Translations under genes and position numbers: made by a program | The notes under the pieces: generated by a model | Databases searched by the model: none | Told to the model about the DNA's origin: nothing | Seen by the model: only the letters and a program-made list of their open reading frames with translations | Assembly (NCBI GenBank): GCA_013330595.1 | Contig: DUIB01000009.1 | Coordinates: 74 to 64,073 of the forward strand | From: Candidatus Woesearchaeota archaeon | GTDB taxonomy: Archaea; Nanobdellota; Nanobdellia; Woesearchaeales; UBA9642 | Direction of reading: 5' to 3' | DNA: 64,000 bases | Part shown: one piece after another, positions 1 through 64,000 of the stretch | Position numbering within the stretch: the first letter of the stretch is position 1 | Layout: every line of letters begins with the position of its first letter

Positions 1-13
1 AAATGAAATAATA

Positions 14-814
14 GTGGATGTTGGAAAAAGCAAGTCACAAGTATATAGGGCTGTCAGTTCACTGAAAAAGAAAGATGCAATAGGGGAAGGGAAAACGTTA
101 TTGCCTAAACACTCACACATATTATTATTAGTTAATATATTAAAGAAAAATTCTCGATTGGTGAATATCTTAAATGATTCGGCTATCGATTTCCTCGTAT
201 GCCTGGATAAGCCTAGAGCTGTTTCTGAAGTCTCGGGGCTTATTGGTGTAAAAAATATCACCTTATACAAAATAATAGAAAAATTGAGAAGATTCAACAT
301 ATTAAGAAAAGAGAATTCAAAATATTCGATAAACCCTTTGTTTAATGAATTTGTAGAACTTACTGAGAGTATGCATACATATAGCATGAATGTCGATGAA
401 AGAATCCCGCTCGGTTCAAGAATATATCTGAAGAATCAAAAAGAGATATTATTCTCCAATAAATCAATTTTAGATGCGTCAATTACAGCATTTTCTAGAT
501 ATAATGATTTTGGGATAACAGTGATTACTAAGGATACTTATTATTATATGCCAAAAAAAGTTTTAGGCATAAAAGAAATTTTCATTCATTCATTATATGT
601 TGCAGAGAAAGAAAAAAGCTCAATCATTTTAGTGGCACTATTCTATTTAAGGAATAAACGGAAATTATCCGGAATAAGGCATTTTGTTCTTGATAGCCTA
701 AGAAAAATATTTAATGGAGAAAGAATTCCTGATTATCCTGTACTTGAAGAACTATTGATGAAGGCGAGGGAATATGATATCAACATTCGAGACATTAAAG
801 AAACTTTTCAATGA
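14..814 (+). CDS. hypothetical protein with predicted winged-helix region; may be 5'-truncated by the window edge
   Basis: The ORF starts at the window edge. It overlaps the next ORF by 41 nt, which suggests an operon with the nucleotidyltransferase-like gene. Confidence 0.3.
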   Translation: MDVGKSKSQVYRAVSSLKKKDAIGEGKTLLPKHSHILLLVNILKKNSRLVNILNDSAIDFLVCLDKPRAVSEVSGLIGVKNITLYKIIEKLRRFNILRKENSKYSINPLFNEFVELTESMHTYSMNVDERIPLGSRIYLKNQKEILFSNKSILDASITAFSRYNDFGITVITKDTYYYMPKKVLGIKEIFIHSLYVAEKEKSSIILVALFYLRNKRKLSGIRHFVLDSLRKIFNGERIPDYPVLEELLMKAREYDINIRDIKETFQ

Positions 815-1406
815 GATAGATGCTGTTCTTGATAAGAAAATAAAAATATATATTTTGGGTGGAGCAGCGATGATGTATCGTAATCTAAAGGATTCCACTA
901 AAGATATTGATGTAGTTATGGGTTCTGATGCTGACGTATTTGAAAAAGCGCTATTGAAGATTGGTTTTAGAAAGAAAAAGATCGGTCTGGAATATCAGAA
1001 GATGAACATTAGTTATATACTTGAGAGGGCGGATTTTAGGATTGATCTGTTTGAACATGCTGTCTGTTCAAAATTATTCTTATCTAAGAATATGATTCGG
1101 AGAAGTGAAAATACACTCGAATTACCGAAATTGTCAGTAAACATTTTAGCAAATGAGGATATATTCTTGTTCAAGACCATAACAGAAAGAGAAGGCGATA
1201 TGGTAGATTGTTCATCATTAGCGAAGGGTGGTATTGATTGGAAATATCTGCTCAAAGAGATAAGGTTTCAATGTGCCCATGGACAGGATATATGGATAAC
1301 ATGGATTGCTGAAAGAATAGATTTATTGGAAGAGAAAGGCGTGGACATTCCTATAATCAATCAACTCCATAAACTAGTTGAAGAATACTACAAGAAAAGA
1401 TTCTGA
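774..1406 (+). CDS. nucleotidyltransferase-like protein (minimal NTase fold, GG...DIDVV motif)
   Basis: The motif 'YILGGAAMMYRNLKDSTKDIDVV' resembles a Pol-beta-type NTase G[SG]..DxD. It overlaps the upstream ORF. Confidence 0.35.
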   Translation: MISTFETLKKLFNEIDAVLDKKIKIYILGGAAMMYRNLKDSTKDIDVVMGSDADVFEKALLKIGFRKKKIGLEYQKMNISYILERADFRIDLFEHAVCSKLFLSKNMIRRSENTLELPKLSVNILANEDIFLFKTITEREGDMVDCSSLAKGGIDWKYLLKEIRFQCAHGQDIWITWIAERIDLLEEKGVDIPIINQLHKLVEEYYKKRF

Positions 1407-1465
1407 GATAACTGTTGTCACTATCAGATGATTAAGAACCGTAAACTTTTTAAATTGGTTGTTCT

Positions 1466-3160
1466 TTGTTGTGTTTTATGGTTAAATTGTTGGAGAAGAT
1501 TGTTGATAAAGTTAGTAGGGCTGGAATATATTTGTTTGCTGCGTTGCAATTAGCTTTGCCTATGAAGTCTTTTGCCGAGGATGTTTCTTTGTCTGGCAGG
1601 GTTGTTAATTCTCAAGGTGTTGGACAAGCTAATAAGAATGTTGTTTTGTTTTTGAATAATAATGATAAGAAGCTTAGTGGTGTTACTGGTGTTGATGGTG
1701 TTTATGTTATCCCTTTTACTCCTTCTGGTATTAGGCACGAATATTTTTTGCCTGAAGGATATTCTGTTTCTAATAATTATCCTAATCCTTTTAATCCTTC
1801 TACTAATGTTAATATTACTCTTCCTGAACGTTCTAGGGTTGAGATGAAGGTTTATGATATGTTGGCTCAGGAGCTTGGTGTTATTGTTGATGAGGAATTG
1901 TCTGCGGGTGTGCATTATTTTCGTTTGGATTTAGAGCATTTGATTAATGGCAGAGATATTGCTGAGGGTGTGTATTTTGTTAGGACTGTGATTGATGAGC
2001 AGTATGTTAAGGTGAATAAATTATTATTTTTAAGAAATAGTCAGCATGCTAGAGCATTCAGTGAAGTTTCTAGTAATGGTTCTTCTAGTAATTCTTTTGG
2101 TAAAACATCAATAGAGGATATTGTTGATTCTTTGCAGGTGTCTGGCCGTTCTATTCTTCCAAGATCTAAAACTCTTGGAACTGTTATTTCTGGTAATACT
2201 GATTTGGGTGATGTGGTTGTTGATTCTGCTTTTAACGTCGATGGTCGATTGATTTCTACTATTAGGTATGATCAGCCTAATAATCATCTGCCTAATCTTA
2301 CGGTGATTATTGATGGATATAGTGCATTGACTGATTCTCTTGGCATGTTTTCTGTTCAGGTTCCTGTTGATAGTCATGTTGTTGAGCCATGGTTTAACCC
2401 TTGGGATCGTAAGATGGATATTGTTGATCCAAGTATTTGGACTAGAAAAAAACTTATCTACATAAGAGGTGACACAACCGATGTTATTGAAGACGTATTA
2501 ACACGAGATGAATTCCCGGATAGTGTGATGAATTTCTTGAATAAAATATCAGATAGGCAATATAATGGTTTGTATAATGTTATTATTCGTTTTGTTGATA
2601 AGCCGATTTTTTATATTGTTGCTGATACAAGTATTGCTTGGGATAAAGAATTTTATAATATTTGGAGTAATTTTATTAAGGGAGTAATGAATAATGTTAC
2701 TAAGAGCAGAAAGTATCCTAATGGTTTTTTGGAAAATGTTATTGTTAAGACTGGTCTTAATCCTCCTGCTGATTGGACTCCTGGTTATTATGTTATTGAT
2801 ACTAGCTGGACTTATGGTAATGCTGTTTTGGCAACAAGTATATTTACTGTTCATCCTGATGGTCAGCCTTATATTCCTGTTTATGCTAGGACTATTGTTG
2901 GTATGTATCCTACTCCTATGGAATTTTGGTATATGAAAAAAGCTTTGGGTCATGAGATAGGTTCTGGCCTGGTGTATATGCCTACCAGGTCTAATGATTT
3001 GATGAGTTGGTATAATCTTGGTAATCCTAATTATCCTGATATTACCAATCCTACTAAGACTGATACTTTGATGCTTCGTTATATTTTTTCTAGAGATATC
3101 GGTGTTGATTATCCTGATCTTGATTGGGATAGAAAGCGTTATGAGTTATATTATCCTTAG
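1466..3160 (+). CDS. secreted multi-domain protein, paralog 1 of a tandem triplet (CarboxypepD_reg-like 'SGRVVNSQG' domain plus a T9SS/FlgD-like beta-sandwich 'YPNPFNPSTNV' motif)
   Basis: It has a hydrophobic N-terminal leader ending ...SFA. The 'DVSLSGRVV' motif, 'NNYPNPFNPSTNVNITLPERSRVEMKVYDMLAQEL...GVYFVRTV' and a second 'DSAFNVDGRLISTIRYDQ' block are shared with the next two genes. Confidence 0.6.
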   Translation: MLCFMVKLLEKIVDKVSRAGIYLFAALQLALPMKSFAEDVSLSGRVVNSQGVGQANKNVVLFLNNNDKKLSGVTGVDGVYVIPFTPSGIRHEYFLPEGYSVSNNYPNPFNPSTNVNITLPERSRVEMKVYDMLAQELGVIVDEELSAGVHYFRLDLEHLINGRDIAEGVYFVRTVIDEQYVKVNKLLFLRNSQHARAFSEVSSNGSSSNSFGKTSIEDIVDSLQVSGRSILPRSKTLGTVISGNTDLGDVVVDSAFNVDGRLISTIRYDQPNNHLPNLTVIIDGYSALTDSLGMFSVQVPVDSHVVEPWFNPWDRKMDIVDPSIWTRKKLIYIRGDTTDVIEDVLTRDEFPDSVMNFLNKISDRQYNGLYNVIIRFVDKPIFYIVADTSIAWDKEFYNIWSNFIKGVMNNVTKSRKYPNGFLENVIVKTGLNPPADWTPGYYVIDTSWTYGNAVLATSIFTVHPDGQPYIPVYARTIVGMYPTPMEFWYMKKALGHEIGSGLVYMPTRSNDLMSWYNLGNPNYPDITNPTKTDTLMLRYIFSRDIGVDYPDLDWDRKRYELYYP

Positions 3161-3175
3161 TGTTACCCTTTTTTA

Positions 3176-4888
3176 ATGGTTAAATTTTTAAATTGTTTTG
3201 TTTTTGTGTTTTTTATGGGTAAGTTTAATGCTGTTGTTTATTCGTTGAAGAAGTTTGCTGTTGGCGTTTATGCTACGTTGCAATTAGCTTTGCCTATAAA
3301 GTCTTTTGCTGGTGATGTTTCTTTGTCTGGCAGGGTTGTTAATGATCAGGGTGTTGGGCAGGCTAATAAGAATGTTGTTTTGTTTTTGAATAATAATGAG
3401 AAGAAACTTAATGGCGTGACTGGTGCTGATGGTGTTTATGTTATTCCTTTTACTCCTTCTGGTGTTAGGCATGAGCATTTTTTGCCTGAAGGATATTCTG
3501 TTTCTAATAATTATCCTAATCCTTTTAATCCCGCTACTAATGTTAATGTTACTGTTCCTAAAAGATCTAGTGTGCAGATGAAGGTTTATAGTTTATTAGG
3601 TGAGGAGTTGGGTATTGTTATTGATAAGGATTTTGATGCTGGTGTTCATGGTGTGAATGTTGATTTGGAGCATTTTAATGTTGCTCAGGGTGTATATTTT
3701 GCTCGTACAGTGATTGATGAGCAGTATGTTAAGGTGAGTAAATTATTATTTTTAAGAAATAGTCAGCATGCTAGAGCATTTAGTAATGATATTGTTTCTA
3801 GTGGTGCTTCTGGTTCTTTTGGTAAAACATCAATAGAGGATATAATTGATTCAATGTATGTTAATGGTCGTTCAATCCTACCAACATCTAAGTTTCTCGG
3901 CGTGATTATTTCTGGTAATACTGATCTCGGTAGTATTGTTGTTGATTCTGCTTTTAACGTCGATGGTCGATTGATTTCTACTATTAGGTATGATCAGCCT
4001 AATAATCATCTGCCTAATCTTACGGTGATTATTGATGGATATAGTGCATTGACTGATTCTCTTGGCATGTTTTCTGTTCAGGTGCCTGTTGATAGCCATG
4101 CTGTTGCTCCGTTTTATGGTATGAGTCCTTGGCATCGTAAGATGGACATTGTTGATCCAAGCATCTGGACAAGAAAGAAACATCTATATGTCCGTGGAGA
4201 CACCACTGATGTAATTGAGGATGTATTGACAAAAGAAGATTTTCCTGATAGTGTGATGAACTTTATGAATTATATATCTAATAGAAATGGAACAGGGGGA
4301 TATGATGTTCTTAAGAGATTTATTGATAAGCCTTCTTTTTATGTTGTTGCTGATACAAGTATTGCTTGGGATAAGGAGTTTTATGATATTTGGGGTGGTT
4401 TTATTAAGGGTAAGTTGAATGATGTTTTGACAGGCAGATTATTCCCTGAAGGTTTCTTAAAAGATGTTATTATAAATTCAGGCACTAATCCTCCTATTCA
4501 ATGTGATGAAAATAATGCTGTTTATACTATTACTCCTGATGCTGCGTATGGTAATGCTGTTTTGGCGACTAGTCCTTGTGCTCGAGGCCCCCCCCCGATG
4601 ATTATATCGTGTATTACTAAGGTTGGAATGTATCCCACTCCTATGGATTTTGATTATATGAAGAGAGCTTTGGGTCATGAGTTGGCTTCTGGCTTGGTGT
4701 ATATGCCTAATAGGTCTAATGCTTTAATGAGTTGGTATAATCTTGGTAATCCGTTGAATCCTGATCCAACTAATCCTACTCAGACTGATTTGCTTATCTT
4801 GCGTTATGTGTTTTCAAGACCTACAGGAATGGATTTTCCTGATGTTGATTGGGAGCGTTCTCCTAAGAATCCTATCAGTGTCCCATAG
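3176..4888 (+). CDS. secreted multi-domain protein, paralog 2 of the tandem triplet
   Basis: It has the same domain order as 1466-3160. A block of about 170 bp (3952-4100) is nearly identical to 2229-2377. The true start is probably the internal Met 'MGKFNAV'. Confidence 0.6.
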   Translation: MVKFLNCFVFVFFMGKFNAVVYSLKKFAVGVYATLQLALPIKSFAGDVSLSGRVVNDQGVGQANKNVVLFLNNNEKKLNGVTGADGVYVIPFTPSGVRHEHFLPEGYSVSNNYPNPFNPATNVNVTVPKRSSVQMKVYSLLGEELGIVIDKDFDAGVHGVNVDLEHFNVAQGVYFARTVIDEQYVKVSKLLFLRNSQHARAFSNDIVSSGASGSFGKTSIEDIIDSMYVNGRSILPTSKFLGVIISGNTDLGSIVVDSAFNVDGRLISTIRYDQPNNHLPNLTVIIDGYSALTDSLGMFSVQVPVDSHAVAPFYGMSPWHRKMDIVDPSIWTRKKHLYVRGDTTDVIEDVLTKEDFPDSVMNFMNYISNRNGTGGYDVLKRFIDKPSFYVVADTSIAWDKEFYDIWGGFIKGKLNDVLTGRLFPEGFLKDVIINSGTNPPIQCDENNAVYTITPDAAYGNAVLATSPCARGPPPMIISCITKVGMYPTPMDFDYMKRALGHELASGLVYMPNRSNALMSWYNLGNPLNPDPTNPTQTDLLILRYVFSRPTGMDFPDVDWERSPKNPISVP

Positions 4889-4929
4889 TTTCTTTTATTA
4901 CTTTGTAATGGTTAAATTTTTAAATTGTT

Positions 4930-6606
4930 TTGTTTTTGTGTTTTTTTATGGGTAATTTGTTAGATGATTTTGTTTATTCGTTGAAGAAGGTTGCTGTTGT
5001 TGCGTATACGGCGTCGCAGTTGGCTTTTCCTGTTTTTGCTGGTGATGTTTCTTTATCTGGCAGGGTTGTTAATTCTCATGGTGTTGGTTTGTCTAATAAG
5101 AATGTTGTTTTGTTTTTGAATAATAATGAGAAAAAGTTGAATGGCGTGACTAATGCTGATGGTGTTTATGTTATCCCTTTTACTCCTTCTGACGTTAGGC
5201 ACGAATATTTTTTGCCTGAAGGATATTCTGTTTCTAATAATTATCCTAATCCTTTTAATCCTGCTACTAATGTTAATATTACTCTTCCTGAACGTTCTAG
5301 GGTTGAGATGAAGGTTTATGATATGTTGGCTCAAGAACTTGGCACTGTTGTTGATGGAGAGTATGATGCAGGTGTTCATGGTGTGAATGTTGATTTAGAA
5401 GATTTGGTTTCTAGTCCTTCTCAGGGTGTGTATATTTTAAAGACTGTTATTAATGATGCGTATGCTAATGCTAAGAAGATATTGTTTTTAAGAGATTCTC
5501 AACATGCTGGTAGTTTTAATTTTGGTGGTGTTTCTTCTAATAATTATTTTTCTAAGGTTTCTTTGCAGGATGTTGTTGATTCTATGCATGTTAATGGTAG
5601 GTCTATCCTGCCAACTTCAAAATCTCTTGGTGTGATTATTTCTGGTGATACTGATCTCGGTGATGTGGTTGTTGATTCAGCATTCAATGTTGATGGAAAG
5701 GTCATTTCTACTATTAGGTATGATCAGCCTAATAATCATCTGCCTAATCTTACGGTGATTATTGATGGTTATTCTGCTGTTAGTGATTCTCTTGGTAATT
5801 TCTCTGTTCAGGTGCCTGTTGATAGTGTTGTTCCTCCTCCTTTTTCTGGATTGTCTCCTTGGCATCGTAAGATGGATATTGTTGATGAGAGCATCTGGAC
5901 TAGAAAGAAACACATCTATATCGATGGTGATACATCTAATGTCATTGAAGATGTCTTGACAAAAGCAGACTTTCCAGATAGTGTAATGAACTTTTTGAAT
6001 GAATTATCGTGGAGAGATAAGGGAGGATTGTATGATGTGATTATGCGTTTTGTTGATAAGCCGATTTTTTATATTGTTGCTGATACTACTCAGGATTTTG
6101 GTAAGAATTTTTATAATCTTTTATCAACGTTTGTCAGAGGAACATTGAATGACCTTACAAAAAGTAAAAAATATCCTCTCGGGTTTTTAGAGAATGTTGT
6201 TATTGAGACCGGTGTTAATCCTCCTGCAGATGATACTCCTAGTTATTATGTTATTAAGACAAGTATGGATTATGGAAATGCTTCTGCACTTACTGGTTCA
6301 TTTTCTATTCATCCTGATGGTCAGCCTTATACGCCTGTTTATGCTAAAACCACTTTTGGTGTTTACCCTGAGCCTAGGTTGGATATTATTAAGAAGTTAT
6401 TGGCTCACGAGATTTTGTCTGGTTTGGTGTTTATGCCTACTAGGTCTAATGATTTGTTTAGTGTGTATAATACTGGTCCTTCTGGTAAGATTTTCGATAC
6501 TGATAGGTTGATGTGGAAGTATATTTTTTCTCGAGATAATGGTGTGGATTATCCTGATCTTGATTGGAGCAGGTCTCCGAAGAATCCGTGGATTGATAAT
6601 CCATGA
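4930..6606 (+). CDS. secreted multi-domain protein, paralog 3 of the tandem triplet
   Basis: It has the same architecture. An identical 60-bp tract (5703-5765) is shared with paralogs 1 and 2. Confidence 0.6.
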   Translation: MFLCFFMGNLLDDFVYSLKKVAVVAYTASQLAFPVFAGDVSLSGRVVNSHGVGLSNKNVVLFLNNNEKKLNGVTNADGVYVIPFTPSDVRHEYFLPEGYSVSNNYPNPFNPATNVNITLPERSRVEMKVYDMLAQELGTVVDGEYDAGVHGVNVDLEDLVSSPSQGVYILKTVINDAYANAKKILFLRDSQHAGSFNFGGVSSNNYFSKVSLQDVVDSMHVNGRSILPTSKSLGVIISGDTDLGDVVVDSAFNVDGKVISTIRYDQPNNHLPNLTVIIDGYSAVSDSLGNFSVQVPVDSVVPPPFSGLSPWHRKMDIVDESIWTRKKHIYIDGDTSNVIEDVLTKADFPDSVMNFLNELSWRDKGGLYDVIMRFVDKPIFYIVADTTQDFGKNFYNLLSTFVRGTLNDLTKSKKYPLGFLENVVIETGVNPPADDTPSYYVIKTSMDYGNASALTGSFSIHPDGQPYTPVYAKTTFGVYPEPRLDIIKKLLAHEILSGLVFMPTRSNDLFSVYNTGPSGKIFDTDRLMWKYIFSRDNGVDYPDLDWSRSPKNPWIDNP

Positions 6607-6714
6607 TTATATAATTCAAGTTTTTTTCTTAATAATAAATATTTTTATTAAGATTTTTGTTATCTTATCATCAATTGTGCATTATCGAGGAGAAATACTT
6701 TTGGGATAACATTA

Positions 6715-8064
6715 GTGTTCTTTATAACGAAAGCTTTATATATTAATTGTATTTCCTATAATACAAAATTAGTACTTTTTGTTCAGTTGGAGATACAAAT
6801 GGATTACAAAGCGATTATTGTCCAATGGATGGAGTTTAAGATTCCTGAAGTTATGCATAGGGATATAAATATTGTTTTGGATAAGGGTTTTATAATAACA
6901 ATCACTGGCCCAAGGAGATCCGGAAAAACGTATATGTGCTTTCAATTAATGCATTCACTGTCAAGGAAAAATCTGTTATATCTAAATTTTGAGGACAATA
7001 AACTGTTAAATGCTGGCGCAGATGATCTTGATAAATTGCTGGAATCATTTTATGAACTTTCTGATGTCAATAAGGATTCCAGGATATGCCTATTTCTAGA
7101 TGAGATACAGAATGTTAGGGATTGGGATGCATGGACGCGGAAGATGCATGATTATAATAAAAACATCCAACTGATAATTACTGGATCCAGCTCTAAGATG
7201 CTGAGTAGGGAGTTATCCACAAAACTTAGAGGACGCACTCTTGAGCATGAAATATTCCCATTGAGTTTTAAGGAGTTTCTTGAATGGAGAAATATTTCCT
7301 ATAATATGAAGACATTAAGCTATAGTAGAGATAAGATAGGCGTAAAGAAAGCTTTCAGTGAATATATGAAAAATGGCGGTTATCCAGCACTTATAAGTTT
7401 CGATGATAGAAAGACTGTTTTGCAATCATACTATGATACAATGATACTTAAGGATGTTGTTGAGAGGCATAATGTCTCTGATGTAAATAAATTAAGGCTA
7501 GTTGCCAATCTTCTTATTGAGTCTGCATCCAGAGAGATATCCTATAATAAGTTGGCCAATAAGCTGAAATCTATTGGCGTAAGCATGAGCAAGAATACAA
7601 TAATAGAATATATCTCCTACATGGAAGAATGCTATCTTGTTTTCCAGAACCTAAAATATGAATATTCCTTAACCAAACAGCTAGGGGCAATAAAGAAACT
7701 GTATGTTATAGATACAGGATTGCTTAATGCAATAAGCTTCAAGTATTCAGAGGATAATGGTAAATTATTGGAGAATATTATTTACATACAATTGAGAAGG
7801 CAAAGCAGGGAAATTTATTATCATTCTGGAAAGAATGAATGTGATTTCATAATTAAAGATGGCAACAGGATTATTTCTGCAATTCAGGCATGCTATGAAT
7901 TGAATGATGATAATAGGGATAGAGAGGTCAAGGGATTGCTTGAAGCTATGAGTGAGCATAAATTGAGAGAGGGATTGATAATTACACTGGATCAAGATGA
8001 TGAGTTTATTATTGATAAGAAAAAGATTAGGGTGGTTCCTGCTTGGAAGTGGCTGTTAGGCTGA
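6715..8064 (+). CDS. AAA+ ATPase with C-terminal DUF4143-like domain (COG1373 family); likely true start at Met ~6796 (MDYKAIIV)
   Basis: Walker A is 'ITGPRRSGKTY'. There are 'LFLDEIQ' and 'ITGSSS' sensor motifs and a C-terminal 'WKWLLG'. It is a paralog of 13644-14909. Confidence 0.65.
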   Translation: MFFITKALYINCISYNTKLVLFVQLEIQMDYKAIIVQWMEFKIPEVMHRDINIVLDKGFIITITGPRRSGKTYMCFQLMHSLSRKNLLYLNFEDNKLLNAGADDLDKLLESFYELSDVNKDSRICLFLDEIQNVRDWDAWTRKMHDYNKNIQLIITGSSSKMLSRELSTKLRGRTLEHEIFPLSFKEFLEWRNISYNMKTLSYSRDKIGVKKAFSEYMKNGGYPALISFDDRKTVLQSYYDTMILKDVVERHNVSDVNKLRLVANLLIESASREISYNKLANKLKSIGVSMSKNTIIEYISYMEECYLVFQNLKYEYSLTKQLGAIKKLYVIDTGLLNAISFKYSEDNGKLLENIIYIQLRRQSREIYYHSGKNECDFIIKDGNRIISAIQACYELNDDNRDREVKGLLEAMSEHKLREGLIITLDQDDEFIIDKKKIRVVPAWKWLLG

Positions 8065-8219
8065 TTTTTGTTATTGTAAACTTTGTCATTTAATCATTCC
8101 TTGTAATAGTTTTTCATTAATAATCCTGCATTGATTTTTCCATAAATAATGAATAACAACTATCGTAGATGCAAAAAAACAACAACCTTTAAAAAACTGA
8201 TTTCTTACCTAAGTCCTGT

Positions 8220-9263
8220 ATGAAGAACACATTCAAGAATCTATTAACAATATTCTTCCTATTGATAGGAATAGCGGCAATGTATGTGATCTTGAAAAAT
8301 CATAGCCTTAAAGATATCTTCCAGATGTACAGTAATTTCAATGCATACATTCTGATATTATATATCATTGCTGTCGTTTCGATAATGGTTGTATTGACAT
8401 GGCGTTGGGATCTGATATTAAGATCAAGGAACATTAAGGTTCCATTCAAGAAATTATTAATATATAGGATAATCGGGACTAGCATCAATTTCCTTACTCC
8501 GGGGCCTAGAGTCGGTGGTGAGCCGACACAGGCATCATTGCTTACAAAACATAAAGTTGACTTTACAGAAGGATTAAGCACAATAATGATTGATAAGATC
8601 ATTGACACAACAACCTCTGGATTATTATTCATTATTGGAGTTGTCCTTGTTGGTTTGAAATACACTTTTCCGAGAAACACAGAGCTCGCATTGACTTTAG
8701 GAGGAGTGGTTTTTCTGGCAATTGTGACTTTGTTTTATTATAGGATGCTTACAAGCCAGCATTTCTTCCTGAAAATATTTCATTTTTTCAGATTAGACAA
8801 AATAAAGAATAAGTTCTGGAAAAAGCTAGAAAAAAGTATTGAAAAAATAGAATTGACAATGATTGATTTCTATAAGATGAACAAAAAGGCATTTGTCGTC
8901 TCATTACTAATCAGCATATTCACCTGGGTATTGATGTTTTTCGAATATAAATTTGCAACAATGCTTTTAGGATTGGATATTGGAGCTGTTGAGATATTCT
9001 TTATTGTTACATTCATCGGATTGGCAATATTATTCCCTATTCCCATGGCTGTTGGTGTGCTAGAGGCAGGACAAGTGTCTGCATTTGCATTGATAAGATT
9101 AAATGCATCAGCAGGAGTTGCATTAGCATTCTTAGTAAGGATGAAAGATATCATCTGGGCTTTAATAGGCCTTGTTTTGCTTGCAACTTACGGATTCCAT
9201 GTAGGAAAGGTTGTAAGGAAAAAATATGGGGATAAGAATCTTGACATAGGAGAAAATGGCTAG
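8220..9263 (+). CDS. integral membrane protein, lysylphosphatidylglycerol-synthase-TM-like (UPF0104) flippase-like protein
   Basis: It is a multi-TM protein. The 'GTSINFLTPGPRVGGEP' motif is typical of the UPF0104/LPG_synthase_TM family. It is in an operon with the glycosyltransferase (8-nt overlap). Confidence 0.45.
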   Translation: MKNTFKNLLTIFFLLIGIAAMYVILKNHSLKDIFQMYSNFNAYILILYIIAVVSIMVVLTWRWDLILRSRNIKVPFKKLLIYRIIGTSINFLTPGPRVGGEPTQASLLTKHKVDFTEGLSTIMIDKIIDTTTSGLLFIIGVVLVGLKYTFPRNTELALTLGGVVFLAIVTLFYYRMLTSQHFFLKIFHFFRLDKIKNKFWKKLEKSIEKIELTMIDFYKMNKKAFVVSLLISIFTWVLMFFEYKFATMLLGLDIGAVEIFFIVTFIGLAILFPIPMAVGVLEAGQVSAFALIRLNASAGVALAFLVRMKDIIWALIGLVLLATYGFHVGKVVRKKYGDKNLDIGENG

Positions 9264-10314
9264 GATAATATATTCCATATGCGGAGAAGGCTTAGGGCAT
9301 GCATTCAGGAGTGCAGAGATAATATCTGAACTGAGAAAAAAGCATGATGTTCTCATTATTGCAGCAAGCTCGAGGATAGCTGATTATCTGAAAAAAAGAT
9401 TCAATAAAATTGAAACCTTTGAAGGATTAAGGCTTTCATATAAAGACAATAGCATTGATGATTACACAACATTAAGAAATTATATGAAATGGCTTCTTGA
9501 AAGCCCTAAAACAATAAGAAAATTATTCAAGATATTCAGAAAGTACAAGCCAGACTTATTGATAACAGACTTTGAGGGTGCAACAGCAGCAATAGCAAAC
9601 ATATCGAATATTCCTGTTGTATGCATATGCAATATCCATGCAATGACCAAGCTAAGATATAAATTACCTAAAAAATACAGATTGACAGGGGCAAAGATAA
9701 AGATTGTTGTAAACACAATATTCCCGAAAGCAGATTATCATTTGATAATAAGTTTTTTCAAAGAAAAGCCAAAAAATCATAATATATCATTATACGCTCC
9801 TGTAATAAGGAAAGAATTCCACGGTGTCAAGACAAAAAAAGCAAATTACATAGTGGTATATCAGACATCAGACACTCACTCAAGGCTTATACATTATTTG
9901 AAAAAAATAAATTATAATTTCATTGTTTATGGATTCAACAAGGAGAGTAAAGAAAATAATATTATATTCAGGAAATTCAGCTATGATCAGATGATAAAAG
10001 ACCTTGCAGAATGCAATGCATGTATTGCCAATGGCGGTTTTACTTTCATTACAGAAGCAATATATCTCCATAAACCTGTATTGTGTGTCCCGATAAAAGG
10101 ACAGTTTGAGCAGATACTGAATTCAATATATGTTAAGAAGCTAGGTTATGGAGAGATGTACGATCATATTGACAAAAAAAAGATAGAAAATTTTATCTCA
10201 AACTTAAAAAAATATGAGAAAAAGCTTCAACATGTCAAGAAAGAAAACAATTCAAAGTTGATGCATAAGGTCGAGGAAATAATAAAAAATGTCTCTAATA
10301 AAGGAAGGACTTAG
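9256..10314 (+). CDS. glycosyltransferase, GT28/MJ1255-like family
   Basis: The N-terminus is 'CGEGLGHAFRS'. The C-terminus has 'ANGGFTFITEAIYLHKPVLCVP', a UDP-sugar-binding motif of MurG/MGT-like glycosyltransferases. Confidence 0.6.
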   Translation: MARIIYSICGEGLGHAFRSAEIISELRKKHDVLIIAASSRIADYLKKRFNKIETFEGLRLSYKDNSIDDYTTLRNYMKWLLESPKTIRKLFKIFRKYKPDLLITDFEGATAAIANISNIPVVCICNIHAMTKLRYKLPKKYRLTGAKIKIVVNTIFPKADYHLIISFFKEKPKNHNISLYAPVIRKEFHGVKTKKANYIVVYQTSDTHSRLIHYLKKINYNFIVYGFNKESKENNIIFRKFSYDQMIKDLAECNACIANGGFTFITEAIYLHKPVLCVPIKGQFEQILNSIYVKKLGYGEMYDHIDKKKIENFISNLKKYEKKLQHVKKENNSKLMHKVEEIIKNVSNKGRT

Positions 10315-11389
10315 GATATTTTCAAGAAGCATTAAGATAAGCTTTTCTGGATTTGCTAAATATTCTGGTAATGATGAACAGATATGCAATAATATAGTCA
10401 GTAAATGCTATAATAAGGAAAAACAATTCTTTCAAGCAAGCCTGGGCAATTATCCTGAATTTTATTCAAGAGATTTCGGAATGTGCACTGCATCATTGAT
10501 TAAACTAGGATATAGAGATAAAATCATAAAAACATTGGAGTATGCATTAAGTCATTATTCAAGGAATCAAATAACTGTATTGATAACTCCTGAAGACAAA
10601 CCAATAAATTTTCCTAGCATCTACAGTCCGGACAGTGTTGCATATCTATTCAGGAGCTTAAGAATTGCAAAAGCAGAAAATCTTGTGATTAAATATAAGA
10701 ATTTTCTTAATTCCGAGATAAAAAGATTTGAGGAGATAATAGAAAACGGAATCATAAAGTATGAGCATTATTCTGGAATGAGAGATCATGCAATAGTGAA
10801 ATCATCTTGCTATGACATGATAATGGCATGCATGCTATGCGATGAAATTGAAAAGATAAACAAACTCGTGAATAAGAAAGTTCTTGATAACAGATTAAAG
10901 AAGTATGATCTTAAGAAGAATCTTATCAAGCATTACTGGAATGGAAGATATTTCAAGAATTCAATCAATGATGATTCGTTTGTTGCTCATAATAATGTGT
11001 TTCCGTATTGGCTTGATGTTATTAATGATAAGAAAATGCTTTCATCGTCGATGAATGAGATTCAGAGGAATGATCTTGACAAGCCTTTTCCTGCAAAGTA
11101 TGTTGCAGAGAGGACAAGCAAGGGATTTGTATGGCAGAATATTTTCGTAAGGAATTGGGAGACAGACAAGATTTGGACATTTTTAGGAATCCCATATATT
11201 GATGTATTATTGAAAATTAATAAGAAAACAGCCAAGATGCATATCGAACAATACAAGAAACTCATCGAGAAGAACGGATTTGTAGAAGTCTATGATAAGA
11301 ATGGCCTTCCGTATAAGACATTGTTTTTTGCTGCAGATACAGATATGTTGTGGGCTTGTATGTATTTGGAAATAAAAAAGAAAAAATAA
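10289..11389 (+). CDS. hypothetical protein, possibly an (alpha/alpha)6 glycoside hydrolase-like protein
   Basis: It overlaps the glycosyltransferase by 26 nt, so it is in the same operon. There is only weak motif resemblance. Confidence 0.3.
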   Translation: MSLIKEGLRIFSRSIKISFSGFAKYSGNDEQICNNIVSKCYNKEKQFFQASLGNYPEFYSRDFGMCTASLIKLGYRDKIIKTLEYALSHYSRNQITVLITPEDKPINFPSIYSPDSVAYLFRSLRIAKAENLVIKYKNFLNSEIKRFEEIIENGIIKYEHYSGMRDHAIVKSSCYDMIMACMLCDEIEKINKLVNKKVLDNRLKKYDLKKNLIKHYWNGRYFKNSINDDSFVAHNNVFPYWLDVINDKKMLSSSMNEIQRNDLDKPFPAKYVAERTSKGFVWQNIFVRNWETDKIWTFLGIPYIDVLLKINKKTAKMHIEQYKKLIEKNGFVEVYDKNGLPYKTLFFAADTDMLWACMYLEIKKKK

Positions 11390-11392
11390 AAA

Positions 11393-11710
11393 TTATTTCT
11401 TGCCTACCTTCTCTTCTTTCATAATCATCTTAGCAATCAAGAACACAACAAATGCAATGATTATGAAGTTCAATAATTCTCCTGCAAATGCGCCGATCTT
11501 CATCACAATTGGGCCGAGATGTATTGCAGATTCTTTCCATGCACCACCCGGGATGAATGGCGTGATTATTGGCATTACGATATTATCAACTAGAGATTTC
11601 ACCAATGCAGTGATCGCAACACCCATGATGAAAGCAACAGCCAATGTCAATACCTTGTATCCCTTTAAAAATTCCTTAAATTCTTTAATTAATTTTGCCA
11701 TCTTTGCCAC
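11393..11710 (-). CDS. mscL: large-conductance mechanosensitive channel MscL
   Basis: The N-terminus has 'KEFKEF', followed by two TM helices and a charged C-terminal tail. The length of 105 aa is typical of MscL. Confidence 0.75.
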   Translation of the reverse strand: MAKMAKLIKEFKEFLKGYKVLTLAVAFIMGVAITALVKSLVDNIVMPIITPFIPGGAWKESAIHLGPIVMKIGAFAGELLNFIIIAFVVFLIAKMIMKEEKVGKK

Positions 11711-11711
11711 C

Positions 11712-11963
11712 TTATTCTGTCCACTTTACGTTTTTGTAATTATATTTGGTTGCTATTAGAATAAGATCTACTAACCACCATATTCCCAAACCACCAAAGG
11801 TTATTAACTTGAGAATTCCTGTACCCACTTTTCCCATCATGAATCTATCAACACCAATCCATCCAAAGATTATAGACATTACCAAACATAAGACCCAATT
11901 AACTTCTCTACCTGAACCTACTGTCTTCTTAGATTTCTTCTTTGCCATAATATCAACCCCCAC
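11712..11963 (-). CDS. TM2 domain-containing membrane protein
   Basis: It has the 'GWIGVDRFMMGKVGTGILKL' motif (GxxGxDRFYxG of the TM2 domain) and two TM helices. Confidence 0.55.
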   Translation of the reverse strand: MGVDIMAKKKSKKTVGSGREVNWVLCLVMSIIFGWIGVDRFMMGKVGTGILKLITFGGLGIWWLVDLILIATKYNYKNVKWTE

Positions 11964-12225
11964 TATACATATGTATACTCAAACGGCTTTTTAAAGGTAG
12001 TGGAAAAAAAGAAAAAATAATATATAAAAAATATTATAAAAATTTTTATTAAAAATTTCGACAGAAATTTTCAGGGTTTAATACAAAGAAATGTAGTACA
12101 TTTCTTGTACACAAAATTTATCAAAATTTTGTTGTACCCCGACCTTTAGGTCGAAATTTTTAGTTCAAAAAATCCTTCGGATTTTTATGTAGCTCCGAAC
12201 AGCGAATTTTTGTTATTTCCAGTCT

Positions 12226-12300
12226 TTGATCACAGCCTGCGCCGCCGCCAACCTAGCTATAGGAACCCTGTATGGTGAGCATGAAACATAGTTTGTATGT
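12226..12300 (-). other. displaced duplicate of the ppdK 3' end (last ~22 codons, synonymously diverged), an att-like remnant
   Basis: The reverse complement translates to YVSCSPYRVPIARLAAAQAVIK, versus the ppdK C-terminus YVSCSPYRVPIARLAAAQAVLK. Nucleotide identity is about 75%. Confidence 0.7.
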
Positions 12301-12313
12301 CTTAATTAGTCTT

Positions 12314-12328
12314 GTTGGTACTACCAAC
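12314..12328. promoter_or_regulatory. perfect 15-nt palindrome GTTGGTACTACCAAC upstream of the HEPN/MNT pair (candidate operator)
   Basis: It is read directly from the sequence and lies about 40 nt upstream of the 12369 start. Confidence 0.3.
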
Positions 12329-12368
12329 CGAAAGATTTAAATAATCCTTTTATGTTTCTATTACCAAC

Positions 12369-12707
12369 ATGGTTGAAAATGACTTAATCAGGAATGCTAG
12401 AATCATAATGAGTTCTGCTGATATGGTGTATTATAAGAAAGATTATACCTCGGCAACAATACTCTACTTCAAGGCAGCATTCCTTATACTTGATTATATA
12501 TTATTGCAGAGCAAAGGCCAAACACCAAAGGATCATACAGAAAGGTTCAGGATGCTTGAATTATCAGATAAAAATCTATATGTGTTTTTAGATAAGAATT
12601 TCAAGATATATAGGCAAACTTACACAACCACGACAGATAAATTCACATGCGATAAAGTGAGGGAAAATGTCAGGAAGATTATTAAAGAATACAAAATTCA
12701 AATCTGA
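12369..12707 (+). CDS. HEPN domain protein (putative toxin of a HEPN/MNT pair)
   Basis: It is a small protein that overlaps the downstream minimal nucleotidyltransferase by 41 nt. Confidence 0.45.
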   Translation: MVENDLIRNARIIMSSADMVYYKKDYTSATILYFKAAFLILDYILLQSKGQTPKDHTERFRMLELSDKNLYVFLDKNFKIYRQTYTTTTDKFTCDKVRENVRKIIKEYKIQI

Positions 12708-13266
12708 AATAAAGAAGTTCTTCATTAAGCATAAACAGTCCATATTAGATATAATAATATTTGGCTCAAGCGTGAGAGAGAAAGATAATCCTGAAGATAT
12801 AGATATACTAATAATATTCATTGACAGGAAAGATTATGATATAAGCTATGAACTGAGAAAGATATTGGAGAAACAGGGATTCAGTATAGAGATTACTGAC
12901 AAGACATATCAAGAGATATTCAAGCAGGATTTCAAGGCAAGAGAAGCATTATTATCAGAAGGATATAGCATAATTAATGAAACATTCTTATCATCAGGAC
13001 TCGGATATAATACTTTTGTATTATTCAAATATGACCTTGGAGATATGAATAAGTCCCAAAGAATGAGATTCTATTACAGCCTATACGGAAGGACAAAGGA
13101 AGATGAAGGAATATTGGAGAAGTACAATGCAAAGAAATTCTCTGAATCAATAATCCTATGTCCTATTAATAATAGTGAATCACTAAAGAATTTCTTCGAA
13201 GAATGGAAGATGAAATACGTATCATTCCCAATAATCATCCCTGAAAGGATAAAGAATGTGATGTAA
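12667..13266 (+). CDS. minimal nucleotidyltransferase (MNT), cognate of the HEPN protein
   Basis: The 'IIFGSSVREKDNPEDIDILI' motif matches the GSx(9-13)DxD motif of the Pol-beta NTase superfamily. Confidence 0.65.
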   Translation: MSGRLLKNTKFKSEIKKFFIKHKQSILDIIIFGSSVREKDNPEDIDILIIFIDRKDYDISYELRKILEKQGFSIEITDKTYQEIFKQDFKAREALLSEGYSIINETFLSSGLGYNTFVLFKYDLGDMNKSQRMRFYYSLYGRTKEDEGILEKYNAKKFSESIILCPINNSESLKNFFEEWKMKYVSFPIIIPERIKNVM

Positions 13267-13295
13267 AAGCTAATGCTACTTTGCTTTTCGTTATA

Positions 13296-13511
13296 TTATA
13301 TGAAATTATAATAATTAATCCCATATTCCTGCGATATTATTACTGATTCATATCCTCTTATGATATCGAATTTATTCTTCAAGTCTCTCATTATAGTGTG
13401 GAATTGAGTGAAGTTATCTACTATGAACTCAAACTCTATATCCCAACTCCCGACGCATTTAATTATAGTATATATCTCTGGCAGTTGCTCTACATATTTT
13501 AGACTATACAT
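13296..13511 (-). CDS. small hypothetical protein
   Basis: This is an ORF only. Confidence 0.2.
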   Translation of the reverse strand: MYSLKYVEQLPEIYTIIKCVGSWDIEFEFIVDNFTQFHTIMRDLKNKFDIIRGYESVIISQEYGINYYNFI

Positions 13512-13603
13512 GCCAGAAGTGTATTATAAATAAAGACACTTTAAGTCAAAAGTGTATAGAAATTAGAGACACCTTTAATATAGATAAGTTTATCTAAGAT
13601 CAT

Positions 13604-13640
13604 TCCTTTGATCACAGCCTGAACAGCAGCCAACTGCAAG
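13604..13640 (-). other. second, more degenerate remnant of the ppdK 3' end (att-like)
   Basis: It shares 'tttgatcacagcctg' with 12225-12239. The reverse complement encodes ...LAAVQAVIK. It lies immediately after the stop of the ATPase gene. Confidence 0.45.
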
Positions 13641-13643
13641 TCT

Positions 13644-14909
13644 TCATTTCTCCAGTAGCCATTTCCAGACAGGCAGAACTTTTATCCTTGTTTTTCCTTG
13701 AATTATTTCTTTTTCAGTGTCGTAAGTTAGGATAATGGTTTTTTTTAATTTCCATCTCTTCTTTGCTTCTCTGATTCCATTTGTCTCTCTATTAATATTT
13801 TCAGAATTCAATTCTAAACAGACTTGAATGGCTAATTTGTCCTTATTTATTACGAAATCGCACTCATTCTTATCTTGTGAATACATAACATCCTTTCCCT
13901 GTCTTTTTAGCTCTAAAAAAACAACATTTTCAAGCAGTTGCGCTTTTATTTGTTGTACGTCAAAAGTCATCAATGTGACAATCCCTGTATCCACAGAATA
14001 AGCTTTTTTTTCTGAAATTGATTGCTTTAGAACTGACTTATCTAATTTTTGAACAAAGAAGAGAATATAACAATCCTCGAGATAATTCATATATTCATAT
14101 AATGAGTCTTTGCTTATCTTAATGCCTTGTGACTTAAGTTCAGTATATTGCTTATTCACTGAGAATTTCTTCCCTATGTTATTCAATAATTTTTTTATAA
14201 TTAGCCTGATAGCGACAGTATTTGTTATTTTATATCTAGAGATTATATCCCTGTATATCATGACTTCTATATATGATTGCAATGTTTTCCTTCTAACTTC
14301 ATCCCTCATATCAATAGTCTCTGGAAATCCTCCGTTAACAAGATAGTTCCCAAATTCTTTTCTAAGCAAAGCTTTTTTCTTTAATGAATATAGATCAATA
14401 GTGTCAACATTCTTGAATTTTAGGTACTCCTTAAATGAGAATGGGTACACCTCGTAATTGATGGCTCTTCCTCTGATGCTTGTGGCAATCTCTTTGCTTA
14501 ATAATTTGGATGAAGAGCCAGTGATGAATATGTTTCGCGTAATAGTGTCGTAGGATCTTCTTATGAATTGTTCCCAATTCTCAACATTCTGTATCTCGTC
14601 AAAGAATAGATACTGCAATTTTCCCTCTGGATAAAGTTCATAGTATGCATCATATATCTCCTGGAGATTTTCCTTCTTTAAATCAAGTCTCTCATCCTCG
14701 AAATTTATGTAGATGATATTTTCTTTAGGGATCTTCTCTCTTAGTGTCTTTATCAGTTGATACATAAGATAGGTCTTTCCTGATCTTCTTACACCACTTA
14801 TTGTTATTATTTTTCTGCTATCTAATGGAACATCTATTGCTCTGAAAGTTATTTCAGGAAGCGCATTGCTGTGGAATTCCTTGATTATTACCTTTATTGC
14901 ATCCTTCAT
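13644..14909 (-). CDS. AAA+ ATPase with DUF4143-like C-terminal domain (COG1373 family)
   Basis: Walker A is 'ISGVRRSGKTY'. There are 'LFFDEIQ' and 'ITGSSS' motifs and a C-terminal 'WKWLLEK'. It is a paralog of 6715-8064. Confidence 0.65.
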   Translation of the reverse strand: MKDAIKVIIKEFHSNALPEITFRAIDVPLDSRKIITISGVRRSGKTYLMYQLIKTLREKIPKENIIYINFEDERLDLKKENLQEIYDAYYELYPEGKLQYLFFDEIQNVENWEQFIRRSYDTITRNIFITGSSSKLLSKEIATSIRGRAINYEVYPFSFKEYLKFKNVDTIDLYSLKKKALLRKEFGNYLVNGGFPETIDMRDEVRRKTLQSYIEVMIYRDIISRYKITNTVAIRLIIKKLLNNIGKKFSVNKQYTELKSQGIKISKDSLYEYMNYLEDCYILFFVQKLDKSVLKQSISEKKAYSVDTGIVTLMTFDVQQIKAQLLENVVFLELKRQGKDVMYSQDKNECDFVINKDKLAIQVCLELNSENINRETNGIREAKKRWKLKKTIILTYDTEKEIIQGKTRIKVLPVWKWLLEK

Positions 14910-14940
14910 ACTGTAAGAATATCGCCTTTATTTATAAAGG

Positions 14941-14960
14941 TTTCCTTCTAAGAAGGAAAG
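14941..14960 (-). terminator. hairpin TTTCCTTCT-AA-AGAAGGAAA downstream of ppdK
   Basis: It has a perfect 9-bp inverted repeat about 35 nt past the ppdK stop. It is flanked by a T-rich tract on the minus strand. Confidence 0.35.
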
Positions 14961-14993
14961 AAATACTATAAAATCTCCTTGTCAGAAGGAAAG

Positions 14994-17645
14994 CTATTTC
15001 AACACAGCCTGCGCAGCTGCAAGTCGCGCTATAGGAACTCTATATGGCGAGCAACTAACATAGTCCAATCCTGCTCTATGACAGAACTCTACTGATTTCG
15101 GCTCTCCGCCGTGTTCTCCGCAGATTCCAAGTTTAATATCCTTGCGGATTTTTCTTCCTTTCTCGCATGCCATCCTGACAAGCAGACCAACTCCTGTCTG
15201 ATCAAGGACAGCAAATGGATCCTTTTCATAGATGTTTTTCTTCAAGTAATCTGGCAAGAACTTTCCGATGTCATCTCGAGAAAATCCTAAAGTCATCTGC
15301 GTGAGATCATTTGTTCCGAAAGAAAAGAATTCTGCTTCAACAGCAATCTCATCGGCAGTAAGAGCAGCTCTGGGAACTTCTATCATCGTTCCAATCAAAT
15401 AATCGACCTTGACATTATATTTCTTCATTACTTGATCAGCAATTCTTTTTATGACTTCTTTCTGATTAATTAATTCTTCAACTTTGCCAACTAAAGGAAC
15501 CATAATCTCTGGCTTGACATCAACTTTCTGTTTTGTCAATTCACATGCTGCTTCCATTATTGCCTGGACTTGCATCTCTGTGATTTCTGGATATGTTATT
15601 CCAAGCCTGCAGCCTCTATGGCCAAGCATAGGGTTCACTTCATGCAGATTCTTAGAGATCTGCATAATCCATTCAGGAGTCACTTTCAGTTCCTTAGCCA
15701 ATTCCTTTATTTCCTTCTGACCTTTTGGAAGAAATTCATGCAATGGAGGATCAAGAAGCCTTATTGTTACAGGCAACCCATTCATCTCCTTGAATAATCC
15801 TAAGAAATCTGATTTCTGGAAAGGAAGAAGTTCAGCTAATGCTTTTCTCCTCTCAATCTCATTATTAGCTAAAATCATTTTCCTCATAGCCTTTATCCTA
15901 TCACCATCAAAGAACATATGCTCTGTCCTGCATAATCCAATGCCTTCTGCACCAAATGCTCTAGCAACCTTTGCATCTCTTGGAATATCTGCATTTGCCC
16001 TGATTTTTAATTTCCTGAATTCATCAGCCCATTCCATTAATATAGAGAAATCGCCAGAAAGATTAGGCTCAACTAAGCCTAATGAGCCTTTAAATACCTG
16101 TCCTAGTGAGCCATCAAGTGTTATGTAATCCATTTCTTTCAAAACAAGATTCTTTTTCTTTATTGTCAATGTTTTTGCCTTTTCATCAACAACAATATCT
16201 TGGCATCCTGAAACACAGCATTTTCCCATTCCACGAGCAACAACTGCCGCATGACTTGTCATTCCACCTCGTGCAGTTAGAATACCTTGAGAAACACTCA
16301 TTCCAATAAGATCTTCAGGGCTTGTCTCTGTTCTTACAAGGACTACTTTTTCATTTTTAGCAACCTCTTCAGCCCTTTCAGCAGTAAACACAATTCTTCC
16401 AACAGCTGCTCCTGGAGATGCAGGCAATCCTGTTGCTATGACTCCTGTTTTTGCTTTAGGATCAATCTGTTTATGCAATAATTGGTCTAATGATTCAGGA
16501 GCAACTCTTAATAATGCTGTTTTTTTATCTATAAGTTTTTCATTAACCATATCAACAGCAATCTTTACAGCACCATGTGCTGTCCTTTTTCCATTTCTTG
16601 TCTGAAGAACATGTAATTTTCCTTCTTGGATTGTGAATTCCATGTCTTGCATGTCCTTGAAATGTTTTTCTATCTTGTTTTTTATTGCAACAAGTTGTTT
16701 ATAGACTTTAGGATTCTGTTTTTCAAGCCCTTCAATATGCTTAGGAGTTCTTATGCCTGCAACAACATCTTCACCTTGAGAATTCATCAAATATTCACCA
16801 TAGAACTTATTCTCTCCAGTAGATGGATTTCTAGAAAAACACACTCCTGTTCCTGAACTCTCACCCATATTACCAAAAACCATTGCTTGAATATTAACAG
16901 CAGTGCCCTTTAATCCTTTAATGTCATTTAATCTCCTGTAAGCAATTGCTCTAGGATTATTCCACGATCCAAAAACTGCTTCAATAGACATGTCTAATTG
17001 AATTCTAGGATCTTCTGGAAAAGATTTTTTAGTGACTTTAAGTATTAATGTCTTATAGTTCTTTACTAATTCTTTAAGATCATCTGCAGTGAGTTCTGTA
17101 TCATAATGAACTTTTCTCTTGTCTTTAATCTTCTGTATCTCCTGCTCAAAATCGTGATGCTCAACACCCATGACAACATTGCCGAACATCTGGATAAATC
17201 TTCTGTATGTATCATAAGCAAATCTCTTGTTTTGAGTCTTATTGATCAATGTCTGAACTACTTGATCATTTATTCCCAGATTAAGAATAGTATCCATCAT
17301 TCCAGGCATGCTATTAGCAGCTCCAGATCTGACTGAGACAAGTAAAGGATTTGTTTTATCATTGAACTTTGCATTAATCTTAGATTCTAGTTTCTTGATA
17401 TTAGCATCAACCTGTTCTTTCAATCCCTTAGGAAACTTCTTTCCTTGAACATAATATTGATCGCATGTTTCAGTTGTTATAGTAAATCCTGAAGGAACTG
17501 GAACATTTAATGAAGTCATTTCAGCTAAATTAGCACCTTTACCGCCTAACAACTCTCGCATCTCTTTCTTACCTTCATCAAAGAAGTAAACCATCTTATT
17601 TTTCTTTACATTGTTTTTCATCATACCCTTCACCCTATGGAACAT
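14994..17645 (-). CDS. ppdK: pyruvate, phosphate dikinase
   Basis: The protein is 883 aa. The N-terminus has the PEP-utilising/ATP-grasp region 'GGKGANLAEM'. The central His-domain has 'GGMTSHAAVVARGMGKCCVSGC'. The C-terminus has the TIM-barrel 'CGEHGGEP'. Confidence 0.9.
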   Translation of the reverse strand: MFHRVKGMMKNNVKKNKMVYFFDEGKKEMRELLGGKGANLAEMTSLNVPVPSGFTITTETCDQYYVQGKKFPKGLKEQVDANIKKLESKINAKFNDKTNPLLVSVRSGAANSMPGMMDTILNLGINDQVVQTLINKTQNKRFAYDTYRRFIQMFGNVVMGVEHHDFEQEIQKIKDKRKVHYDTELTADDLKELVKNYKTLILKVTKKSFPEDPRIQLDMSIEAVFGSWNNPRAIAYRRLNDIKGLKGTAVNIQAMVFGNMGESSGTGVCFSRNPSTGENKFYGEYLMNSQGEDVVAGIRTPKHIEGLEKQNPKVYKQLVAIKNKIEKHFKDMQDMEFTIQEGKLHVLQTRNGKRTAHGAVKIAVDMVNEKLIDKKTALLRVAPESLDQLLHKQIDPKAKTGVIATGLPASPGAAVGRIVFTAERAEEVAKNEKVVLVRTETSPEDLIGMSVSQGILTARGGMTSHAAVVARGMGKCCVSGCQDIVVDEKAKTLTIKKKNLVLKEMDYITLDGSLGQVFKGSLGLVEPNLSGDFSILMEWADEFRKLKIRANADIPRDAKVARAFGAEGIGLCRTEHMFFDGDRIKAMRKMILANNEIERRKALAELLPFQKSDFLGLFKEMNGLPVTIRLLDPPLHEFLPKGQKEIKELAKELKVTPEWIMQISKNLHEVNPMLGHRGCRLGITYPEITEMQVQAIMEAACELTKQKVDVKPEIMVPLVGKVEELINQKEVIKRIADQVMKKYNVKVDYLIGTMIEVPRAALTADEIAVEAEFFSFGTNDLTQMTLGFSRDDIGKFLPDYLKKNIYEKDPFAVLDQTGVGLLVRMACEKGRKIRKDIKLGICGEHGGEPKSVEFCHRAGLDYVSCSPYRVPIARLAAAQAVLK

Positions 17646-17820
17646 TCCTCTTAATATGTCAAAAATTGTCTTTGATTAAACTTTCGTGTTTTAACTCAAA
17701 ACACATCAAAGCAATTTTTGATCATGCTCAAGAACTGCACAATGTGAGCTTTAGCCCACAGTTCTTGACAATCAAGAGCATAAGGAGTTATTTATATAAT
17801 TTACGGAAGAAAAGAATTTG

Positions 17821-18105
17821 TTATCCAATCCTTTTTATCTTATTCTTTGCTTCTTGCTTCTTGTATTTGAAGTGTAGAAGAGCAAATACTGAGATTCCTA
17901 CAAAGAATGCTGTGACTGCAGATATTATTGCCTGATTAATAAATGGTGTGTAGTTTATTTTCTGTGTTATTATAGCTAATGACAATCCTACAATGTATGT
18001 TGCTAATATTATTATAGTAGTATTAAAATATTGGAGATATGAATTAAATTCTAAATCAAGGAGGTTCTTTTTTACAACAGGATTCATGTCAATCACCGAA
18101 AGCAA
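17821..18105 (-). CDS. small membrane protein
   Basis: It has two predicted TM helices. Its end overlaps the next ORF. Confidence 0.3.
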   Translation of the reverse strand: MLSVIDMNPVVKKNLLDLEFNSYLQYFNTTIIILATYIVGLSLAIITQKINYTPFINQAIISAVTAFFVGISVFALLHFKYKKQEAKNKIKRIG

Positions 18106-18355
18106 AAGCTAAGAGAACAAGGCCTAATACTAAAAGCAAGATACTTGCTGTTGCAAGCCAATAAATCTCTTTAGAGAATGAAGGATAAACAAGCACTGCT
18201 CCTACCACTGCACTTACGACTCCTGCAAGGGCGAGTAAGTTCTTCTTAGTCTTCTTCATAATATAGTAAATGATATGACCTTTATATATTTTTCCTCGAA
18301 ATTTCCGGAAAATATTCGAAAAATCATACAGTCGTAGCCAATATAACGCTTCCAA
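18089..18355 (-). CDS. small membrane protein
   Basis: This is a hydrophobic ORF that overlaps its neighbours. Confidence 0.3.
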   Translation of the reverse strand: MEALYWLRLYDFSNIFRKFRGKIYKGHIIYYIMKKTKKNLLALAGVVSAVVGAVLVYPSFSKEIYWLATASILLLVLGLVLLAFAFGD

Positions 18356-19187
18356 TCAATGCTAATGCTGCTCCTAGGTATTGATGTTTTTTTATGATCT
18401 CTTTGTTGAACCATAATCCTAGAAATAATGCAATTGCTGGATAGCTCTCTGTAATAGCAGTTATTATTGATATCTCATGATTATGGACTGCATATGAATA
18501 ACAGATCCATGCAGTTGTATCAAATATTCCCATGAATAATATTAGGATCTTGAATTTCTTTGCATTGTCAATAAATGTACTGAAACCTTCTCTTTTCCAG
18601 ATTATTATAAGGCAAAAAACTGTAAACATCATCCAAGGAAACCATACAGCTAATATTGGTGAAATGTTTTTTGAGGATGTTCCTGTATAGAAATTCACTG
18701 CACCATATAATACTGCAGCAATTATTGCCAATATGACTCCTCTTTCTATTTTAGTTCTCCAATGAGTGAATGATTTTGTTGCAACTAAGATTATTCCAAT
18801 CAGTATCACAATAACTAGAATCATTTGCGTTAAACTTAAAATCTCTTTTAAGAAGACAAAGCTAAGAAGTATTGTTATTGGCAATTCTATCTCTAATACG
18901 ACATCGATTATTCCTAATTTGCCTTTTTTCAAAGCCTCAAAATTCAGGATTGCAGAAACAAAAACAATCAGTCCTAAGAACACTAATAATATTATATTCT
19001 CTTTAATAAGCAATAAGTGCATATCATTCCATGCAAAAGGCAGTAATCCAACAGATCCAATAATGCCGATCCATGCTAATGCCTGTATGTCACCTACTTT
19101 TCTTGTTGTTCTTTGAATAAGAAAATCTCCTATGCCCCATAACAACATTGCCCCAAAAGCAAATAAGATGCCGATGGTGAGGTTCAT
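18324..19187 (-). CDS. EamA/DMT-family transporter
   Basis: It has about 10 TM segments and duplicated EamA-like halves. Confidence 0.5.
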   Translation of the reverse strand: MNLTIGILFAFGAMLLWGIGDFLIQRTTRKVGDIQALAWIGIIGSVGLLPFAWNDMHLLLIKENIILLVFLGLIVFVSAILNFEALKKGKLGIIDVVLEIELPITILLSFVFLKEILSLTQMILVIVILIGIILVATKSFTHWRTKIERGVILAIIAAVLYGAVNFYTGTSSKNISPILAVWFPWMMFTVFCLIIIWKREGFSTFIDNAKKFKILILFMGIFDTTAWICYSYAVHNHEISIITAITESYPAIALFLGLWFNKEIIKKHQYLGAALALIGSVILATTV

Positions 19188-19342
19188 AATGGATTACTGT
19201 GCAAGCAATTTAAATAATTTGTCTTAATTTCGTAAATCTTCCGATTTTTCTTGAGAAACGCATATAAAGATTCAATCATTACCTAAATCACAAAATATAT
19301 AAAGCACTTACGTTTATTACGTGTATAAACGTAATACACGAG

Positions 19343-19579
19343 GTGCATAAAATGGTTAGCTTAACATTATCTATACCAGAAGAACTGAAGGCAAGAATGG
19401 ATCAACACAGCGAGATTAATTGGAGCGAAGTCGCGAGGAAAGCAATAATGCAAAGATTAGAGGATTTTGAGTTTATGAAGAGAATTAGAGAGAAGAGCAC
19501 TATGACAGAGAAAGATGCTATTGAATTAGGCAGAATGATAAAAAGATCTACAGCCAAAAGATATAATGATTTTAAGTGA
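19343..19579 (+). CDS. ribbon-helix-helix (CopG/VapB-like) antitoxin
   Basis: It has the N-terminal beta-strand 'VSLTLSIPEELKARMD'. It overlaps the downstream PIN gene by 14 nt. Confidence 0.5.
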   Translation: MHKMVSLTLSIPEELKARMDQHSEINWSEVARKAIMQRLEDFEFMKRIREKSTMTEKDAIELGRMIKRSTAKRYNDFK

Positions 19580-19976
19580 AATTATGGAAATGGTTATTGA
19601 TGCGAATATTGTGTTTGCTGCAATAATTAAAAGGACGAAAACCTTAGAACTAATGTTTGAGGAAAATATTAGGTTATATGCTCCGGAAACAATATTAATA
19701 GAGCTTGAGAAGTATCAGGATTATCTGTGCAGAAAAGGCAACATGACTACTGAAGAACTTAAATCAATGATATTTAGGCTCAAGAATGTGATAACAATAA
19801 TTTATCTAGGAGAGCTAGTATCACAGATTCCTGAAGCAAGGAACATCTGTCCTGATCCAGGAGACATTCCCTATTTTGCTCTTGCCTTAAAGATGAATAT
19901 CCCAATATGGTCCAATGATAAAGAATTGAAGAAACAGAAGAGAGTAAAGATCTTTACGACAGATGAGTTGATGTGA
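19566..19976 (+). CDS. PIN-domain ribonuclease (VapC-like toxin)
   Basis: It has the 'VIDANIVFAAI' N-terminal acidic motif and a 'WSNDKEL' C-terminal motif. Confidence 0.6.
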   Translation: MILSEIMEMVIDANIVFAAIIKRTKTLELMFEENIRLYAPETILIELEKYQDYLCRKGNMTTEELKSMIFRLKNVITIIYLGELVSQIPEARNICPDPGDIPYFALALKMNIPIWSNDKELKKQKRVKIFTTDELM

Positions 19977-20681
19977 TTATTTCTTCCACATGTATTCAAA
20001 ATAATTCTTATATGTTTGTGCAATGCTCTTGTTTTTTATGAATATGATTAATGGAGTGTCTGTAAGTGTGTGTATTGCAACTTTATCATCAAATATAGTT
20101 GTTGTAGATTCCGCATCGACTTTATCGACAAATTTTATCTTAACATTTTTAAGTTTAGTCATAGGATGTTTTTTTAACTTTGAGTCCACAATCATTCTTC
20201 CCTTAATTTTCAACATCTGAGATTCTTTGATTATATGTCCTAACTCATATTTCAATACATCGTAGCTTTTTCCTGTAGCGCCAAAAACCATTATCTCTCT
20301 CGATTTTAACATATTCTCATATAATACTTTCAATCCTTTTTTTCCTTCATAAATCTCTGCTTCTTGTATATTCTCTTGAAGTTTTTGTATTGACTTTAGC
20401 TCAGGAATAATATTACTTATTAAATGCTCTTTTTCTTTGAATGAAATTAATATTGAATCAGGATTTGTTGCTGCGAAATATTTTTTGTTTTCTTTGACTA
20501 TATATCCTGCATAACCTTTTGCAATAAGATTATTAAGAAGTTGATAACACAAAGTCCTATCCATAGAGAGTTTTTTTGCTAAATCATTTGCCGAGATTGA
20601 TCCTCTCTTCAATAATTCAAGATAGATCTTGGCTTCATTTCCTGTAAACCCTGCAATCTTAAGCTTTTCTATTAGATCCAT
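19977..20681 (-). CDS. TrmB-family transcriptional regulator
   Basis: It has an N-terminal wHTH 'GFTGNEAKIYLELLKRGSISANDLAKKLSMDRTLCYQLLNNLIAKGY' plus a C-terminal TrmB effector-like domain. Confidence 0.7.
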   Translation of the reverse strand: MDLIEKLKIAGFTGNEAKIYLELLKRGSISANDLAKKLSMDRTLCYQLLNNLIAKGYAGYIVKENKKYFAATNPDSILISFKEKEHLISNIIPELKSIQKLQENIQEAEIYEGKKGLKVLYENMLKSREIMVFGATGKSYDVLKYELGHIIKESQMLKIKGRMIVDSKLKKHPMTKLKNVKIKFVDKVDAESTTTIFDDKVAIHTLTDTPLIIFIKNKSIAQTYKNYFEYMWKK

Positions 20682-20769
20682 AATATAGTTTGTGTGTGTA
20701 TATTAATAAATGTTGTTATTAAAACTAACAACTAAAATATAAATAAGTCAAGATAACCACTCTTTAGTT

Positions 20770-21990
20770 ATGAAACCTACCAATGTTATCAAATGGAAAA
20801 TAGTGCATACTCTAAAACCGAGATGGTTTGAATATGGAGTTTATATTCATTCTTTACCTTTCAACGCAATGTCAGCATACGCGGGATATGTATTTACACA
20901 TGACCTATATACGACGATTGTCGCTGCTTTTGCTCCACAAATCACCGAATATTGTTTCTTTAGAATGATTGAATCAGGAATCATCGGTCCAAAAGTAAAT
21001 GATGAGAATGTCCTAAAAAAAGAATTTAATAAAACACCTAAAGCTTTACTTCTAAAATCTAGATTTAAAGATAAATTGTATGATTCATTATACAAAGCAA
21101 TCACATTCATAGAAAATCAACAACAAAAAGATGGTTCATGGAGAGATTTCTATTCGAAATATCATGGTCAAAGTGTTGATTGGGTAACTGCTTATGTCTC
21201 AAATCGATTAATTGAAACAGGAGTAGCACCTAGACATTTAAAAAAAACCGCGAAGTTTCTTGTTAACAGACAAAAAAATGGCGGATGGGGATATAATGAA
21301 ATTGCACAACAAGATGCAGATTCAACAGCAAATGTCCTGGAATTTTTAAGTAATTATAAAAACGCATACAAAAATGAAATTAATGATGGATTACAATTTC
21401 TATTGTCACATCAGACAGAAAATGGCGGATTTAAGACATATATTGAAAATAATCTTAGAAAATCTGAGCGCTTCTCAGGGGAAATTTCTTTAGACGGATG
21501 GTGTAGCGAATGTATAGATGTTACTATAAATGCTATAAACACCTTAGATAAATTCGAAGAATATGATCTCTCTAAGGTAAAAGCAGAGAAATATTTAGAA
21601 GATAAAGTTAAGGAAAATGATATTCACAGCTATTGGTGGGAATCAGATATTCCTATGAAAATAGGCGCCATAAAATCTGACACGGGAAAAATAATAGAAC
21701 TTTACGAGATGCAAGATAATAATATGAGTCATTATATTCGAGCAATGTTTCTTAGTGCTTTAGATGATTCAAACATTAAACTTAGAAAGAATCTTGCTGA
21801 AAAATTAATATATTCACAGAGGCAAGATGGAAGTTGGGAGAGTGGAGCAATTCTTAGATTCCCACATCCATCAAATGAAGAACCATGGAATAATGATCTT
21901 ATGTGGAGAGATCCTGGTAAAGATCAGAATAGGATATACACGACTGCAACCATTATGGCGACTTTATCCTTGTATGGGAGATATCTTTAA
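20770..21990 (+). CDS. prenyltransferase/squalene-cyclase-like alpha/alpha-toroid repeat protein
   Basis: It has four QxxDGSW/QxxNGGW/QxENGGF/QRQDGSW repeats typical of PFTB/SQHop cyclase repeats. Confidence 0.5.
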   Translation: MKPTNVIKWKIVHTLKPRWFEYGVYIHSLPFNAMSAYAGYVFTHDLYTTIVAAFAPQITEYCFFRMIESGIIGPKVNDENVLKKEFNKTPKALLLKSRFKDKLYDSLYKAITFIENQQQKDGSWRDFYSKYHGQSVDWVTAYVSNRLIETGVAPRHLKKTAKFLVNRQKNGGWGYNEIAQQDADSTANVLEFLSNYKNAYKNEINDGLQFLLSHQTENGGFKTYIENNLRKSERFSGEISLDGWCSECIDVTINAINTLDKFEEYDLSKVKAEKYLEDKVKENDIHSYWWESDIPMKIGAIKSDTGKIIELYEMQDNNMSHYIRAMFLSALDDSNIKLRKNLAEKLIYSQRQDGSWESGAILRFPHPSNEEPWNNDLMWRDPGKDQNRIYTTATIMATLSLYGRYL

Positions 21991-21993
21991 TTA

Positions 21994-23844
21994 TTATTCT
22001 CCCTTATACTTCTTCACTAATTCCATGATCCTTGATCCAGGGAATTTGCCTCTGTACTTCTTCATGGTTTCGCCCATTAAGGCTGCAGAATTCAGATTAG
22101 GATGTTTGGATATCAGGTTGACAATGAATGATATCAATTCTTCTTCATTTGTTTTGTATATAGAGAAATCAATTGTATTGCCTTTTGCATATTCGACCAT
22201 GATCTCTATTATTGCTTCTTTTGCTAGGTCTCCTGAATTTAATTTTGCTAATATATTATCAGCCAGCTCTCTGAATCTTTCCAATTCAACATCAATCTCA
22301 AGATTGAATCTTGTCTTTACTTCTTTTGGTGTTGAAACCAAAATCTCAGCAATCGTTACTGGTTTTACTTGAGGATATTTCTTTACAAATATTTCAAAAT
22401 CATTCTCAAAAACTAATTCCTTTGCAACCTGTGCAGGCAATGAGTATTTTTTTTCAAATCTCACCACTTTATCCTTAATCAATTCTGGCATCTCAATTTC
22501 ACTTAGATCAGGGATTATTGTCTTTACATCTGTCTCGGGATACATTCTTGAGCTTCCAGGCATTGGCCTTAAGAATGATGATGTTCCATCTTCTCGAGCA
22601 TTGCGCACTTCTTTTGACAATCCTTTATCATAGAATGATTTGATTGTTTCATCAATCTTATTAAATGCAAATTTGCATTTTTCTTCTGTCCCGATAATCA
22701 TTATCAACGAATCTGAATCATCAAGATTCAATGCGTCATAAATTTTCTTTACTTCATCAGCAATCTTATATTTATTCAGATCCTCATCTGTATGTATCAA
22801 TCCGTTTAATCCAAATGCTTTTATCCTGTCGCTCAATTCTGAGCCAAATCTTCTGGAAGGATTGACTTCAAATCCGAAAAACCCTTTGAAATCCTTATAG
22901 AATTTTCCATAAACTCTTGAATCAACATTCTTTTTTATCATAGAACTCTTAGTATCAGAAAAATATTCAGTTAAATCTATAATTTCATTTGATAAATCAA
23001 GTTTTTTTATTCTTGCTCTTATCTCATCACGTAATTTCAACATAGTTAATTGTCTTAACACTTCAAGCTCAACAACAGTATCAATCATCCTTAAATCCTG
23101 AACACCTTTAATTTCTGTTCTTGCACCTTCTGCAATTGATACATTAACATCTTGCCTGATTGTTCCGAGTCCTCTCTTGACTTTTCCAGTAGAACGAAGC
23201 ATCATTCCAATAAATCCTGCAATATCCTTAACTTGTTTAGCTGTTCTCATATCAGGACCCGTCGCAATCTCAATCAATGGAATTCCTAATCTATCAAGAC
23301 GATAAATATCATGATCCTGGTCTCTTGAAATAATCCTTGCTGCATCCTCTTCCAAACATAATGTATCAATCTTTATCCTGTTTAATTTTTCATCACTTTC
23401 AACTTCAATAAAACCATTTCTTGCAATCAATGCAGTCCTCTGAAATCCAGATGTATTAGAACCATCAACAACAGTCTTTCTCATGACATGCACTTGATTA
23501 ACTGTCTCTGCATTCATCATCTTTGATAATTGAAGAACAATCTTCAATGCTTCAGGATTGATATTGAATGGGGGGCATTCATCAAGCTCAACGTCGCAGA
23601 TAGTATCATTATAGTATTCATACACATAATGTTTCTGCTTAGACATCTCATATGCAGCAGCAATATCAACAGATCCTGTCTCACCAGCACTTGCTCTTAA
23701 TACTCTCTTGATAGTTTTGTCAGGAGCATCCTCCCTAATATCAGAAGGACAATTGCAGAACAACTTATTTGTATCAAGCTGCTGATGTATCTCCAATCCG
23801 GCTTTTAGGCCTAGTTTGGCATAATCCACATCTCTCATGAGCAT
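21994..23844 (-). CDS. gatE: glutamyl-tRNA(Gln) amidotransferase subunit E
   Basis: The protein is 616 aa. The N-terminus has 'GLEIHQQLDTNKLFCNCPS', a GatB/E-like catalytic domain and a C-terminal GatB/YqeY-like tail. Confidence 0.85.
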   Translation of the reverse strand: MLMRDVDYAKLGLKAGLEIHQQLDTNKLFCNCPSDIREDAPDKTIKRVLRASAGETGSVDIAAAYEMSKQKHYVYEYYNDTICDVELDECPPFNINPEALKIVLQLSKMMNAETVNQVHVMRKTVVDGSNTSGFQRTALIARNGFIEVESDEKLNRIKIDTLCLEEDAARIISRDQDHDIYRLDRLGIPLIEIATGPDMRTAKQVKDIAGFIGMMLRSTGKVKRGLGTIRQDVNVSIAEGARTEIKGVQDLRMIDTVVELEVLRQLTMLKLRDEIRARIKKLDLSNEIIDLTEYFSDTKSSMIKKNVDSRVYGKFYKDFKGFFGFEVNPSRRFGSELSDRIKAFGLNGLIHTDEDLNKYKIADEVKKIYDALNLDDSDSLIMIIGTEEKCKFAFNKIDETIKSFYDKGLSKEVRNAREDGTSSFLRPMPGSSRMYPETDVKTIIPDLSEIEMPELIKDKVVRFEKKYSLPAQVAKELVFENDFEIFVKKYPQVKPVTIAEILVSTPKEVKTRFNLEIDVELERFRELADNILAKLNSGDLAKEAIIEIMVEYAKGNTIDFSIYKTNEEELISFIVNLISKHPNLNSAALMGETMKKYRGKFPGSRIMELVKKYKGE

Positions 23845-23887
23845 GAAGAAAGGAATCCTGAATTTAAATGTTGCGGAAGAATAAAAA
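23797..23887. repeat. left copy of a ~90-bp direct repeat (gatE 5' coding end plus promoter)
   Basis: It is repeated at 30032-30123 with about 85% identity. Together the copies bracket the DGR/toxin-antitoxin/purF-like segment. Confidence 0.6.
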
Positions 23888-23910
23888 ATATCCCAGCATG
23901 TTTAGCTTGA

Positions 23911-24004
23911 CTATTCCAACGAGGCGATTATTGTTGTTGTCTAGATTGTTCCTAGCATTAGCATTTGAATTATTGTTGAGCCTGGAAACAAACCACAAGT
24001 GCCC
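23911..24004 (-). repeat. DGR template repeat (TR), sense on the minus strand
   Basis: This 94-nt copy is near-identical to 24403-24496. Thirteen of 14 differences are at TR adenines (AAY codons; the in-frame TR translation is ...LNNNSNANARNNLDNNNNRLV...). It is not part of a full-length gene. Confidence 0.75.
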
Positions 24005-24259
24005 CCAGAGTAGCTCTTTCACTGAAAGTATGCACTGCCACTTCATTTCTAACAGAAATCCACAGATTTCTGGAAGATCCCAAAAATGTTTCATTTTTGA
24101 TATCTGTCGTAGCTGTATTTTATAACAACATCCGCATGTTATCGTAGTGAAAGGGCATGTAGTCCAGCTACTCCATATCGCACGATTTTTCGGAAATCAT
24201 GCAAAGTGCTGGGATAATAAGAACGTTAAAGAAGAAATATAAAAAGTTAATGAAAAAAA

Positions 24260-25045
24260 TTACAATTTTACTGAAGGGTCAGCAGAAGGCACATACAACA
24301 ATCCATTGTATTGGAATGCCTTTCCACCAATCAACGCATCCTTGACCTTGTCATCCAATGCAAAAGATGCCTGATTTTTGCTCGCCGACTGCGCCTTCGG
24401 CGCTACCCCAACGAGGCGAACATTGTCGTCGTCTAGATTGCCCCTAGCAATAGCATCTGAATCATTGATGAGCCTGGAAGCAAACCACAAGCGCCCTACG
24501 GGCACGTCTGGAGTGTCACTAACATAGACTCCCATAATCTTGCTGTAGCCATGATCTGCTTTTGCTTTATCGAATGCTTTTCCTGCATATTCTTCAAGCA
24601 GTGCTTGATCTCTAGCTAATGCTTTCCATATTGGGTTTGATATTACTTCTTTTCGTGATAATGATTCTCCTTTTGCGTATTTGTTGAGTTCATCTCTTGT
24701 GAATTCTTGTCCTTCTAACGCCTTGTATTCGTCATCAGAAATGATTAATGCTCCATTCTTTAATTTACTTTGTGGGTTGATTCTTCGCATGATTCCTGAA
24801 TCAAGAACAACCTTAGCATTTCCATTTGTATTGTAGAACTTTGCGTCTCCTGTATCGAAATAATTTTCCCAGAAAGTTTTTATCAGATCTTGGTCTCCAG
24901 AATTTAATGTTTCTAGTCTCCGCTGCATCAATCCCTGCGTTGACATTGGTGTTCTGCCTTCAGCAATAAGTAAAGGCATCTGGTCAGTATTTCTTCCATA
25001 AAATTCCTTATAATCTTTGACTGTATCATTAAGTTGTAAAGCCAT
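24260..25045 (-). CDS. DGR variable (target) protein, 261 aa; possible C-type-lectin-like variable ligand-binding region (fold uncertain)
   Basis: It carries the variable repeat at codons ~184-214 ('GRLWFASRLINDSDAIARGNLDDDNVRLVGV'). The corresponding TR codons are Asn-rich. Confidence 0.7.
   Translation of the reverse strand: MALQLNDTVKDYKEFYGRNTDQMPLLIAEGRTPMSTQGLMQRRLETLNSGDQDLIKTFWENYFDTGDAKFYNTNGNAKVVLDSGIMRRINPQSKLKNGALIISDDEYKALEGQEFTRDELNKYAKGESLSRKEVISNPIWKALARDQALLEEYAGKAFDKAKADHGYSKIMGVYVSDTPDVPVGRLWFASRLINDSDAIARGNLDDDNVRLVGVAPKAQSASKNQASFALDDKVKDALIGGKAFQYNGLLYVPSADPSVKL
24385..24420 (-). promoter_or_regulatory. IMH-like GC-rich VR 3' end (CGCCTCGTTGGGGTAG) followed immediately by the GC hairpin GCGCC-GAA-GGCGC
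   Basis: The TR end reads CGCCTCGTTGGAATAG, an IMH* differing by 2 nt. The 5-bp GC stem with a 3-nt loop is extremely GC-rich for this genome. It matches the canonical DGR homing cis-element layout. Confidence 0.55.
24403..24496 (-). repeat. DGR variable repeat (VR) inside the target gene
   Basis: It aligns with the TR. Adenine-specific substitutions include N->D/I/G/V, H->R and I->V. Confidence 0.75.
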
Positions 25046-25232
25046 TTTAATTACCTCCTCTTAGGATATATTTTATAAGATATATTAGAACTTATTTATA
25101 AAGGTTTCGATTATTTTGCCACTCGATAGTGGTATCCATATATGATTAAATTGTTGGTGAAACATTTTAAAGCATGACGAAACTTCAAACAGCCATAAAA
25201 TTCAGTTAAAAACTATAAAAACAAGGATTACA

Positions 25233-26864
25233 ATGTACAAAACAATATACGACTACGAAAACCTTGAACGGGCATTCATTAATGCCAGAAAAAGAAAAAC
25301 CAAGAAAAAATATGTAATGGAATTCGAGGACAAGCTTAAGGAAAACCTTCTAAAACTACAGGAAGAATTGAAGTCACAAACCTACAAGCCAAAACCTCTA
25401 GAGATATTTATTCTAAGAGATCCTAAAACAAGAAAAATATCAAAATCAGACTTTAGGGATAGAGTAATTCATCATGCACTCTACAATATCATTGAGCCAA
25501 TATTTGATAAAACATTCATCCATGATTCTTACGCCAACAGATTAACAAAAGGAGCACTAAAAGCTATAGAAAGATTTGATCACTTTAAGAGAAAAGTCTC
25601 AAAGAATAATAAAAGAGACTGTCATTTTCTTAAAGCAGATATTAGGCACTATTTCGATAATGTTGACCACCAAATACTTCTGGACGTCTTAGAAAGAAAG
25701 ATAGAAGACAAAAAAAGTATGTGGCTTATCAAACAAATTCTTAATAACCACAAGGAAAAAGAAGCAGGAAAAGGAATGCCACTAGGAAATCTTACATCTC
25801 AATTCTTTGCTAATGTTTACTTAAATGAGTTGGATCAATATGTAAAACATATTTTGAAGGCAAAATATTATATCAGATATGTTGACGATTTCATTATACT
25901 GCATGATTCTATAGACGTGTTGAAAAATTACGAAGAGAAAATAAATATTTTTTTGAAAGAAGTGCTGAAATTAGAGCTTCATCCAGACAAATCAAAAATC
26001 ATTCGCCTAGACAAAGGAGCTAATTTCTTAGGATTCCGAATATTCTACAATCACAAACTCATAAGAAAAAAGAACTTGAATAAATTCGAGAAAAACTTCA
26101 ACCAACTAAAGCAAGATTATAAAGAAGGAATTATTGACAGAGAAAAAGTCATGGAAAAATTCGAAGGATGGATAGCATACATTAGTCATGCAAATACATA
26201 TAAATATAGAATACACCTGACTAAAGAATTAAACAAAAATTTTCCAATAAAAAAACTAATAAGAATTGTCTATATAAAAAAACATGAAAATCATTTAAAG
26301 AGAACTGAATTGAGTGAGTTTCAGTATAGTCCACAAAAAACCTTGCAATTATTCGAACAAAAATTAAGCATAAAGCAAATTGCTGAACAACGTGGAATAA
26401 AAGAATCTACTGTATGGGGGCATTTCGCTAAACTAATAGAATATAACCAATGCACGGTGTGGGATATATTGCCTAGAGAAAAGGTAATTCTAATTCTTAC
26501 ACGTATTAATAACGAGCTGGACTTATTGAAGAGTATAAAACTAAGATTAAAAGATGAAAGCATAACTTATCCAGAAATAAATTGTGTTCTCGCAAGTGTA
26601 AAAGCAAAAAACAAGAAGAAAAACATTCTCTATCACTTCAAATGGTACAAGAGAAGTCACTGCTACAGAAAATGCTACGAAAATCTAGAACAAAGAAAAA
26701 TTTGCGAAATGAAATTCAAACACTTCATTGCAGAAAATCCTACATGGCAACTAACAAAAAGAGAATTCCTAATTGTCTTCAATAATCAAATGAATATATG
26801 CATTCTTCCTGATAAAGAAAAAAGAAGATACATGGGCTATAAAGAATTCAAGGAAAAGAAATAA
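25233..26864 (+). CDS. DGR-type reverse transcriptase with a ~200-aa C-terminal extension containing a predicted HTH
   Basis: It has RT motifs 1-7 ('RDRVIHHALYNII', 'FLKADIRHYFDNVDH', 'YIRYVDDFIILH'). 'LGNLTSQ' matches the DGR-RT signature [I/L]GxxxSQ, which replaces QGxxxSP of group II intron RTs. The C-terminal 'SIKQIAEQRGIKESTVWGHFAKLIE' is HTH-like. Confidence 0.85.
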   Translation: MYKTIYDYENLERAFINARKRKTKKKYVMEFEDKLKENLLKLQEELKSQTYKPKPLEIFILRDPKTRKISKSDFRDRVIHHALYNIIEPIFDKTFIHDSYANRLTKGALKAIERFDHFKRKVSKNNKRDCHFLKADIRHYFDNVDHQILLDVLERKIEDKKSMWLIKQILNNHKEKEAGKGMPLGNLTSQFFANVYLNELDQYVKHILKAKYYIRYVDDFIILHDSIDVLKNYEEKINIFLKEVLKLELHPDKSKIIRLDKGANFLGFRIFYNHKLIRKKNLNKFEKNFNQLKQDYKEGIIDREKVMEKFEGWIAYISHANTYKYRIHLTKELNKNFPIKKLIRIVYIKKHENHLKRTELSEFQYSPQKTLQLFEQKLSIKQIAEQRGIKESTVWGHFAKLIEYNQCTVWDILPREKVILILTRINNELDLLKSIKLRLKDESITYPEINCVLASVKAKNKKKNILYHFKWYKRSHCYRKCYENLEQRKICEMKFKHFIAENPTWQLTKREFLIVFNNQMNICILPDKEKRRYMGYKEFKEKK

Positions 26865-26982
26865 TCTTCGCTTTTATCTATAATTCTTCCGGAAAATTCT
26901 GCAAACTGCATTAAAAAAACCAAAACCTTTATATAGTAATTCATTATATTTCATTATGTTTTGTTATAAAAGGTGATGTTTT

Positions 26983-27228
26983 ATGGTTCAGGCAATGGTC
27001 GATATCGGAGAACATGAGGATAGGATCTTGACAATAGTCAAGGGCAAATTCGGTTTTAAGAATAAATCTGATGCAGTGAATTTTGTCATATCAAGATTTG
27101 AGGCTGAACTCTTAGAGCCAGAATTAAGACCTGAATTTGTCCAAAAAATCCAAAAATTAGATAAAAACAAAAAGTTCACAAGTTATAAAACTCTCTCTGA
27201 CTTAAGAAAAGAGATTGAACATGCATAA
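26983..27228 (+). CDS. putative antitoxin (small archaeal DUF2683-like protein) paired with the RelE-like toxin
   Basis: It is 81 aa and overlaps the downstream RelE-like gene by 14 nt. Confidence 0.4.
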   Translation: MVQAMVDIGEHEDRILTIVKGKFGFKNKSDAVNFVISRFEAELLEPELRPEFVQKIQKLDKNKKFTSYKTLSDLRKEIEHA

Positions 27229-27499
27229 ATTCTCGATTGAAGAAGGCTTGAGGAAAACCTTAAATAAATTATTCAAAAAAGATCGGGTTACTTATGAAAT
27301 TTTAATGAAAAAAATTGAAGAGATATTGTCAAATAATGATATCAGTCATTACAAGAATTTAAGAAGTCCTCTTCAAGATTTCAAAAGAGTCCATGTAAGA
27401 GGACCGTTTATCTTGACTTTCAAATATGTTGAATCAGAAGATAAAATAATATTCTATGATTTTGATCATCATGATTATATTTATAGAAAAGATAAATAA
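27215..27499 (+). CDS. RelE/ParE-family toxin
   Basis: The C-terminal 'KRVHVRGPFILTFKYVESEDKIIFYDFDHHDYIY' matches the RelE/ParE fold consensus. Confidence 0.6.
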   Translation: MNMHKFSIEEGLRKTLNKLFKKDRVTYEILMKKIEEILSNNDISHYKNLRSPLQDFKRVHVRGPFILTFKYVESEDKIIFYDFDHHDYIYRKDK

Positions 27500-27589
27500 T
27501 TTTCACTCTCATCCGTAATTCTTCCGAAAAATTCTGAGTAATGCATATAAAGAATCGCGTATTATCCTATTCAAAGAAAACCTTTATAA

Positions 27590-27621
27590 ATAAGATAATC
27601 TTACTAATAAGATAATCTTAT
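27590..27621. promoter_or_regulatory. tandem palindromic operator-like repeats (TAAGATAATCTTA x2) upstream of the AbrB antitoxin gene
   Basis: Two copies of 'ataagataatctta' lie 15-45 nt upstream of the 27637 start, followed by the RBS 'ggaggg'. An 'aaaacctttataaata' BRE/TATA-like element lies just upstream. Confidence 0.4.
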
Positions 27622-27636
27622 TATGGAGGGATCGTT

Positions 27637-27894
27637 ATGGCAAGCATCGATATAACAAGCATGAGCTCAAGAGGGCAGATAGTTATACCATTAAATCTGA
27701 GAGAGATGATGGGATTGAAGGAAGGCGAAAAATTTGCAGTCACAGGCAAAGAAGATACTATCATATTGAAGAAAATCCAGATGCCTTCTTTTGATAATTT
27801 CGATAAATTAATGCAGCAAACACAAGAATTTGCTAAGAAGAAAGAAATAAAACAAAAAGATCTTGATAGCGCTGTGCATAGGGCAAGAAAATGA
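27637..27894 (+). CDS. AbrB/MazE (SpoVT-AbrB swapped-hairpin) antitoxin
   Basis: It has the 'SSRGQIVIPLNLREMMGLKEGEKFAVTGKEDTIIL' motif. Its stop overlaps the ATG of the PIN gene (ATGA). Confidence 0.6.
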   Translation: MASIDITSMSSRGQIVIPLNLREMMGLKEGEKFAVTGKEDTIILKKIQMPSFDNFDKLMQQTQEFAKKKEIKQKDLDSAVHRARK

Positions 27895-28385
27895 ATGTTG
27901 TCTTAGATACAAATATTTTTATAAAAAAAATCCAGAAAATTTATTTCTAATGTATATATTACTGGATTTTTTGTATCCTAAAAATTCATTTCTATTGAAT
28001 TTTTATGATCTCGGGAATATTTTGGAAAGGAGATCCTTATAGGATACTCTTGTTATGGAAAGAAAACAGAATACAACTAATAAATTCAATAGAAATAATT
28101 GCTGAAATATCAAGAACATTATCTGATTTTAAAATTCAATTGTCAGAAGAATTGAAGAAAGGATGGATAACTTTAATTAAAAATAATAGTATTATTGTTG
28201 AGCCTAAAGAAAAAATCGCGATAATAAAAGATGATCCTACAGATAACAAATTTATTGAAGCAGCAATTGAAGGAAAAGCCGATTTTATAATAACAAACGA
28301 TAAACACCTCCTAAAAATCAAACAATTTAGAAATGTAAAGATAATTACGCCAAAAGAGTTCTTAAACACATACTTAACATTATGA
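27891..28385 (+). pseudogene. PIN-domain toxin (TIGR00305-like) split by a ~85-nt hairpin-containing insertion or frameshift
   Basis: The ATG at 27891 encodes 'MNVVLDTNIFIKK', the canonical PIN N-terminus, followed by stops at 27948 and 27996. The rest of the PIN domain ('ISGIFW...DPTDNKFIEAAIEGKADFIITNDKHLL') resumes at 28005. Confidence 0.5.
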
Positions 28386-28447
28386 TGTCATCTTATCCTA
28401 TTTCTGTATAAATAGCAAATATTATAAATAGGTAACTTTTCTCAAAT

Positions 28448-30025
28448 TTGATTAGAATGTGCGGGATAATAGGTGTTATTTCTAAAGAGAACAGCGAAGA
28501 GTTAGGTGCATTGATACAACATGGGCTATATCAATTGCAGAATAGGGGAGATTATTCCGCAGGGATTGCTGTCATAAAAAAATTACCTGTTTCAAGACAA
28601 GAATATAGGCGATTAAGAAGAATTGCAGCAGAACATACAGTATCAGATTTTGATCCATTAACAATAGAGAAAGGGCATGGAAAGGTTTCAGAAGTCTTTA
28701 ATGAGAATAGGTTAAAAAGACTTGTAGGATTCATGGGTGTCGGCCAGGTAAGATATCCTACAGCTGGTTATACAGTAAAGCCTGAACATAATAATCTTCC
28801 TCCTGAGGAAAAGAATTTGATGAAAATGGCAAACATTCAGCCAATACATACATCATTCGGCAGGATAGCTATAGTGCATAATGGTGATATACATAACTAT
28901 CATGATATCATGAGTGATTTTCTCAGTATAAAGATAAGGATCGCTAGCAGTAATGATTTAGAAGCCATACTGCTTATCTTTTCTAAAGAATTCTTTGACA
29001 TTGCAGAAAATGTTCCAGATTTTGAAAGATTAACATTAACAGTTAAAAAAGTATTTGAGTTGGCGAAAGGTACGTACAGTGCATTAGCTGTAGTGAATAA
29101 TGTTGGTCTTGTAGCATTCCGCGATCCAGAAGGCAGGAGACCGCTTTTCTTTGGCGTAAAGAAAGACCAAAATGGAGAAATAACTGATTATGCATTCGCA
29201 TCTGAGACAGTAGCCTTAGAAAAGATGTTATTCAAAGGAACATTAGAACAAAAGTATGCTACTGGAAGAAATGCTTTTGATGAAGTAAAACCCGGAGAAC
29301 TTGTCTTCATACGCAAAGACTTTAATTTCCATAGAAGACAGGTAATTGCACCTAATCTAAAGACTTGTCCTTTTGAAGGATCATATTTTGCAAGAGCATC
29401 CTCATTCATTAATAATACGAGAGTCAAAAGAATCCGACAGAACATTATCGAAGCTATGTGGAAAAGATTCATAACAACACCAAACTATGATAAAATAAAA
29501 GGCGATGAAGACAATACAATAATATGTCCAGTACCGAGAACTGCTGAATCAGCAGCGACACATCTTTCAAATCTTACAGGCATAAATTTTAATAACGCCA
29601 TAGAGAAACATCCTTTCTCTCCACGCATATTCCTACAACCTACACAGCAGCACAGGCTGATAGACACTATTGCAGACCATTATATCTTTGAAGAAGAGGT
29701 TAAGGGGAAAAAAATAATACTTATTGATGATTCAATAGTCAGGGGAACAACTTTAAGGCATATAATAAAATATTTGAAGGCGTTTAATGTAAAAGAACTG
29801 CATGTATTCATAACATTCCCTGAAATAAGACATCCATGTATGCATGCCATAGATTTTCATACAGCAGAAGAGCTTATTGCTGATGATAAAAATCTTGATC
29901 AGATAAAGACTGAACTAGGACTTGATCATAATGATTCATTGTTCTATGCACTTCCTGAAGAGATAAAGATTGCTAATAATTTCTTAAATATTAATATGTG
30001 CGATGAGTGTTATAAGAAGGCTTGA
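28448..30025 (+). CDS. amidophosphoribosyltransferase-like protein (class-II glutamine amidotransferase N-terminus plus PRTase domain)
   Basis: The N-terminus 'MCGIIGV' has the Cys nucleophile. The C-terminus 'KKIILIDDSIVRGTTLRHIIKYLK' is a PRPP-binding motif as in PurF. Confidence 0.55.
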   Translation: MIRMCGIIGVISKENSEELGALIQHGLYQLQNRGDYSAGIAVIKKLPVSRQEYRRLRRIAAEHTVSDFDPLTIEKGHGKVSEVFNENRLKRLVGFMGVGQVRYPTAGYTVKPEHNNLPPEEKNLMKMANIQPIHTSFGRIAIVHNGDIHNYHDIMSDFLSIKIRIASSNDLEAILLIFSKEFFDIAENVPDFERLTLTVKKVFELAKGTYSALAVVNNVGLVAFRDPEGRRPLFFGVKKDQNGEITDYAFASETVALEKMLFKGTLEQKYATGRNAFDEVKPGELVFIRKDFNFHRRQVIAPNLKTCPFEGSYFARASSFINNTRVKRIRQNIIEAMWKRFITTPNYDKIKGDEDNTIICPVPRTAESAATHLSNLTGINFNNAIEKHPFSPRIFLQPTQQHRLIDTIADHYIFEEEVKGKKIILIDDSIVRGTTLRHIIKYLKAFNVKELHVFITFPEIRHPCMHAIDFHTAEELIADDKNLDQIKTELGLDHNDSLFYALPEEIKIANNFLNINMCDECYKKA

Positions 30026-30031
30026 TCAACA

Positions 30032-30123
30032 CCATAATCTTTAATCTTAGTTTAGAGTAATCTAAATCTCCCATGAGCATAAAGAAAAGAATCCTTAATT
30101 TAAATGTTGCGGAACGAATAAAT
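30032..30123. repeat. right copy of the ~90-bp gatE 5'/promoter direct repeat
   Basis: Its reverse complement encodes MLMGDLDYSKLRLK (gatE: MLMRDVDYAKLGLK), preceded by the same TTTAAAT promoter block. Confidence 0.6.
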
Positions 30124-30474
30124 TTAGAGAAGGCCGTAAATTTTTCGTATACGAAAGAAATATTTATAAAGATCATTGTTGTCTTAAACATATTATCACT
30201 ATTGAGGGGTGTTAAATTGGCAAGCATTTTGTTTATAGATATTCCTTCAATACCTAAAGAATGGAAAGGCAACGAAAGAGAGACAGTCTCTTTGAAGTAT
30301 GCAGCTCATGATATTTTGTATGATAAACATAGTCTAAGATATCCTTACCAGCGTCAGAGAAAACAATTCACTAGAGGTTTTCTTACTATGACACAATATT
30401 TAAAGGAACATGGCCATACAGCGAAGTATATATCTTATTCTGATCCTGATTTTGATATTCAATTGCAACAGTAG
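30073..30474 (+). CDS. hypothetical protein
   Basis: This is an ORF only. Its 5' end lies inside the repeated gatE-promoter segment. Confidence 0.25.
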   Translation: MSIKKRILNLNVAERINLEKAVNFSYTKEIFIKIIVVLNILSLLRGVKLASILFIDIPSIPKEWKGNERETVSLKYAAHDILYDKHSLRYPYQRQRKQFTRGFLTMTQYLKEHGHTAKYISYSDPDFDIQLQQ

Positions 30475-30502
30475 CCTGAAGAAATAGACTGGAGGACATG
30501 AT

Positions 30503-31156
30503 ATGACTATTGCCTTTATAGAAGGACTGCCCGCAGGAGGAAAAACTCATCTCATAAAATATATCGAATCAAAAGGGTATAGAATTATTGATGAATTAGG
30601 GAGAGTGCTCAAGCCAGACGAATTTCCAGGTGATGGAAAAACAATTGACGAAATATTGAGAATACATGATTGGTTCATAGATAAAGAGCATGTCAGGTTC
30701 GAAAAAGCACCAGAAGGGATCTTTGAAAGATCATTTATGACACAATTAGGATATGCATTTGCGTATCCCAGATACATGAATCTTAATTCATTCGAGAAGG
30801 GTGTTGATAAATATGCTGATGCCATCTCGTCAGACTGGCTACCCTTGCCAGATTTACTTTTTTATGTCTCTATTAGTGTTGAAGACTCTATTAAGAGACA
30901 AAGATATAGATATTTAAATAAGGAACAGGCAGCTCTACCTGAATTCTGGACAACAGAATCATTTCTTAATGATCTCGTAAGAGCAGATAATGCTTTAATA
31001 TCATCAATGAGTGGTATTACGGTTGTGAAAGTAGATGGAAATCTTACGACAGAACAGAAATATAAGCAAGTGGAGCATTATCTTATGAATATGGACGCGT
31101 ATGCTTCTGCCAATAAAAATATTGATATAGATAGATTTTTGCAAGAACTAAAATGA
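30503..31156 (+). CDS. P-loop nucleoside/nucleotide kinase (deoxynucleoside-kinase/thymidylate-kinase-like)
   Basis: It has the P-loop 'GLPAGGKTH', an 'ERS' motif ('IFERSFMTQLGY') and a LID-like 'RQRYRY'. Confidence 0.45.
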   Translation: MTIAFIEGLPAGGKTHLIKYIESKGYRIIDELGRVLKPDEFPGDGKTIDEILRIHDWFIDKEHVRFEKAPEGIFERSFMTQLGYAFAYPRYMNLNSFEKGVDKYADAISSDWLPLPDLLFYVSISVEDSIKRQRYRYLNKEQAALPEFWTTESFLNDLVRADNALISSMSGITVVKVDGNLTTEQKYKQVEHYLMNMDAYASANKNIDIDRFLQELK

Positions 31157-32403
31157 ACAGTATTACACTTGTCTTGTTGTATGGAATAGTGATTTATTCA
31201 TGCATGATGGCAATCTCCCAAACAATAAGATTAAGACTAACTTTACAATATCTTTCAAGAAATAAAAAAGGTTATGAAGGAATTCAAAAACATAGAAATG
31301 TAATTATAATTATTCCTGTATATGAGGAGTCTAAAATTATACATAAAACAGTCCAACATTTTTCTCGAATAATTGATGATTCAATATCATTAGTTTTTGT
31401 AACTACACAAAAAGAAGGTAATCCTAAAGATAATTTAACACATATGGCATTACGTAAAGTTATTTCAAAAAACATTTCCATAATACATTATCCTTACACA
31501 AAAGGAGATAAATCCCATCAAATAAACTATGCAATTAATTCACTTTCGAAATTACGTATCAAAAAAGAGTTATACTTTGCAATATTCGATGCTGACTCTA
31601 GGCCTGATCCTAAAGGTATTTCTTATGTATTATGTGATACCAAGGCCGAACCAATTTATCAGATGTTAAGCATTTATTCTAATAATTATTCTCATTTATC
31701 TCCAATAAATAAAGCAAATGCATTATTCCAAACTCGCTGGTCTTTGAGCTTTGAAGGATATAATATGAAACGTAACTACACCTCTAGAAAATTAACTATT
31801 CCAATGTACACTATTGGTCATGGGCTTTTTATACGTGCCGATATAGCCTCCCGAAATAAATTTCCGACAGGAACTTTAGCTGAGGACATATCTTTAGGTT
31901 ACCGTTTATGCTATAAAGGAATATATCCAAAACTTGTTCCATATTGGGAATATTGTGGTGTTCCTTCAAGTATTGCTGTGAATATTAAACAAAGTGCGAG
32001 ATGGTTCGCAGGAGAATTAAATTTGTGGCATGAATATAAGCTCATTTCGAAAAAATCATGGTCTCTTAAAAGGCTGCTTCATACTATTAAGAGATCATTC
32101 TATCTTGCGCAATGGATTTTAGGTTCGATAATTATTTTATCGTTATTAATTATCTCTCTGCTATTCAAAGAATACCTATTGACAAGTATAACCCTGCTCT
32201 TTGTTTTCTTATATGCTTTCTATTTGCATCATATAACAAAAAAGATTTTTAATAAGAGATTCGTAAAGAATGGCCTGTCTTTATATTTTTACTTTATTAT
32301 TAAAGGCTTGCTCGACTGTTGTGGTCCTATATATGCAATTTACAGAATTATATTATCAAAGCTCGGCATAAGTCCATATTATTTTTATAAGACTCCAAGA
32401 TAA
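31153..32403 (+). CDS. family-2 glycosyltransferase with C-terminal TM segments
   Basis: It has 'IIIPVYEES' (GT-A NDP-sugar motif), a 'FDADSRPD' DxD-like motif and C-terminal hydrophobic helices. Confidence 0.5.
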   Translation: MNSITLVLLYGIVIYSCMMAISQTIRLRLTLQYLSRNKKGYEGIQKHRNVIIIIPVYEESKIIHKTVQHFSRIIDDSISLVFVTTQKEGNPKDNLTHMALRKVISKNISIIHYPYTKGDKSHQINYAINSLSKLRIKKELYFAIFDADSRPDPKGISYVLCDTKAEPIYQMLSIYSNNYSHLSPINKANALFQTRWSLSFEGYNMKRNYTSRKLTIPMYTIGHGLFIRADIASRNKFPTGTLAEDISLGYRLCYKGIYPKLVPYWEYCGVPSSIAVNIKQSARWFAGELNLWHEYKLISKKSWSLKRLLHTIKRSFYLAQWILGSIIILSLLIISLLFKEYLLTSITLLFVFLYAFYLHHITKKIFNKRFVKNGLSLYFYFIIKGLLDCCGPIYAIYRIILSKLGISPYYFYKTPR

Positions 32404-32404
32404 A

Positions 32405-33004
32405 TCAATAAGGGATATAATTTATTTTTTTTATTGAAAAATCATCATCTTCTATTACTAATTCATTAATACAGCAATTACCTTGCCCTATTTTGAATCT
32501 TAATCCATAAGGGATACGAAGATAATGTCCTATAATACCTATGTTTAGACTTCCATGACCAACAAGAAGAATTGTTTTACCCATATTTTTATTTATTATC
32601 TCTTTTAGTTTTGGGATAGCCCGTTTTTCAACATCCTTAAGGTTTTCTCCACGAGGAAATTTCGGATCTGTAAGATTAATCCAACCCTTATGCAATTCAG
32701 GATACTTTGTAATGACTTCGTCTCTTTTCATAAGAGTGCATATTCCACAATCTATCTCTATAAATTCCGGAATTGTTTTTATTTCTAACTTATGATGTTT
32801 TCTTATTATGTTTGCAGTGTCCTGTGCTCTTTTAAGAGGTGATGAGACAATGAGGTTTATCTCCTCTTTTGATAATCTCTCTGATAATGCATTAGCTTGT
32901 TTTATTCCATTAGGGGTGAGCATTGTTTCATGCTGTCCATCGAGCCTTCCTTCCTTGTTGCTGTCTGTCTCTCCATGTCTTACAATGATGAGTCTGGTTT
33001 TCAT
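32405..33004 (-). CDS. histidine phosphatase family protein (phosphoglycerate mutase-like)
   Basis: It has 'LIIVRHGETDSN' (RHG catalytic motif) and 'LLVGHGS'. Confidence 0.7.
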   Translation of the reverse strand: MKTRLIIVRHGETDSNKEGRLDGQHETMLTPNGIKQANALSERLSKEEINLIVSSPLKRAQDTANIIRKHHKLEIKTIPEFIEIDCGICTLMKRDEVITKYPELHKGWINLTDPKFPRGENLKDVEKRAIPKLKEIINKNMGKTILLVGHGSLNIGIIGHYLRIPYGLRFKIGQGNCCINELVIEDDDFSIKKINYIPY

Positions 33005-33567
33005 TTAATCACCTTTTCTAATACATAAATGCCTAAGTGAGCATACTTAGGATTTTTTGAATATGTATAGACCCTCTTAATAAAAATTCTTCTGAAATCC
33101 ATGCCTCTAAGAGAAGTATCACTCCAAAAATATTTGTGCTTTTCATAAGGATTTCCATTATAATCTCTCTGAGGATATGGGGTAATTGGTGTTGAAATAA
33201 CAACAAATACGTTTGCTTTTTTTATGATTTCTGATAATATTCTAGTTCCATCTCTTTTATTGAAATGCTCTATGATATCTATTAGCAAAACGCAATCATA
33301 TTTTTTTTTGTTATTTTTAAGAAATGTGCGAATATCTTCAAAATAAATAGTGTCATAGAATTTCCATTGAGGATGTTTATATGGTTTCCATATCTCCACA
33401 CCAGTCAGTTTAATATTTTTTTTAACTTTTTTTTTAATTATTGCCCCAAAATCCCCTTCTCCAATACCTAAATCAAGAACTGTAATACTTTTTTTATTTA
33501 TGGAAGGAATTTTATTAATTAAGTATTTTGTTATAGGATATTTATTGCATGGATCGCTTTTTGACAC
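33001..33567 (-). CDS. class I SAM-dependent methyltransferase
   Basis: Motif I is 'VLDLGIGEGDFG' and the post-motif is 'DCVLLIDIIEHF'. Confidence 0.55.
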   Translation of the reverse strand: MSKSDPCNKYPITKYLINKIPSINKKSITVLDLGIGEGDFGAIIKKKVKKNIKLTGVEIWKPYKHPQWKFYDTIYFEDIRTFLKNNKKKYDCVLLIDIIEHFNKRDGTRILSEIIKKANVFVVISTPITPYPQRDYNGNPYEKHKYFWSDTSLRGMDFRRIFIKRVYTYSKNPKYAHLGIYVLEKVIK

Positions 33568-33667
33568 ATTAACATAAAAAATTATTTATTTATAAATGTT
33601 TGCGATTATGTGTTGCTAATAGACTAATATAATAGATTATGGAAATATTTTTAAGTCAACTAATACC

Positions 33668-34099
33668 TTGAAAAGTATGAGCTTTAATGATACAGACAGT
33701 GCTATACAAGAAAAACCTAAGATTCTTGAAAAAGAAGTCAATATTTATTGGGATTGTATTATATCTGCAAGTGAAATTGCAGAATATTTTCAACTTCCTT
33801 ATGTGCCTATCGAGACATTGCCTAAAGAATCAATAATGCTTCCTTCGTTATTGTTTCCGGGTTTTCAAATATATAATGGAAGTAAATTTTTTCCGTTAAA
33901 GAAATACGCTTCTAATGGGAATTCTGAGGCATTAGTGAGAGAATTAGAGGAAGTTGTTAAAGATTTAGAAAATAAAGGTCATATTACCAATAATCATATT
34001 AATATATTTGTTCCGGATTTTAGTTTGAAGAATCATATTAAGTATTTTCAGGATAATTTTTCTTCTATAAAACATTATAAACAAAATGATTATGACTAG
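33668..34099 (+). CDS. hypothetical protein
   Basis: This is an ORF only. Confidence 0.25.
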   Translation: MKSMSFNDTDSAIQEKPKILEKEVNIYWDCIISASEIAEYFQLPYVPIETLPKESIMLPSLLFPGFQIYNGSKFFPLKKYASNGNSEALVRELEEVVKDLENKGHITNNHINIFVPDFSLKNHIKYFQDNFSSIKHYKQNDYD

Positions 34100-35337
34100 A
34101 ATTCTCCCCTAAAATCTTTCATGAATTCTTCTTTGACATCAAGTTTCTGTGATAGAAGCCATGCTAGCTTGATGAAAGATGTTTCAGGGCATAATGATGA
34201 TTGATTGCCAATGACTCCCAAGTCTTGTAGCTCCCTTCCAGGACTATAGACATTCATATTGACAACTCCTGAAATTGTCTGTGTTGCCATTACAACAGGC
34301 ATCTTCTTGCATAATTCAGCAATTGCCTCTTTTATCTTATTATGCTCTTTTGTGTTATCATCAATCTCAGTTATTGGCATATGCCCTAGGCCTGTTCCTT
34401 CAAGAATCAATCCATCAAAATTTTTGTATGAAAGCAATTCTTCATGATACATATTAGGATGACTTATGACTATTCCGATCTTTAACCTATCGTCAAATAA
34501 ATGTAATGTCATTTTTCCTTTTCCATTCAATGCAGAGCCAGGATATTCTGAAATGTATTCAATCTGTTTTGTGAAGAAATTGATTCTTGCAATTGGCTGC
34601 TTGTTTATCTGCTGGAAAGCATCTCTTCTTGAGGAATGCATTTTTCTTGCATTAAGCCCATTTAGTATAATGCAGGAATCATCTGAAATATTCTCATGCA
34701 TGCAGATGAAGACTCCATTAAGAGAGGTATTTGCAATAAATGAAACAGCACTAATAAGGTTTGTTGCACTATCACTGCTTCCTCTATCTGAGCTTCTCTG
34801 ACTGCCGACAATAACAACAGGCAATGGAAGATTCTCAAAAATAAAGCTTAATGCAGCTGAAGTATAATGCATTGTATCAGTTCCGTGAGTGATGATTATC
34901 CCCTTATATTTCCCTGATTCTTTTTCAATCTCTTTAGCAATAATATTATAATGCTCAAACCTCATATCATCAGACCACATATTCCTGAAAAGCCTGCTTT
35001 CAATATTTGCCAGATCTTTTATTTCAGGAAACATCTCTATCAATTCATGAGGCTCAAAGCTAGCATTGACAGCTCCCGTCTTGTAATCAACCTTGCTTGC
35101 AATAGTGCCACCCGTATGCAAGATAAGAATTTTCGGTAGAGAATGATCCTGGACATGATTCGGCTTAGAAATATCTTTTGTTTGATCATAAGATTGTTTC
35201 TCAATCCTCTCAACCTTATTCTTCAAGATCCCAATATTATACCCGCTATCCAGCTTGACAGTATAATGCTTATCATCCTCATTAACAAGGATCCCTTCAA
35301 TGACCTCATGCCTTAAATGCAGTTTTATCTGGTGCAT
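34096..35337 (-). CDS. gatD: glutamyl-tRNA(Gln) amidotransferase subunit D
   Basis: It has an asparaginase-type domain 'ILILHTGGTIAS', 'HGTDTM' and 'GTGLGH' motifs, and a GatD-specific N-terminal domain. Confidence 0.8.
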   Translation of the reverse strand: MHQIKLHLRHEVIEGILVNEDDKHYTVKLDSGYNIGILKNKVERIEKQSYDQTKDISKPNHVQDHSLPKILILHTGGTIASKVDYKTGAVNASFEPHELIEMFPEIKDLANIESRLFRNMWSDDMRFEHYNIIAKEIEKESGKYKGIIITHGTDTMHYTSAALSFIFENLPLPVVIVGSQRSSDRGSSDSATNLISAVSFIANTSLNGVFICMHENISDDSCIILNGLNARKMHSSRRDAFQQINKQPIARINFFTKQIEYISEYPGSALNGKGKMTLHLFDDRLKIGIVISHPNMYHEELLSYKNFDGLILEGTGLGHMPITEIDDNTKEHNKIKEAIAELCKKMPVVMATQTISGVVNMNVYSPGRELQDLGVIGNQSSLCPETSFIKLAWLLSQKLDVKEEFMKDFRGEF

Positions 35338-35368
35338 GATCAGATAGAATATTTATGGCTTATAAAGT

Positions 35369-36037
35369 TTATGTGGTATCCATCTTGTCTAATATTTCGT
35401 ATAATATTTTTCTAGATTCTAATAAAGTTTTGGCTGAATATTCTTTTCCCAATCTAATATTTTTTCCTATATATCTAAATAACTCATTCATCTTCTTTAA
35501 GCATAACTTATCTTCATAATTAGAATTTGTGATATCGCAATCATTTATTTTTTGATATATATTTGCATGTTTTCCTCTTTCTTGTGTTTTCAAATAATCA
35601 ATAGAGTTTAAATCTCCTTTAAGTATTGTTGATTTCTTTAATATTTCTTCCATATTTGCATTTGAATTAATATCCGGTGTCCAATCGAGTATCATTTGCT
35701 GGTATGATGGATAAGTCATTAGATGCAAAGCCAGATCACCATTGTCATATTTTCCGAGATGCAATGCCTCTTCTTGATTGTTAAAACAGGAAAACCTTAT
35801 TAACTTTTTTCCATATTTATCGTTTAATCTATTATTAGTGTTATCTAGCAATTCGTGTATTTGTGAAACATATTCAGAGGATTTAATTTCAGGATTTTTT
35901 ATTGCAATAATATCAATATCGTGGTTGATATCTTTGCTTCCAATCACTGCAAATATCGCTATTGAATCTTTATTTTGCAACTCTTCCTTCAATATTGTGT
36001 CGATATCTCGCCACGAGTAGTTAGATAAATTATTCAT
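35369..36037 (-). CDS. nucleotidyltransferase-domain protein
   Basis: It has the 'AVIGSKDINHDIDIIAI' GS...DxD motif. Confidence 0.35.
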   Translation of the reverse strand: MNNLSNYSWRDIDTILKEELQNKDSIAIFAVIGSKDINHDIDIIAIKNPEIKSSEYVSQIHELLDNTNNRLNDKYGKKLIRFSCFNNQEEALHLGKYDNGDLALHLMTYPSYQQMILDWTPDINSNANMEEILKKSTILKGDLNSIDYLKTQERGKHANIYQKINDCDITNSNYEDKLCLKKMNELFRYIGKNIRLGKEYSAKTLLESRKILYEILDKMDTT

Positions 36038-36113
36038 TGTAATTACTTAATAGTGGTATTAATATTTATATTTATGCCGCCCCTAAAGGTGTTGTAATAA
36101 CAAAATTTATATA

Positions 36114-36827
36114 TTGTTCAAGCACAATACAAGCATGAATCTAAGAGAGCTAGGATTATCAGAATATGAAGAGAAAGCATACACTACATTAATCAAATTA
36201 GGCAAAACATCTGCATCAGAGATAAGCAGAAATAGTCAAGTCAGTTATGGAAAAATCTATGAGGTGTTAGCCTCACTTGAACAAAAAGGATTGATCAAAA
36301 CCATTCCTGAGAATACAAAAAAATTCATTGCATCTGACCCAGAAAATCTTATGCATTTAGTGAATAAGAAAGAGGAAGAATTGTTAGAGATAAAAAATAG
36401 TATCCGCGAACTTAAACAAATATATTCTGAAAAAGAACAGGAACCAGTACTTGTCGCTAAGGGCAAAAATAATTGGCATAAATTAGAAAAGGAGCTTAAA
36501 GCAAGTGAAAAATATTATTACTCAATAAAGTACGATTTTAGTTTCCGACCAGAATTTGTGAGACAAACAAAACAACTTATCTCACAAAAAATCGATTATC
36601 GAGTAATAGGAAGGTTTGATAAAGAGACTGAAAATAATATTAAACAGTGGAAAAAAATAATAACAAACATAAAGCCAATAGAGAATAATGGCGTGACAAT
36701 GTCGATAATAGACGATGAAGAACTGATGATCGGACTGATCAAGTCAAACACCTCAATGCTGATCAAAGACAAGTCCTTTGTCCAATTGATGAAGACATTG
36801 TTTGTTGATTATTATCAAAAACATTAA
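36114..36827 (+). CDS. TrmB-family transcriptional regulator
   Basis: It has an N-terminal wHTH 'LSEYEEKAYTTLIKLGKTSASEISRNSQVSYGKIYEVLASLEQKGLI'. Confidence 0.65.
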   Translation: MFKHNTSMNLRELGLSEYEEKAYTTLIKLGKTSASEISRNSQVSYGKIYEVLASLEQKGLIKTIPENTKKFIASDPENLMHLVNKKEEELLEIKNSIRELKQIYSEKEQEPVLVAKGKNNWHKLEKELKASEKYYYSIKYDFSFRPEFVRQTKQLISQKIDYRVIGRFDKETENNIKQWKKIITNIKPIENNGVTMSIIDDEELMIGLIKSNTSMLIKDKSFVQLMKTLFVDYYQKH

Positions 36828-36848
36828 AAATACGTACAACAATAATCC

Positions 36849-38087
36849 ATGATGGAAGTGTTATTAATATTGTTGGGCATAGGAATTATTTTGTTCATTA
36901 GTTTCTTAGCAGAACTGTTCTTTAAAAAAACTCATGTTCCGGATGTACTGTTTTTGCTTTTATTAGGAATAATTATTGGTCCTGGTGTGTTGGGATACGT
37001 AAATCCAAATGATTTGGAAATCTATGCGCCATTATTTACCACAGTCGCATTATTATTCTTGCTTTATGAAGGAGGCTTTAACATAGATCTGAATTCATTT
37101 GTAAAGGGTGCTTTGAAGAGTCTTCAAGTTACAATATTCAATTTCTTTATATCATCAATAGTTATTTCGGTGATTTTGTACTTGTTTGATTTTACATTAT
37201 TGCAGTCATTATTGACAGGCTTTACTTTAGGTGGCATAAGCTCTGCATTTGTCATACCTTTAATAAAAGAATTGAGAATAAAAAAAACCACACAATCCAT
37301 ATTGACATTTGAATCGGCATTGACGGATGTGCTATGCATAATCTTTGCATTTGCAATCATAAAAATCATATCGCTTAATAGCATCGACCTCACAAGTGTA
37401 TTATACTCCTTTTTCCTTCTGTTCTTCATTGCTGCATTTATAGGGATGTGTGCAGGATTATTTTGGATATTCCTAATTGCAGAAGTGTTCAAGGAAAAAA
37501 TCACTTTCATGTCTACAATAGCATATATAGTTTTAGTATATGTGTTCTCTGAACTAATAGGTGCCAATGGTGCTATTGCAGTATTGTTGCTTGGATTAAC
37601 CTTAAGGAATTCTGAGCCTATAACAAGGAAGATTTTAGAAATAAAGCATACAGACAGGTGGGAGATTAGAAAAATAGAGGGAATAGTCATAGTTCGCGCA
37701 CATGAAGAATTATTTTATAGTCAAATCTCATTTTTCTTGAAGACATTTTTCTTTGTATATATAGGAATACTGTTCAATATAAAGGATACCTATGTGTTAT
37801 TGATTGCTGCGATTATCTCGGTAATATTATTGTCAGCTCGCAGATTATTAGGAGTGATAACAAGAGACTTTGACAAGTACGATAGGGCCATAACAATGTC
37901 GATGTTTGCCAGAGGATTAGCGGCTGCTGCGATTGCACAAGTCATAATTTCTAATAAAATTCCACAAGCCAATATCATAGCAGAAATAATCTATAATGTG
38001 ATAATCTTCACCATGATACTTAGTTCAATAGTAATATTCATAGAAAAAAGAAAGCATTTCAAGGAAGTGCTATCTCACCCAAAATAG
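36849..38087 (+). CDS. cation:proton antiporter (CPA1/NhaP-like)
   Basis: It has about 12 TM segments and a Na_H_Exchanger-like topology. Confidence 0.55.
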   Translation: MMEVLLILLGIGIILFISFLAELFFKKTHVPDVLFLLLLGIIIGPGVLGYVNPNDLEIYAPLFTTVALLFLLYEGGFNIDLNSFVKGALKSLQVTIFNFFISSIVISVILYLFDFTLLQSLLTGFTLGGISSAFVIPLIKELRIKKTTQSILTFESALTDVLCIIFAFAIIKIISLNSIDLTSVLYSFFLLFFIAAFIGMCAGLFWIFLIAEVFKEKITFMSTIAYIVLVYVFSELIGANGAIAVLLLGLTLRNSEPITRKILEIKHTDRWEIRKIEGIVIVRAHEELFYSQISFFLKTFFFVYIGILFNIKDTYVLLIAAIISVILLSARRLLGVITRDFDKYDRAITMSMFARGLAAAAIAQVIISNKIPQANIIAEIIYNVIIFTMILSSIVIFIEKRKHFKEVLSHPK

Positions 38088-40420
38088 CTCGGTGCATTCT
38101 TCATCTCTTCTGCTCGCGTCTTTCTGAATGTGTTCTGGAATTGCTCATACATTTCTTCGATCTCTTTTGATGCTGATGGCCGAACTTTCTTCAATGCTTC
38201 AAGGAAATATTTCATCTTAATATCCTTTGTGTTCATGTCATCCCTTAATGCCAGCATTGCTGCTTCCCTGCATATTGCTTCAATATCTGCTCCAACATAT
38301 CCTTCTGTCTTGTCAACTAATTCAGCAATCTTAACATCCTTTGCTAAAGGCATATTCTTTGTATGGACCGTAAATATTTCTTTTCTTGACTTCTTGTCTG
38401 GAACAGAAACTAACACAATCCTGTCAAATCTTCCGGGCCTTAATAATGCAGAATCTAAGAGATCTGGCCTGTTTGTGGCTCCTATAACAACAACATCTTT
38501 CATCTCCTGCAACCCATTCATCTCTGTTAATAACTGATTAACGACCTTTTCTGTCACGCCAGAACTATCACTGAATGATCCCCTTTTCGGCACTAATGAA
38601 TCTATCTCATCAAAGAATACTATTGATGGGCTTGATTGCCTTGCCTTTTCAAAGATCTTTCTCACTGCTTTTTCTGATTCACCAACCCATTTGCTCATAA
38701 GTTCAGGACCATTGACAAGAATAAAATTAGCTTTAGATTCATTTGCAACAGCTTTTGCAAGCATTGTCTTTCCTGACCCTGGAGGACCATAAAGTAAAAC
38801 TCCTGCCGGAGGCTTAATGCCAAGCCTTTCAAATGCAGCATGATTCTGCAGAGGCCATTCAATTGCTTCTTGCAATTCCTGTTTTGCATCATCCAAACCA
38901 CCTACATCCTCCCATTTTACATTAGGTTTTTCAATCAGAACTTCTCTTAATGCTGAAGGCCTGACAACTTTCAATGCTTCAGTAAAATCATCCTGTGTAA
39001 TAATCAATTTCTCAAGCAATTCTTCTGATAAAGGCTCATCATTCTGAAGATTAAGGTCAGAAATAACCTTTCTAAGAACAACCATTGCAGCCTCTTTACA
39101 TAATGAAGCAAGATCAGCTCCTACAAATCCATAAGTTATCTCAGCAAGATAATCCAGATCAACAACCTTTTTCTCATTAAGATCCTTTATTCTTTCTTTT
39201 AATTCCCTGACATTCTCTTTCTTAAGCAGAGGCATTCCTCTTGTATGGATCTTCAATACTGATAATCTTCCTTCTTTTCTTGGAACTCCTATTTCAATCT
39301 CTCTATCAAATCTTCCTGGCCTTCTTAATGCAGGATCGAGTGCATTTGGAATATTGGATGCTGCTATTACAACAACTTTTCCTCTTGATTTCAAGCCATC
39401 CATTATTGCTAATAATTGTGCAACAACTCTTTTCTCAACCTCTCCATGAGTTTCCTCTCTTTTAGATGCAATAGCATCAATCTCATCAATGAATATTATT
39501 GAAGGAGCATTCTTTTCTGCATCCTCAAACCTTTTCCTTAAATTTGCTTCTGACTCTCCATAGAATTTGCTCATGATTTCAGGACCATTGATCAATATGA
39601 AATTTGATTGTGTCTCATTTGCAACTGCTTTTGCTAATAATGTCTTTCCTGTTCCAGGAGGTCCATGCAATAATACTCCTTTAGGAGGCTCAATGCCTAG
39701 TCTTGTGAATATCTCTGGATGCTTTAATGGCAGCTCAACCATCTCCCTAACTTTCTTCAACTCCTCATCTAATCCTCCAATATCTTCATAAGTAACATCA
39801 GGAAGCCTTTCTTCTTTTATTTCAGGAATAGCTTCAGGATTAAAGATTACTTCAGTAGAATCAGTAATGATTACAGCCTCTTTTGCTGGAGTAACATCAA
39901 CAATCATGAATTTCAGATCACCTAAACCAAAACCCATTGAAGAAATAAATGCTTCATCACTTACAATATTGAATATGTCATCAAAGAATGGGCTTTGTGT
40001 CATTGCTGATTTTCTAGACCTTGTTCCTCCTAAAGAGACAATGTCGCCTTTAACAACAGCTCTTCCAAGCAGTCCTTGCTTGAAAATAATAGGGTTAGCT
40101 CTGATTAATATGCCCTCTCTTGCTGGTGCAATTGTGATCTTTTTTGCTTCCTTGACATTTGCTTTCCTGACATTCACAACCTCACCAATACCTGTCTTAG
40201 AATTCCTTCTAATAAGGCCATCCATTCTAATAATGTTTAAGCCAATATCTCCAGGATATGCCCTGTCAGCAATTGCAACAGTCTTTCTCTGGCCTTGGAT
40301 CTCAACAACATCTCCTGATCTGACATTGATAGTCTTCATATACCCAGAATCTATCCTGACTATTCCTTTATTTACATCATCCTGAATAGCTTCAGCAACT
40401 TTGAGTTTAACATCAACCAT
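38075..40420 (-). CDS. cdc48: CDC48/VCP-like AAA ATPase (two AAA domains)
   Basis: It has the N-domain '[21 protein letters not shown]', two Walker A boxes 'GPPGTGKT' and 'GPPGSGKT', and the second-region-of-homology motifs. Confidence 0.9.
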
Positions 40421-40622
40421 GCTTCACCAAAACTATATAAAGAATATAAATTTTATGATTTTGAATAAAATAAAAAACTACAAAGAAAAGCCTTAAATTC
40501 GTCTTAAAATGAATATTTGGCTTTTCTTGTCCAAGGAACTTTTGTTCCTGGGCGCAAAAAGCTTTTTTGTGTTCCAAAAATTCGCTAATAAAGCTTTATG
40601 CTTTAAAATATGCGAATTTTTG

Positions 40623-41105
40623 TTACCTCTTTTTAGGCTTATTTTCAGGTTTTGGAGCTGTTTTTTGCTCTTTTGAGTCTGATGCAGCCTCTGCCTTAAC
40701 TTCTCGAGCCTTGATCTCGACTTTAGGCATTTGAATAGGGCTAGGCAATCCAAGTTCTTTGCTTATGATTATTGCCTCAATATTAGCCTTGCCTAAGATT
40801 ATGTTAAGGACTCTTGAAGTAACATCCTTATGCAATGCTTTCTGCTTAGTCCACATCTCCATAATCTTTGTGCTAAAATCCTTATCAAAGATTTCAATCA
40901 ACTCACCTTCTAATTCAATACTCCCAATATTAGGCTCATATTTGCACATGAATTTAAATTGGAATTTGAGCAATGATTTCTTCTGGTCAGGAATGCCTGA
41001 CTCAACAAGATTAGTTATGCCGACATTATTCTCCACTTTAATGCTTTCAGAAGATCCTGTCCTCGAAGCATTTATCTTAGTAAAATTCAGTCCAACAGTT
41101 GTCAT
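40623..41105 (-). CDS. hypothetical protein with lysine-rich C-terminal tail
   Basis: This is an ORF only. It lies immediately upstream of cdc48 on the same strand. Confidence 0.3.
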   Translation of the reverse strand: MTTVGLNFTKINASRTGSSESIKVENNVGITNLVESGIPDQKKSLLKFQFKFMCKYEPNIGSIELEGELIEIFDKDFSTKIMEMWTKQKALHKDVTSRVLNIILGKANIEAIIISKELGLPSPIQMPKVEIKAREVKAEAASDSKEQKTAPKPENKPKKR

Positions 41106-41200
41106 TTTGATTACCTCATAATATTTCTGATATTGTGAATTAAGGATGTTTTATAAATATTATGGTAAAATTTATAAAAAACAATACTTAAAATTGTGTA

Positions 41201-41560
41201 ATGAAACTTGCTTATGTCTTATTATTGGTTTTAATCTTAGTTCTCTCTGGCTGTACAAAAATCTATGTTTGTTATGATGGGACTACTCAGAGGATTGCAA
41301 GCAGATGTCCTAAGATTCCTGTACCAGACTTAACAGAACTTGAAGCAGGAAAAGTCATGGATAATTTCGGATTTGCATATGCACAAGCCAAAGGCGATTC
41401 ATATACGAGAGTTAATCTATATAGTAAAAACACAACATGGTATTCAGGAGTGCTTTTCACAAATAAACAATCCCAGACAGTCAAAGAAGCAACATTCAAG
41501 ATCGACGGCAAGACAGGAACAGTACAGTGCTTGACTGGATGTGATTATATAAATCCGTAA
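41201..41560 (+). CDS. small secreted/lipoprotein-like protein
   Basis: It has an N-terminal signal with 'LSGC' lipobox-like Cys. Confidence 0.35.
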   Translation: MKLAYVLLLVLILVLSGCTKIYVCYDGTTQRIASRCPKIPVPDLTELEAGKVMDNFGFAYAQAKGDSYTRVNLYSKNTTWYSGVLFTNKQSQTVKEATFKIDGKTGTVQCLTGCDYINP

Positions 41561-41652
41561 ATCATTATAATTTCTCACTTTATTGTTCGGTGTTTGTTCT
41601 ATGATATTTATATATTAGATGAACTTTCCTTTTAATACGAGGAGATGATACA

Positions 41653-42660
41653 ATGAAATGGACATACATAATATTATTGATTGCATCGGTAGTAATTGTA
41701 GGCTGTACAACAGAGCCTATAAATACGCCACAACAACCTAGGAATGTTCCACAACAATCAGATGTAACACTACAACTAAATAATACTTCAGAGCAGAAAT
41801 ATGATCCTGTAATTAATCCTACTGATTTCTCAGTTGATATAACAAACAAGTATTTTAAGATAGAGCCTGGAAAAAAACTAAGATATAAAGGACAGACAGA
41901 GGATGGTCTTGAAACAATCGAGGTTTATGTGACTAATGAAACAAAAACCGTTATGGGAGTAAAGACATTGATTGTCTGGGACAGAGTCTGGCTTGATGGT
42001 GATTTAATTGAAGATACAAAAGACTATTATGCACAGGACAAGAAAGGTAATGTATGGTATTTTGGTGAGGACACTGCAGAATTGATCGATGGGAAAATAG
42101 TTAATCGTAATGGTGCATGGTTAGCAGGAATAGAAAATGCAAAGCCAGGAATAATAATGCCAGTTAATCCTCAGATTGGAGAAACATATAAAACTGAATA
42201 CTATGAAGGAAACGCCGAGGACAAAATAGATATTCTTGCATTAAATGAACAACTCACAGTCCCATATGGAAAATTGAATAATTGTTTGAAGACAAGGGAT
42301 TATAGTCCATTAGAGCAAGGAGCAGATGAGCATAAGTATCATTGTCCAGAGGTAGGATTTGTTGTTTTAGAGGTAGGACTAGAGGACAATGAGAGTGTTG
42401 AGTTAGTCAGTGTAGAATATAATGCCAAACCATCGCCATCAACTATTGCAAAAGAGCCGGAAAAACTTATAACTAAAATAACAGAAGAACAAGCTAAGGC
42501 GATAGCATTGAAAGAAGTTCCTGGAGAAGTTACAGATGTTTCTATTGAGAAGAAATTCGGAAAAACGGCATTTGTCATCGAGGTGGCTCCTACAAGCGGT
42601 CCTGAGACAGATGTGATAATCGATATAGATACAGGAGAAGTTCTTGGAGTAGAAACATAA
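41653..42660 (+). CDS. secreted protein with C-terminal PepSY domain
   Basis: It has a signal with 'VGCTT'. The C-terminus 'ITEEQAKAIALKEVPGEVTDVSIEKKFGKTAFVIEV...DIDTGEVLGVE' matches the PepSY consensus. Confidence 0.5.
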   Translation: MKWTYIILLIASVVIVGCTTEPINTPQQPRNVPQQSDVTLQLNNTSEQKYDPVINPTDFSVDITNKYFKIEPGKKLRYKGQTEDGLETIEVYVTNETKTVMGVKTLIVWDRVWLDGDLIEDTKDYYAQDKKGNVWYFGEDTAELIDGKIVNRNGAWLAGIENAKPGIIMPVNPQIGETYKTEYYEGNAEDKIDILALNEQLTVPYGKLNNCLKTRDYSPLEQGADEHKYHCPEVGFVVLEVGLEDNESVELVSVEYNAKPSPSTIAKEPEKLITKITEEQAKAIALKEVPGEVTDVSIEKKFGKTAFVIEVAPTSGPETDVIIDIDTGEVLGVET

Positions 42661-42693
42661 AGTTTTTATTCTTTTTAATTTTTTATATAAAAG

Positions 42694-43059
42694 GTGATGG
42701 ATATGAAACTAAAAAATCTTTTTGTAATGTTTGTTATTATGATAATGCTAACTCCGATTATCGCGGCCGTAGATGAGGGAAACGAGATAAAAATAAACAA
42801 TATTGAATTAGATAAGATTTTAAACATCGGCAGCAGTATTCTTGCTTTAGTGCTCGCAATTCTGACGATATTGGCATTCCAAAAAAGCAAGAAGAGCAAA
42901 CTCTTGTATATATCTGCTGCATTTCTCTTATTTTTCATAAAGACATTCCTTATTGGCGCAGAGATATTTTTTGGAGAATGGCCCTGGGTTGATCCTGCAT
43001 CCAGCCTTGCTGATTTCGGCATTTTGATATTATTCTTCATAGGTATAATGAGGAAATAA
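42694..43059 (+). CDS. small membrane protein
   Basis: It has three predicted TM helices. Confidence 0.35.
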   Translation: MMDMKLKNLFVMFVIMIMLTPIIAAVDEGNEIKINNIELDKILNIGSSILALVLAILTILAFQKSKKSKLLYISAAFLLFFIKTFLIGAEIFFGEWPWVDPASSLADFGILILFFIGIMRK

Positions 43060-43060
43060 T

Positions 43061-43591
43061 ATGTTTGATGCAGATAATCAAATGATGTTTGAATTAGAAT
43101 CTAGAAGGAGAATATATGAGATTGTGACTCAGAATGCAGGCATACATTTCAGAGAAGTTGAAAGAAAAAGCAGATTATCTGTGGCTGTAACAAAACACAA
43201 TCTTGATTATCTTACTAAACACGATATAATAAAATCAGAAAGAGATGGAAGAAACTTAAGATATTATCCTCTGCACTTTAACTTACAGAATACAAAGATT
43301 ATGAATCTTTTAAGACAAGAAGGCATAAGAAAAATACTTCTTTGTATGCTTTCGAAAGATCGAACTTTTTTTTCCAATATAGTTAAGTCAACAGGATTAT
43401 CAGCATCCACTGTCTCTGAGCATCTGAAGAGACTTGAAGAGAAAAACATAATAAAACCTCATAATAAAGATAATAAAACATATTATTCACTTATAATAAA
43501 TAAGAATGATTTAGTAAGGTTGCTTATTGCATACAGAGAATCATTTTTAGACAGACTTGTTGATAGGATTATTGATACATGGGAATTCTAA
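43061..43591 (+). CDS. transcriptional regulator with tandem winged-helix domains
   Basis: It has two wHTH-like segments ('IYEIVTQNAGIHFREVERKS', 'ILLCMLSKDRTFFSNIVKSTGLSASTVSEHLKRLEE'). Confidence 0.45.
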   Translation: MFDADNQMMFELESRRRIYEIVTQNAGIHFREVERKSRLSVAVTKHNLDYLTKHDIIKSERDGRNLRYYPLHFNLQNTKIMNLLRQEGIRKILLCMLSKDRTFFSNIVKSTGLSASTVSEHLKRLEEKNIIKPHNKDNKTYYSLIINKNDLVRLLIAYRESFLDRLVDRIIDTWEF

Positions 43592-43825
43592 ATAATCAAC
43601 TTTAAAAATCCCTCTTTATTCCTTTCTTCTATGCATAAATTGTTTGTTTACTCGATGTATAAGCATTTCAGGTATTAATTCTATTAGATTGTATTGTTTA
43701 TTTTATTAGCACCTAGCGAGCTAATGATAACATATTTTATTGGAAATAACTCAGCATATAAAACTATAAAACATCTATGCGAGCGTGCTAATAAAAATTT
43801 AAAAAAAATTTATGAGGTAAATAAA

Positions 43826-44818
43826 ATGAATTCAGATTATCAGGAACAGGCAAGATTCATGAGAAGATATGAAACATTAGAAGGATTCCCAGAAATAAAA
43901 GGCTATGATTTTGATCAAGAATTTAATTTTCATGATTTTATCAATTCGTATAAGTCAATGGGCATCCAGGGAACAAATATAGGATTAGGCATTGATATTA
44001 TTAAGAAGATGATCGGGGATAAGGCATTTATATTTTTATCCTGTACGTCTAATATGATCAGCTCTGGAAATAGAGAAATCATCAGATTTCTTGTTAAGCA
44101 TAAGCATGTCCATGCACTTGTTATGAGCGCAGGAGCTGTTGAAGAAGATATAATAAAATGTTTCAAGCCATTTGTTTTAGGAAGCTTTGACATTTCAGGA
44201 AGAGCATTATTTGACAAAGGAGTTGGAAGAATAGGGAATATATTTGCTCCATATGATCGTTATTTATATTTTGAGAAATTCATGAATCCGTTCTTTGATA
44301 GAATATATGAAGAAATGAAAAACAAAGTCCTTTCACCATCAGAATTAATCAAAGAACTTGGAAAAGAGATTGAGAATAATGAAAAGCATGAAGAATCAAT
44401 AATTTATTGGGCGTATAAGAATGATATTCCTATATTCTGTCCTGCAATGACAGATGGATCTTTGGGGGATCTGATGCATTTTCAGAAACAGAAAAGAAAA
44501 GACTTTATTGTCGATATGGTTGCAGACCATACTAAGATTGTTAATTTAGCTTTAAATCAGGAAAAGACTGCAACTATAATTCTTGGTGGTGGGGTGAGCA
44601 AGCATTATATTCTAAATGCAAACATCTTTAGGGATGGATTGGATTATGCTGTTTACATTACGACAGCACAGGAATATGATGCTTCTGATTCAGGAGGCAA
44701 TCCACAAGAAGCAATGACCTGGGCAAAGCTAAAGGTCGATGCGCCTAATGTAAAGATACGAGCTGATGCATCGATTGTGTTTCCATTGATCGTTGCAGGA
44801 GTGTTTGGGAAGAATTAA
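43826..44818 (+). CDS. dys: deoxyhypusine synthase
   Basis: It has the 'GGGVSKHYILNANIFRDGLDYAVYITTAQEYDASDSGG...AMTWAKL' C-terminal DHS signature. The six-frame ORF begins at 43694, but the likely start is Met 43826 (MNSDYQEQ). Confidence 0.8.
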   Translation: MNSDYQEQARFMRRYETLEGFPEIKGYDFDQEFNFHDFINSYKSMGIQGTNIGLGIDIIKKMIGDKAFIFLSCTSNMISSGNREIIRFLVKHKHVHALVMSAGAVEEDIIKCFKPFVLGSFDISGRALFDKGVGRIGNIFAPYDRYLYFEKFMNPFFDRIYEEMKNKVLSPSELIKELGKEIENNEKHEESIIYWAYKNDIPIFCPAMTDGSLGDLMHFQKQKRKDFIVDMVADHTKIVNLALNQEKTATIILGGGVSKHYILNANIFRDGLDYAVYITTAQEYDASDSGGNPQEAMTWAKLKVDAPNVKIRADASIVFPLIVAGVFGKN

Positions 44819-44880
44819 GTTATTACTCGAGAGTAGTTAGAAATCGAAACATTTATAAATAAGTTAATTTTACTCATATC

Positions 44881-45951
44881 ATGAATAACCAAACAACAAA
44901 CCCGATATCAACAATTGAAGATACGTATGGCCAAGGATTGACTCAATCTGGCCAGATTAAGTATAACTTTTCTAATGGCGAGCAATTACCAAAACTACAG
45001 GAATTAGATGCAGAACTTGAATCGATTATTAATTTTCACAAACCACAATGGGGCATTAATCGAGGAGGGTTGCAAAAAGCACTACGCGAGGATAATGCAT
45101 GGAAAAAAGTTGTTGAAGGAATTGTTGAACACATAAATCCTGGTTTATTAGAAACAGTGGAAAGTGATAAGATATACGCTGGCATTGAGACTCCTGATTG
45201 GCCGGGTGTCACACTTGCTAGCAGCGGTGATCTATATGATCCCTCCTCAAATATTCTAAGCATAAATGGTGTTTATAGTCATAATATATTCAAACAGATA
45301 AGATTAGCAAATATTGATGTTAATAATGCTAATGTTCCTATAGCTCAAACTAACATAGTATTTGTTGAAGGAGGAAAATATGCAGTTATGGGCTTAAGAG
45401 GAGGTATGACTTGGGCAAAAACATTCCATGGACTTGGCTCTGGAGCAATACAGCCTAGGTCTAGAAAAAATGACCCTGTTTTTGATACTGTATATGGAGA
45501 AATCAAGGAAGAGGTAAACTTATCAGAAAAATATCTTAAAGATGTTGCTGTTGCTGGTAAAGTAATAGATAATGTTCTTGGAAGAGTTGTTGTGTATATC
45601 TCAAAATGTGATGTGGATATGACACTTAATGACTTCATAAAACATTGGAATGATTCAAAAGCAGAGGATAAAGCAGAACATACAGACATCAAAGCATATG
45701 ATGCAAGTATTCCTGAAGCATTGGTTAAGTTATTTGCTATGAATGGTTACAAAAAAGAATATGTCGATGTGAAAAATCCAAAAATTGTGACCCCAATGAA
45801 TGCTTACACAATACTTCCTAATTCTGTCTCAGGAATAATTCCTGCTCTAGCTGCACAGTTTAATTTAGACAGGGAATGGATTCCCTATGCAGTGAATCTG
45901 ACAGATGGTGTTGTTGGCATGTCTAATAGAGTAAAGAACTGCTATAAGTGA
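44881..45951 (+). CDS. hypothetical protein
   Basis: This is an ORF only. Confidence 0.3.
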   Translation: MNNQTTNPISTIEDTYGQGLTQSGQIKYNFSNGEQLPKLQELDAELESIINFHKPQWGINRGGLQKALREDNAWKKVVEGIVEHINPGLLETVESDKIYAGIETPDWPGVTLASSGDLYDPSSNILSINGVYSHNIFKQIRLANIDVNNANVPIAQTNIVFVEGGKYAVMGLRGGMTWAKTFHGLGSGAIQPRSRKNDPVFDTVYGEIKEEVNLSEKYLKDVAVAGKVIDNVLGRVVVYISKCDVDMTLNDFIKHWNDSKAEDKAEHTDIKAYDASIPEALVKLFAMNGYKKEYVDVKNPKIVTPMNAYTILPNSVSGIIPALAAQFNLDREWIPYAVNLTDGVVGMSNRVKNCYK

Positions 45952-45957
45952 ACAAAG

Positions 45958-46788
45958 ATGAATGAAGACAAAACATTAGAACAAATATCTGAGAATGAGA
46001 TGTTTGAGCTAATGAAGACACTTATCGTAAAAGCAGGCAAAGAGACACTAACATATTTTGGCAAAACAGATCTGAATTTTACAACAAAAAAACACGCAGC
46101 AGACCTGTTAACAGAAGCAGACCTTGCAAGCAACACAACTCTGATTGACGGTATTAAAGAAATATATCCGGGTCATGGTATAATTTCAGAGGAAGAACCT
46201 GTTCAAGACGATAAAAAGAAGTATGTCTGGATTATAGATCCACTTGATGGGACAAATAATTTTAAGAATTCTATTCCTATTTATTCAGTGATTGTAGGTC
46301 TAGCAAAGCAAAATCAGAATAAGGAACTTGAAATGATAGCGGGAGCTGTTTATATTCCTGCTCTTAATGAATTATATCAAGCATCCATGGGAAATGGCGC
46401 TTTTTTGAATGATAAACGAATTGTTTGCTCACCCAAAGAAGATCTAGTTAACGCTGTAGGTGCAGGTCATTTTGAAAACTGGTTTAAGTATGAAAAACAG
46501 GTAAAGGCATTCTTCGAGTCATCTAAAGAATTAAAACATTACCTCTTTGAGTATGGTACAGGTGGTTATGATATGACACTTGTAGCGAGAGGATCAAGGG
46601 ATTTTTATTTCATGCCTCCGCATGGTGGAGGGATTTGGGATAATGCTGGTCCTTACATAATATTGAAAGAAGCAGGATGCAAGGTTGTGAATTTTAGGAG
46701 AGAAAATTGGTCATTGAAGGATAATACAGAGATGATTGCAGGGAATCCTAAGATTGTTGACCACATCTTTGATGTGATTGGCAAATAA
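45958..46788 (+). CDS. inositol monophosphatase / FBPase-family phosphatase
   Basis: It has 'WIIDPLDGTNNF' (metal-binding DPxDGT) and a 'GGIWDNAGPYIIL' C-terminal motif. Confidence 0.75.
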   Translation: MNEDKTLEQISENEMFELMKTLIVKAGKETLTYFGKTDLNFTTKKHAADLLTEADLASNTTLIDGIKEIYPGHGIISEEEPVQDDKKKYVWIIDPLDGTNNFKNSIPIYSVIVGLAKQNQNKELEMIAGAVYIPALNELYQASMGNGAFLNDKRIVCSPKEDLVNAVGAGHFENWFKYEKQVKAFFESSKELKHYLFEYGTGGYDMTLVARGSRDFYFMPPHGGGIWDNAGPYIILKEAGCKVVNFRRENWSLKDNTEMIAGNPKIVDHIFDVIGK

Positions 46789-46850
46789 TTCTTTATTTTT
46801 CTAAAAATATTAAAAGCCAAGCATCTAAAAATAATAAAAAGAGGTCTTAA

Positions 46851-47504
46851 ATGATATTTCAGGATATACTATTTTATATTTGGCACATTTTTTCCTTATG
46901 GGCTCAGACATTATTTGTTCTTCCGTTCAAGAATCCTGAGATGTTATGGATCCTTGTTCCTTTATGGGTTTCATGGTTTTTTGGAGAATTCTTTCAGGAG
47001 AAACTTGGAACAAGTTTTGGAAATGCAATAAGCAATGCAGTTGTTGTTCTATGGGCGGGAATAGATTGTATAAGACAGACATTGTTTTTAATGAGTGCTA
47101 ATGCAATAAATGATCCTATATGGATTAGATTTGCATTGTGTGGAGCACTAATAGCTTATGGAATAATCATTATTGTTTATGGTGCTAAAGTCAAGGAAAA
47201 AGTCAAGATCTTTGGAAGAATAAGAGATGTTACGTATGCATTTGTTATGCTTGTTCCTGTTCTATATAATGTACAGCAACTGACTGCGGATTATCTTATT
47301 GCAATGATTGTCTTTTTCCCAATCTTCCATTATGTGATTGAATTGATAGATCTAAAAGCTCCAACTCCGAATGCTTTGAAGGAAGACCTTGGATCTCAAA
47401 AGCCAGCGACTAAATCTCAAGAGCCTGTTCAGAGCATTCCCCAACAACAAACTTCTCAGGATCAAGGCAAAAGGCCTCCAATGATGAGCTATTGGAATAA
47501 TTAA
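46851..47504 (+). CDS. membrane protein with Gln/Pro-rich C-terminal tail
   Basis: It has four or five TM helices. Confidence 0.3.
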   Translation: MIFQDILFYIWHIFSLWAQTLFVLPFKNPEMLWILVPLWVSWFFGEFFQEKLGTSFGNAISNAVVVLWAGIDCIRQTLFLMSANAINDPIWIRFALCGALIAYGIIIIVYGAKVKEKVKIFGRIRDVTYAFVMLVPVLYNVQQLTADYLIAMIVFFPIFHYVIELIDLKAPTPNALKEDLGSQKPATKSQEPVQSIPQQQTSQDQGKRPPMMSYWNN

Positions 47505-47576
47505 TTAAATTGTTACTCTAAAGTGGTTAAAAACCGTAAAGTTTATAAAAGGGTTCTTATATTATTCTAGAATAAA

Positions 47577-49109
47577 ATGATTAATGCTTCCAGAAAGAAT
47601 GAATATGAACAATCATCAGATCATTCATTAGTATTTACTAGACCAGAATTTGAAAGAGATAAATATAATTTATTTGAAATGTATAATAATAGTGCGAACA
47701 TAGTCTATGATGAATTGCTAGAATCTACTGGGAAAATCATACCTATTACGTTTTCTGAGGAATCTGCCAAAGCAACATTTAATCACTTATTATCAAACAG
47801 AATCCATACTGATGGAAAAACAGATGCTACAGTAATAGATGCAGCGCCAAGAGCAGTTCCAGCTTATACTGAAGATAATATTCTTGGTCAAGTATATGTT
47901 CCTGTGCAAGCCGAATTTGTTTTTAAGGATAATAAGAATCATGTATTAAATAAACTGGAAAAAACCTTACTGAATGAATTTAAAAAACAAGGATTACCTG
48001 TCGCTGATTGTTTTGACACAACAGACATAATAAATGAATATACTCAGAAAGGAATAACTCCTCCAAAAGGTTTAGCTGAATCAGACGGATTATACATTAA
48101 ACATCTTGGATACACTAGTTTAGCAAGATACATAACTGATCTCGGAATAAAAACTATAACTGGCAATAATGATTCATTGAATAAATCCTTTAATGCAATG
48201 ACAAAAATTCTTGATTTAAGCGACAAATTTGATTCTATTACAAAAAAAGTGGTTGAGTCTCCGGAATTTTATCATTATAAAAAAATCCTTGAAAAAAGGG
48301 AATTAGAGAGATTAAGCAAGGCATTTGGAGTTGATGAAGATTTTTCTAAAGACAATTATTATAGTCTAAGATTGTTGCTAGACATGCCTGGCGCTACACA
48401 AGAAGACTTAAAATTATTTGAGCCGATAAATTATATTCTAAAACAAGCTGAAAATGAATGTGGTGTGTGGAGCATAGGAATTCATCCTCGAAATGTAATG
48501 ATAACAGGAGAGAATGATAGAGAGCTAGATTTTAAAATTATTGACGCTAACAGAGTTAAATATGCTCCTGTCCAGGAATTTGATTGGCAGCAAATAGATT
48601 CATACACTCCGATAAGAAAACCTATGAGTATGTTTCCAACTACTATTTTTGATGATGGACCTCAAGGATTTAAGGAGAGGCTAGCAACAAGTATATTAGG
48701 CGAAAGAGTAAAAATCGAATTCTTAGGTTATAGATGTAAGAAATATAAAGAAGAAACACAAGGCGATGTTACTTTAGATAGGTATGCTCAATTAGGATTT
48801 GTAGCAAGATATTACACCAATCTTAAATTAGCTCAAAGAGCTTTGATAGACTTAGCTAATGCAAAAGATTTTCATAAATTAATTGATCTTCCATTTAGAT
48901 ATAAGTATCATATGGATGCAGCTATGAAAGGAATTGGATACTCTATTAGATTATTTCCAGAATTTGAGATAGAAAAAATATTCTATAGGACACAGGAGCT
49001 TATGCAAAAATCTTATAATAAAATAATGACTCCTGAACTTATTGCTAAAATAGATGAGTGGTCAATAAGAGATTCTATCCCAGAAGGAGCTCATAATGTT
49101 TGGGTTTGA
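47577..49109 (+). CDS. hypothetical protein
   Basis: This is an ORF only. Confidence 0.3.
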   Translation: MINASRKNEYEQSSDHSLVFTRPEFERDKYNLFEMYNNSANIVYDELLESTGKIIPITFSEESAKATFNHLLSNRIHTDGKTDATVIDAAPRAVPAYTEDNILGQVYVPVQAEFVFKDNKNHVLNKLEKTLLNEFKKQGLPVADCFDTTDIINEYTQKGITPPKGLAESDGLYIKHLGYTSLARYITDLGIKTITGNNDSLNKSFNAMTKILDLSDKFDSITKKVVESPEFYHYKKILEKRELERLSKAFGVDEDFSKDNYYSLRLLLDMPGATQEDLKLFEPINYILKQAENECGVWSIGIHPRNVMITGENDRELDFKIIDANRVKYAPVQEFDWQQIDSYTPIRKPMSMFPTTIFDDGPQGFKERLATSILGERVKIEFLGYRCKKYKEETQGDVTLDRYAQLGFVARYYTNLKLAQRALIDLANAKDFHKLIDLPFRYKYHMDAAMKGIGYSIRLFPEFEIEKIFYRTQELMQKSYNKIMTPELIAKIDEWSIRDSIPEGAHNVWV

Positions 49110-49954
49110 ATGAATCCTGTTAATGGACTTGTTGCTAAATATGTTTGACGTGCAATGGACATTAAATAATACCCTACTAGAGGATTTTTACTCTTTAAAA
49201 GCTTCAATCCTTCATTCATTGTCATCTTTTTCTCTATGCTATGCAATTCAATTAATGAATTAATGTCTTTTGCCTGAAATCCTTTTTGAAGCAAATGCAA
49301 CATCTCTTCAATATGTTTTAAGAAATCTGTTTCTTCTTTTGAATATTTTTTTGCCGTTTTATTTAAATTAACGCATTCACGAGCAATATGTGTAATAGTA
49401 CTGAGAAACTGCCAAATAAATCCTTTTAATTTAGGATACATGTTATGTTTTGTTAATATCCTCTTAAGAAAATTATCATATTTTCTTATTCTGAAAAAAT
49501 CCTGTTCTATATTTGTATCTATGTTCTTTATCATTTCCACAAGTATCTGAAGCTCTTTAATAAGTATCTTATCAAAATCTTCTATCGATGGCTCTGCTAC
49601 GCTTTCTAGAATATAACTTTCATTTCCAAAACTGAAAAGCTCAAACCCGAGCATGTAGTTATCTAATATTTTTGATATTATTTCCTTTTCTCCACTATAT
49701 TTAATTAGAATCTTATCATATCCCGCCCTATAGGCATTTATTATCAGAGTACGAATCCCGCTTTCAGTAGTCTCTTTAATATCCAAACTTATATCTTTTA
49801 ATGAGATCTTTGCATCTGTAGTGACTATTAATTTATTATCATCTATCTCCACAGTTAACTCATCACTTTTCTTCAGATTATTCTGAAGAATCCATTTCCT
49901 AGGTAAAGATAATACCATGCAGTCATGTCCTAATTCAATGATCTTTCTTCTCAT
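49091..49954 (-). CDS. AbrB/SpoVT-type N-terminal domain protein with helical (PhoU-like) C-terminal region
   Basis: The N-terminus 'RRKIIELGHDCMVLSLPRKWILQNNLKKSDELTVEIDDNKLIV' is a swapped-hairpin motif. Confidence 0.4.
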   Translation of the reverse strand: MRRKIIELGHDCMVLSLPRKWILQNNLKKSDELTVEIDDNKLIVTTDAKISLKDISLDIKETTESGIRTLIINAYRAGYDKILIKYSGEKEIISKILDNYMLGFELFSFGNESYILESVAEPSIEDFDKILIKELQILVEMIKNIDTNIEQDFFRIRKYDNFLKRILTKHNMYPKLKGFIWQFLSTITHIARECVNLNKTAKKYSKEETDFLKHIEEMLHLLQKGFQAKDINSLIELHSIEKKMTMNEGLKLLKSKNPLVGYYLMSIARQTYLATSPLTGFIQTQTL

Positions 49955-50094
49955 AGGTGTCGTTAGGATAGTTCTATATTTAAATCTTATCTTTTTATAG
50001 TGTTCACTATAAATTATATGGAAAACATATAAATAGTTATTATGCGACCACTATGTAATAACAAATTTATAAAAATCATTAGGGGGAAAATAAA

Positions 50095-50838
50095 ATGGCA
50101 AGTAAAAAAGAATTTTATGATGCATTTTTTAGTATGGCAAAAAATTATGATGCTAAGACAGGCATAAAACATAATGAAGAAGATCTGCAGAAATTCACGG
50201 GACAGATCAATGATCTTATTAATACAGAAGGTCATAGATATGGTGTTAAAAAGAATCTTGAGAGCAAGATTAATACAATGAATAAGAATATTCTTTTAAT
50301 ATCTAACTTCGATAAAGATCCTAAAGCAGAGTATTTGACAAAGCCAGTTGAATTCTATTTGGAGGCTGAGGATTCATATAACTCTGTTCAACAAGAAGGC
50401 ATTCTTACAGACTTTGAGATTAGCAATTATAGAAATCAAATTGAATGGAATTTAACTAGTTACAAGAATTCAGTAAGGGAATCAGTTGACAATATAGTGA
50501 TAGACAATTCTGCAGACAAGGAGTTTGCTGTAAAGAAACTTAAAGCTTTCAGAGAAGCAATTCCTGAATTAAGAAATTATGGACTTGGTATTGATGAAAA
50601 TACTTTGAATGATAAGATCCAAGTATATGTAGATTCTCAGATTGGCGATGATATGGTAATGATAGAATTAGCAGAAGGAAATACGAAACCTTTGACAAAT
50701 AATTCTAAGAATAGGATACAGGGATCATATGAAAAAATAATGAAAAAATTGGAGACAATAGAAAATGAATTAGGAATTACATTAAGTGAAAATAGAGAAT
50801 CACTTGAAACATCATATAAAAGCATAATGAGTAGGTGA
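50095..50838 (+). CDS. hypothetical protein (first of a 3-gene operon)
   Basis: This is an ORF only, with tight spacing to the next genes. Confidence 0.3.
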   Translation: MASKKEFYDAFFSMAKNYDAKTGIKHNEEDLQKFTGQINDLINTEGHRYGVKKNLESKINTMNKNILLISNFDKDPKAEYLTKPVEFYLEAEDSYNSVQQEGILTDFEISNYRNQIEWNLTSYKNSVRESVDNIVIDNSADKEFAVKKLKAFREAIPELRNYGLGIDENTLNDKIQVYVDSQIGDDMVMIELAEGNTKPLTNNSKNRIQGSYEKIMKKLETIENELGITLSENRESLETSYKSIMSR

Positions 50839-50842
50839 AAAA

Positions 50843-52048
50843 ATGACATGGCATAAAGAATCTAAAAGATCAGGTTGGAAGAAATGGGTTATAGGTGGTA
50901 TGATTATAGTTTCAGGAGCATACCTGGGAGTTAAAAATTGGATATGCAGTCCAGCTGCTGATGAGCAAAACAAACCTAAGATAGAGATTGATTCATCAAA
51001 ACAGTATTTTCCAGGATTTAATGTTCCTGTTGATAATTTACAGGATTCGAATGTTGTTAATCTTCCAGGATTTGAAGTTCCTGTTGATACAATAAAAGAT
51101 ACAACAAACCAAGTAATAATCCCGCAGATAATTCTTCCAAAGTCAGATTCAACATATGTTGATTCTTCAAAAGTGGATTCAATAGTTATATCTGGAGATA
51201 CAGTGTCTGTTGTAAAGAGTTTCAAAGATTTGACTTTTGATCAATATCTTAAAGTTGCTAAGCAAAAAGGCTATACTGGAATCGCTGAGTTGATAACAGG
51301 AAGAAAAATGACTTCAGCAGATTATCATGGGATAATCAAGGATCTTGCAGCAATTGGTGGATCAGAAATTTTTAAGGAAGATAAAGCATGGGAATCAAAG
51401 CATACAAGGCCTAGGTATAAGAATAACAACATTAATGATAAGGCATTTGAATCTCAAATAAAGAAAGTATATGATGCATTACATAAGGATGTTAAGTCAA
51501 ATAATAAACCTGTTTCAGGCAGTGCTAAAACATCCAAGCCGGCCGAATCAATTGAAAATAAAATATCTGAAGATTCTAGTGTAGTCAAAGATAGTTCAAA
51601 TAAATCATTATATAGCATCTATATGCGTCATAGAAACATTGAGAATAAAGTCATTGATGAAACAACATTACATCAATGGAATGATGATTACACATCAGGA
51701 TTAAACGAAGTTGCTTCTCTTTATTCGAGCGCAATAAATTCAGGAAAATCTCATTATCAGGCACTGGATTTTGCTGCTGATGAAGCTAGCCTTGCAGCTA
51801 TCCAAAACAAAAATGATGCATTGAAGGCCATCTATGAGGCACAATCCCTGGGCAACAATACAATTGTAAATAGATGGAATTCAAAAAGGGTCGACAAAAC
51901 ACAAGTTATTGAATTTATCAAGCAGTATGATCAAGGCAAAAAATCAGAGAATAAGAAATACACACAAAAAGAATTGACAGCTGCTATTGCAGAACATTAT
52001 AAACAAACAATGAGTGTAAGCACTCTAAGAAATTACTTGAGGGCATAA
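50843..52048 (+). CDS. membrane-anchored hypothetical protein with internal PGF(N/E)VPVD tandem repeat
   Basis: It has an N-terminal TM. 'FPGFNVPVDNLQDSNVVNLPGFEVPVDTIKD' is a direct repeat. Confidence 0.3.
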   Translation: MTWHKESKRSGWKKWVIGGMIIVSGAYLGVKNWICSPAADEQNKPKIEIDSSKQYFPGFNVPVDNLQDSNVVNLPGFEVPVDTIKDTTNQVIIPQIILPKSDSTYVDSSKVDSIVISGDTVSVVKSFKDLTFDQYLKVAKQKGYTGIAELITGRKMTSADYHGIIKDLAAIGGSEIFKEDKAWESKHTRPRYKNNNINDKAFESQIKKVYDALHKDVKSNNKPVSGSAKTSKPAESIENKISEDSSVVKDSSNKSLYSIYMRHRNIENKVIDETTLHQWNDDYTSGLNEVASLYSSAINSGKSHYQALDFAADEASLAAIQNKNDALKAIYEAQSLGNNTIVNRWNSKRVDKTQVIEFIKQYDQGKKSENKKYTQKELTAAIAEHYKQTMSVSTLRNYLRA

Positions 52049-52049
52049 A

Positions 52050-52784
52050 ATGAATAAACTAATAATTCCATTATTTGCTTTTTTTAGCTTTATTGCATAC
52101 CAAGGATGTAATAGTAATCATTCTACATCACAGAATCAACCTACGCCTGCAGTTGAACAGGAGAGCCTTGAAGATATTGCCAAGAGAGAAGAGAAGAGAA
52201 TTGATAGTCTTCGAACTATTCAAGAAGACAAGTATAATAGATTGATAGGTACAAATGATGCAGTATACGGATCGTTTCCTAAAAGACAGGGAGGAGTTGA
52301 ATTATATAAAATATTTAATAGTAGCGACCTTCTTTATATTCGCTGGGAAGATGAATCATTAGTTGTGGATCCTGATGATTATAAATATAAGGGAATGCTT
52401 AGACTAAAAATATATGTAGATCCATCATTAAACGACTCAGCAAAAGGTTCTAATACAAAAATAAATGCTGGAGATTGGCAGATGGATAATGCATTTCCGG
52501 GAACTTGGTTTAAAGATGTTCAGGTAGATTCAGAAATCGATACATCAAAAAAAACTTATAGATTAAGTGTTATTAATGGAAATAAATGCATCACTTATAA
52601 TTGTGTTATTGATCCTGATATTGAGATAGACAAAATAAGTGTTAATCAGGATGGAAATAAAAGACAATATAATATTAATAATATCGATAATGAATTAGCA
52701 CAAGAGCAAAGAGATTTATTCGATCTCTACATGAGTGCTTTAGAAAGATTAAAGAAAGACCAGGTGCGAGCAGATTTAAATTAA
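52050..52784 (+). CDS. putative lipoprotein
   Basis: It has a signal plus 'YQGCNS' lipobox-like Cys. Confidence 0.3.
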   Translation: MNKLIIPLFAFFSFIAYQGCNSNHSTSQNQPTPAVEQESLEDIAKREEKRIDSLRTIQEDKYNRLIGTNDAVYGSFPKRQGGVELYKIFNSSDLLYIRWEDESLVVDPDDYKYKGMLRLKIYVDPSLNDSAKGSNTKINAGDWQMDNAFPGTWFKDVQVDSEIDTSKKTYRLSVINGNKCITYNCVIDPDIEIDKISVNQDGNKRQYNINNIDNELAQEQRDLFDLYMSALERLKKDQVRADLN

Positions 52785-53130
52785 ATCATTTTTTCAAAAC
52801 TTTTTTAGTATGTTGTTTTAGATGTTCAAAGATCTGGTCTTCTACTGATTGGATCTTTTCTTTTTCCTTTTGATCTGAAGAATAGAATTCATTTAATTGT
52901 TTATGTGTTTTCTTTCTTGATTCGTTTTTCCTGTGCTCTTGCTTTTTTTTATGCACAATAAATGTTTTAGCCATGATTTGTGTAAAACTTACCATATTAT
53001 ATTTTTAATGGTTTCGTCACCAACTCCTGACAATAGATTCTTCATTTTAGAATGGTTACAAACGAAAACTTTAAATAAAGACAGGGTTTCTCATCATTAA
53101 GAAAAAGCGGTGTCATTTCTATACTCATAC

Positions 53131-54969
53131 TCACCTCTTTTTCCCAGGAAGACCTTTCGCAAGAGGGGTTTTCCGGGGTTTATTCTTTAAAGATTTTTTA
53201 TCCTCATTCTTTATTCTTATCTTCAATATCATCAATAAAACAATTACTGTAAAACATGTTCCTATGATCAATCCTAGAACAAATCCTTGAATAACTCTTG
53301 GATCAATGCTTTTTTTAGGCTGTATCACCTGTATCGCACCATTCTTCTTTATCGGCAGATACATATCCAGATTGCTTAATTCAAGAGCATATTCTGCATA
53401 TAATAAACTTGAATAAGGATCAGAATCTCTTAATGTTTTTGAATATTCATAATAGCTGTATCCGAGAATAGGGAAGATATCATGAGATTGCTGCTCTGCA
53501 ATACTGTTTTCAGCAGCAGCTATCTTATCATTGACTAATTGCGCAAAATTCTCCTTAGTAACTGAAATAGCGCTTAACACAACATCGGCATCTGCTTTTG
53601 CCTTTGATGCGGTATAGATGCATAATGCATAATCCTTTGATTCATAATAGGAATATGCTTTTTTCAGATCAGCCCTATCAACTTCAGGAAGATAAATCTG
53701 TAAGTAGCTCAATCTTTCTTCTGTCTCTGCAATCTTATTATTGCAGGCTATTGCCAAAGCATCATTATCCTGCACAAAACTTTTTCCTTGAATATCAAAG
53801 AATTTGCTCCAGATAACAGCTGTATTATATCTTTCAATGGCATATCCTAGGTCTGAATAGCTTATATTTTCCGGGTTTTGGTCTCTTAAGACCTGTTTGG
53901 AATCCTCTATTCTTTCCTTGACAATCATGTATGTCTCAAGCTCTGATAACGTTGTGATTGATTTTGATTTTTCATTTAACTTTAATTCAAATATAGAAAT
54001 GTCTCCTAATGTTTTTGCATATTCTTGCTTTAATTTTTTACTACTATGATTCTTCAATGATTCTCTTGTTAATCTTACATTGCCGGCAAAACAAAAACTT
54101 GCAGCACTATAATATGAGTTATTATTTATTGCATCCACAGCCATAGTATAATAATCTTTTTTAGTTTCATTAATTGATATGTTGGTTTGATTATTTGTGA
54201 TATTTATTTTGCTGCTTACATCTTCTTTTATTAATTCTGAAAGATTTGGCATGATAATTGTTCCATTTTTCATGCTTCCATATTTAGTGCATAAATCAAT
54301 AGTTATTTGCTTCATTAGATTATCGTATTCTGGAATTGATTTTATTTCTGAATGATTCTTTTTATAATCCTTTCCTGTAAACTCAAATAAAGCCTCTTCA
54401 AGAGTTGAAACCTGAACAACCCTAATTGATAAATTATTGGAATTATTAAAGAAATCCCATTTAGGTATAAGGACTTTTTCAAAACCACTTTTTTGTGCAG
54501 CATAAGTCTTTGCATTTATGCCAGCAACAGGCCCAATAAGATTTCCGGAATTTATTGTTCCTGTCATAATGACTTTTTCATTTATATTTTGATCATCTAG
54601 CATTGATAATGTCAATACTGTTGCAGCAGCTCCTGCACTTGGGCCTCCAACAATAGCAGAATTAGCCCTTATAGTATAGAAGAAATCATATCCTGAACAA
54701 TCTTTCTCAAGGAAATCACATGCAATTTCAGCTGCAAATCTCATTGTTATCTGGGTGTCAAGTCTTGATAATGGGAATGAATCAATAAATATTCTTCCTG
54801 ATCCTGGCTTGATTAATAAGTTGAGGTCAGCAACACCTCCTTGTTCTAATGCTGTTTCATTTGATGTCTCTGATACTGTCAATAAATTAATGTGTCCATT
54901 TTCCAAATATGCAAGACTTGTTGTTGATAAAACCAACAATGCAATTATCCAGATCAATATTTTTTTCAT
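53131..54969 (-). CDS. Lon-like S16 serine peptidase, secreted with C-terminal membrane anchor
   Basis: It has an N-terminal signal. 'IVGGPSAGAAATVLTLSML' is the S16 catalytic Ser motif (PSAG). It has a C-terminal TM helix and a basic tail. Confidence 0.55.
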   Translation of the reverse strand: MKKILIWIIALLVLSTTSLAYLENGHINLLTVSETSNETALEQGGVADLNLLIKPGSGRIFIDSFPLSRLDTQITMRFAAEIACDFLEKDCSGYDFFYTIRANSAIVGGPSAGAAATVLTLSMLDDQNINEKVIMTGTINSGNLIGPVAGINAKTYAAQKSGFEKVLIPKWDFFNNSNNLSIRVVQVSTLEEALFEFTGKDYKKNHSEIKSIPEYDNLMKQITIDLCTKYGSMKNGTIIMPNLSELIKEDVSSKINITNNQTNISINETKKDYYTMAVDAINNNSYYSAASFCFAGNVRLTRESLKNHSSKKLKQEYAKTLGDISIFELKLNEKSKSITTLSELETYMIVKERIEDSKQVLRDQNPENISYSDLGYAIERYNTAVIWSKFFDIQGKSFVQDNDALAIACNNKIAETEERLSYLQIYLPEVDRADLKKAYSYYESKDYALCIYTASKAKADADVVLSAISVTKENFAQLVNDKIAAAENSIAEQQSHDIFPILGYSYYEYSKTLRDSDPYSSLLYAEYALELSNLDMYLPIKKNGAIQVIQPKKSIDPRVIQGFVLGLIIGTCFTVIVLLMILKIRIKNEDKKSLKNKPRKTPLAKGLPGKKR

Positions 54970-55556
54970 GTTTTCTCTTTATACCGCCCTCTTTTCTCAA
55001 CTTCTTCAAGTCGTAAAAGTATTTCTTTCTTATCTTTAGGATTATATGTTTTCAGGAAGTATTTATATGCTTTATTCATGACTCTGAAATGCTTGCTTTC
55101 AAGAGCCTGCCTGAATAAATGGATATCAACAGCCTTATCCTCTATTCTTGTGCTGTTGAAACTTAATCCGAAATCAATGAAGAACAATTTCTTGTTTTTG
55201 AGGATCATGTTTGATGTTGTCAAGTCTCCATGGATGATGTTATTATTGTGCATGATTGTTAAGTTCTTTCCAATCATATCTGCATATTTAGGATTCTTAT
55301 CCAGAAGCTTTTTCAATTGTGTTCCATCAATGTTCTCCATCTCAATATCATATTCTTTGATATTTATTAGCTTAGGAACATCCATTCCAAGTAGTTTTAA
55401 TTTCTCTAGGATTTTAGCTTCTTTTTTTGTCCTTGATCTCCTCAATGGAATATCTATCTCTTTTAGTCTGTATGCTTTTTCTATTCTCTGCTTTTCGATA
55501 TTCTTATTGCTATTGATTAATATTACTGCTTCTGCTCCAGAACCAATCTGCCTCAT
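54966..55556 (-). CDS. bud32: Kae1-associated kinase Bud32 (RIO-like)
   Basis: It has 'IGSGAEAVI' (glycine-rich loop), 'HGDLTTSNMIL' (catalytic loop) and 'FIDFGLS' (DFG). Confidence 0.7.
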   Translation of the reverse strand: MRQIGSGAEAVILINSNKNIEKQRIEKAYRLKEIDIPLRRSRTKKEAKILEKLKLLGMDVPKLINIKEYDIEMENIDGTQLKKLLDKNPKYADMIGKNLTIMHNNNIIHGDLTTSNMILKNKKLFFIDFGLSFNSTRIEDKAVDIHLFRQALESKHFRVMNKAYKYFLKTYNPKDKKEILLRLEEVEKRGRYKEKT

Positions 55557-55916
55557 TCAGAAATGGAATTATAAGGGCTTTTTAAGTGTTATGGAAGATA
55601 TTATTCTTCACCTAAGAACAATTCATCTAGCTCATATCTTGAGAGCTTTGTCTTGTTTAATACAGCCATCTTTGGCTTTCTACCATGCTCTCCTCTTATC
55701 TCATCAAATTCAAAATTCTTATTTTCATCCTCTTCGAATGCCAATTTTATAACCCCCAACGATATAATTGAAATCGCATTGAATCTCGATACAAATACAT
55801 AGAATTTTGATATTTATAAAGTTTACGGTTCATAACTACTCTAGAGTGAATAACCTTTATTTTGTATTAAAGCGAATTGACCTAAAATAGTAAACTTTAT
55901 ATTATAGTTCATCTCT

Positions 55917-56786
55917 GTGTTTATAGAGGTGAATTTTATGCGTAAAGCCACAAGATTAGATGTTGTATGCCCAAATCGTTCTTGTCGTTGTTTTAACAAA
56001 CTTGGTTTGTTAAATGTAATTCGAAAAGGAAAACAAAAAAACGGCACAATTCGTTATCAGTGTACTGATTGCAAAAGAACTTTTGCAAGGACAATAAATA
56101 CGCTTTTTTTTCGCAAACATCTGAGCAAAAAAGAAATCATTGCGATAAGCAAACAGTTTGTTGAGAAAAATAGTTTTAGAGGAGTTGCAAGAAGCACAGG
56201 GCATCATCTTGATACGGTTAGAAAATTAGCAACAGATGTTGCTAATCATTGCGAACAAATCAATGATTTCTTATTGCATGATGTAAAATTAGGCACACAT
56301 GAAATTGATGAGTTTTGGAGTTTTGTTAAAAAAAACAAAAAAATGTTACCGAAAAATTTTTCCTAAACACTGAAGAAAGCAATGCATACTCATACTTAGA
56401 CATTAAAAGAGAAACAAGACTAATCGTTGCATTTTCCGTCGGTAAATGGATACAAGAAACAAGCAATCAAAGATAAAAAAGAACAAATAATTTACGGAGC
56501 ACATAAAAGAAAAATCTTAGGCAACCCTTCTTTTGAAGAAATAAACATAGCTTACGTTGATGGGCTATGTTCTGCATTAAGAGAAAGAATGAAATTCTCA
56601 GTAAGAGAAGCAAAAACATTCGCCAAAAAAAGAAAAACAATCAAAGAACTGCTTGATATTTATCAAGCATATAATAACTTGATATTTGCCAAAAAAGGAC
56701 AAACACCTTGCATGAAAGAAAATATGGTTTCAAAAATCTGGTCATGGAGTGAATTATTGCATAAAAGACTAACAACATTTAACTAG
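55917..56786 (+). mobile_element. degenerate IS1-family insertion sequence (InsA-like Zn-finger/HTH ORF plus frameshifted, internally deleted InsB-like transposase)
   Basis: ORF1 has 'CPNRSCRCF...RYQCTDCKRTF' plus the HTH 'RGVARSTGHHLDTVRKLA'. 'THEIDEFWSFVKKNKK' matches IS1 InsB. 'AYSYLDIKRETRLIVAFSVGK' continues in the -1 frame (56372-56475). The frame-0 tail at 56427-56786 is InsB-C-terminus-like. The DDE middle part is missing. Confidence 0.5.
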
Positions 56787-57601
56787 GTCGGTTTCCAGAT
56801 TATGCACAATATGTAAAAGAACAGATCGGAAATAAACATTTTGAGGATCTAAAAAAAATAGAAATAAGATTAGGTATAAATCTTAATCTCTCTGATTCGA
56901 ACAGTGGATGGGTAGCTGAGTTTAATGATATAGAAGAAAGATCAAAAAAAGAAATACCATTTATACTTAAACATTCAAAAGAGAATCCAAAAATACTTGA
57001 CAGTTGTTTAGGTTCAGGATCGACCTCTATTGGTCTGAAACTTTATGGGATAGAAGATGCTATCTCGAATGATATAGAAGAAGATCTTGTCAACTTTTCT
57101 ATAAGAGAAGCTGAGAAGATAGGAATTGAGCTGGATATAACAAGATATGACTGGAGAGAATTAAATAAATATTTTCACGATAAATTTGACATTGTGTGTT
57201 GTTTAGGTAATTCTCTAACATACTTATTCAAAAAAGAGGATCGGATAAAAACACTAAGCAATTTTCATTATTCATTAAAAAGAGATGGAAAATTAATTAT
57301 TGACGAAAGAAATTATGCAGAGATATTAAAAGGCAACTTCAGAACAACAGGCAAGGGACCATATACAGGATATGATAATGTTAAAATACAACCAATTTAT
57401 TATGAAAATAATATTTTAATAATGCAGTATAGTACAAAAAATAATAAAACATATCATTTGATATTATATCCATTCAAAGAAGGAGAATTAGAGAGTTTGC
57501 TTAGAGAATCAGGCTTCAAAAATATTAAGAAGTACGGGGATTATGAAGAAAAATATAACTCAAAAGAAGTCGAGTTTTATACTTATGTTACAGAAAAATA
57601 A
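56783..57601 (+). pseudogene. class I SAM-dependent methyltransferase lacking an in-frame start codon (5' end abuts the IS1-like remnant)
   Basis: The open frame runs from 56783 with motif I 'ILDSCLGSGSTSIGL', 'FDIVCCLGNSL' and 'DGKLIID'. The first ATG is at 57194, after motifs I and II. Confidence 0.45.
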
Positions 57602-57706
57602 GATAAAAGAGCATTGATGATACTTTTCATCATATGATGAGTCTATTCAATACTATAGATTCACATTTTTCAAAACATTAATAAATTTCTTCGATTAAAC
57701 ATCATT

Positions 57707-58318
57707 ATGACCATATTCTTTCCAGGTATAGCGGGGGATTATGAATCTGTATTAGATGGAAGAGCATCAGGAGGATTGATAATCAATGATTCATTGATCA
57801 TTGACCCAGGCATAGGATTTCTTATTAAATCTGGATTGAAGAATGCAGACCAGATTCTCATATCTGACAAGGATCTATTGTATTGCAATGATGCAAATGC
57901 CATAATTAAAAGATTCAATGCAAAGATTGTCAGTGAGACAGATGATATAAAGCAGATCGGGAATTCTTTTAAAATACTGACTAACAAATACTTTCTAGGA
58001 TATATACATAATCCTAAATTGACAAAAGCATTCGCAGAGGAATTCAAGGATATGAACATCCTTGTCATAAGGACTGAATCAACCTCTATAGAAGACATGA
58101 TAAATCTTATTGAATATGTAAATCCTGAATTAGCAATATTGACAGGATTCAGGCATAATATTGATCCACTATTATTTTCTAGACATGTAAAGGATGAATT
58201 AAAGAAATATAAGGAGCATCTAAAGACACAGATAATAGCAGCAAAAGACGGAATGAAGATCAATCCAGATTCATATAATATAAAAATAAGGCAGAAGAGC
58301 TTGAAAGGATTCATATGA
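57707..58318 (+). CDS. hypothetical protein
   Basis: This is an ORF only. It overlaps the next gene by 4 nt. Confidence 0.3.
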   Translation: MTIFFPGIAGDYESVLDGRASGGLIINDSLIIDPGIGFLIKSGLKNADQILISDKDLLYCNDANAIIKRFNAKIVSETDDIKQIGNSFKILTNKYFLGYIHNPKLTKAFAEEFKDMNILVIRTESTSIEDMINLIEYVNPELAILTGFRHNIDPLLFSRHVKDELKKYKEHLKTQIIAAKDGMKINPDSYNIKIRQKSLKGFI

Positions 58319-58686
58319 AAGCTCTCTCATTAAAACAGCCGTTTGCTGAACTTGTTGTATCTGGAAAGAAAAAGATTGAACTAAGGAAATGGAACACAAA
58401 ATTCAGAGGAGAATTCCTGATACATGCATCAAAGATTCCTGATAAAAAATCAATGGAAAAATTCGGATTCAAGGAATTGCCATTAGGATGTATTGTCGGA
58501 AAAGCAAGGCTTGTTGATGTGAAGCATTACGCAAATGATGCAAAAAGAGCCAAGGATAAATCATTGCATCTTGCTGATGGAGATTGGGGAGATTATGGAT
58601 TCATATTAAAAGATGCTAGGAAAATAAAGACAATACCTATTAAAGGTAAACTTGGGTTCTGGGATGCTGGAGTAATGAGGACTTAA
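58315..58686 (+). CDS. ASCH (PUA-like) domain protein
   Basis: It has the 'ALSLKQPFAELVVSGKKKIELRKW' ASCH N-terminal motif. Confidence 0.55.
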   Translation: MKALSLKQPFAELVVSGKKKIELRKWNTKFRGEFLIHASKIPDKKSMEKFGFKELPLGCIVGKARLVDVKHYANDAKRAKDKSLHLADGDWGDYGFILKDARKIKTIPIKGKLGFWDAGVMRT

Positions 58687-58687
58687 A

Positions 58688-60070
58688 ATGCAAACTATTG
58701 ATTTAGTGATAATATTTGCCTATCTGATAGGATTGTTTATTTTTGCAATATACATTGGAAGAAAATCAAACTTGGATAATTATCTTGTTGCTGGAAGGAA
58801 ATTCAAGACAATATTCTTAGTATTTACTACATTATCAACAATGGTTGGCTTAAGTACAGTAATTGCAGCGGCATCAGCCACATATTCAAGCGGGATATCA
58901 TTCATTGCCATGGCAACATGTCTTATTATGACTGGCTATGTGCTAGTTTTTTTATTTGCTAAAAAAATCAAGATATTCGGAGATAAATTTAAAGCCCATA
59001 CAATGGGTGATTTCTTAGCAGTCAGGTACTCTCAGCGTGCAAGAGTAGTTGGGAGCATTGCAATAATTATATCTTATTTTATATTCTTTGCAGGATTGCT
59101 TCTTGGACTTTCGCAAATATTCCAGATATTTAGCGGGACAGGATTGTTCTGGTCATTGGTATTTGCAATGCTTGGAGTAATAATTTACACAACAATATCT
59201 GGAATTAAAAGTGATTTCTATACTGATATAATACATTTCATTGTCATGATGATAGCATTAGTCATAATAATGATCCCGATAATGCTCATAAAAACCGGAG
59301 GCTGGGCATTATTCAGTAATTTGCCGAATGGCTTTACAAATATATATAATTTTGGAGGAGCAGGATTTTTCTGGTTTGGAATACTATTAGGATTTCCTGT
59401 ATTTCTGCTCTATATGGAAATATGGCAGAGAATTTATGCAAGTAATAATCCTAAAACTGCAAGAAAAATAATAGCATGGTCTGCAGCACTTACAATACCT
59501 TTCCTTTTGATAGCATTAATAGTTGGTTTAGCTGCAAGAAAATTTTTGCCTAATATCAATCCAGATTATTCATTTCTGCTTGTGATAAAAACATTCCTTC
59601 CTGCAGGATTGCTCGGTCTTGCTATTGCCGGATTGATTGCAACAATACTTTCAACTTTGAACACTACGATAATGGTAATAAGCGCAATATTCACAAAAGA
59701 CTTTTACATGACTTTTATAAACAAACATGCAAGTGATAAAAAATATTTAAGAGTCGGTAGGATAATAACTTTATGTGTTAGTGTTGTTGGCATATCTATT
59801 GCCTTTTTATTTCCAAACTTAGTAGAACTTGCAGTCGCAGCCAACGAAGGACTCATTGTTTTAGCTCCAGCAATAATTGGCGGATTCATCTGGAAGAGAG
59901 CAAATGAGAAAGCAGCATTCTATTCCATATTGATAGGATTGATTATCTTATGGGGATCATATGCATTCATAGGAAAATACTCATTCATACCTGCATGTAT
60001 TGCGTCATTGATATTGTATATAGCAATATCATTATCTTCAAATCAGCAACACAATAACCCATCCGGTTAA
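58688..60070 (+). CDS. sodium:solute symporter family transporter
   Basis: It has about 13 TM segments and an SSF-like topology. Confidence 0.5.
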   Translation: MQTIDLVIIFAYLIGLFIFAIYIGRKSNLDNYLVAGRKFKTIFLVFTTLSTMVGLSTVIAAASATYSSGISFIAMATCLIMTGYVLVFLFAKKIKIFGDKFKAHTMGDFLAVRYSQRARVVGSIAIIISYFIFFAGLLLGLSQIFQIFSGTGLFWSLVFAMLGVIIYTTISGIKSDFYTDIIHFIVMMIALVIIMIPIMLIKTGGWALFSNLPNGFTNIYNFGGAGFFWFGILLGFPVFLLYMEIWQRIYASNNPKTARKIIAWSAALTIPFLLIALIVGLAARKFLPNINPDYSFLLVIKTFLPAGLLGLAIAGLIATILSTLNTTIMVISAIFTKDFYMTFINKHASDKKYLRVGRIITLCVSVVGISIAFLFPNLVELAVAANEGLIVLAPAIIGGFIWKRANEKAAFYSILIGLIILWGSYAFIGKYSFIPACIASLILYIAISLSSNQQHNNPSG

Positions 60071-60158
60071 GTATCTTAGTGTGACAAACAGGATTATCTG
60101 ACTTTAAGATAGTTCTTTCAACAGCAAAATTAATAAATTCCGTCAGGTATCCGGAATT

Positions 60159-60752
60159 ATGGCTAGAGGTTATGAACTAAAAAAGGATACTATCATCATT
60201 TACAGAGAACTTACTATGCTAGACCTGTTTTTAAAGAAATTTCTTGGGATCCTGAAAAAACACTCTGATTATTTGGTTGTGAGCGGTTTTGTAAGTATAT
60301 CAACAGGAAGAACAAGAGGAACAGAAGACATAGATGTCATCATTCCTGTAATGAGCAAAGACAGCTTTGATGAATTGCTCAATGATCTCATAAAAAATAA
60401 TTTTTGGTGCTATCAAGGAGACACTTCAAACGAGGTATTTGAATATATAAAAAATCTAGAAAGCGTGAGATTCGCTAAAGTCAATGAAATGTTCCCAAAT
60501 ATTGAATTAATCCCATTTAACAGCACAAAAAAAGCAAAATCATTCGAGTTCAATCATCCACAAAAAGTAAAAATAAAGAGTTTTGAGTTCAAGATTCCAC
60601 CAATAGAATTTGAAATCCTATACAAAGAGCTGGTGCTGGCAGGCAGAAAAGATGTGGAAGATGCAAGGCATTTAAGGATATTTTTTTCTGAAATAATTGA
60701 TGAAAGGAAATTCAAGGAATACAAACTTATAATACTTTGTGAACTGAAATGA
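60159..60752 (+). CDS. nucleotidyltransferase-like protein
   Basis: It has the 'VVSGFVSISTGRTRGTEDIDVIIP' motif, similar to 774-1406. Confidence 0.3.
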   Translation: MARGYELKKDTIIIYRELTMLDLFLKKFLGILKKHSDYLVVSGFVSISTGRTRGTEDIDVIIPVMSKDSFDELLNDLIKNNFWCYQGDTSNEVFEYIKNLESVRFAKVNEMFPNIELIPFNSTKKAKSFEFNHPQKVKIKSFEFKIPPIEFEILYKELVLAGRKDVEDARHLRIFFSEIIDERKFKEYKLIILCELK

Positions 60753-61038
60753 AAATACTCAATGAAATGGATTATGTTGAACTTTATGCCAAAAAATTAA
60801 AAATAGATAATAAGCTCTTTCATAATCAAAAAATGCTAATAAATTCCCAGATAGAAGGAAGCTCTTCCTTATTTAATAATATGTTCAAGAAAAATTTTAA
60901 GCAACAGGCAAGAGAATATCTTAGGGGAATCGGATTAATAAATTAGGAGCTCATGAATTCTATACCAGCAATACCACAACCCATCCAAGTAAACATCCTA
61001 CTGTGACAAATGGCATTGCTGGATAGAACCTATGCATG

Positions 61039-61632
61039 TTATTTTCCAATATATAGCTTCATGATCAAATCTCTTGTCTTCTTAGAATAAGCAGTCAGAT
61101 ACTTTACTAGCTTTTTCTTATTGATTCTTTTCCTGAAATTCATTAAAACATCATCAGAAATATTCTGCTTGAAGACCACCATATCAATGAATGTCTTTTC
61201 TATACCAGAATATGGAAGATAAAAATCTCCATCCAGAACATATTCAAATCCGAACATGAATTTTTTGTCAGTTCTTCTTATCATAACATTAGAGCCAAAA
61301 ATGTCTCTAGTTCCACTCCTAACCTTTACTGAAGTAATTATAACAGGCACTGATGCTTGATCCCATAATCCATGAAAACTAAGTGCAGACTGCAAACCAA
61401 GATATGCGGGATTAAAACACATTACTGATAATGAATGATCATCATATTTAGAATATTTCCCTTTTATAATCTTCTTAATTTTCCCTTGTATAACAAGATT
61501 TGAGACAAGCAGCTTTGCATAATTATTATCCTGTTTCTTTACTCCAATAATTCTTTCTATTGATCTTAAATCTACAACAGGGCTTTTATCAAATAATTCC
61601 AGTATTTGTTTTATATGTTTGGATTTTCCCAT
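61039..61632 (-). CDS. AbiEi-like wHTH antitoxin/transcriptional regulator (type IV TA)
   Basis: It overlaps the AbiEii gene by 22 nt and is basic and wHTH-like. Confidence 0.35.
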   Translation of the reverse strand: MGKSKHIKQILELFDKSPVVDLRSIERIIGVKKQDNNYAKLLVSNLVIQGKIKKIIKGKYSKYDDHSLSVMCFNPAYLGLQSALSFHGLWDQASVPVIITSVKVRSGTRDIFGSNVMIRRTDKKFMFGFEYVLDGDFYLPYSGIEKTFIDMVVFKQNISDDVLMNFRKRINKKKLVKYLTAYSKKTRDLIMKLYIGK

Positions 61633-62267
61633 TTTCTTTTTATGTATTCTATCATTTCCTTAGCTGATGGAATAATTCCCTCAATGATTATGGCCTTCAA
61701 ATCAGATTCATCTATTGGAGGCGCATATTTCTTAATCAAAAGCCTAATCTCGTTCTGGATAAATTCTCTATCCTTAACTAATTTCAATAGAAAGAAGACA
61801 TCCCATAAATCTCTTACCTTTCTTCTCTTCATATATGTAAATGATTTCTCCTTTACAAGCTGTTCAACAGTCAATCCGTATACTGAAATTATAGATCCAT
61901 CAATTTTCTCATAATCAACTATCACTCCAGAAATTCTTTGGAATGCAGCTTCAAGTCTTACATTCACCCTATTATAAACCATCTCTGAATAAACACTTCT
62001 TTCTGATATCTTTTTTTTAAGTATAACAAATCCTTTTCTTTTCAGATTCTCAAAAATAATCTCCACATCATCGGCTTTCTGGAAATAGAAATCCAAATCT
62101 TCAGAGAATCTCCTGCCATAATAGCATCTCCAGATTGAAGTTCCGCCATGAAAGACTGCATGAGGTACTGCTTTATATACTTCTTCAACTATTAAATCCT
62201 GAGCAAAGGCAATCTGCCTATGCGATTCTTTCCTTATTCTATTGGCAAGAGGTATTTTTTCTCTCAT
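61611..62267 (-). CDS. AbiEii/AbiGii-family nucleotidyltransferase toxin (type IV TA)
   Basis: It has the 'FHGGTSIWRCYYGRRFSEDLDFYF' motif (GGTAL...R.SEDLDF). Confidence 0.6.
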   Translation of the reverse strand: MREKIPLANRIRKESHRQIAFAQDLIVEEVYKAVPHAVFHGGTSIWRCYYGRRFSEDLDFYFQKADDVEIIFENLKRKGFVILKKKISERSVYSEMVYNRVNVRLEAAFQRISGVIVDYEKIDGSIISVYGLTVEQLVKEKSFTYMKRRKVRDLWDVFFLLKLVKDREFIQNEIRLLIKKYAPPIDESDLKAIIIEGIIPSAKEMIEYIKRKWENPNI

Positions 62268-62360
62268 TTTAGTTCAAAACTCAAAATAACACTATTAACA
62301 ATAGATATATATTTATATATCTTTCGTTTATATTATAAATTAGGCCATTATATTCACGAA

Positions 62361-63287
62361 TCAAATCAACAGCACAATAACCCATCCTATTAAGCATCCT
62401 GTTGTGACAAATGGCATTGCCGGGTAGAATTTATCTTTCTTGGCAAAGAAGAATAATAATGCAAGGGCAATTGTTGTTGTTAGTATCATTATTGATGATT
62501 GCATGAATGCCTGGCTTTTAGTCAATCCTTCAACCAATAATCCTTCCATTACAGCTCCTGTCAGTATTAATGGGAATACAACATCTCCACCGCCAAGAAT
62601 TGCTGTCTTTGGCTTTTCAGATACTGATTGTTTTGCAGCTTTTGTTTTTACAGATATTTTCTTCATCTGTTTCATCTTATACGGAATCATCAATCCTGCA
62701 AAGATATTGCTTTGAGTCTGGAACTTAGCCATCTTGATCATATGCTTTGATTTCCATACAGCATACATGTCATACAATGATATAACCAGCAACAGCATTA
62801 TTGACCAGAAAACATCAAATATAGGAACTAAAAGAACTGCAATGCCCGCATATATCAACACTTCAGTAATATTATGTATAACAATATTTGTCCTGAAGAT
62901 CTTCCATGCTGCCAATATTAATGCAATAAGCATAGCTGCATCATATACAAAATACCATCCTGTTTTTACAATAACTCCTATTGATATGGACATTGCCATC
63001 CATACAGCAAGGAAAAACCAGAACTTCCAAATATTCACTTTCTTGAATCTTGCAAGTATCAATACAAGGATTGTTCCTATAGCAACTCCAATGATAAGAT
63101 AAAGAAAGCTTCCTGCACCTTTGGTCTCTGGTCTTGGGCCTAATGATGTATCTTCATGAGCAACAACAATATTTCCAGCATCATCCTTTAATACTGCAGC
63201 ATCAATGTTTATCAACCATAATCCTGCTACTTGTGCTAAAATAAAGAATACCAATAAAGTTATTGTGATTAATAAATTATGCTTCAT
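62361..63287 (-). CDS. presenilin/signal-peptide-peptidase-like intramembrane aspartyl protease (A22)
   Basis: It is polytopic. It has 'LYDMYAV' (YD), 'LGGGDVVFPLIL' (GxGD) and a 'YPAMPF' PAL-like motif. Confidence 0.5.
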   Translation of the reverse strand: MKHNLLITITLLVFFILAQVAGLWLINIDAAVLKDDAGNIVVAHEDTSLGPRPETKGAGSFLYLIIGVAIGTILVLILARFKKVNIWKFWFFLAVWMAMSISIGVIVKTGWYFVYDAAMLIALILAAWKIFRTNIVIHNITEVLIYAGIAVLLVPIFDVFWSIMLLLVISLYDMYAVWKSKHMIKMAKFQTQSNIFAGLMIPYKMKQMKKISVKTKAAKQSVSEKPKTAILGGGDVVFPLILTGAVMEGLLVEGLTKSQAFMQSSIMILTTTIALALLFFFAKKDKFYPAMPFVTTGCLIGWVIVLLI

Positions 63288-63952
63288 TTTTTTAGAGACT
63301 TTCTACTCTTTTTAAATCTATTCTCTCTCCAGTGTTTATAGAATTCTATTGCAGCAGGAATCAACGATACAACTATTATTACACCAATAAATATTGTGAA
63401 GTTCTCTTTTACAAAAGGCAGGTTTCCAAAGAAATATCCTGTCCATAAAAAAAACCCTACCCATAAAATACCTCCCACAACATTATAGACTAGGAATCTG
63501 AAATAATTCATTTTTCCAACACCTGCAAGAAAAGGAGCAAAAGTCCTTATTATAGGAATGAATCTTGCAATGATTATTGTCTTTCCACCATATTTATCAA
63601 AGAATTTATGAGTCCTGTTAAGATATTCTTTATTTAAAAGCTTTGATTTAGATTTAAAGACTCTTGGCCCTATAAAATGCCCAATAGAATAATTGACAGT
63701 ATCTCCTAATATGGATGCAGCACTCATCAAAATGAATAAGAAAAAGGCATTCATTGCCCCTTGTGCAGATAATGCTCCAGCTGTAAATATTAAGCTGTCT
63801 CCAGGAAGAAAAGGAGTCAAGACTAAAGCTGTTTCAAGAAATATCACTATAAAGATAATAAGATAAACCCATAAGCCATAAATATTGATAATACTCAATA
63901 AATTAGTATCCAGGTGCATGACATAATCCAGCAAATCAGTAATTAACGACAT
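63284..63952 (-). CDS. DedA-family membrane protein
   Basis: It has the 'PFLPGDSLIFTAGAL' DedA signature. It overlaps the upstream gene by 4 nt. Confidence 0.6.
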   Translation of the reverse strand: MSLITDLLDYVMHLDTNLLSIINIYGLWVYLIIFIVIFLETALVLTPFLPGDSLIFTAGALSAQGAMNAFFLFILMSAASILGDTVNYSIGHFIGPRVFKSKSKLLNKEYLNRTHKFFDKYGGKTIIIARFIPIIRTFAPFLAGVGKMNYFRFLVYNVVGGILWVGFFLWTGYFFGNLPFVKENFTIFIGVIIVVSLIPAAIEFYKHWRENRFKKSRKSLKK

Positions 63953-64000
63953 TAATCCCTAAATACATAAACTATTTAAAAATGTTAAGGAAAATAGATT

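Follow-up and report, generated by a model that had tools for sequence, protein, structure and literature searches.

Several described systems resemble the genes reported here. Cargo proteins of the T9SS, which to our knowledge is confined to FCB-group bacteria, carry at the extreme C-terminus a type-A CTD (PF18962 / TIGR04183; FlgD Ig-like PF13860), a sandwich of ~80 aa that starts with NYPNPFNP and has a CarboxypepD_reg-like domain upstream. In Neisseria pilE/pilS, Borrelia vlsE, Treponema tprK and Anaplasma msp2, as well as in the concerted evolution of tandem paralogs, conserved tracts flank variable cassettes, the block types are limited, and near-identical strains differ by a cassette swap. 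The DGR is another protein-diversifying system. The metzincin / zincin peptidases (adamalysin/ADAM, MMP, M10) combine a mixed sheet with a long helix bearing a conserved H-E. Finally, an extreme keto/amino skew at the third codon position (pos3), with mirror images on the opposite strand and a parallel drift of positions 1 and 2 and of the amino acids, is found in vertebrate mtDNA (the L-strand genes versus ND6), ssDNA phages and rolling-circle replicons. The locus compared with these systems lies in a window (the whole stretch of DNA analysed) of 64,000 nucleotides and consists of three tandem paralogs:

1466..3160, + strand: g1, paralog 1, an ORF of 564 aa counted from TTG 1466
3176..4888, + strand: g2, paralog 2, an ORF of 570 aa, to which P0001 is 100% identical
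4930..6606, + strand: g3, paralog 3, an ORF of 558 aa

The true start of g1 is likely to be ATG 1478 (MVKLLEK...) instead of TTG 1466, and P0004 (560 aa) is the same protein counted from that ATG. The three ORFs are intact, show pairwise identities of 67–69% (protein) and 70–75% (DNA), and are placed exactly as in a preliminary description of this DNA, which had recognised a tandem triplet with a common architecture. The triplet is chromosomal in its host, a Woesearchaeota (DPANN) archaeon: the window carries archaeal housekeeping genes (GatE, GatD, deoxyhypusine synthase, CDC48 and PPDK), and P0004, P0006 and P0009 bear the NCBI name 'Candidatus Woesearchaeota archaeon'. The same array was found in the independent assemblies L090 (99.9% identity) and L001 (98.3%). 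Attachment to other cells is the presumed lifestyle of DPANN archaea, in which exported proteins are the likely interface.

The following features are distinguished within each protein:

1466..1576 in g1 (equivalents 3176-3310 in g2 and 4930-5040 in g3), + strand: hydrophobic signal-peptide-like N-terminal segment, read from the sequence, its end in g1 lying between KSFA and EDV
3320..3499 in g2 (1586-1729 in g1, 5050-5193 in g3), + strand: CarboxypepD_reg-like beta-sandwich (Pfam PF13620 and AF2)
3506..3742 in g2 (1772-2008 in g1, 5236-5481 in g3), + strand: internal T9SS type-A CTD / FlgD-Ig-like beta-sandwich, starting with NNYPNPFNP (PF18962, TIGR04183 and AF2)
4193..4855 in g2 (from 2465 in g1 and from 5923 in g3), + strand: C-terminal alpha/beta domain (AF2 and invariant residues)
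4673-4696 in g2 (2948-2971 in g1, 6403-6426 in g3), + strand: GHELASGL motif, on a conserved (H/K)E..SG helix

In each protein, a predicted signal peptide at the N-terminus is followed by a stalk of beta-sandwich domains (CarboxypepD_reg-like, T9SS-CTD/FlgD-like and Ig-like, in this order) and by a C-terminal alpha/beta head. The signal-peptide-like region is one low-confidence helix in the AF2 model (aa 3-38), and cleavage in g1 would probably occur between KSFA and EDV. The two following modules, which the preliminary description had suspected to be CarboxypepD_reg and Por_Secre_tail, were only partly recovered by the profile searches. For PF13620 (cut-off 32.3 bits), g1, g2 and g3 score 26.2, 28.8 and 32.5, only g3 exceeding the cut-off, and the match spans only profile positions 1-48/60 of 82; such a match occurs in 26 of 30 family members. 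Strands 48-92 were confidently predicted as a beta-sandwich (AF2; pLDDT ~90). For PF18962, all three genes stay under the cut-off of 27 (23.1, 25.6 and 23.9 bits), TIGR04183 is matched by g2 only (29.6 versus 23), and all 30 family members match PF18962 at E<0.01, one of them also matching FlgD_ig. In the g2 AF2 model (mean pLDDT 77.5), the CTD-like sandwich corresponds to strands 108-192, and the fold searches gave matches to tandem Ig-like, pilin, adhesin and scaffoldin structures.

The internal location of this sandwich, as first described, holds: it occupies aa 103-190 of ~565, with ~375 residues still downstream. Unlike in T9SS cargo, then, the sorting-like domain lies near the N-terminus and away from the extreme C-terminus, and its host is an archaeon without an outer membrane; no T9SS components (PorK/L/M/N, Sov, PorU/V) were seen among the scanned subset of the window ORFs. 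In these proteins, the domain would serve a structural role, apparently as a stalk module available for re-use and not as a secretion tag. We infer that the products of g1–g3 are putative binding proteins, secreted or exposed at the surface, or else pseudo-/atypical hydrolases.

The C-terminal domain (~230 aa) is rare, with just 21 matches among 1.84 billion representative proteins. No match to it was found in Pfam, NCBIfam, PHROG or PADLOC, and none by sequence to any PDB chain. Its AF2 model has a pLDDT of 83 and a pTM of 0.83, with a mixed sheet and a long helix bearing a conserved H-E as in the zincins. Metzincin-type folds (ADAMTS4, TACE, MMP9/10, snake-venom MPs and viral M10/MMP) top both fold searches; these matches are recurrent but weak (best E ~0.03, TM 0.3-0.45), and nothing was obtained at E<=0.001. 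The motif, HE[LI]xSG within GHE[IL]xSGL, differs from that of the metzincins: HExxH, the first part of HExxHxxGxxH, is absent, its second His is missing in every family member, and its first His is Lys in several. The model gives a weak indication that the head may have a degenerate zincin-like fold.

Besides archaeal contigs, the bacterial contigs L002, L093, L094 and L095 carry members of the family. The family is one of rare, horizontally mobile exported proteins that cross between bacteria and archaea; it documents that a whole exported protein of several domains has recently passed between the two, a T9SS-type sorting domain being put to structural use in the process. In an Ignavibacteriaceae protein, the T9SS-CTD-like module is likewise N-terminal and is combined with a different head domain.

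Comparison among the three genes and with other strains brought out the following tracts and cassettes:

2216..2361 = 3938-4083, + strand: 146-bp exact tract of g1/g2, by sequence identity
2252-2316 = 3974-4038 = 5704-5768, + strand: 65-bp exact core common to g1/g2/g3, by sequence identity
1731..1869 = 5195-5333, + strand: 139-bp g1/g3 tract with 1 mismatch (exact runs of 70 and 68 bp), by sequence identity
1798..2215 in g1 (homologous 3532-3937 in g2, 5334-5703 in g3), + strand: g1-type variable cassette comprising the second half of the CTD-like domain and a linker, by strain comparison
6300..6711, + strand: g3 3' block with the downstream spacer, replaced in strain L091, by comparison with the window

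The near-identical tracts that had been noticed earlier do exist, although their coordinates were 13-16 nt off and the g1/g3 tract had been overlooked. Their flanks are only 38-85% identical (60-nt windows). A GENECONV-like permutation of the polymorphic sites gave p = 0.0001, 0.0002 and 0.0008 for the three gene pairs, and a test restricted to synonymous codons gave p = 0.0003 (g1/g2) and 0.0002 (g1/g3). Divergence is far from uniform, dS ranging from 0.07 to 1.46 along the g1/g2 pair, and the nearest paralog switches between blocks. The variability, which had been assigned to the C-terminal ~250 aa, is roughly as described there (aa ~385-564); it is block-wise, however, and also affects the signal peptide and aa ~112-250. 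Ongoing segmental recombination or gene conversion among the triplet is strongly supported by these patterns in the sequence.

The strain comparisons extend this process beyond what had been described. In the sister strain L001, the cassettes of g2 and g3 are both swapped for a copy 99.3% identical to the g1 segment 1798..2215, and over the 13.7 kb in common (window 2307-16000), 235 of the 238 differences fall inside these two cassettes and 3 elsewhere. With L091, there are no differences across 3957-6299, while all 104 are located within 6300-6711, after which a different downstream module follows. With L090, all 7 differences lie within 1894-2054. Among 11 copies from six assemblies, combinatorial mosaics of a few block types were found. 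These comparisons show every copy to be a combinatorial mosaic, because conserved, still-identical tracts bound the variable cassettes, and they show the cassettes to be exchanged between copies. The copies diversify by this segmental homologous recombination, in which g1–g3 exchange sequence among themselves and with additional copies, located at other places in the genome or in the population. A mosaic could also arise if assemblers thread reads of paralogs or strains through identical tracts: the breakpoints sit at exact repeats of 55-146 bp, which are branch points of an assembly graph, and the L001 contig begins within a repeat and holds a 574-bp exact duplicate, where a short-read assembler could mis-thread. 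Such an artefact is very improbable, given that the window and L090, from separate projects, agree to 99.9% over 6.2 kb with all blocks included, that identical block types reappear in differing combinations across the six assemblies, and that the recombination statistics and the dS heterogeneity are present within the window sequence alone.

In contrast to the antigenic-variation systems, all copies of the triplet are complete genes, each with a start codon and a signal peptide of its own, and no division into an expression site and silent cassettes is visible. The copies in the window and the other copies examined are all full-length ORFs, without an expression locus served by truncated silent donors, and the host, a DPANN archaeon, is no vertebrate pathogen. 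Borrelia vls shares with the triplet locus a strong strand skew. A bona fide DGR is present in the same window (23.9-26.9 kb). Unlike in DGR targets, the cassette differences of the triplet are of all substitution classes and are not adenine-specific; no template repeat matching the triplet was found in the window, and the sole TR/VR pair found there (23911-24004 / 24403-24496) belongs to another gene. A cassette-shuffling multi-copy family would be a second route of DPANN diversification beside this DGR.

The three genes coincide with an anomaly in base composition:

1440..6700, no gene strand assigned, + strand G+T-rich: keto-rich (G+T) compositional island

Local G+T is 0.55-0.71 inside the island and 0.41-0.57 outside, and only here in the window do a positive GC skew and a negative AT skew occur together. 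At the third positions of g1–g3, T accounts for 0.62-0.64, A for 0.10-0.13 and C for 0.04-0.05, as compared with T3 of 0.23-0.43 and A3 of 0.26-0.45 in the 45 other ORFs. The dominance of GTT, GGT, TCT and CCT codons on a T-rich, A-poor coding strand, claimed in the preliminary description, is evident: these codons make up 74% of Val, 66% of Gly, 58% of Ser and 79% of Pro, respectively, and K/E/Q codons end in G in 58-74% of cases. The anomaly is thus confirmed as a genuine, synonymous-site effect, with a strand bias about as extreme as that of animal mitochondria. Unlike in strand-asymmetric genomes, the skew of the family is limited to islands of a few kb in otherwise unskewed cellular chromosomes.

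Foreign origin or unusual selection had been offered as the source of this composition. The cross-domain character of the family agrees with the former, but neither T-richness taken from a visible donor nor selection for T-ending codons holds. The composition points to strand-asymmetric mutation pressure, a reading that had not been considered before. Several concordant patterns lead us to infer that directional pressure of this type has left the coding strand so rich in T/G and so poor in A/C. The T/G-rich skew is carried by all Woesearchaeal copies of the family, and in 8/8 cases the spacers of the islands share its direction. Minus-strand neighbours encoding PIN, RHH, AbiEii, HEPN and NTase proteins (L003, L004) have the complementary composition at pos3 (the complement of PIN: T.63, G.19, C.07, A.11; the family: T.63, G.19, C.045, A.12), an argument from same-strand composition that draws on just two or three independent gene modules. 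The composition of distant members is a mirror image, with A.65 and T.08 at pos3 in P0086 (archaeal contig) and A.54 and T.10 in P0087 (bacterial contig). Over 13 members, the G+T fraction at pos3 varies between 0.12 and 0.84, and pos1, pos2 and the amino-acid classes co-vary with it; this one family covers almost the entire possible range of keto skew, protein composition following. Such a pressure would be of the kind that arises where one DNA strand remains single-stranded for long (vertebrate mtDNA, ssDNA phages, rolling-circle / strand-displacement replicons). It would act either in situ, within the recombining islands, or on a host replicon, whether a former or an alternating one. It is moderately probable that a mobile exported-protein triplet, recombining cassettes and strand-asymmetric mutation pressure behind the skew together explain the locus.

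Some observations do not fit a purely mutational cause. The T-A skew of the intergenic island spacers is weaker (+0.04 to +0.35) than that of 4-fold sites (+0.5 to +0.97), a gap that such a cause does not predict, and the AAA_14/DUF4143 genes interleaved in the islands have a normal composition. The NTase gene at 12667-13266 of the window, on the + strand, is A-rich too, so that A-richness is perhaps partly a property of such small genes. The spacer gap, with the bias strongest at synonymous sites, would suit a preference for T- and G-ending codons in highly expressed or specially regulated exported proteins; archaea use separate tRNAs for NNT and NNA codons, and a T3-rich composition (0.56-0.62) recurs in another large secreted protein close to the locus, which is rich in Cys. 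Translational selection is nevertheless improbable, as T3 is just 0.34-0.35 in the CDC48 and PPDK genes of the window and C-ending codons are shunned, not preferred. Selection for T-ending codons is also contradicted by the mirror-composition members of other genomes (A3 0.54-0.65), the movement of pos1, pos2 and amino-acid content with pos3, and the complementary opposite-strand neighbours.

It is likewise hardly probable that the skew was brought in recently from a donor cell, such as an FCB-group bacterium, with ordinary T-rich codon usage and has not yet been ameliorated. The N-terminal module is one characteristic of FCB bacteria such as Ignavibacteria and Bacteroidota, bacterial contigs also hold family members, and transposase, TA and defence genes surround the locus. 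However, the bacterial homologs P0007, P0089 and P0096 are compositionally ordinary and P0087 is skewed the opposite way; we know of no cellular genome with a pos3 G+T of ~0.83; and the composition, being common to no fewer than 8 Woesearchaeal copies that have diverged to 69-89% nt identity, is old in this lineage. Inheritance of the skew from visible bacterial relatives was rejected: the codon usage of P0007, the closest of them (64% identity), is ordinary and matches that of its own neighbours, so that the T-richness of the triplet does not derive from a P0007-type donor. A recombination hot spot in which one strand is repeatedly single-stranded (through resection, R-loops or a strand-specific mutator), or in which a G/T-rich strand is favoured for RecA/RadA-type pairing, would make skew and gene conversion two sides of one mechanism. 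Skew and mosaicism are exactly coincident in the window, gene orientation has no bearing on the sign of the skew, which is what duplex asymmetry alone would give, and it is known that Borrelia vls and similar conversion loci are strongly skewed and that RecA prefers GT-rich DNA. This local origin is nonetheless of low probability, since there is no direct sign of such machinery near the locus, a skewed single-copy member occurs without a nearby paralog (L095), non-recombining TA genes are also skewed, and the window DGR does not target g1–g3.

Under strand-asymmetric mutation pressure, the family and its accompanying TA/defence genes may mark an undescribed vehicle or a locus-specific process. 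The former would be ssDNA, rolling-circle or strand-displacement mobile elements by which genes for surface proteins pass back and forth between FCB bacteria and DPANN archaea, and the latter a chronically single-stranded or mutated island strand. This proposal is speculative and rather unlikely, and no strand-asymmetric replicon with the family was found in IMG/VR or in phage or plasmid collections. Either would produce a pos3 skew like that of animal mtDNA and might itself promote cassette exchange. Identification of the source of the asymmetry might bring to light a new type of mobile replicon or a local mutational mechanism not described before. Neither high expression nor a T-rich donor should be concluded from codon-usage outliers like these.

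The tandem triplet of paralogous genes noted in the preliminary description was confirmed, and it consists of the following ORFs.

1466–3160, + strand: g1, ORF of 564 aa
3176–4888, + strand: g2, ORF of 570 aa
4930–6606, + strand: g3, ORF of 558 aa

The spacers are 15 nt (g1–g2) and 41 nt (g2–g3), and the genes share 67–69% identity in protein and 70–75% in DNA. The start codon of g1 is likely the ATG at 1478; in the NCBI version (P0004) the g1 protein is 560 aa long. That the host is an archaeon follows from the NCBI label 'Candidatus Woesearchaeota archaeon' on these and sister proteins, and from the GatE, GatD, deoxyhypusine synthase, CDC48 and PPDK genes in the window. The array is reproduced in two independent assemblies: L090 (JGI; 99.9% match to window 1–6201, plus 6.2 kb further upstream) and L001 (ENA; 98.3% match to window 2307–16000). 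The chromosomal region that carries it has a candidate defence ATPase downstream and an IS110 transposase upstream, the latter seen only in L090. This IS110-family transposase (DEDD_Tnp_IS110 and Transposase_20; L090 4956–5996) adjoins ORF1/ORF2 upstream and lies outside the window, about 1.3 kb before its start, where the source contig begins. Directly upstream of g1, an overlapping + strand gene pair of ordinary composition (14–814 and 774–1406) encodes a weakly TrmB-like wHTH protein and a DUF6036 nucleotidyltransferase, and resembles an AbiE/MNT-type two-gene module.

Gene conversion among the paralogs, as initially proposed, is supported by shared tracts, permutation tests, heterogeneity of dS, and block replacements between strains. 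An exact run of 146 bp is shared by g1 and g2 (2216–2361 = 3938–4083), a 139-bp tract with one mismatch is shared by g1 and g3 (1731–1869 = 5195–5333), and 65 bp are common to all three genes. Over 588 polymorphic sites, the odd-one-out pattern forms long blocks, and permuting the site order gave p = 0.0001–0.0008 for the longest shared runs. When only synonymous codons were permuted, p was about 0.0002–0.0003 for two of the three pairs and 0.045 for g2/g3; since this test was also significant, the tracts are not accounted for by purifying selection. The g1–g2 dS ranges from 0.07 to 1.46 by block, and dN/dS is 0.5–0.76 in the variable parts versus 0.14–0.3 in the conserved blocks; the former values would fit an interaction surface under relaxed or diversifying pressure.

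Near-identical strains differ by the replacement of blocks within g1–g3. Between the window and L001, 235 of the 238 differences fall within 3532–3937 and 5334–5703, and the L001 segments at these two positions do not differ from each other (100% identity) and match the g1 cassette of the window (1798–2215) at 99.3%. All 7 differences from L090 lie within 1894–2054, and L091, another near-identical strain, shows 0 differences over 3957–6299, 104 in 6300–6711, and then a different downstream module. When 90-nt blocks were classified in 11 copies from six assemblies, each copy was found to be a different combination of a few block types. Individual events could be assembly errors, because the breakpoints fall at exact repeats and L001 holds a 574-bp exact duplicate; however, it is unlikely that the mosaics are artefacts throughout, given that the window agrees with L090 and that the statistics hold within one sequence. 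Homologous recombination, acting across conserved tracts, swaps variable cassettes between the genes of the array and between these and further copies. The array itself is a tandem set of intact paralogs; the locus works like cassette-type gene-conversion systems but, unlike them, is not divided into a single expression site and silent cassettes.

The products of g1–g3 are probably exported proteins composed of a stalk and a head. Each begins with a hydrophobic segment ending in ..SFA|(E/G)DV, a putative signal peptide judging from the sequence, and carries a CarboxypepD_reg-like sandwich (Pfam 26–32.5 bits vs the cut-off of 32.3) and a T9SS-CTD-like sandwich, a match to the T9SS type-A sorting domain with NNYPNPFNP at its start. 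For the latter, PF18962 gave 23–25.6 bits vs the cut-off of 27, and the TIGR04183 cut-off was passed by g2 only; among the 30 aligned family members, 30 matched PF18962 and 26 matched PF13620. In an AF2 model of g2 built from the 30-sequence alignment (mean pLDDT 77.5), the two sandwiches are followed by a disordered S/N/G-rich linker (aa 199–220), more beta domains (aa 223–350), and an alpha/beta domain (aa about 350–560). The CTD-like domain is internal, as had been claimed, and precedes the linker, the beta domains and the C-terminal domain; the locus resembles T9SS cargo in this one domain only, and the defining C-terminal position of the sorting domain is not found in g1–g3. A Foldseek search with the full-length model gave only generic tandem-Ig matches (pilins, adhesins, complement MG domains and cellulosomal scaffoldins), which point to a stalk of Ig-like domains. 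An Ignavibacteriaceae protein carries the same N-terminal module (aa 16–221) at its head with a different C-terminal domain, and therefore the module appears to be a reusable stalk rather than a secretion tag. Variability of the products would reside in the latter half of the CTD-like sandwich, in the linker, and in some portions of the head.

The C-terminal domain of about 230 aa (the C-domain), when modelled alone (pLDDT 83, pTM 0.83), had no significant structural neighbour in the PDB and BFVD fold searches. The tops of both lists were dominated by metzincin-type metallopeptidases (E 0.03 or more, TM 0.3–0.45). The conserved helix reads GHE[LI]xSGL, in which the second His is absent, and some members have Lys in place of the first His; E, R, S, D, R and D are invariant. 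Judging from the model, the C-domain may be a degenerate or atypical zincin-like head. Its fold likeness to metzincins is weak, and their HExxH motif is missing. It gave no match in Pfam, NCBIfam, PHROGs or PADLOC, nothing usable in the PDB sequence profiles, and no relatives in IMG/VR, INPHARED phages or PLSDB plasmids.

This domain is rare, with 21 matches among 1.84 billion representative proteins. The close relatives (52–100% identity) are the Woesearchaeal copies and P0007 (64% identity), a protein on a contig that is bacterial because it also encodes a TonB-dependent receptor and an SLT/LysM protein. In the C-domain, P0007 and g2 share 71% identity, g2 and g1 63%, and g2 and g3 48%. The distant members with the full architecture (25–31% identity) are on the following contigs.

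L093, bacterial: with OEP/RND and a D5 primase
L094, bacterial: with a TonB receptor
L095, bacterial: with SpoIIE/PPK
L092, archaeal, the one such case: with a signal-peptide peptidase, a 199-aa ribosomal S2, and RadB

The presence of close and distant members on both bacterial and archaeal contigs means that the family crossed the boundary between the two domains more than once. In a scan of genome contigs, the NNYPNPFN motif of common T9SS cargo proteins predominated, and nothing but matches to the N-terminal module in FCB bacteria came out, with no full-length relative.

Typical neighbours of the family are mobile or defence genes: AAA_14/DUF4143 (PADLOC candidate PDC-S01), PIN/RHH, AbiEii and HEPN/NTase modules, IS110 and Y1 transposases, and a D5 primase. 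ATPase genes with AAA_14 + DUF4143 flank the family in every archaeal locus; those of the window are at 6715–8064 (+ strand; matching PDC-S01 with E 1e-114) and 13644–14909 (− strand), and the composition of the copies ranges from normal to G/T-skewed (L004 194–1423). A giant Cys-rich secreted protein is encoded near the family in both archaeal lineages (L090 398–2878, L003 8618–13735 and L092 209–3541); it has 1705 aa with weak Disintegrin-like matches in L003, and is a DUF4215 protein in L092. Between a family copy and this gene lies a 1.67-kb G/T-rich stretch (T.38, G.25) without a long ORF (L003 6299–7964 = L091 8095–9760), which may be the remnant of a gene or else be non-coding. At L008 132–692, the distant member P0090 is beside a VapB/PIN pair and a weak match to a Y1 transposase (IS200/IS605-type, ssDNA-transposing), which may bear on the mobility of the family.

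The T-rich, A-poor coding strand had been ascribed to foreign origin or unusual selection; the skew itself was verified, and a probable strand-asymmetric mutation pressure replaces the causes proposed for it. Third codon positions in g1–g3 are T 0.62–0.64, G 0.19–0.20, A 0.10–0.13 and C 0.04–0.05, vs T 0.23–0.43 and A 0.26–0.45 in 45 other ORFs. Four-fold sites are T 0.69–0.78, K/E/Q codons are G-ending in 58–74%, and N/D/H/Y/F/C codons are T-ending in 93–96%. The keto-rich (G+T) zone starts at about 1400–1460 and ends at about 6650–6800, and the composition is common to all Woesearchaeal copies, while that of P0007, P0089 and P0096 is ordinary.

Codon selection is disfavoured as the source of the skew, and strand-asymmetric mutation pressure is favoured, because of complementary neighbours, spacers, mirror-image members, and co-variation of the other codon positions and amino acids. 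Minus-strand PIN, RHH, AbiEii, HEPN and NTase genes beside family copies (L003, L004, L007 and L091) have complementary third positions (A 0.53–0.63, C 0.19–0.28, T 0.06–0.17); the match is near-exact for the PIN complement (T.63, G.19, C.07, A.11) vs the family (T.63, G.19, C.045, A.12). All 8 spacers of L004 are skewed in the same direction as the island, more weakly, and the distant members P0086 and P0087 are mirror images among ordinary neighbours (third positions A.65/.54, C.23/.28, G.04/.09, T.08/.10). Across 13 members, G+T at the third position ranges from 0.12 to 0.84, and in parallel that of the first position rises from.38 to.58, that of the second from.36 to.48, and V/G/F/L/C/W from.19 to.33, while T/P/N/K/Q/H fall from.41 to.26. 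The same pattern is known from vertebrate mtDNA and from ssDNA or rolling-circle genomes.

Some observations fit strand-asymmetric mutation less well: the spacers are far less skewed than the four-fold sites, the interleaved AAA_14 genes are compositionally normal, and the giant Cys-rich gene is T-rich at third positions (0.52–0.62) but has C>G, unlike the family. Transcription-coupled deamination was rejected, since it is expected along the coding strand and the minus-strand neighbours and mirror-image homologs do not follow this, as was local replication skew, which is found nowhere else in the window. Simple horizontal transfer from a T-rich donor and a recombination-linked in-situ process are rival explanations of the skew. 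With less certainty than the stalk-and-head reading of the products, the composition would reflect a lengthy exposure to strand-asymmetric mutation, whether in situ or on a different replicon.

Minus-strand ORFs of 80–134 aa, rich in I/N/R/K/S, lie within g1–g3 (1550–1915, 2108–2377, 2549–2953, 3878–4183 and 5053–5379). They were rejected as real antisense genes: avoidance of A at sense third positions removes stops from the in-register antisense frame, and the ORFs appear to be by-products of it.

The locus is a recombining multigene family of probably exported proteins, and the protein family is uncharacterised; searches of the literature turned up nothing on the family or the phenomenon, and we know of no description of the family's compositional behaviour. 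The interest lies mainly in an mtDNA-like, sign-flipping skew within a single mobile protein family, and in probably exported proteins of a DPANN archaeon that diversify as mosaics.

A complete diversity-generating retroelement (DGR; 23911–26864) sits 17 kb off in the same window. Its action on g1–g3 was rejected, because the substitutions there are not A-specific, and these genes are not among its targets. Its components are as follows.

25233–26864, + strand: reverse transcriptase (RVT_1 and HTH_40)
23911–24004, − strand: template repeat
24403–24496, − strand: variable repeat, inside an ORF without Pfam match (24260–25045, − strand)
24005–24212, − strand: Rfam RT-16 RNA (63.4 bits vs the gathering score of 50)

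Of the 14 mismatches between the template and variable repeats, 13 are at template adenines. The RT-16 RNA lies exactly between the target gene and the template repeat, which would place the motif within the template transcript of the DGR.

Follow-up and report, generated by a model that had tools for sequence, protein, structure and literature searches.

The replacement of a gene's end by an integrating element has a clear precedent in prophage e14 of E. coli, which does so at icd and is accompanied by icdC (PMC13626634). In addition, it is known that an attP fragment can restore the coding sequence of the target and that integrative elements can form tandem arrays (PMC7192596), and 14 of 68 thaumarchaeal elements sit in the 3′ ends of protein-coding genes (PMC6563490). 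An earlier note on the locus described here had drawn the analogy to tRNA-targeting islands, transferred to a protein-coding gene; this is not new, as the principle is established in these three studies. Gene-end-restoring integration being already known, the ppdK case adds little in principle. Units without an integrase form a further class: the cis-mobilisable elements (CIMEs) next to ICESt1 and ICESt3, at the 3′ end of fda, are att-flanked, lack an integrase and are possibly mobilised in trans, and genomic islands likewise contain satellite or remnant units of this sort.

The locus lies in a 64 kb stretch of Woesearchaeota DNA, which was analysed as a whole and is called the window below. 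Its ppdK gene shows 78-88% identity to those of Woesearchaeota relatives. The features, in the direction of ppdK transcription, are the following.

14994-17645, minus strand: ppdK (pyruvate phosphate dikinase), 883 aa, intact (Pfam PPDK_N, PEP-utilizers, PEP-utilizers_C)
14994-15064, minus strand: R1, the present ppdK 3′ end and proximal repeat, 22 codons plus TAG (direct-repeat families D17 and D19)
14910-14993, minus strand: promoter/operator region of the ATPase cassette, with two TTTCCTT-N-AAGGAAA palindromes and a TTTATAAAT box (inverted repeat I1)
13644-14909, minus strand: AAA_14 plus DUF4143 ATPase, cargo of cassette 1 (Pfam E=2e-41 and 6e-16; PADLOC PDC-S01, E=2e-115)
13604-13642, minus strand: R2, degenerate ppdK end between the other two copies, encoding LAAVQAVIK and alignable over 36 nt when indels are allowed (D19)
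13296-13511, minus strand: orf71, 5′-truncated remnant of a 318-aa tandem Lrp/AsnC-type gene (tblastn, last ~66 aa)
12667-13266, plus strand: MNT-type nucleotidyltransferase, 199 aa, cargo of cassette 2 (Pfam Polbeta, E=1e-5, and NTP_transf_2, above cut-off)
12369-12707, plus strand: HEPN-like gene, 112 aa, which overlaps its MNT partner (Pfam HEPN, E=0.0065, not reaching the Pfam cut-off)
12300-12368, plus strand: operator/promoter of the HEPN/MNT pair, with palindromes TTGGTACTACCAA and TATTACCAACATGG
12213-12293, minus strand: R3, the distal repeat, a full-length ppdK end, (N)YVSCSPYRVPIARLAAAQAVIKDWK followed by a stop (D17)
11990-12212, minus strand: hairpin-rich stretch of ~190-220 nt, from R3 to the conserved TM2 promoter (RNA fold z=-6.2)
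11712-11963 and 11393-11710, minus strand: TM2-domain gene and MscL, the native downstream neighbours of ppdK (Pfam; TM2 promoter sequence conserved)

In the window, 2.77 kb separate the ppdK stop codon from the TM2 gene. A comparison of ppdK neighbourhoods, as suggested by the earlier note, revealed an empty site in four relatives whose ppdK is 83-88% identical (L001, L002, L003 and L082), where TM2 and MscL come directly after ppdK, with a spacer of ~76-140 nt. Because these relatives hold an uninterrupted ppdK-TM2-MscL site, we conclude, from this comparison of sequences, that the 2.77 kb segment is an insertion. The island is more than 99.96% identical across three independent assemblies, and the ATPase-bearing contigs (n=24) show the same neighbourhood throughout. 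The hairpin-rich stretch is absent from the relatives and unique in the window and among all loci compared; it may be MITE-like or a leftover of the array.

Specifically, the final 22 codons of ppdK correspond to YVSCSPYRVPIARLAAAQAVLK at 14997-15062 on the minus strand, and the repeat part of R3, at 12225-12290 on the same strand, encodes YVSCSPYRVPIARLAAAQAVIK, after which come DWK and a stop (12213-12224). The re-encoding of the ppdK end with a single L to I exchange, which had been placed at 12226-12300 with about 25% divergence, was thus recovered at slightly corrected limits, with 21 of 22 residues identical and 15 of 66 bases different (23%). Ten codons are altered, nine of them synonymously and one from L to I; when 15 substitutions were distributed at random, none of 200,000 trials retained at least 21 residues, and chance is ruled out as an account of the coding constraint between R1 and R3. 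The shorter remnant reported near 13604 is also present: LAAVQAVIK is encoded by 13604-13630, and a gapped alignment of R2 to the gene end spans 36 nt, up to 13642. R2 is truncated, carries indels and starts 1 nt past the ATPase stop codon. Of the description "nested, synonymously diverged copies", the second part applies to R3 (9 of 10 altered codons), R2 being too short for that test, and the first does not stand, since R1, R2 and R3 are direct, tandem repeats. Allowing up to 3 mismatches, the core CACAGCCTGCGCNGCNGC occurs at only three places in the window, namely R1, R2 and R3, against a chance expectation of 0.02. R1 and R3 are 78% identical, with a longest identical run of at most 13 nt; R2 and R3 share 16 nt, and the stretch identical in all three copies, CAGGCTGTG, measures only 9 nt.

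The ppdK reading frame stays intact, its 883 aa aligning to relatives through the C-terminus. The present end, ..AVLK-stop, is without the tail of 1-5 residues seen in 14 of 14 close relatives, and R3 retains such a tail (..IKDWK-stop), resembling that of L002 (..IKDKK-stop). Because the present end differs from the tails of all 14 relatives and the displaced copy keeps a tail, we conclude that a replacement end was probably supplied to ppdK by the element. R3 probably preserves, at least in its 3′ part, the native end that was displaced, and the last bases of R1 were probably brought by the incoming cassette. In addition, the differences between R1 and R3 are nearly all synonymous, and therefore both would have evolved as working ppdK ends, in separate lineages, before being joined.

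All together, we consider it fairly probable that the 2.77 kb segment consists of two small integrase-less cassettes in a tandem array that has since decayed, and that both cassettes entered by conservative recombination at the ppdK end and replaced that end each time. The incoming circular DNAs would each bring their own ppdK end, with a crossover region falling roughly in the last 7-22 codons of the gene, and since the circle has a ppdK end, recombination would rebuild an intact gene and shift the previous end downstream. The native end, ..CAGGCTGTG-ATCAAAGACTGGAAATAA, would correspond to the right part of R3. A first element, with the Lrp-like gene and the HEPN/MNT pair, would have integrated and left R3 at the far end; a deletion would later have trimmed the Lrp-like gene to orf71; finally, a compact cassette, composed of the ATPase and its own promoter/operator, would have integrated at the proximal site via the 9-nt core CAGGCTGTG, giving rise to R1, with the new stop ..TTGAAATAG, and to a hybrid R2. 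The recombinase would have acted in trans or have been lost, and the cassettes may still be mobile at present.

The claim of serial, site-specific integration at the ppdK 3′ end is therefore upheld in part: the segment is an insertion, bounded and subdivided by repeats, ppdK is intact with its end probably replaced, and the layout recurs in a second genome (L085, see below). What does not hold is a history of two clean integrations. The matches of orf71 to the Lrp-like genes of L085 and L092 (tblastn, E=4e-9 and 1e-10) cover residues ~252-317 only, and upstream of the orf71 ATG no homology to these two genes was detected by tblastn. Since orf71 is truncated, at least one deletion has to be included. 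Furthermore, the small size of the cassettes, the 9-nt core, the short identical runs between R1 and R3 (at most 13 nt), the degraded R2 and the missing recombinase count against the serial-integration reading.

As regards the latter, no integrase, resolvase, transposase or Cas1 was found by Pfam and NCBIfam among ~70 ORFs of the window, cassettes included, nor did Pfam and PHROGs reveal a recombinase in the 4.6 kb element of L085. It follows that the recombination step, and the label "site-specific" with it, are inferred. With elements of the e14/icd type the locus shares flanking direct repeats derived from the target, an intact target gene and an empty site in relatives; an integrase of their own, tyrosine or serine, is found neither in the cassettes nor in the ~70 window ORFs or the L085 element. 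With putative att flanks present and recombination genes absent, the units may belong to an integrase-less att-flanked class, CIME-like or satellite. At ~1.4 kb each, the cassettes are far below typical integrative elements and leave no room for arm-type sites. Two other classes were discarded. An integron cassette array finds no Phage_integrase or IntI-type match in the window, and the copies of the ppdK end, judged by fold z only, are without the excess single-strand structure of attC sites (z -0.3, -1.3 and +0.75). For a DNA transposon or casposon, neither cassette has terminal inverted repeats, no transposase or Cas1 domain was found, and the repeat lengths are not fixed, ranging from 18 to 102 nt across cases.

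It seems unlikely, although it is the best of the alternatives, that general homologous recombination built the array. A circle with homology to the ppdK end, possibly a cassette that had been excised by looping between repeats in a different cell, would duplicate the homologous stretch by a single Campbell-type crossover, and no dedicated recombinase would be needed. The failure to find a recombinase gene agrees with this mechanism; the youngest repeats are long and near-identical, as it needs (89 nt at 96% in L085, 102 nt at 98% in L262), and the spread of repeat lengths just given suits blocks of homology better than a fixed recombinase site. However, R1 and R3, with 78% identity and no identical run longer than 13 nt, make a poor substrate, and the mechanism leaves unexplained both how a cassette first acquired the end of a foreign gene and why the repeats are located precisely at gene ends at three loci.

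The recurrence of the layout comes from a second Woesearchaeota contig, L085, where three ppdK-end repeats are again found with a homologous HEPN/MNT pair between them. Here a further copy of the ppdK end occupies 9796-9884 (89 nt, 96%), an 18-nt core occurs again at 10916-10933 (100%), and the MNT/HEPN pair sits precisely between these two copies; the 18-nt core is exact in two of the three copies and matches at 16 of 18 positions in the middle one. Among 240 other ppdK-containing loci, a second copy of the ppdK end was present in L085/L086 only, which counts against the serial-integration reading. Moreover, the middle repeats are not equivalent, R2 lying on the opposite side of the Lrp-like remnant compared with L085, and therefore extra rearrangements must be assumed. 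As for the cargo named by the earlier note, the AAA_14/DUF4143 ATPase and the nucleotidyltransferase are supported by Pfam, and the HEPN match is weak (E=0.0065). The MNT gene, which belongs to a small, DPANN-restricted family, is 53% identical to the L085 gene in the equivalent position, and the HEPN-like gene is 64% identical to its L085 partner. The pairing is kept in five other loci, among them L085, L249, L253 and L255; in the last three the neighbourhoods differ and GTTGGTAnTACCAAC motifs are repeated upstream of the pair, and direct repeats flank the pair once more in L255.

Between the window and L085, HEPN and MNT (64% and 53%) have diverged to about the same degree as TM2 and MscL, which flank them (67% and 60%), so that old vertical inheritance with repeated loss retains a small probability. 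According to this explanation, which we regard as improbable, the common ancestor of the window lineage and L085 already had the Lrp-like gene, the HEPN/MNT pair and the repeats behind ppdK, and close relatives have lost them, the repeats being relics of local duplication. The position of the full 318-aa tandem Lrp/AsnC gene, which adjoins ppdK on its downstream side in L085, L088 and L092 and is a remnant in the window, points the same way as the similar divergence. Against it, each of the five closest relatives (ppdK 83-88%) would need a clean loss restoring the short ppdK-TM2 spacer, local duplication fails to explain a divergence that is synonymous only, the HEPN/MNT pair also occurs at unrelated loci, and the ATPase has no homologue at other ppdK loci, its relatives at 56% being scattered over bacteria and Nanoarchaeota.

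This ATPase is a candidate defence gene, of the PDC-S01 type by its sequence match. Its nearest non-identical homologues reach only 56% identity and come from mixed bacteria and Nanoarchaeota; none was found at other ppdK loci. The cassette is compact, bounded by the promoter palindromes on one side and the stop codon on the other, and the promoter/operator region begins right after the ppdK stop codon. The TTTCCTT-N-AAGGAAA palindromes also occur upstream of AAA_14/DUF4143 homologues in L257, L258, L259 and L262. In other Nanoarchaeota, single-gene inserts of this kind lie between direct repeats, as seen in L257 (43 nt, 93%) and L262 (102 nt, 98%), and marginally in L258; no flanking repeats were found for the second AAA gene of the window (6715-8064), nor for the AAA gene of L259. 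From their distribution, the HEPN/MNT and AAA_14/DUF4143 modules both appear to be mobile in their own right.

DUF4143 has been placed in the PD-(D/E)XK superfamily (PMC3424549), and it might be thought that the repeats are long target-site duplications, formed by filling in staggered breaks that were made perhaps by the cassette's ATPase plus PD-(D/E)XK nuclease-fold protein, in line with the tight bracketing of single-gene inserts at three or four places with unrelated surroundings (the window, L257, L262 and marginally L258) and with the compact cassette boundaries. We consider this very improbable, as copies made in this way start identical and the displaced one decays neutrally, whereas the differences between R1 and R3, and between the comparable repeats S1 and S2 described below, are almost all synonymous or conservative (0/200,000 and 3/100,000 random trials), different cargo (HEPN/MNT, AbiE) shows the same type of flank, repeat length varies, no terminal inverted repeats were found, and the AAA genes at 6715-8064 and in L259 are without flanking repeats.

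Including ppdK, three loci of the window are bracketed by repeats. A presenilin-like gene shows the same end-repeat layout, with an AbiE cassette as insert that is absent in relatives L244, L245 and L247. Its repeats, S1 and S2, differ at 18 of 72 nt, with five conservative amino acid changes and the stop codon retained, and 3 of 100,000 random trials were equally constrained. S2 does fold (z -4.1) and is the only copy to do so. At the third locus, a repeat of the 5′ end of gatE brackets a 6.2 kb island.

Beyond the decayed tandem array proposed for ppdK, one may entertain, as a rather doubtful extension, an undescribed cassette system of DPANN archaea (Woesearchaeota, Nanoarchaeota), in which individual genes for defence or toxin-antitoxin functions, each equipped with a promoter/operator, would enter and leave conserved housekeeping genes at their ends, using short simple sites, a recombinase encoded elsewhere and the host gene end as attachment site. 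Such a system would be functionally integron-like, without IntI or attC, and its footprints may be the three loci of the window together with L085, L255, L257 and L262.

In terms of significance, the array suggests that the reduced genomes of DPANN archaea use ppdK, a gene with a C-terminus conserved in bacteria as well as archaea, as an attachment site. It also suggests that the defence and toxin-antitoxin genes of these organisms come in very small units that lie between repeats and are stacked behind housekeeping genes. Should the units be mobilised in trans, they would represent a route for the exchange of defence genes among tiny symbiotic archaeal genomes and could supply compact recombination sites and enzymes. 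In addition, the synonymous-only divergence of displaced gene ends offers a signature for the automatic detection of such insertions in metagenome-assembled genomes without annotated integrases.

By comparing the ppdK array with described systems, it appears that chromosomal integrons resemble it in carrying promoter-proximal single-gene or toxin-antitoxin cassettes between similar repeats, and, as may hold for ppdK, in a recombinase that acts in trans; the ppdK array differs in having no IntI-like gene and in its repeats, which are unstructured copies of a host gene end and not attC sites. In tandem arrays of integrative elements, successive integrations reuse the recombinant att sites, so that differing cargo comes to lie between multiple direct copies of att (PMC7192596; PMC6563490). 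Unlike these arrays and the CIMEs, the ppdK array has no autonomous partner element in the array itself or in the 64 kb window, and, again unlike tandem arrays, the units at the three window loci and on four other DPANN contigs are all without a recombinase. The archaeal elements of PMC6563490 share with ppdK a target at the 3′ end of a coding sequence, a stop codon supplied by the element and empty sites in relatives as proof, but they carry genes for integrases or Cas1, and their att sites are short, with a median of 17 bp, whereas the ppdK repeat reaches 22 codons and no integrase accompanies it. With respect to icd, the prophage e14 spans 15 kb, encodes an integrase and has proven excision, whereas the ppdK units measure 1.4 kb, carry one or two cargo genes and no recombinase, and are putatively mobile. 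Nevertheless, in e14 (as well as phage 21) and in the ppdK array as proposed here, the insertion point is the 3′ end of a metabolic gene that is conserved, and the element brings a replacement end (PMC13626634; PMC7192596); in both, this end differs mainly by synonymous or conservative changes, and the displaced end persists at the far side of the element, at icd as the icdC pseudogene.

Judging by its closest ppdK relatives, the window, which is AT-rich (33% G+C), comes from a Woesearchaeota (DPANN) archaeon. Its ppdK gene is accompanied by direct copies of its own 3' end, arranged as follows:

14994..17645, minus strand: ppdK, an open reading frame of 883 aa (Pfam)
14997-15062, minus strand: R1, the gene end itself, last 22 ppdK codons, YVSCSPYRVPIARLAAAQAVLK
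13604-13630, minus strand: R2, a shorter direct repeat encoding LAAVQAVIK (36 nt in a gapped alignment to the gene end)
12225-12290, minus strand, as ppdK: R3, YVSCSPYRVPIARLAAAQAVIK followed by DWK and a stop codon

The earlier note had described diverged, nested copies of this gene end. The copies are real, and translation of the distal one, R3, confirms the match to the ppdK end at the amino-acid level, but they are tandem direct repeats and not nested. Specifically, R1 and R3 differ at 15 of 66 bases (78% identity, longest identical run at most 13 nt), and ten codons are altered, nine of them synonymously and one from L to I. In 200,000 trials of 15 random substitutions, the 21 residues were never kept. 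R2 starts one base past the stop codon of an ATPase gene, and the core common to R1, R2 and R3 occurs at these three sites and nowhere else in the window, against 0.02 matches expected by chance. This count and the substitution trials rule out a chance origin of the repeats. For R1 and R3, the sequence comparison excludes two simple histories, chance and in-place duplication followed by drift, because the divergence is synonymous-only; the same pattern implies that R1 and R3 both diverged while they were working ppdK ends. An element whose attachment site carried a fragment of the gene would yield two such once-working ends.

The comparison of ppdK neighbourhoods identifies the intervening DNA as an insertion, as the earlier note had proposed. 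In the relatives L001, L002 and L003, taken from the genome collection (ppdK 88%, 85% and 83% identical to that of the window), and in the metagenomic locus L082, a TM2-domain gene and MscL come 76-140 nt after ppdK. The window has 2.77 kb at this position, without counterpart in these four loci, and the TM2 promoter sequence is conserved between the window and its relatives. The distance from ppdK to TM2/MscL varies across the wider clade, being 0.4 kb (L081), 0.8 kb (L084), 2.9 kb (L089), 4.8 kb (L092) or 8.7 kb (L085). An assembly artefact was ruled out, the island being >99.96% identical across three independent assemblies (ENA and JGI among them) and the ATPase gene having identical neighbours on all 24 contigs read.

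Between R1 and R2 lie a promoter/operator region of 85 nt, which contains a TATA-like box and two TTTCCTT-N-AAGGAAA palindromes, and a gene (13644-14909) for a 421-aa AAA_14 + DUF4143 protein (Pfam), which matches the PADLOC defence candidate PDC-S01 (E=2e-115). The segment from R2 to R3 contains orf71 (13296-13511, minus strand), an MNT-type nucleotidyltransferase with a small overlapping partner, and the pair's own operator palindromes; the HEPN match of the partner is weak (E=0.0065, Pfam). Similarity of orf71 is confined to the C-terminal ~66 residues of a tandem Lrp/AsnC-type gene (318 aa), found downstream of ppdK in L085, L088 and L092, and no homology extends upstream of the orf71 start codon; orf71 is thus a truncated remnant. 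No viral relatives were found for the MNT gene or for a 287-aa ORF of L085, and Rfam gave no match in window positions 11900-15100, even at E<=1.

The palindrome pair (TTTCCTT-N(4-6)-AAGGAAA), followed by a TTTATA box, is conserved ahead of the AAA_14/DUF4143 genes of five unrelated contexts (window 14926-14993, L257 ~60-165, L258 ~185-265, L259 3950-4000 and L262 3925-4000), and is probably an autoregulatory operator travelling with the gene. In addition, a hairpin-rich stretch of ~190-220 nt (11990-12212; fold z=-6.2) lies between R3 and the TM2 promoter. Inverted ends of 12 nt (AAAAATTTCGAC / GTCGAAATTTTT) bound this stretch, which the relatives lack and for which Rfam gives no match; it could represent a MITE-like insert or be left over from the array.

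As to which end is native, nucleotide identity favours neither copy: R1 matches 14 relatives at 45-54 of 66 bases and R3 at 44-49 of 66, the background in the 300 nt upstream being 67-79%. The window ppdK stops at ..AVLK*, and all 14 close relatives run 1-5 residues further. R3, which lies towards the native TM2 promoter, ends in ..IKDWK* (compare ..IKDKK* in L002). Because the tail of the relatives is gone from ppdK and is carried by R3 beside the TM2 promoter, these sequences point to an imported origin for at least the extreme 3' end of ppdK as it now stands. We propose a model in which crossovers would have occurred in the common core CAGGCTGTG, lengthened between R2 and R3 to CAGGCTGTGATCAAAG. 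R1 would then consist of native ppdK, the core and a new stop from the ATPase cassette; R2 of an arm of the ATPase cassette, the core and an arm of the first element; and R3 of an arm of the first element, the core and the native tail. Such a composition, with its ordering of events, would fit the data.

A second genome, L085 (the same stretch is identical in L086), with a ppdK 78% identical, has three copies of its own ppdK end:

5189-5279: copy 1, the gene end of ppdK
9796-9884: copy 2, 89 nt, 96% identical, the last 26 nt of ppdK and 63 nt downstream
10916-10933: copy 3, the 18-nt core GCATGCAGCGATAAAGAA, an exact match

In each copy a stop codon follows soon after the core (NRR*, NPK*, NK*); of the ppdK end upstream of its exact core, copy 3 has kept no more than decayed traces. 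Copies 1 and 2 enclose 4.6 kb with six unannotated ORFs and a full Lrp-like gene, whose C-terminus extends into copy 2, while copies 2 and 3 enclose homologues of the window MNT (53%) and HEPN (64%) genes in unchanged orientation. In the window as in L085, ppdK-end copies flank the HEPN/MNT module. Taken together, the copies in the two genomes imply that recombination has taken place at the ppdK end on at least two occasions in the clade. A scan of 80 genome, 80 metagenome and 80 IMG/VR loci with ppdK ends found a second copy in the window and L085/L086 only, which rules out a widely used site among the loci scanned. Many predicted viral contigs of the IMG/VR set (L161-L240), most of them belonging to one group of sample series, carry the ppdK 3' end 0.1-2.5 kb from one contig edge, and a displaced second copy was found in none of that set; ppdK may border prophages in some bacteria.

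The cargo modules also recur at other loci, where the following direct repeats were found:

L255, 2413-2435, 3500-3551 and 7212-7263: three repeats enclosing a HEPN/MNT pair and a 3.7 kb segment
L262, 3723-3824 and 5418-5519: repeats of host sequence, 102 nt, 98%
L257, 1-43 and 1465-1506: repeats of host sequence, 43 nt, 93%

L249, L253 and L255 have the HEPN/MNT pair in different neighbourhoods. The direct repeats that again bracket it in L255 do not derive from ppdK, and the 3.7 kb segment contains MazE-like, tandem AsnC-type and RHH/PIN genes in a layout like that of the window. Homologues of the AAA_14/DUF4143 gene, preceded by the palindromes of the window gene, occur as single-gene inserts between the repeats of L257 and L262 (Nanoarchaeota). 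The stop codon of a peptidase M16 gene marks the start of the L262 repeat, which also spans the start of a small ORF. The repeat around the L258 homologue is marginal, and around the L259 gene no direct repeats were found. All these loci were reached through cargo genes and therefore give no unbiased frequency of repeat brackets; in a rough count of such brackets in DPANN against bacterial loci, the hits also included paralogue matches.

The same layout was found elsewhere in the window:

62361..63287, minus strand: presenilin-like (presenilin/SPP-like) protease gene
62361-62432 (in the gene), 60960-61031 and 60044-60111: direct repeats of its end, within 60044-62434

The last 23 codons and stop of this gene are repeated at 60960-61031 with 18 of 72 bases changed, giving five conservative amino-acid changes and an unchanged stop position; 3 of 100,000 random trials were equally constrained. 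The third copy is more degenerate. Copies 1 and 2 enclose an AbiEii/AbiEi pair (61611-62267, 61039-61632), and copies 2 and 3 a 197-aa gene without family match (60159-60752); both inserts are absent at the presenilin-like gene of the relatives L244, L245 and L247. At a third locus, the gatE 5' end and upstream region have a direct copy of 75-83 nt (23804-23885 versus 30040-30122, 84%) bracketing a 6.2 kb island; gatD and gatE, neighbours in L003, are separated by 10 kb in the window. The displaced gatE copy differs from that of ppdK in having non-conservative amino-acid changes. No flanking repeats were found at the second AAA_14/DUF4143 gene of the window (6715-8064).

Several further features of the window were recorded, among them a diversity-generating retroelement (23911-26864), with 13 of 14 mismatches between its repeats at template adenines:

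23911-24004: template repeat
24005-24212: Rfam RT-16 RNA (63 bits)
24403-24496: variable repeat, within the 3' end of the gene 24260-25045
25233-26864: reverse transcriptase with an HTH_40 domain

In the small-ORF region from the reverse transcriptase to a PIN gene, a direct repeat of 66-69 nt (26853-26918 versus 27486-27554, 76-78%, spacing 633 nt) may mark another small cassette. Three tandem paralogues of ~560 aa (1466-6606; 61-68% identical), with CarboxypepD_reg and Por_Secre_tail matches, are probably surface proteins. The window is unusually rich in toxin-antitoxin-type modules, including such pairs at 14-1406 (TrmB-like and DUF6036 nucleotidyltransferase) and 19566-20190 (PIN_2 and RHH_12, the latter from the L241 gene calls).

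As regards mechanism, the earlier note's proposal of serial site-specific integration holds in outline, namely insertion at the gene end, replacement of that end and tandem repetition, but it assumes a site-specific integrase that the scans did not find. No integrase, resolvase, transposase or Cas1 was found in about 70 ORFs of the window (~60 through Pfam, 10 unannotated ones through NCBIfam) or in the 4.6 kb element of L085 (Pfam, PHROGs). tRNA targets were absent from the window, L085, L244, L249, L253 and L255; attC-like folding and terminal inverted repeats were looked for and not found, and inspection by eye gave no convincing motif common to the repeats of different loci. The window units, of 1.4 kb each, extend from promoter to stop codon, thus leaving no room for arm-type sites; they would be remnants, or be moved by a recombinase encoded elsewhere through short simple sites. 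For the young, near-identical repeats of L085 and L262, homologous recombination of looped-out circles must be taken seriously as an alternative, but it is unlikely for R1 and R3, given their 78% identity and the lack of any identical run above 13 nt. Since integrase-less, single-cargo, repeat-bracketed units recur in DPANN genomes, we allow a modest chance, though we think it improbable, that these genomes hold a cassette system not yet described and working in trans.

In conclusion, insertion that restores a gene end, whose novelty the earlier note had overstated, is an already known class to which the ppdK case belongs. The strategy of carrying a gene fragment in the attachment site, and the tandem arrays that result, are known in bacteria and archaea (PMC7192596; PMC6563490). 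The divergence of R1 and R3 has the same signature as e14/icd/icdC (PMC13626634), in which a gene fragment in the attachment site of the element goes together with divergence of the synonymous type.

Follow-up and report, generated by a model that had tools for sequence, protein, structure and literature searches.

We analyzed a 64-kb stretch of Woesearchaeota DNA, hereafter the window, in which gatE and gatD border a long spacer of accessory genes. The features of this region are as follows, with related contigs designated by L numbers.

21994-23844, minus strand: gatE (Glu-tRNA(Gln) amidotransferase subunit E), functional copy, from its homologs and Pfam GatB_N (8e-57)
23803-23886, minus strand: left repeat copy, with the working gatE promoter (CCGCAAC and TTTAAAT, 23868-23862), leaderless start and codons 1-12/14; promoter core conserved upstream of gatE in L005, L011 and L010
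23887-26912: DGR cassette, a 3,026-nt block for which L005 has no counterpart where its DUF2683 upstream region meets the gatE promoter (blastn breakpoints, L005 versus window)
23889-24216, minus strand: DGR non-coding RNA, with the Rfam RT-16 motif (24005-24212; RF03019, 63.4 bits, gathering score 50) directly 5' of TR (23911-24004)
24260-25045, minus strand: DGR target gene, from the TR/VR pair; VR (24403-24496) is amino acids 184-215 of 261
25233-26864, plus strand: DGR reverse transcriptase (RT; RVT_1, 2.5e-25) with a fused C-terminal HTH_40 domain (1.2e-17)
26862-26919, plus strand: r1, an internal repeat, a partial copy of the AbrB-cassette upstream region joined to the RT 3' end
26913-27496, plus strand: cassette of DUF2683 (26983-27228) and a YafQ/RelE-family toxin (27215-27499), collinear with L005 (82-89% nucleotide identity)
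27497-28409, plus strand: cassette of AbrB/MazE (27637-27894) and PIN_3 (28005-28385), including r2 (27497-27554); missing from L005, adjoins gatE in L010
28410-30025, plus strand: purF-like gene (28448-30025; class II glutamine amidotransferase and PRTase) with its upstream region, from TIGR01134 and relatives
30026-30038: 13-nt filler at a putative illegitimate junction, from the purF-like stop (30023-30025) to the relic end; nothing L005-like past the stop
30039-30120, minus strand: right repeat copy, or relic, a putative orphaned gatE promoter with the first 12/14 codons, from similarity to relatives' gatE 5' ends
30121-30216: probable old divergent intergenic region, from the relic promoter to the radical-SAM stub; homologs match residues 52-133 of ORF133 only
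30217-30474, plus strand: truncated 5' stub of a gene for a B12-binding radical SAM protein, ~86 codons long and lying at the C-terminal end of ORF133 as called (30073-30474)
30503-33667: accessory block of P-loop kinase-like, GT2 glycosyltransferase, His_Phos_1 and methyltransferase genes, in no relative's gatD-gatE spacer
33668-34099, plus strand: ORF143, a small, fast-evolving gene convergent with gatD and its conserved neighbor in relatives
34096-35337, minus strand: gatD, the conserved gene at the opposite border of the variable spacer (NF003217 GatD, 2.7e-123)

The gatE product has 8000 homologs, the named ones being mostly Woesearchaeota GatE. Between the two repeat copies, the original prediction had placed TR, a DGR target, the RT, RelE, AbrB/PIN and a purF-like gene, and all of these were recovered. 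The block at 23887-26912 is a DGR: it has the RT, a TR/VR pair whose differences are located at adenines (13 of 14 mismatches at TR adenines), and a VR inside a coding gene, for which a Pfam search gave no match. The ends of the DGR RNA are paired by a 10-bp stem, TATCCCAGCA (24216-24207) with TGCTGGGATA (23898-23889); both arms are conserved in L079, and the stem is present in the MFE fold (z = -3.6). The RT has 7,359 homologs at E ≤ 1e-40, and the combination of RVT_1 with HTH_40 was seen in 120 of the 120 matches listed. No Avd or HRDC accessory protein was matched among the scanned ORFs, the small ones having been searched non-exhaustively; DGRs that lack Avd are known (PMC5758913). The purF-like gene scored 215.8 bits against TIGR01134 purF, which is under the cutoff of 350.

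The duplicated gatE start

A repeat search of the window paired 23804-23878 with 30040-30114, a 75-nt core with 63 of 75 positions identical (84%) at a spacing of 6,236 nt, and the limits of the full repeat units (23803-23886 and 30039-30120) were set by homology to the gatE 5' ends of relatives. No other pair of this kind exists in the window. When up to three mismatches are allowed, each of two 23-25-nt sub-patterns is found exactly twice in the 64 kb (expected, 0.00-0.01), and the local alignment score of the pair was 48, against a maximum of 12.5 among 27 other 2-kb chunks of the window. The repeat is real and lies far above chance. In each copy, an archaeal TATA/BRE promoter is followed by a leaderless start and the gatE coding sequence as far as codon 12-14. 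The minus-strand TTTAAAT of the right copy lies at 30104-30098 and, as in the left copy, has CCGCAAC ahead of it; ATG codons are found at 23844 and 23838 in the left copy and at 30080 and 30074 in the relic, and the translations read MLMRDVDYAKLGLK and MLMGDLDYSKLRLK, respectively. In other words, the searches, alignments and translations bear out the predicted direct repeat of ~90 bp, made of the gatE 5' end and promoter and bracketing the segment, with a TTTAAAT block and about 13 codons in each copy. The predicted identity of about 85% holds for the 75-nt core and not for the full 90 nt, since global alignment of 23797-23887 with 30032-30123 gave 72 of 92 (78%). The longest identical run is ~23 nt (AATTTAAATGTTGCGGAA and its neighbors) and corresponds to the promoter core, which is conserved in orthologs anyway; the core sequence CCGCAACATTTAAAT is present upstream of gatE in L005 and L011.

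The true gatE start is likely the second ATG (23838), because it is spaced 30 nt from where the TATA box begins, as fits a leaderless transcript, because L005 has this ATG only, and because the NCBI protein (P0001) has 614 amino acids. Counted from this codon, the repeat spans 12 gatE codons.

Past its gatE codons, the relic leaves homology and reads on antisense to the 3' end of purF. Its identity to the gatE 5' end is 90.2% for L005 (82 nt) and 88% for L010 (75 nt). Over a 76-nt module, counted from the alignment, the relic is 89.5% identical to L005 and 86.8% to L010, and the working copy 77.6% and 76%, respectively, so that the working copy is the outlier. On its other side, the relic stands 96 nt from the start of the divergent radical-SAM stub, in an apparently native context; the stub shows 45% identity to residues 5-86 of the 481-aa protein P0248 (B12-binding and Radical_SAM domains). 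These comparisons support the right copy as a displaced, truncated gatE promoter and 5' end, as opposed to a generic promoter repeat. The window has this one orphan only, and in the relatives no orphan gatE fragment was found.

The gatD-gatE spacer in related Woesearchaeota

Synteny was compared across nine related Woesearchaeota contig families, all represented by metagenome contigs. A minimal spacer (gatD> <small ORF / gatE) occurs in L006, L082 and L083, and the same spacer is enlarged by a rhodanese in L007-9, L011-12 and L016 and by PIN/MazE in L010, in which AbrB-PIN adjoins gatE. The counterparts of ORF143 are 27-29% identical to it (blastp; E = 2e-11 to L007 ORF126 and 2e-7 to L010 ORF123). 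In L013, the purF-like gene alone adjoins gatE (84.5-88.5% nucleotide identity to that of the window). The contiguous order gatD> <purF <RelE <DUF2683 / gatE is found in L005 without the distal repeat, at 82-89% identity overall and 83% for the purF-like gene; collinearity with the window ends at the purF stop (30025), ~13-14 nt from the relic end. Relative to L005, the DGR and AbrB/PIN form two separate, clean extra blocks. Across the region, the near-identical assembled contigs L002-L004 show an exact match to the window, and the arrangement was the same in all 24 contigs read with an identical gatE.

Spacer gene contents are thus of at least six kinds across the nine families, and the gatD-gatE spacer is a hypervariable recombination hotspot. 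The enclosed ~6 kb consists of separately acquired gene cassettes and is not one mobile island, because its modules adjoin gatE separately in L013, L005 and L010 and because the DGR and AbrB/PIN have clean breakpoints of their own. An absence of integrase had also been predicted, and Pfam, NCBIfam and PADLOC scans of called ORFs of ≥81 aa in 24260-31156 indeed gave no integrase, transposase or recombinase. A tblastn search of the 64 kb for an integrase remnant, using two integrases from a related DGR element, gave a best E of 3. Outside the promoter no obvious att-like core was seen, nor an empty site in the relatives or an excision variant among the assembled contigs. The sole inter-cassette repeat, r1/r2 (58 nt), duplicates sequence upstream of AbrB and is not a common attC-like palindrome. 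An integron-like cassette array was rejected, there being no integrase and no attC-type repeat. The short motif ATTCTTCCG occurs in the 64 kb at three cassette junctions only.

Origin of the second gatE start

The genes of the region group with different relatives. Whereas gatE is sister to L005 (85.7%, versus 78.6% to L010), the gatD 3' end (86.0% to L010, versus 78.7% to L005) and EamA (86.1% versus 76.3%) are sister to L010, each in 1000 of 1000 bootstraps; purF and RelE likewise group with L005. The gene order downstream of gatE (TED-like, TrmB, PIN_2, RHH_12) is that of L010 and L013, not that of L005. In its ancestry gatE goes with the inserted DNA, which is L005-like, and differs from the two L010-like flanks; this fits a recombinational import that included gatE and not an element landing in gatE. 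Against a simple import, the backbone is itself mosaic, since TED-like and TrmB reach only ~75% identity to L010.

The repeat, the piecemeal occurrence of the modules, the breakpoints and the conflicting trees are observations, and from them we infer the direction, order and mechanism of events. On balance, we lean toward an import of the purF-to-gatE segment by one homologous and one illegitimate crossover that orphaned the resident gatE start, with AbrB/PIN and the DGR added later. The donor would be a related L005-like Woesearchaeota lineage, and the segment would have comprised the purF-like 3' end, the DUF2683/RelE pair and gatE with its own promoter. The homologous crossover would lie within gatE or just beyond it; the illegitimate one would run from the purF stop through the 13-nt filler to codon 12/14 of the resident gatE, by homology-facilitated illegitimate recombination (HFIR) or an equivalent one-sided event. 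The resident gatE promoter, leaderless start and 12-14 codons would have been left beside their former divergent neighbor, now the truncated B12-radical-SAM stub. The AbrB/PIN cassette (27497-28409) and the self-contained 3,026-bp DGR (23887-26912) may be separate, later, nested additions, the latter having carried along r1 as a fragment of the AbrB-upstream region. Accessory cassettes would in this manner pile up just upstream of the gatE promoter in the spacer hotspot, with no part played by a site-specific recombinase.

Several features of an HFIR-type scar are present: a truncated duplicate of the anchor gene's end sits at the distal junction, with 13 nt separating it from the point where collinearity with L005 stops; the L005-like tract, anchor gatE included, differs phylogenetically from both flanks; and the donor arrangement exists (L005). 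The pre-event state of the recipient, with the radical-SAM/kinase block beside gatE, was seen in no relative, the closest kinase-like homolog being a fragment in an unrelated context. The working copy speaks against the import, since an L005-like donor predicts an L005-like working copy, yet this copy is the outlier and the relic is closer to L005. The import must therefore invoke either that the promoter and 5' end were replaced later, along with the DGR, or that the N-terminus is variable and evolves fast. The position of AbrB/PIN inside the L005-like tract also requires extra events, and because only three lineages are informative, the direction of transfer rests on parsimony and the position of the scar.

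We also considered the reverse polarity, which seems unlikely. Here an L005-like ancestor (gatD> <purF ... gatE) would have imported a 4-kb block (30039-34097) whose place in the donor was immediately 5' of gatE; this block would have brought ORF143, the methyltransferase, His_Phos, GT2 and kinase-like genes, the radical-SAM stub and a fragment of the donor gatE promoter and 5' end, through a homologous anchor in gatD and an illegitimate join at the purF 3' end. Relative to L005, the extra DNA is indeed 30019-34097 with the relic included, the gatD 3' end of the window is L010-like and not L005-like, and a relic made of donor DNA would account for its difference from the working copy. However, the far flank (EamA and the TED-TrmB-PIN_2 order) is also L010- or L013-like, so that a second event is required, and homologs of ORF143 are the ancestral gatD neighbor in most relatives, so that L005 looks like a deleted state.

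The single inserted island of the original prediction we regard as improbable. A 6.2-kb element with its own promoter and 14 codons would have entered the gatE 5' end by site-specific or Campbell-type circle crossover, leaving the repeats as attL and attR. Direct repeats of a target-gene end do bracket the DNA, with the proximal copy restoring the gene; the working copy diverges from its orthologs over roughly the same stretch as the repeat; and the closest relative of the DGR RT (66% amino acid identity) adjoins two Phage_integrase genes in another genome. However, the scans above gave neither an integrase nor a remnant of one, the repeats agree at only 84% of positions and show no evident long stretch of identity beyond the conserved promoter, the DNA does not stand out in GC content, and the arrangement was the same in all 24 contigs read with the identical gatE. 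The supposed unit is also found piecemeal, as purF in L013, purF with RelE and DUF2683 in L005 (where purF-TA-gatE exists without a distal repeat) and AbrB with PIN in L010. In no relative was the predicted empty site found, at which the sequence starting at 30124 would come immediately before gatE, nor was the sequence from 30121 onward seen adjoining gatE. Of the predicted insertion with duplication or replacement of the target end, one part stands, namely that DNA has been placed between the relic and a working gatE with a replacement 5' end, but this gatE is itself L005-like between L010-like flanks.

Still less probable is a local tandem duplication that spanned the purF 3' end through gatE codon 14, with the first copy lost or replaced and its distal end kept as the relic. 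The joint expected from it, gatE codon 14 against the purF 3' end, is the one observed. However, unrelated DNA (the radical-SAM stub) lies upstream of the relic, joined at the promoter boundary of orthologs, so that a precise replacement of the whole first copy would be needed; the relic also resembles other lineages' gatE 5' ends more than it does the copy supposed to be its sister, and the discordant phylogeny is left unexplained. Finally, a generic promoter block common upstream of unrelated genes is effectively refuted for the data in hand, for although the BRE/TATA core is the most conserved part, there are two copies only in 64 kb even with three mismatches, the similarity runs on through 12-14 gatE codons, the motif was found at gatE only in both the window and the relatives, and the exact 18-mer matches in metagenome contigs (n = 60), none of them window-like (blastn, E ≤ 1e-6), were taken as chance.

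Comparison with known systems

HFIR has been proposed to account for the orphaned gene ends found in Rhs arrays and in those of T6SS effector-immunity genes (PMC5361080); the original work, as cited there, concerned Acinetobacter, S. pneumoniae and P. stutzeri. As in the T6SS effector-immunity arrays of V. cholerae and the Rhs/CDI orphan modules (PMC5361080), the gatE locus would combine a conserved-gene anchor with an illegitimate far joint and a resident gene end displaced and kept as an orphan. We liken it to these conflict-type gene arrays, which are built by repeated events. Unlike them, however, its anchor is the housekeeping gene gatE, its single orphan is a promoter with a 5' end and not a 3' toxin tip, its host is a DPANN archaeon, and its mechanism is one that we infer. 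To our knowledge, HFIR has been demonstrated in no DPANN archaeon.

Integrase-mediated islands and elements that target tRNA or protein genes, including the archaeal SSV and pTN3 types, duplicate or replace the end of the target gene. The gatE locus resembles them in having direct repeats of a target-gene end around foreign DNA and a copy on the added DNA that restores the gene, but it has no intact, split or decayed integrase, its repeats are only 84% identical, its content is not inherited as a unit, and no empty or excised form was found. Chromosomal HGT hotspots between conserved core genes, including accretion of the defence-island kind, are familiar from bacterial pangenome studies. Here too core genes bracket a variable spacer, rich in toxin-antitoxin pairs, a DGR and a PRTase-type gene, but the hotspot belongs to a Woesearchaeota clade seen in metagenome contigs only, and it separates two subunit genes of one enzyme. 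The DGR is like those of DPANN and CPR groundwater organisms (PMC5006420; PMC5758913; and the survey of Paul et al. as cited there) in its RT, adenine-specific TR/VR, single target and lack of a detected Avd in the scanned ORFs. Nothing fundamental differs; in the window, the RT is divergent from the target and TR, HTH_40 is fused to the RT, and the RT-16 motif abuts TR.

A bolder and doubtful proposition is that the gatE promoter boundary serves as a recurrent, integrase-independent landing pad in the clade, at which new conflict-type cassettes, namely the DGR, toxin-antitoxin pairs and a PRTase-type purF-like gene, are captured by recombination through an essential-gene anchor and older ones are moved outward. 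If so, it would be a functional analogue of the "sequential displacement" of integrons and T6SS arrays, the short junction motif noted above could mark cassette joints, and DGRs could pass between DPANN genomes with neither phage nor plasmid as a vehicle. The locus is an ordinary scar at a hotspot that is resolved unusually well, and under the import that we favor, the second gatE start would be a leftover of DNA swapping between related Woesearchaeota.

The two copies of the gatE 5' end

A repeat search recovered the direct repeat of the original prediction, in which copies of about 90 bp bracketed an island of roughly 6.2 kb inserted at the gatE 5' end. Positions 23804-23878 and 30040-30114 share 84% identity over 75 nt and lie 6,236 nt apart; across the full copies as first delimited, the alignment showed 72 identities in 92 positions (78%). 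The local alignment score of the pair was 48, against a maximum of 12.5 elsewhere in the window, and each of two 23-25-nt sub-patterns occurred exactly twice in the 64-kb window with three or fewer mismatches (expected 0.00-0.01). On the minus strand, both copies contain CCGCAAC and then TTTAAAT (the archaeal BRE/TATA arrangement) and gatE codons 1 to 12-14, as well as two ATGs, one 24 nt and the other 30 nt downstream of where the TATA box starts. Given that the related contig L005 has only the second ATG and that the NCBI protein is 614 aa long, the real gatE start is probably the second ATG (23838), without a leader.

In the right copy, homology is lost beyond codon 12/14, where 13 nt of filler precede the antisense of the stop codon of a purF-like gene; therefore, this copy is a truncated relic. 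An Rfam search with both copies detected no known RNA, and the repeat by itself is a recombination scar without demonstrated function. Further gatE 5' relics were sought in 12 related loci and none was found, so that the scar represents a one-off and not a recurrent site.

Features at the repeat pair (window positions)
23803-23886, minus: left copy, working gatE promoter and 5' end
23911-24004, minus: template repeat (TR), with 14 differences to the variable repeat (VR), 13 of them at TR adenines (minus strand)
24005-24212, minus: Rfam RT-16 motif (RF03019, 63.4 bits)
24260-25045, minus: target gene, with the VR at 24403-24496
25233-26864, plus: reverse transcriptase (RT), RVT_1 with fused HTH_40 (domain search)
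26983-27499: DUF2683 and YafQ/RelE-family toxin (domain search)
27637-28385: MazE/AbrB and PIN_3 (domain search)
28448-30025, plus: purF-like gene, 215.8 bits to TIGR01134, short of the cutoff of 350
30039-30120, minus: right copy, relic
30073-30474, plus: 133-aa ORF (ORF133), with an N-terminal stub (~86 codons) of a B12-binding radical SAM gene

Cassettes in the gatD-gatE spacer

We compared the contexts of ten gatE relatives with 77-89% aa identity; L005, L010, L013 and L082 originate from ERR14790927, ERR14790931 and SRR30681649.

Spacer contents in gatE orientation (arrowheads, direction)
L006, L082, L083: gatD> <small ORF, gatE (minimal)
L007-9, L011-12, L016: gatD> <small ORF <rhodanese, gatE
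L010: gatD> <ORF123 <PIN_3 <MazE, gatE
L013: <purF-like, gatE (contig ends there)
L005: gatD> <purF-like <RelE <DUF2683, gatE
Window, gatD side: gatD> <ORF143, methyltransferase, His_Phos, GT2, kinase-like, ORF133, relic
Window, relic to gatE: relic, <purF <PIN <AbrB <RelE <DUF2683 <RT, target>, TR>, gatE

These varied contents indicate that the spacer is a hotspot and that the supposed island is a stack of separately distributed modules. The 6.2 kb can thus no longer be regarded as a single island, given that its modules occur separately at gatE in L005, L010 and L013. Of the contigs read from Rifle-type groundwater metagenomes, 24 have an identical gatE (NCBI name, Candidatus Woesearchaeota GatE), all with the same arrangement, and three of these contigs depart from the window at just a few positions, outside the region. 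The strain is present, for example, in the samples ENA ERZ28563808/SAMN03842452, JGI 3300009296 and 3300025309. We also looked for population variation, VR diversity and inter-repeat deletion in the near-identical contigs L002-L004, and the analysis showed no differences within 20-33 kb except an indel at 33301. This 1-nt deletion in L003 (JGI 3300009296) breaks up the methyltransferase gene (33001-33567), leaving two ORFs, and appears to be either decay of the accessory block or an assembly error.

In a blastn comparison, L005 was collinear with the window at 83-86% identity, and the window contained three extra blocks: the diversity-generating retroelement (DGR; 23887-26912, 3,026 nt), AbrB/PIN (27497-28409) and a block starting with the relic (30019-34097). 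In L005 the stop codons of gatD and purF adjoin, so no relic is present there. In L010, AbrB/PIN and the same upstream region (r2, 27497-27554) stand directly beside the gatE promoter. A 58-nt partial copy of this AbrB upstream region (r1, 26862-26919) is joined to the RT 3' end; r1 and r2 form a direct repeat of 58 nt with ~76% identity (66 nt with flanks in the repeat search), and both match the AbrB upstream region of L010. Since r1 lies at the RT 3' end and r2 before AbrB, they exactly flank the L005-collinear DUF2683/RelE cassette, and are this hotspot's second junction duplication. The r1 fragment at the RT 3' end also suggests an earlier location of the DGR beside an AbrB/PIN cassette. 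Only three copies of the 9-mer ATTCTTCCG are present in the 64 kb (0.36 expected), each at a cassette junction: two sites are in r1 and r2 (26883-26891 and 27518-27526, plus), and the third, inverted relative to them across the DGR cassette, is at the upstream edge of the gatE promoter (23874-23882, minus). This distribution may be due to chance. Inverted arms of 24 nt at the DGR ends (23867-23890 and 26875-26898, 79% complementary) were considered as terminal inverted repeats but rejected as evidence, given that the same 14 kb contained 70 other pairs of similar quality.

The DGR cassette ends 2 nt past the 10-bp closing stem of the DGR RNA, and homology to L079, the contig with the nearest RT relative, stops there too. 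Therefore, the DGR is a complete unit placed just upstream of the gatE promoter, and it does not use the repeated gatE module. The RT-16 motif, reportedly described by Weinberg et al. in 2017 with its function unknown, directly abuts the TR 5' end. In the stem (TATCCCAGCA/TGCTGGGATA, 24216-24207 with 23898-23889) the RT-16 start pairs with the TR 3' flank, so that the stem encloses both RT-16 and TR. The L079 DGR conserves the two arms and the TR 3' flank, although its RT is only 66% identical in amino acids; this conservation of sequence suggests that, in this archaeal family, the template RNA of the DGR has RT-16 as its 5' part. In L079 (8001-12487), the RT adjoins two Phage_integrase genes and lies ~5 kb from its TR/RT-16. 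A total of 7,359 proteins matched the RT at E<=1e-40; among those listed, 120 of 120 carried a fused HTH_40, and the named sources were Woesearchaeota, Nanoarchaeota or unclassified archaea. Avd was not detected at this DGR. The target protein had no Pfam or NCBIfam match, and the VR lies off its extreme C-terminus, with 46 residues following (aa 216-261; 24260-24402, minus). The DGR is of the kind known from groundwater DPANN (PMC5006420, PMC5758913).

The 5' end of the purF-like gene showed 84.5-88.5% identity to L013 (L013:1-277), whereas the adjoining gatE genes showed only 76%, which suggests, as a reading of these identities, that the gene has been swapped between lineages as a cassette. 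It may not be a metabolic purF. Its PRTase half weakly matched the PADLOC models ShosT and PRTase_III-A. Opposite, beyond gatE and just past TrmB, is a further toxin-antitoxin pair, RHH_12 and PIN_2 (19352-19976, minus) that is kept in L010, L011 and L013 and brings the window to three such pairs within 10 kb.

We also sought the pre-event state through the kinase-like gene, whose only close homolog was an 80%-identical 5' fragment in the unrelated contexts of L077 and L078. The first ~110 codons (30503-30832) match L077:66-383 and L078:1782-2099 at this nucleotide identity, within a truncated 170-aa ORF overlapping small antitoxin-like genes. The fragment is itself scattered by recombination. 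A gatE scan of genome contigs (species representatives, peptide patterns) yielded only an unrelated Flavobacteriales match, and viral contigs scanned with RT, purF-like and gatE yielded no relatives.

Discordant histories of gatE and its neighbors

Identity to two related contigs and sister in the tree
gatE (full length): 85.7% to L005, 78.6% to L010; sister L005 (1000/1000 bootstraps)
gatD 3' end: 78.7% to L005, 86.0% to L010; sister L010 (1000/1000 bootstraps)
EamA: 76.3% to L005, 86.1% to L010; sister L010 (1000/1000 bootstraps)

Downstream of gatE, the gene order is that of L010 and L013, not L005, and the window and L005 have purF-like, RelE and DUF2683 in common (82-89% identity). One event would explain the discordant phylogeny, the gene order and the shared genes: the import of an L005-like segment, spanning purF to gatE, in place of the resident gatE of an L010-like backbone. 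The scar sits at the end of this segment, with the purF stop at 30025 and the relic from 30039. A sliding-window search for a crossover inside gatE revealed no sharp transition; the single exception to L005-likeness was a patch of 300 nt at codons ~100-200, which is equally or more L010-like.

The relic's identity to the gatE 5' end was 90% for L005 and 88% for L010. The working copy was the outlier over the same 76 nt (~78% and ~76%, counted from the alignment), having diverged from L005 more than the remainder of gatE. Perhaps the working 5' module was exchanged a second time along with the DGR, or perhaps the N-terminal codons are just variable. Homologs of ORF133 are confined to residues 52-133, which match residues 5-86 of ~480-aa B12-binding radical SAM proteins, and the stub probably starts at the TTG at 30217. 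The first ~48 codons, for which no homologs exist, run antisense to the relic where the two overlap and are probably non-coding. The relic is 96 nt from the start of this divergent stub. Its closeness to the gatE 5' ends of relatives and its position beside the stub therefore give it the look of a gatE 5' end that remains in its native surroundings, which are old and decaying.

Origin of the scar

A one-sided homologous event is the model with the best support. Of its two joins, one would have been a homologous crossover in or after gatE and the other illegitimate, at codon 12/14 of the resident gatE, so that the import would have orphaned the resident promoter and 5' end; AbrB/PIN and the DGR would have been added afterwards. 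This model follows the logic of homology-facilitated illegitimate recombination, proposed for orphaned gene ends in T6SS effector-immunity and Rhs arrays (PMC5361080). The repeat agrees with such a scar on three of the four points by which membership was judged, and is an instance of an already known kind.

An import of reverse polarity, anchored in gatD, seems unlikely. A discrete att-flanked island is rather improbable, since no recombinase, inheritance as a unit or empty site, as belong to an integrase-mediated island, was found. The lack of an integrase had been noted before and was confirmed among the scanned ORFs and by tblastn with the integrases of the related DGR element; in addition, there are no tRNA genes between the copies, and the GC content of the enclosed DNA is not distinct from its surroundings. 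We give a tandem duplication still less credence. A generic promoter repeat is scarcely credible: the BRE/TATA core also lies upstream of gatE in L005 and L011 (and, with one change, L010), and the gatE 5' modules of relatives match only the two copies within the window. An 18-mer of the promoter core gave 60 single exact matches in metagenome contigs, none similar to the window (blastn, E<=1e-6), and these are taken as chance.

The repeat is useful as a physical marker that, combined with the five or six other spacer states of relatives, makes the history of the hotspot readable at base-pair resolution. This history shows that, in these tiny DPANN genomes, separate cassettes were gained between the two subunit genes of an essential enzyme: a complete DGR, two toxin-antitoxin pairs and a purF-like gene. 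The gains apparently came via ordinary recombination between related lineages and not a mobile element. In addition, the complete minimal DGR unit is delimited to 3,026 bp, which is relevant to the movement of DGRs in organisms that show no visible vehicle. The main value lies in a DPANN hotspot whose cassette history is finely resolved and in a cleanly bounded 3-kb DGR unit.
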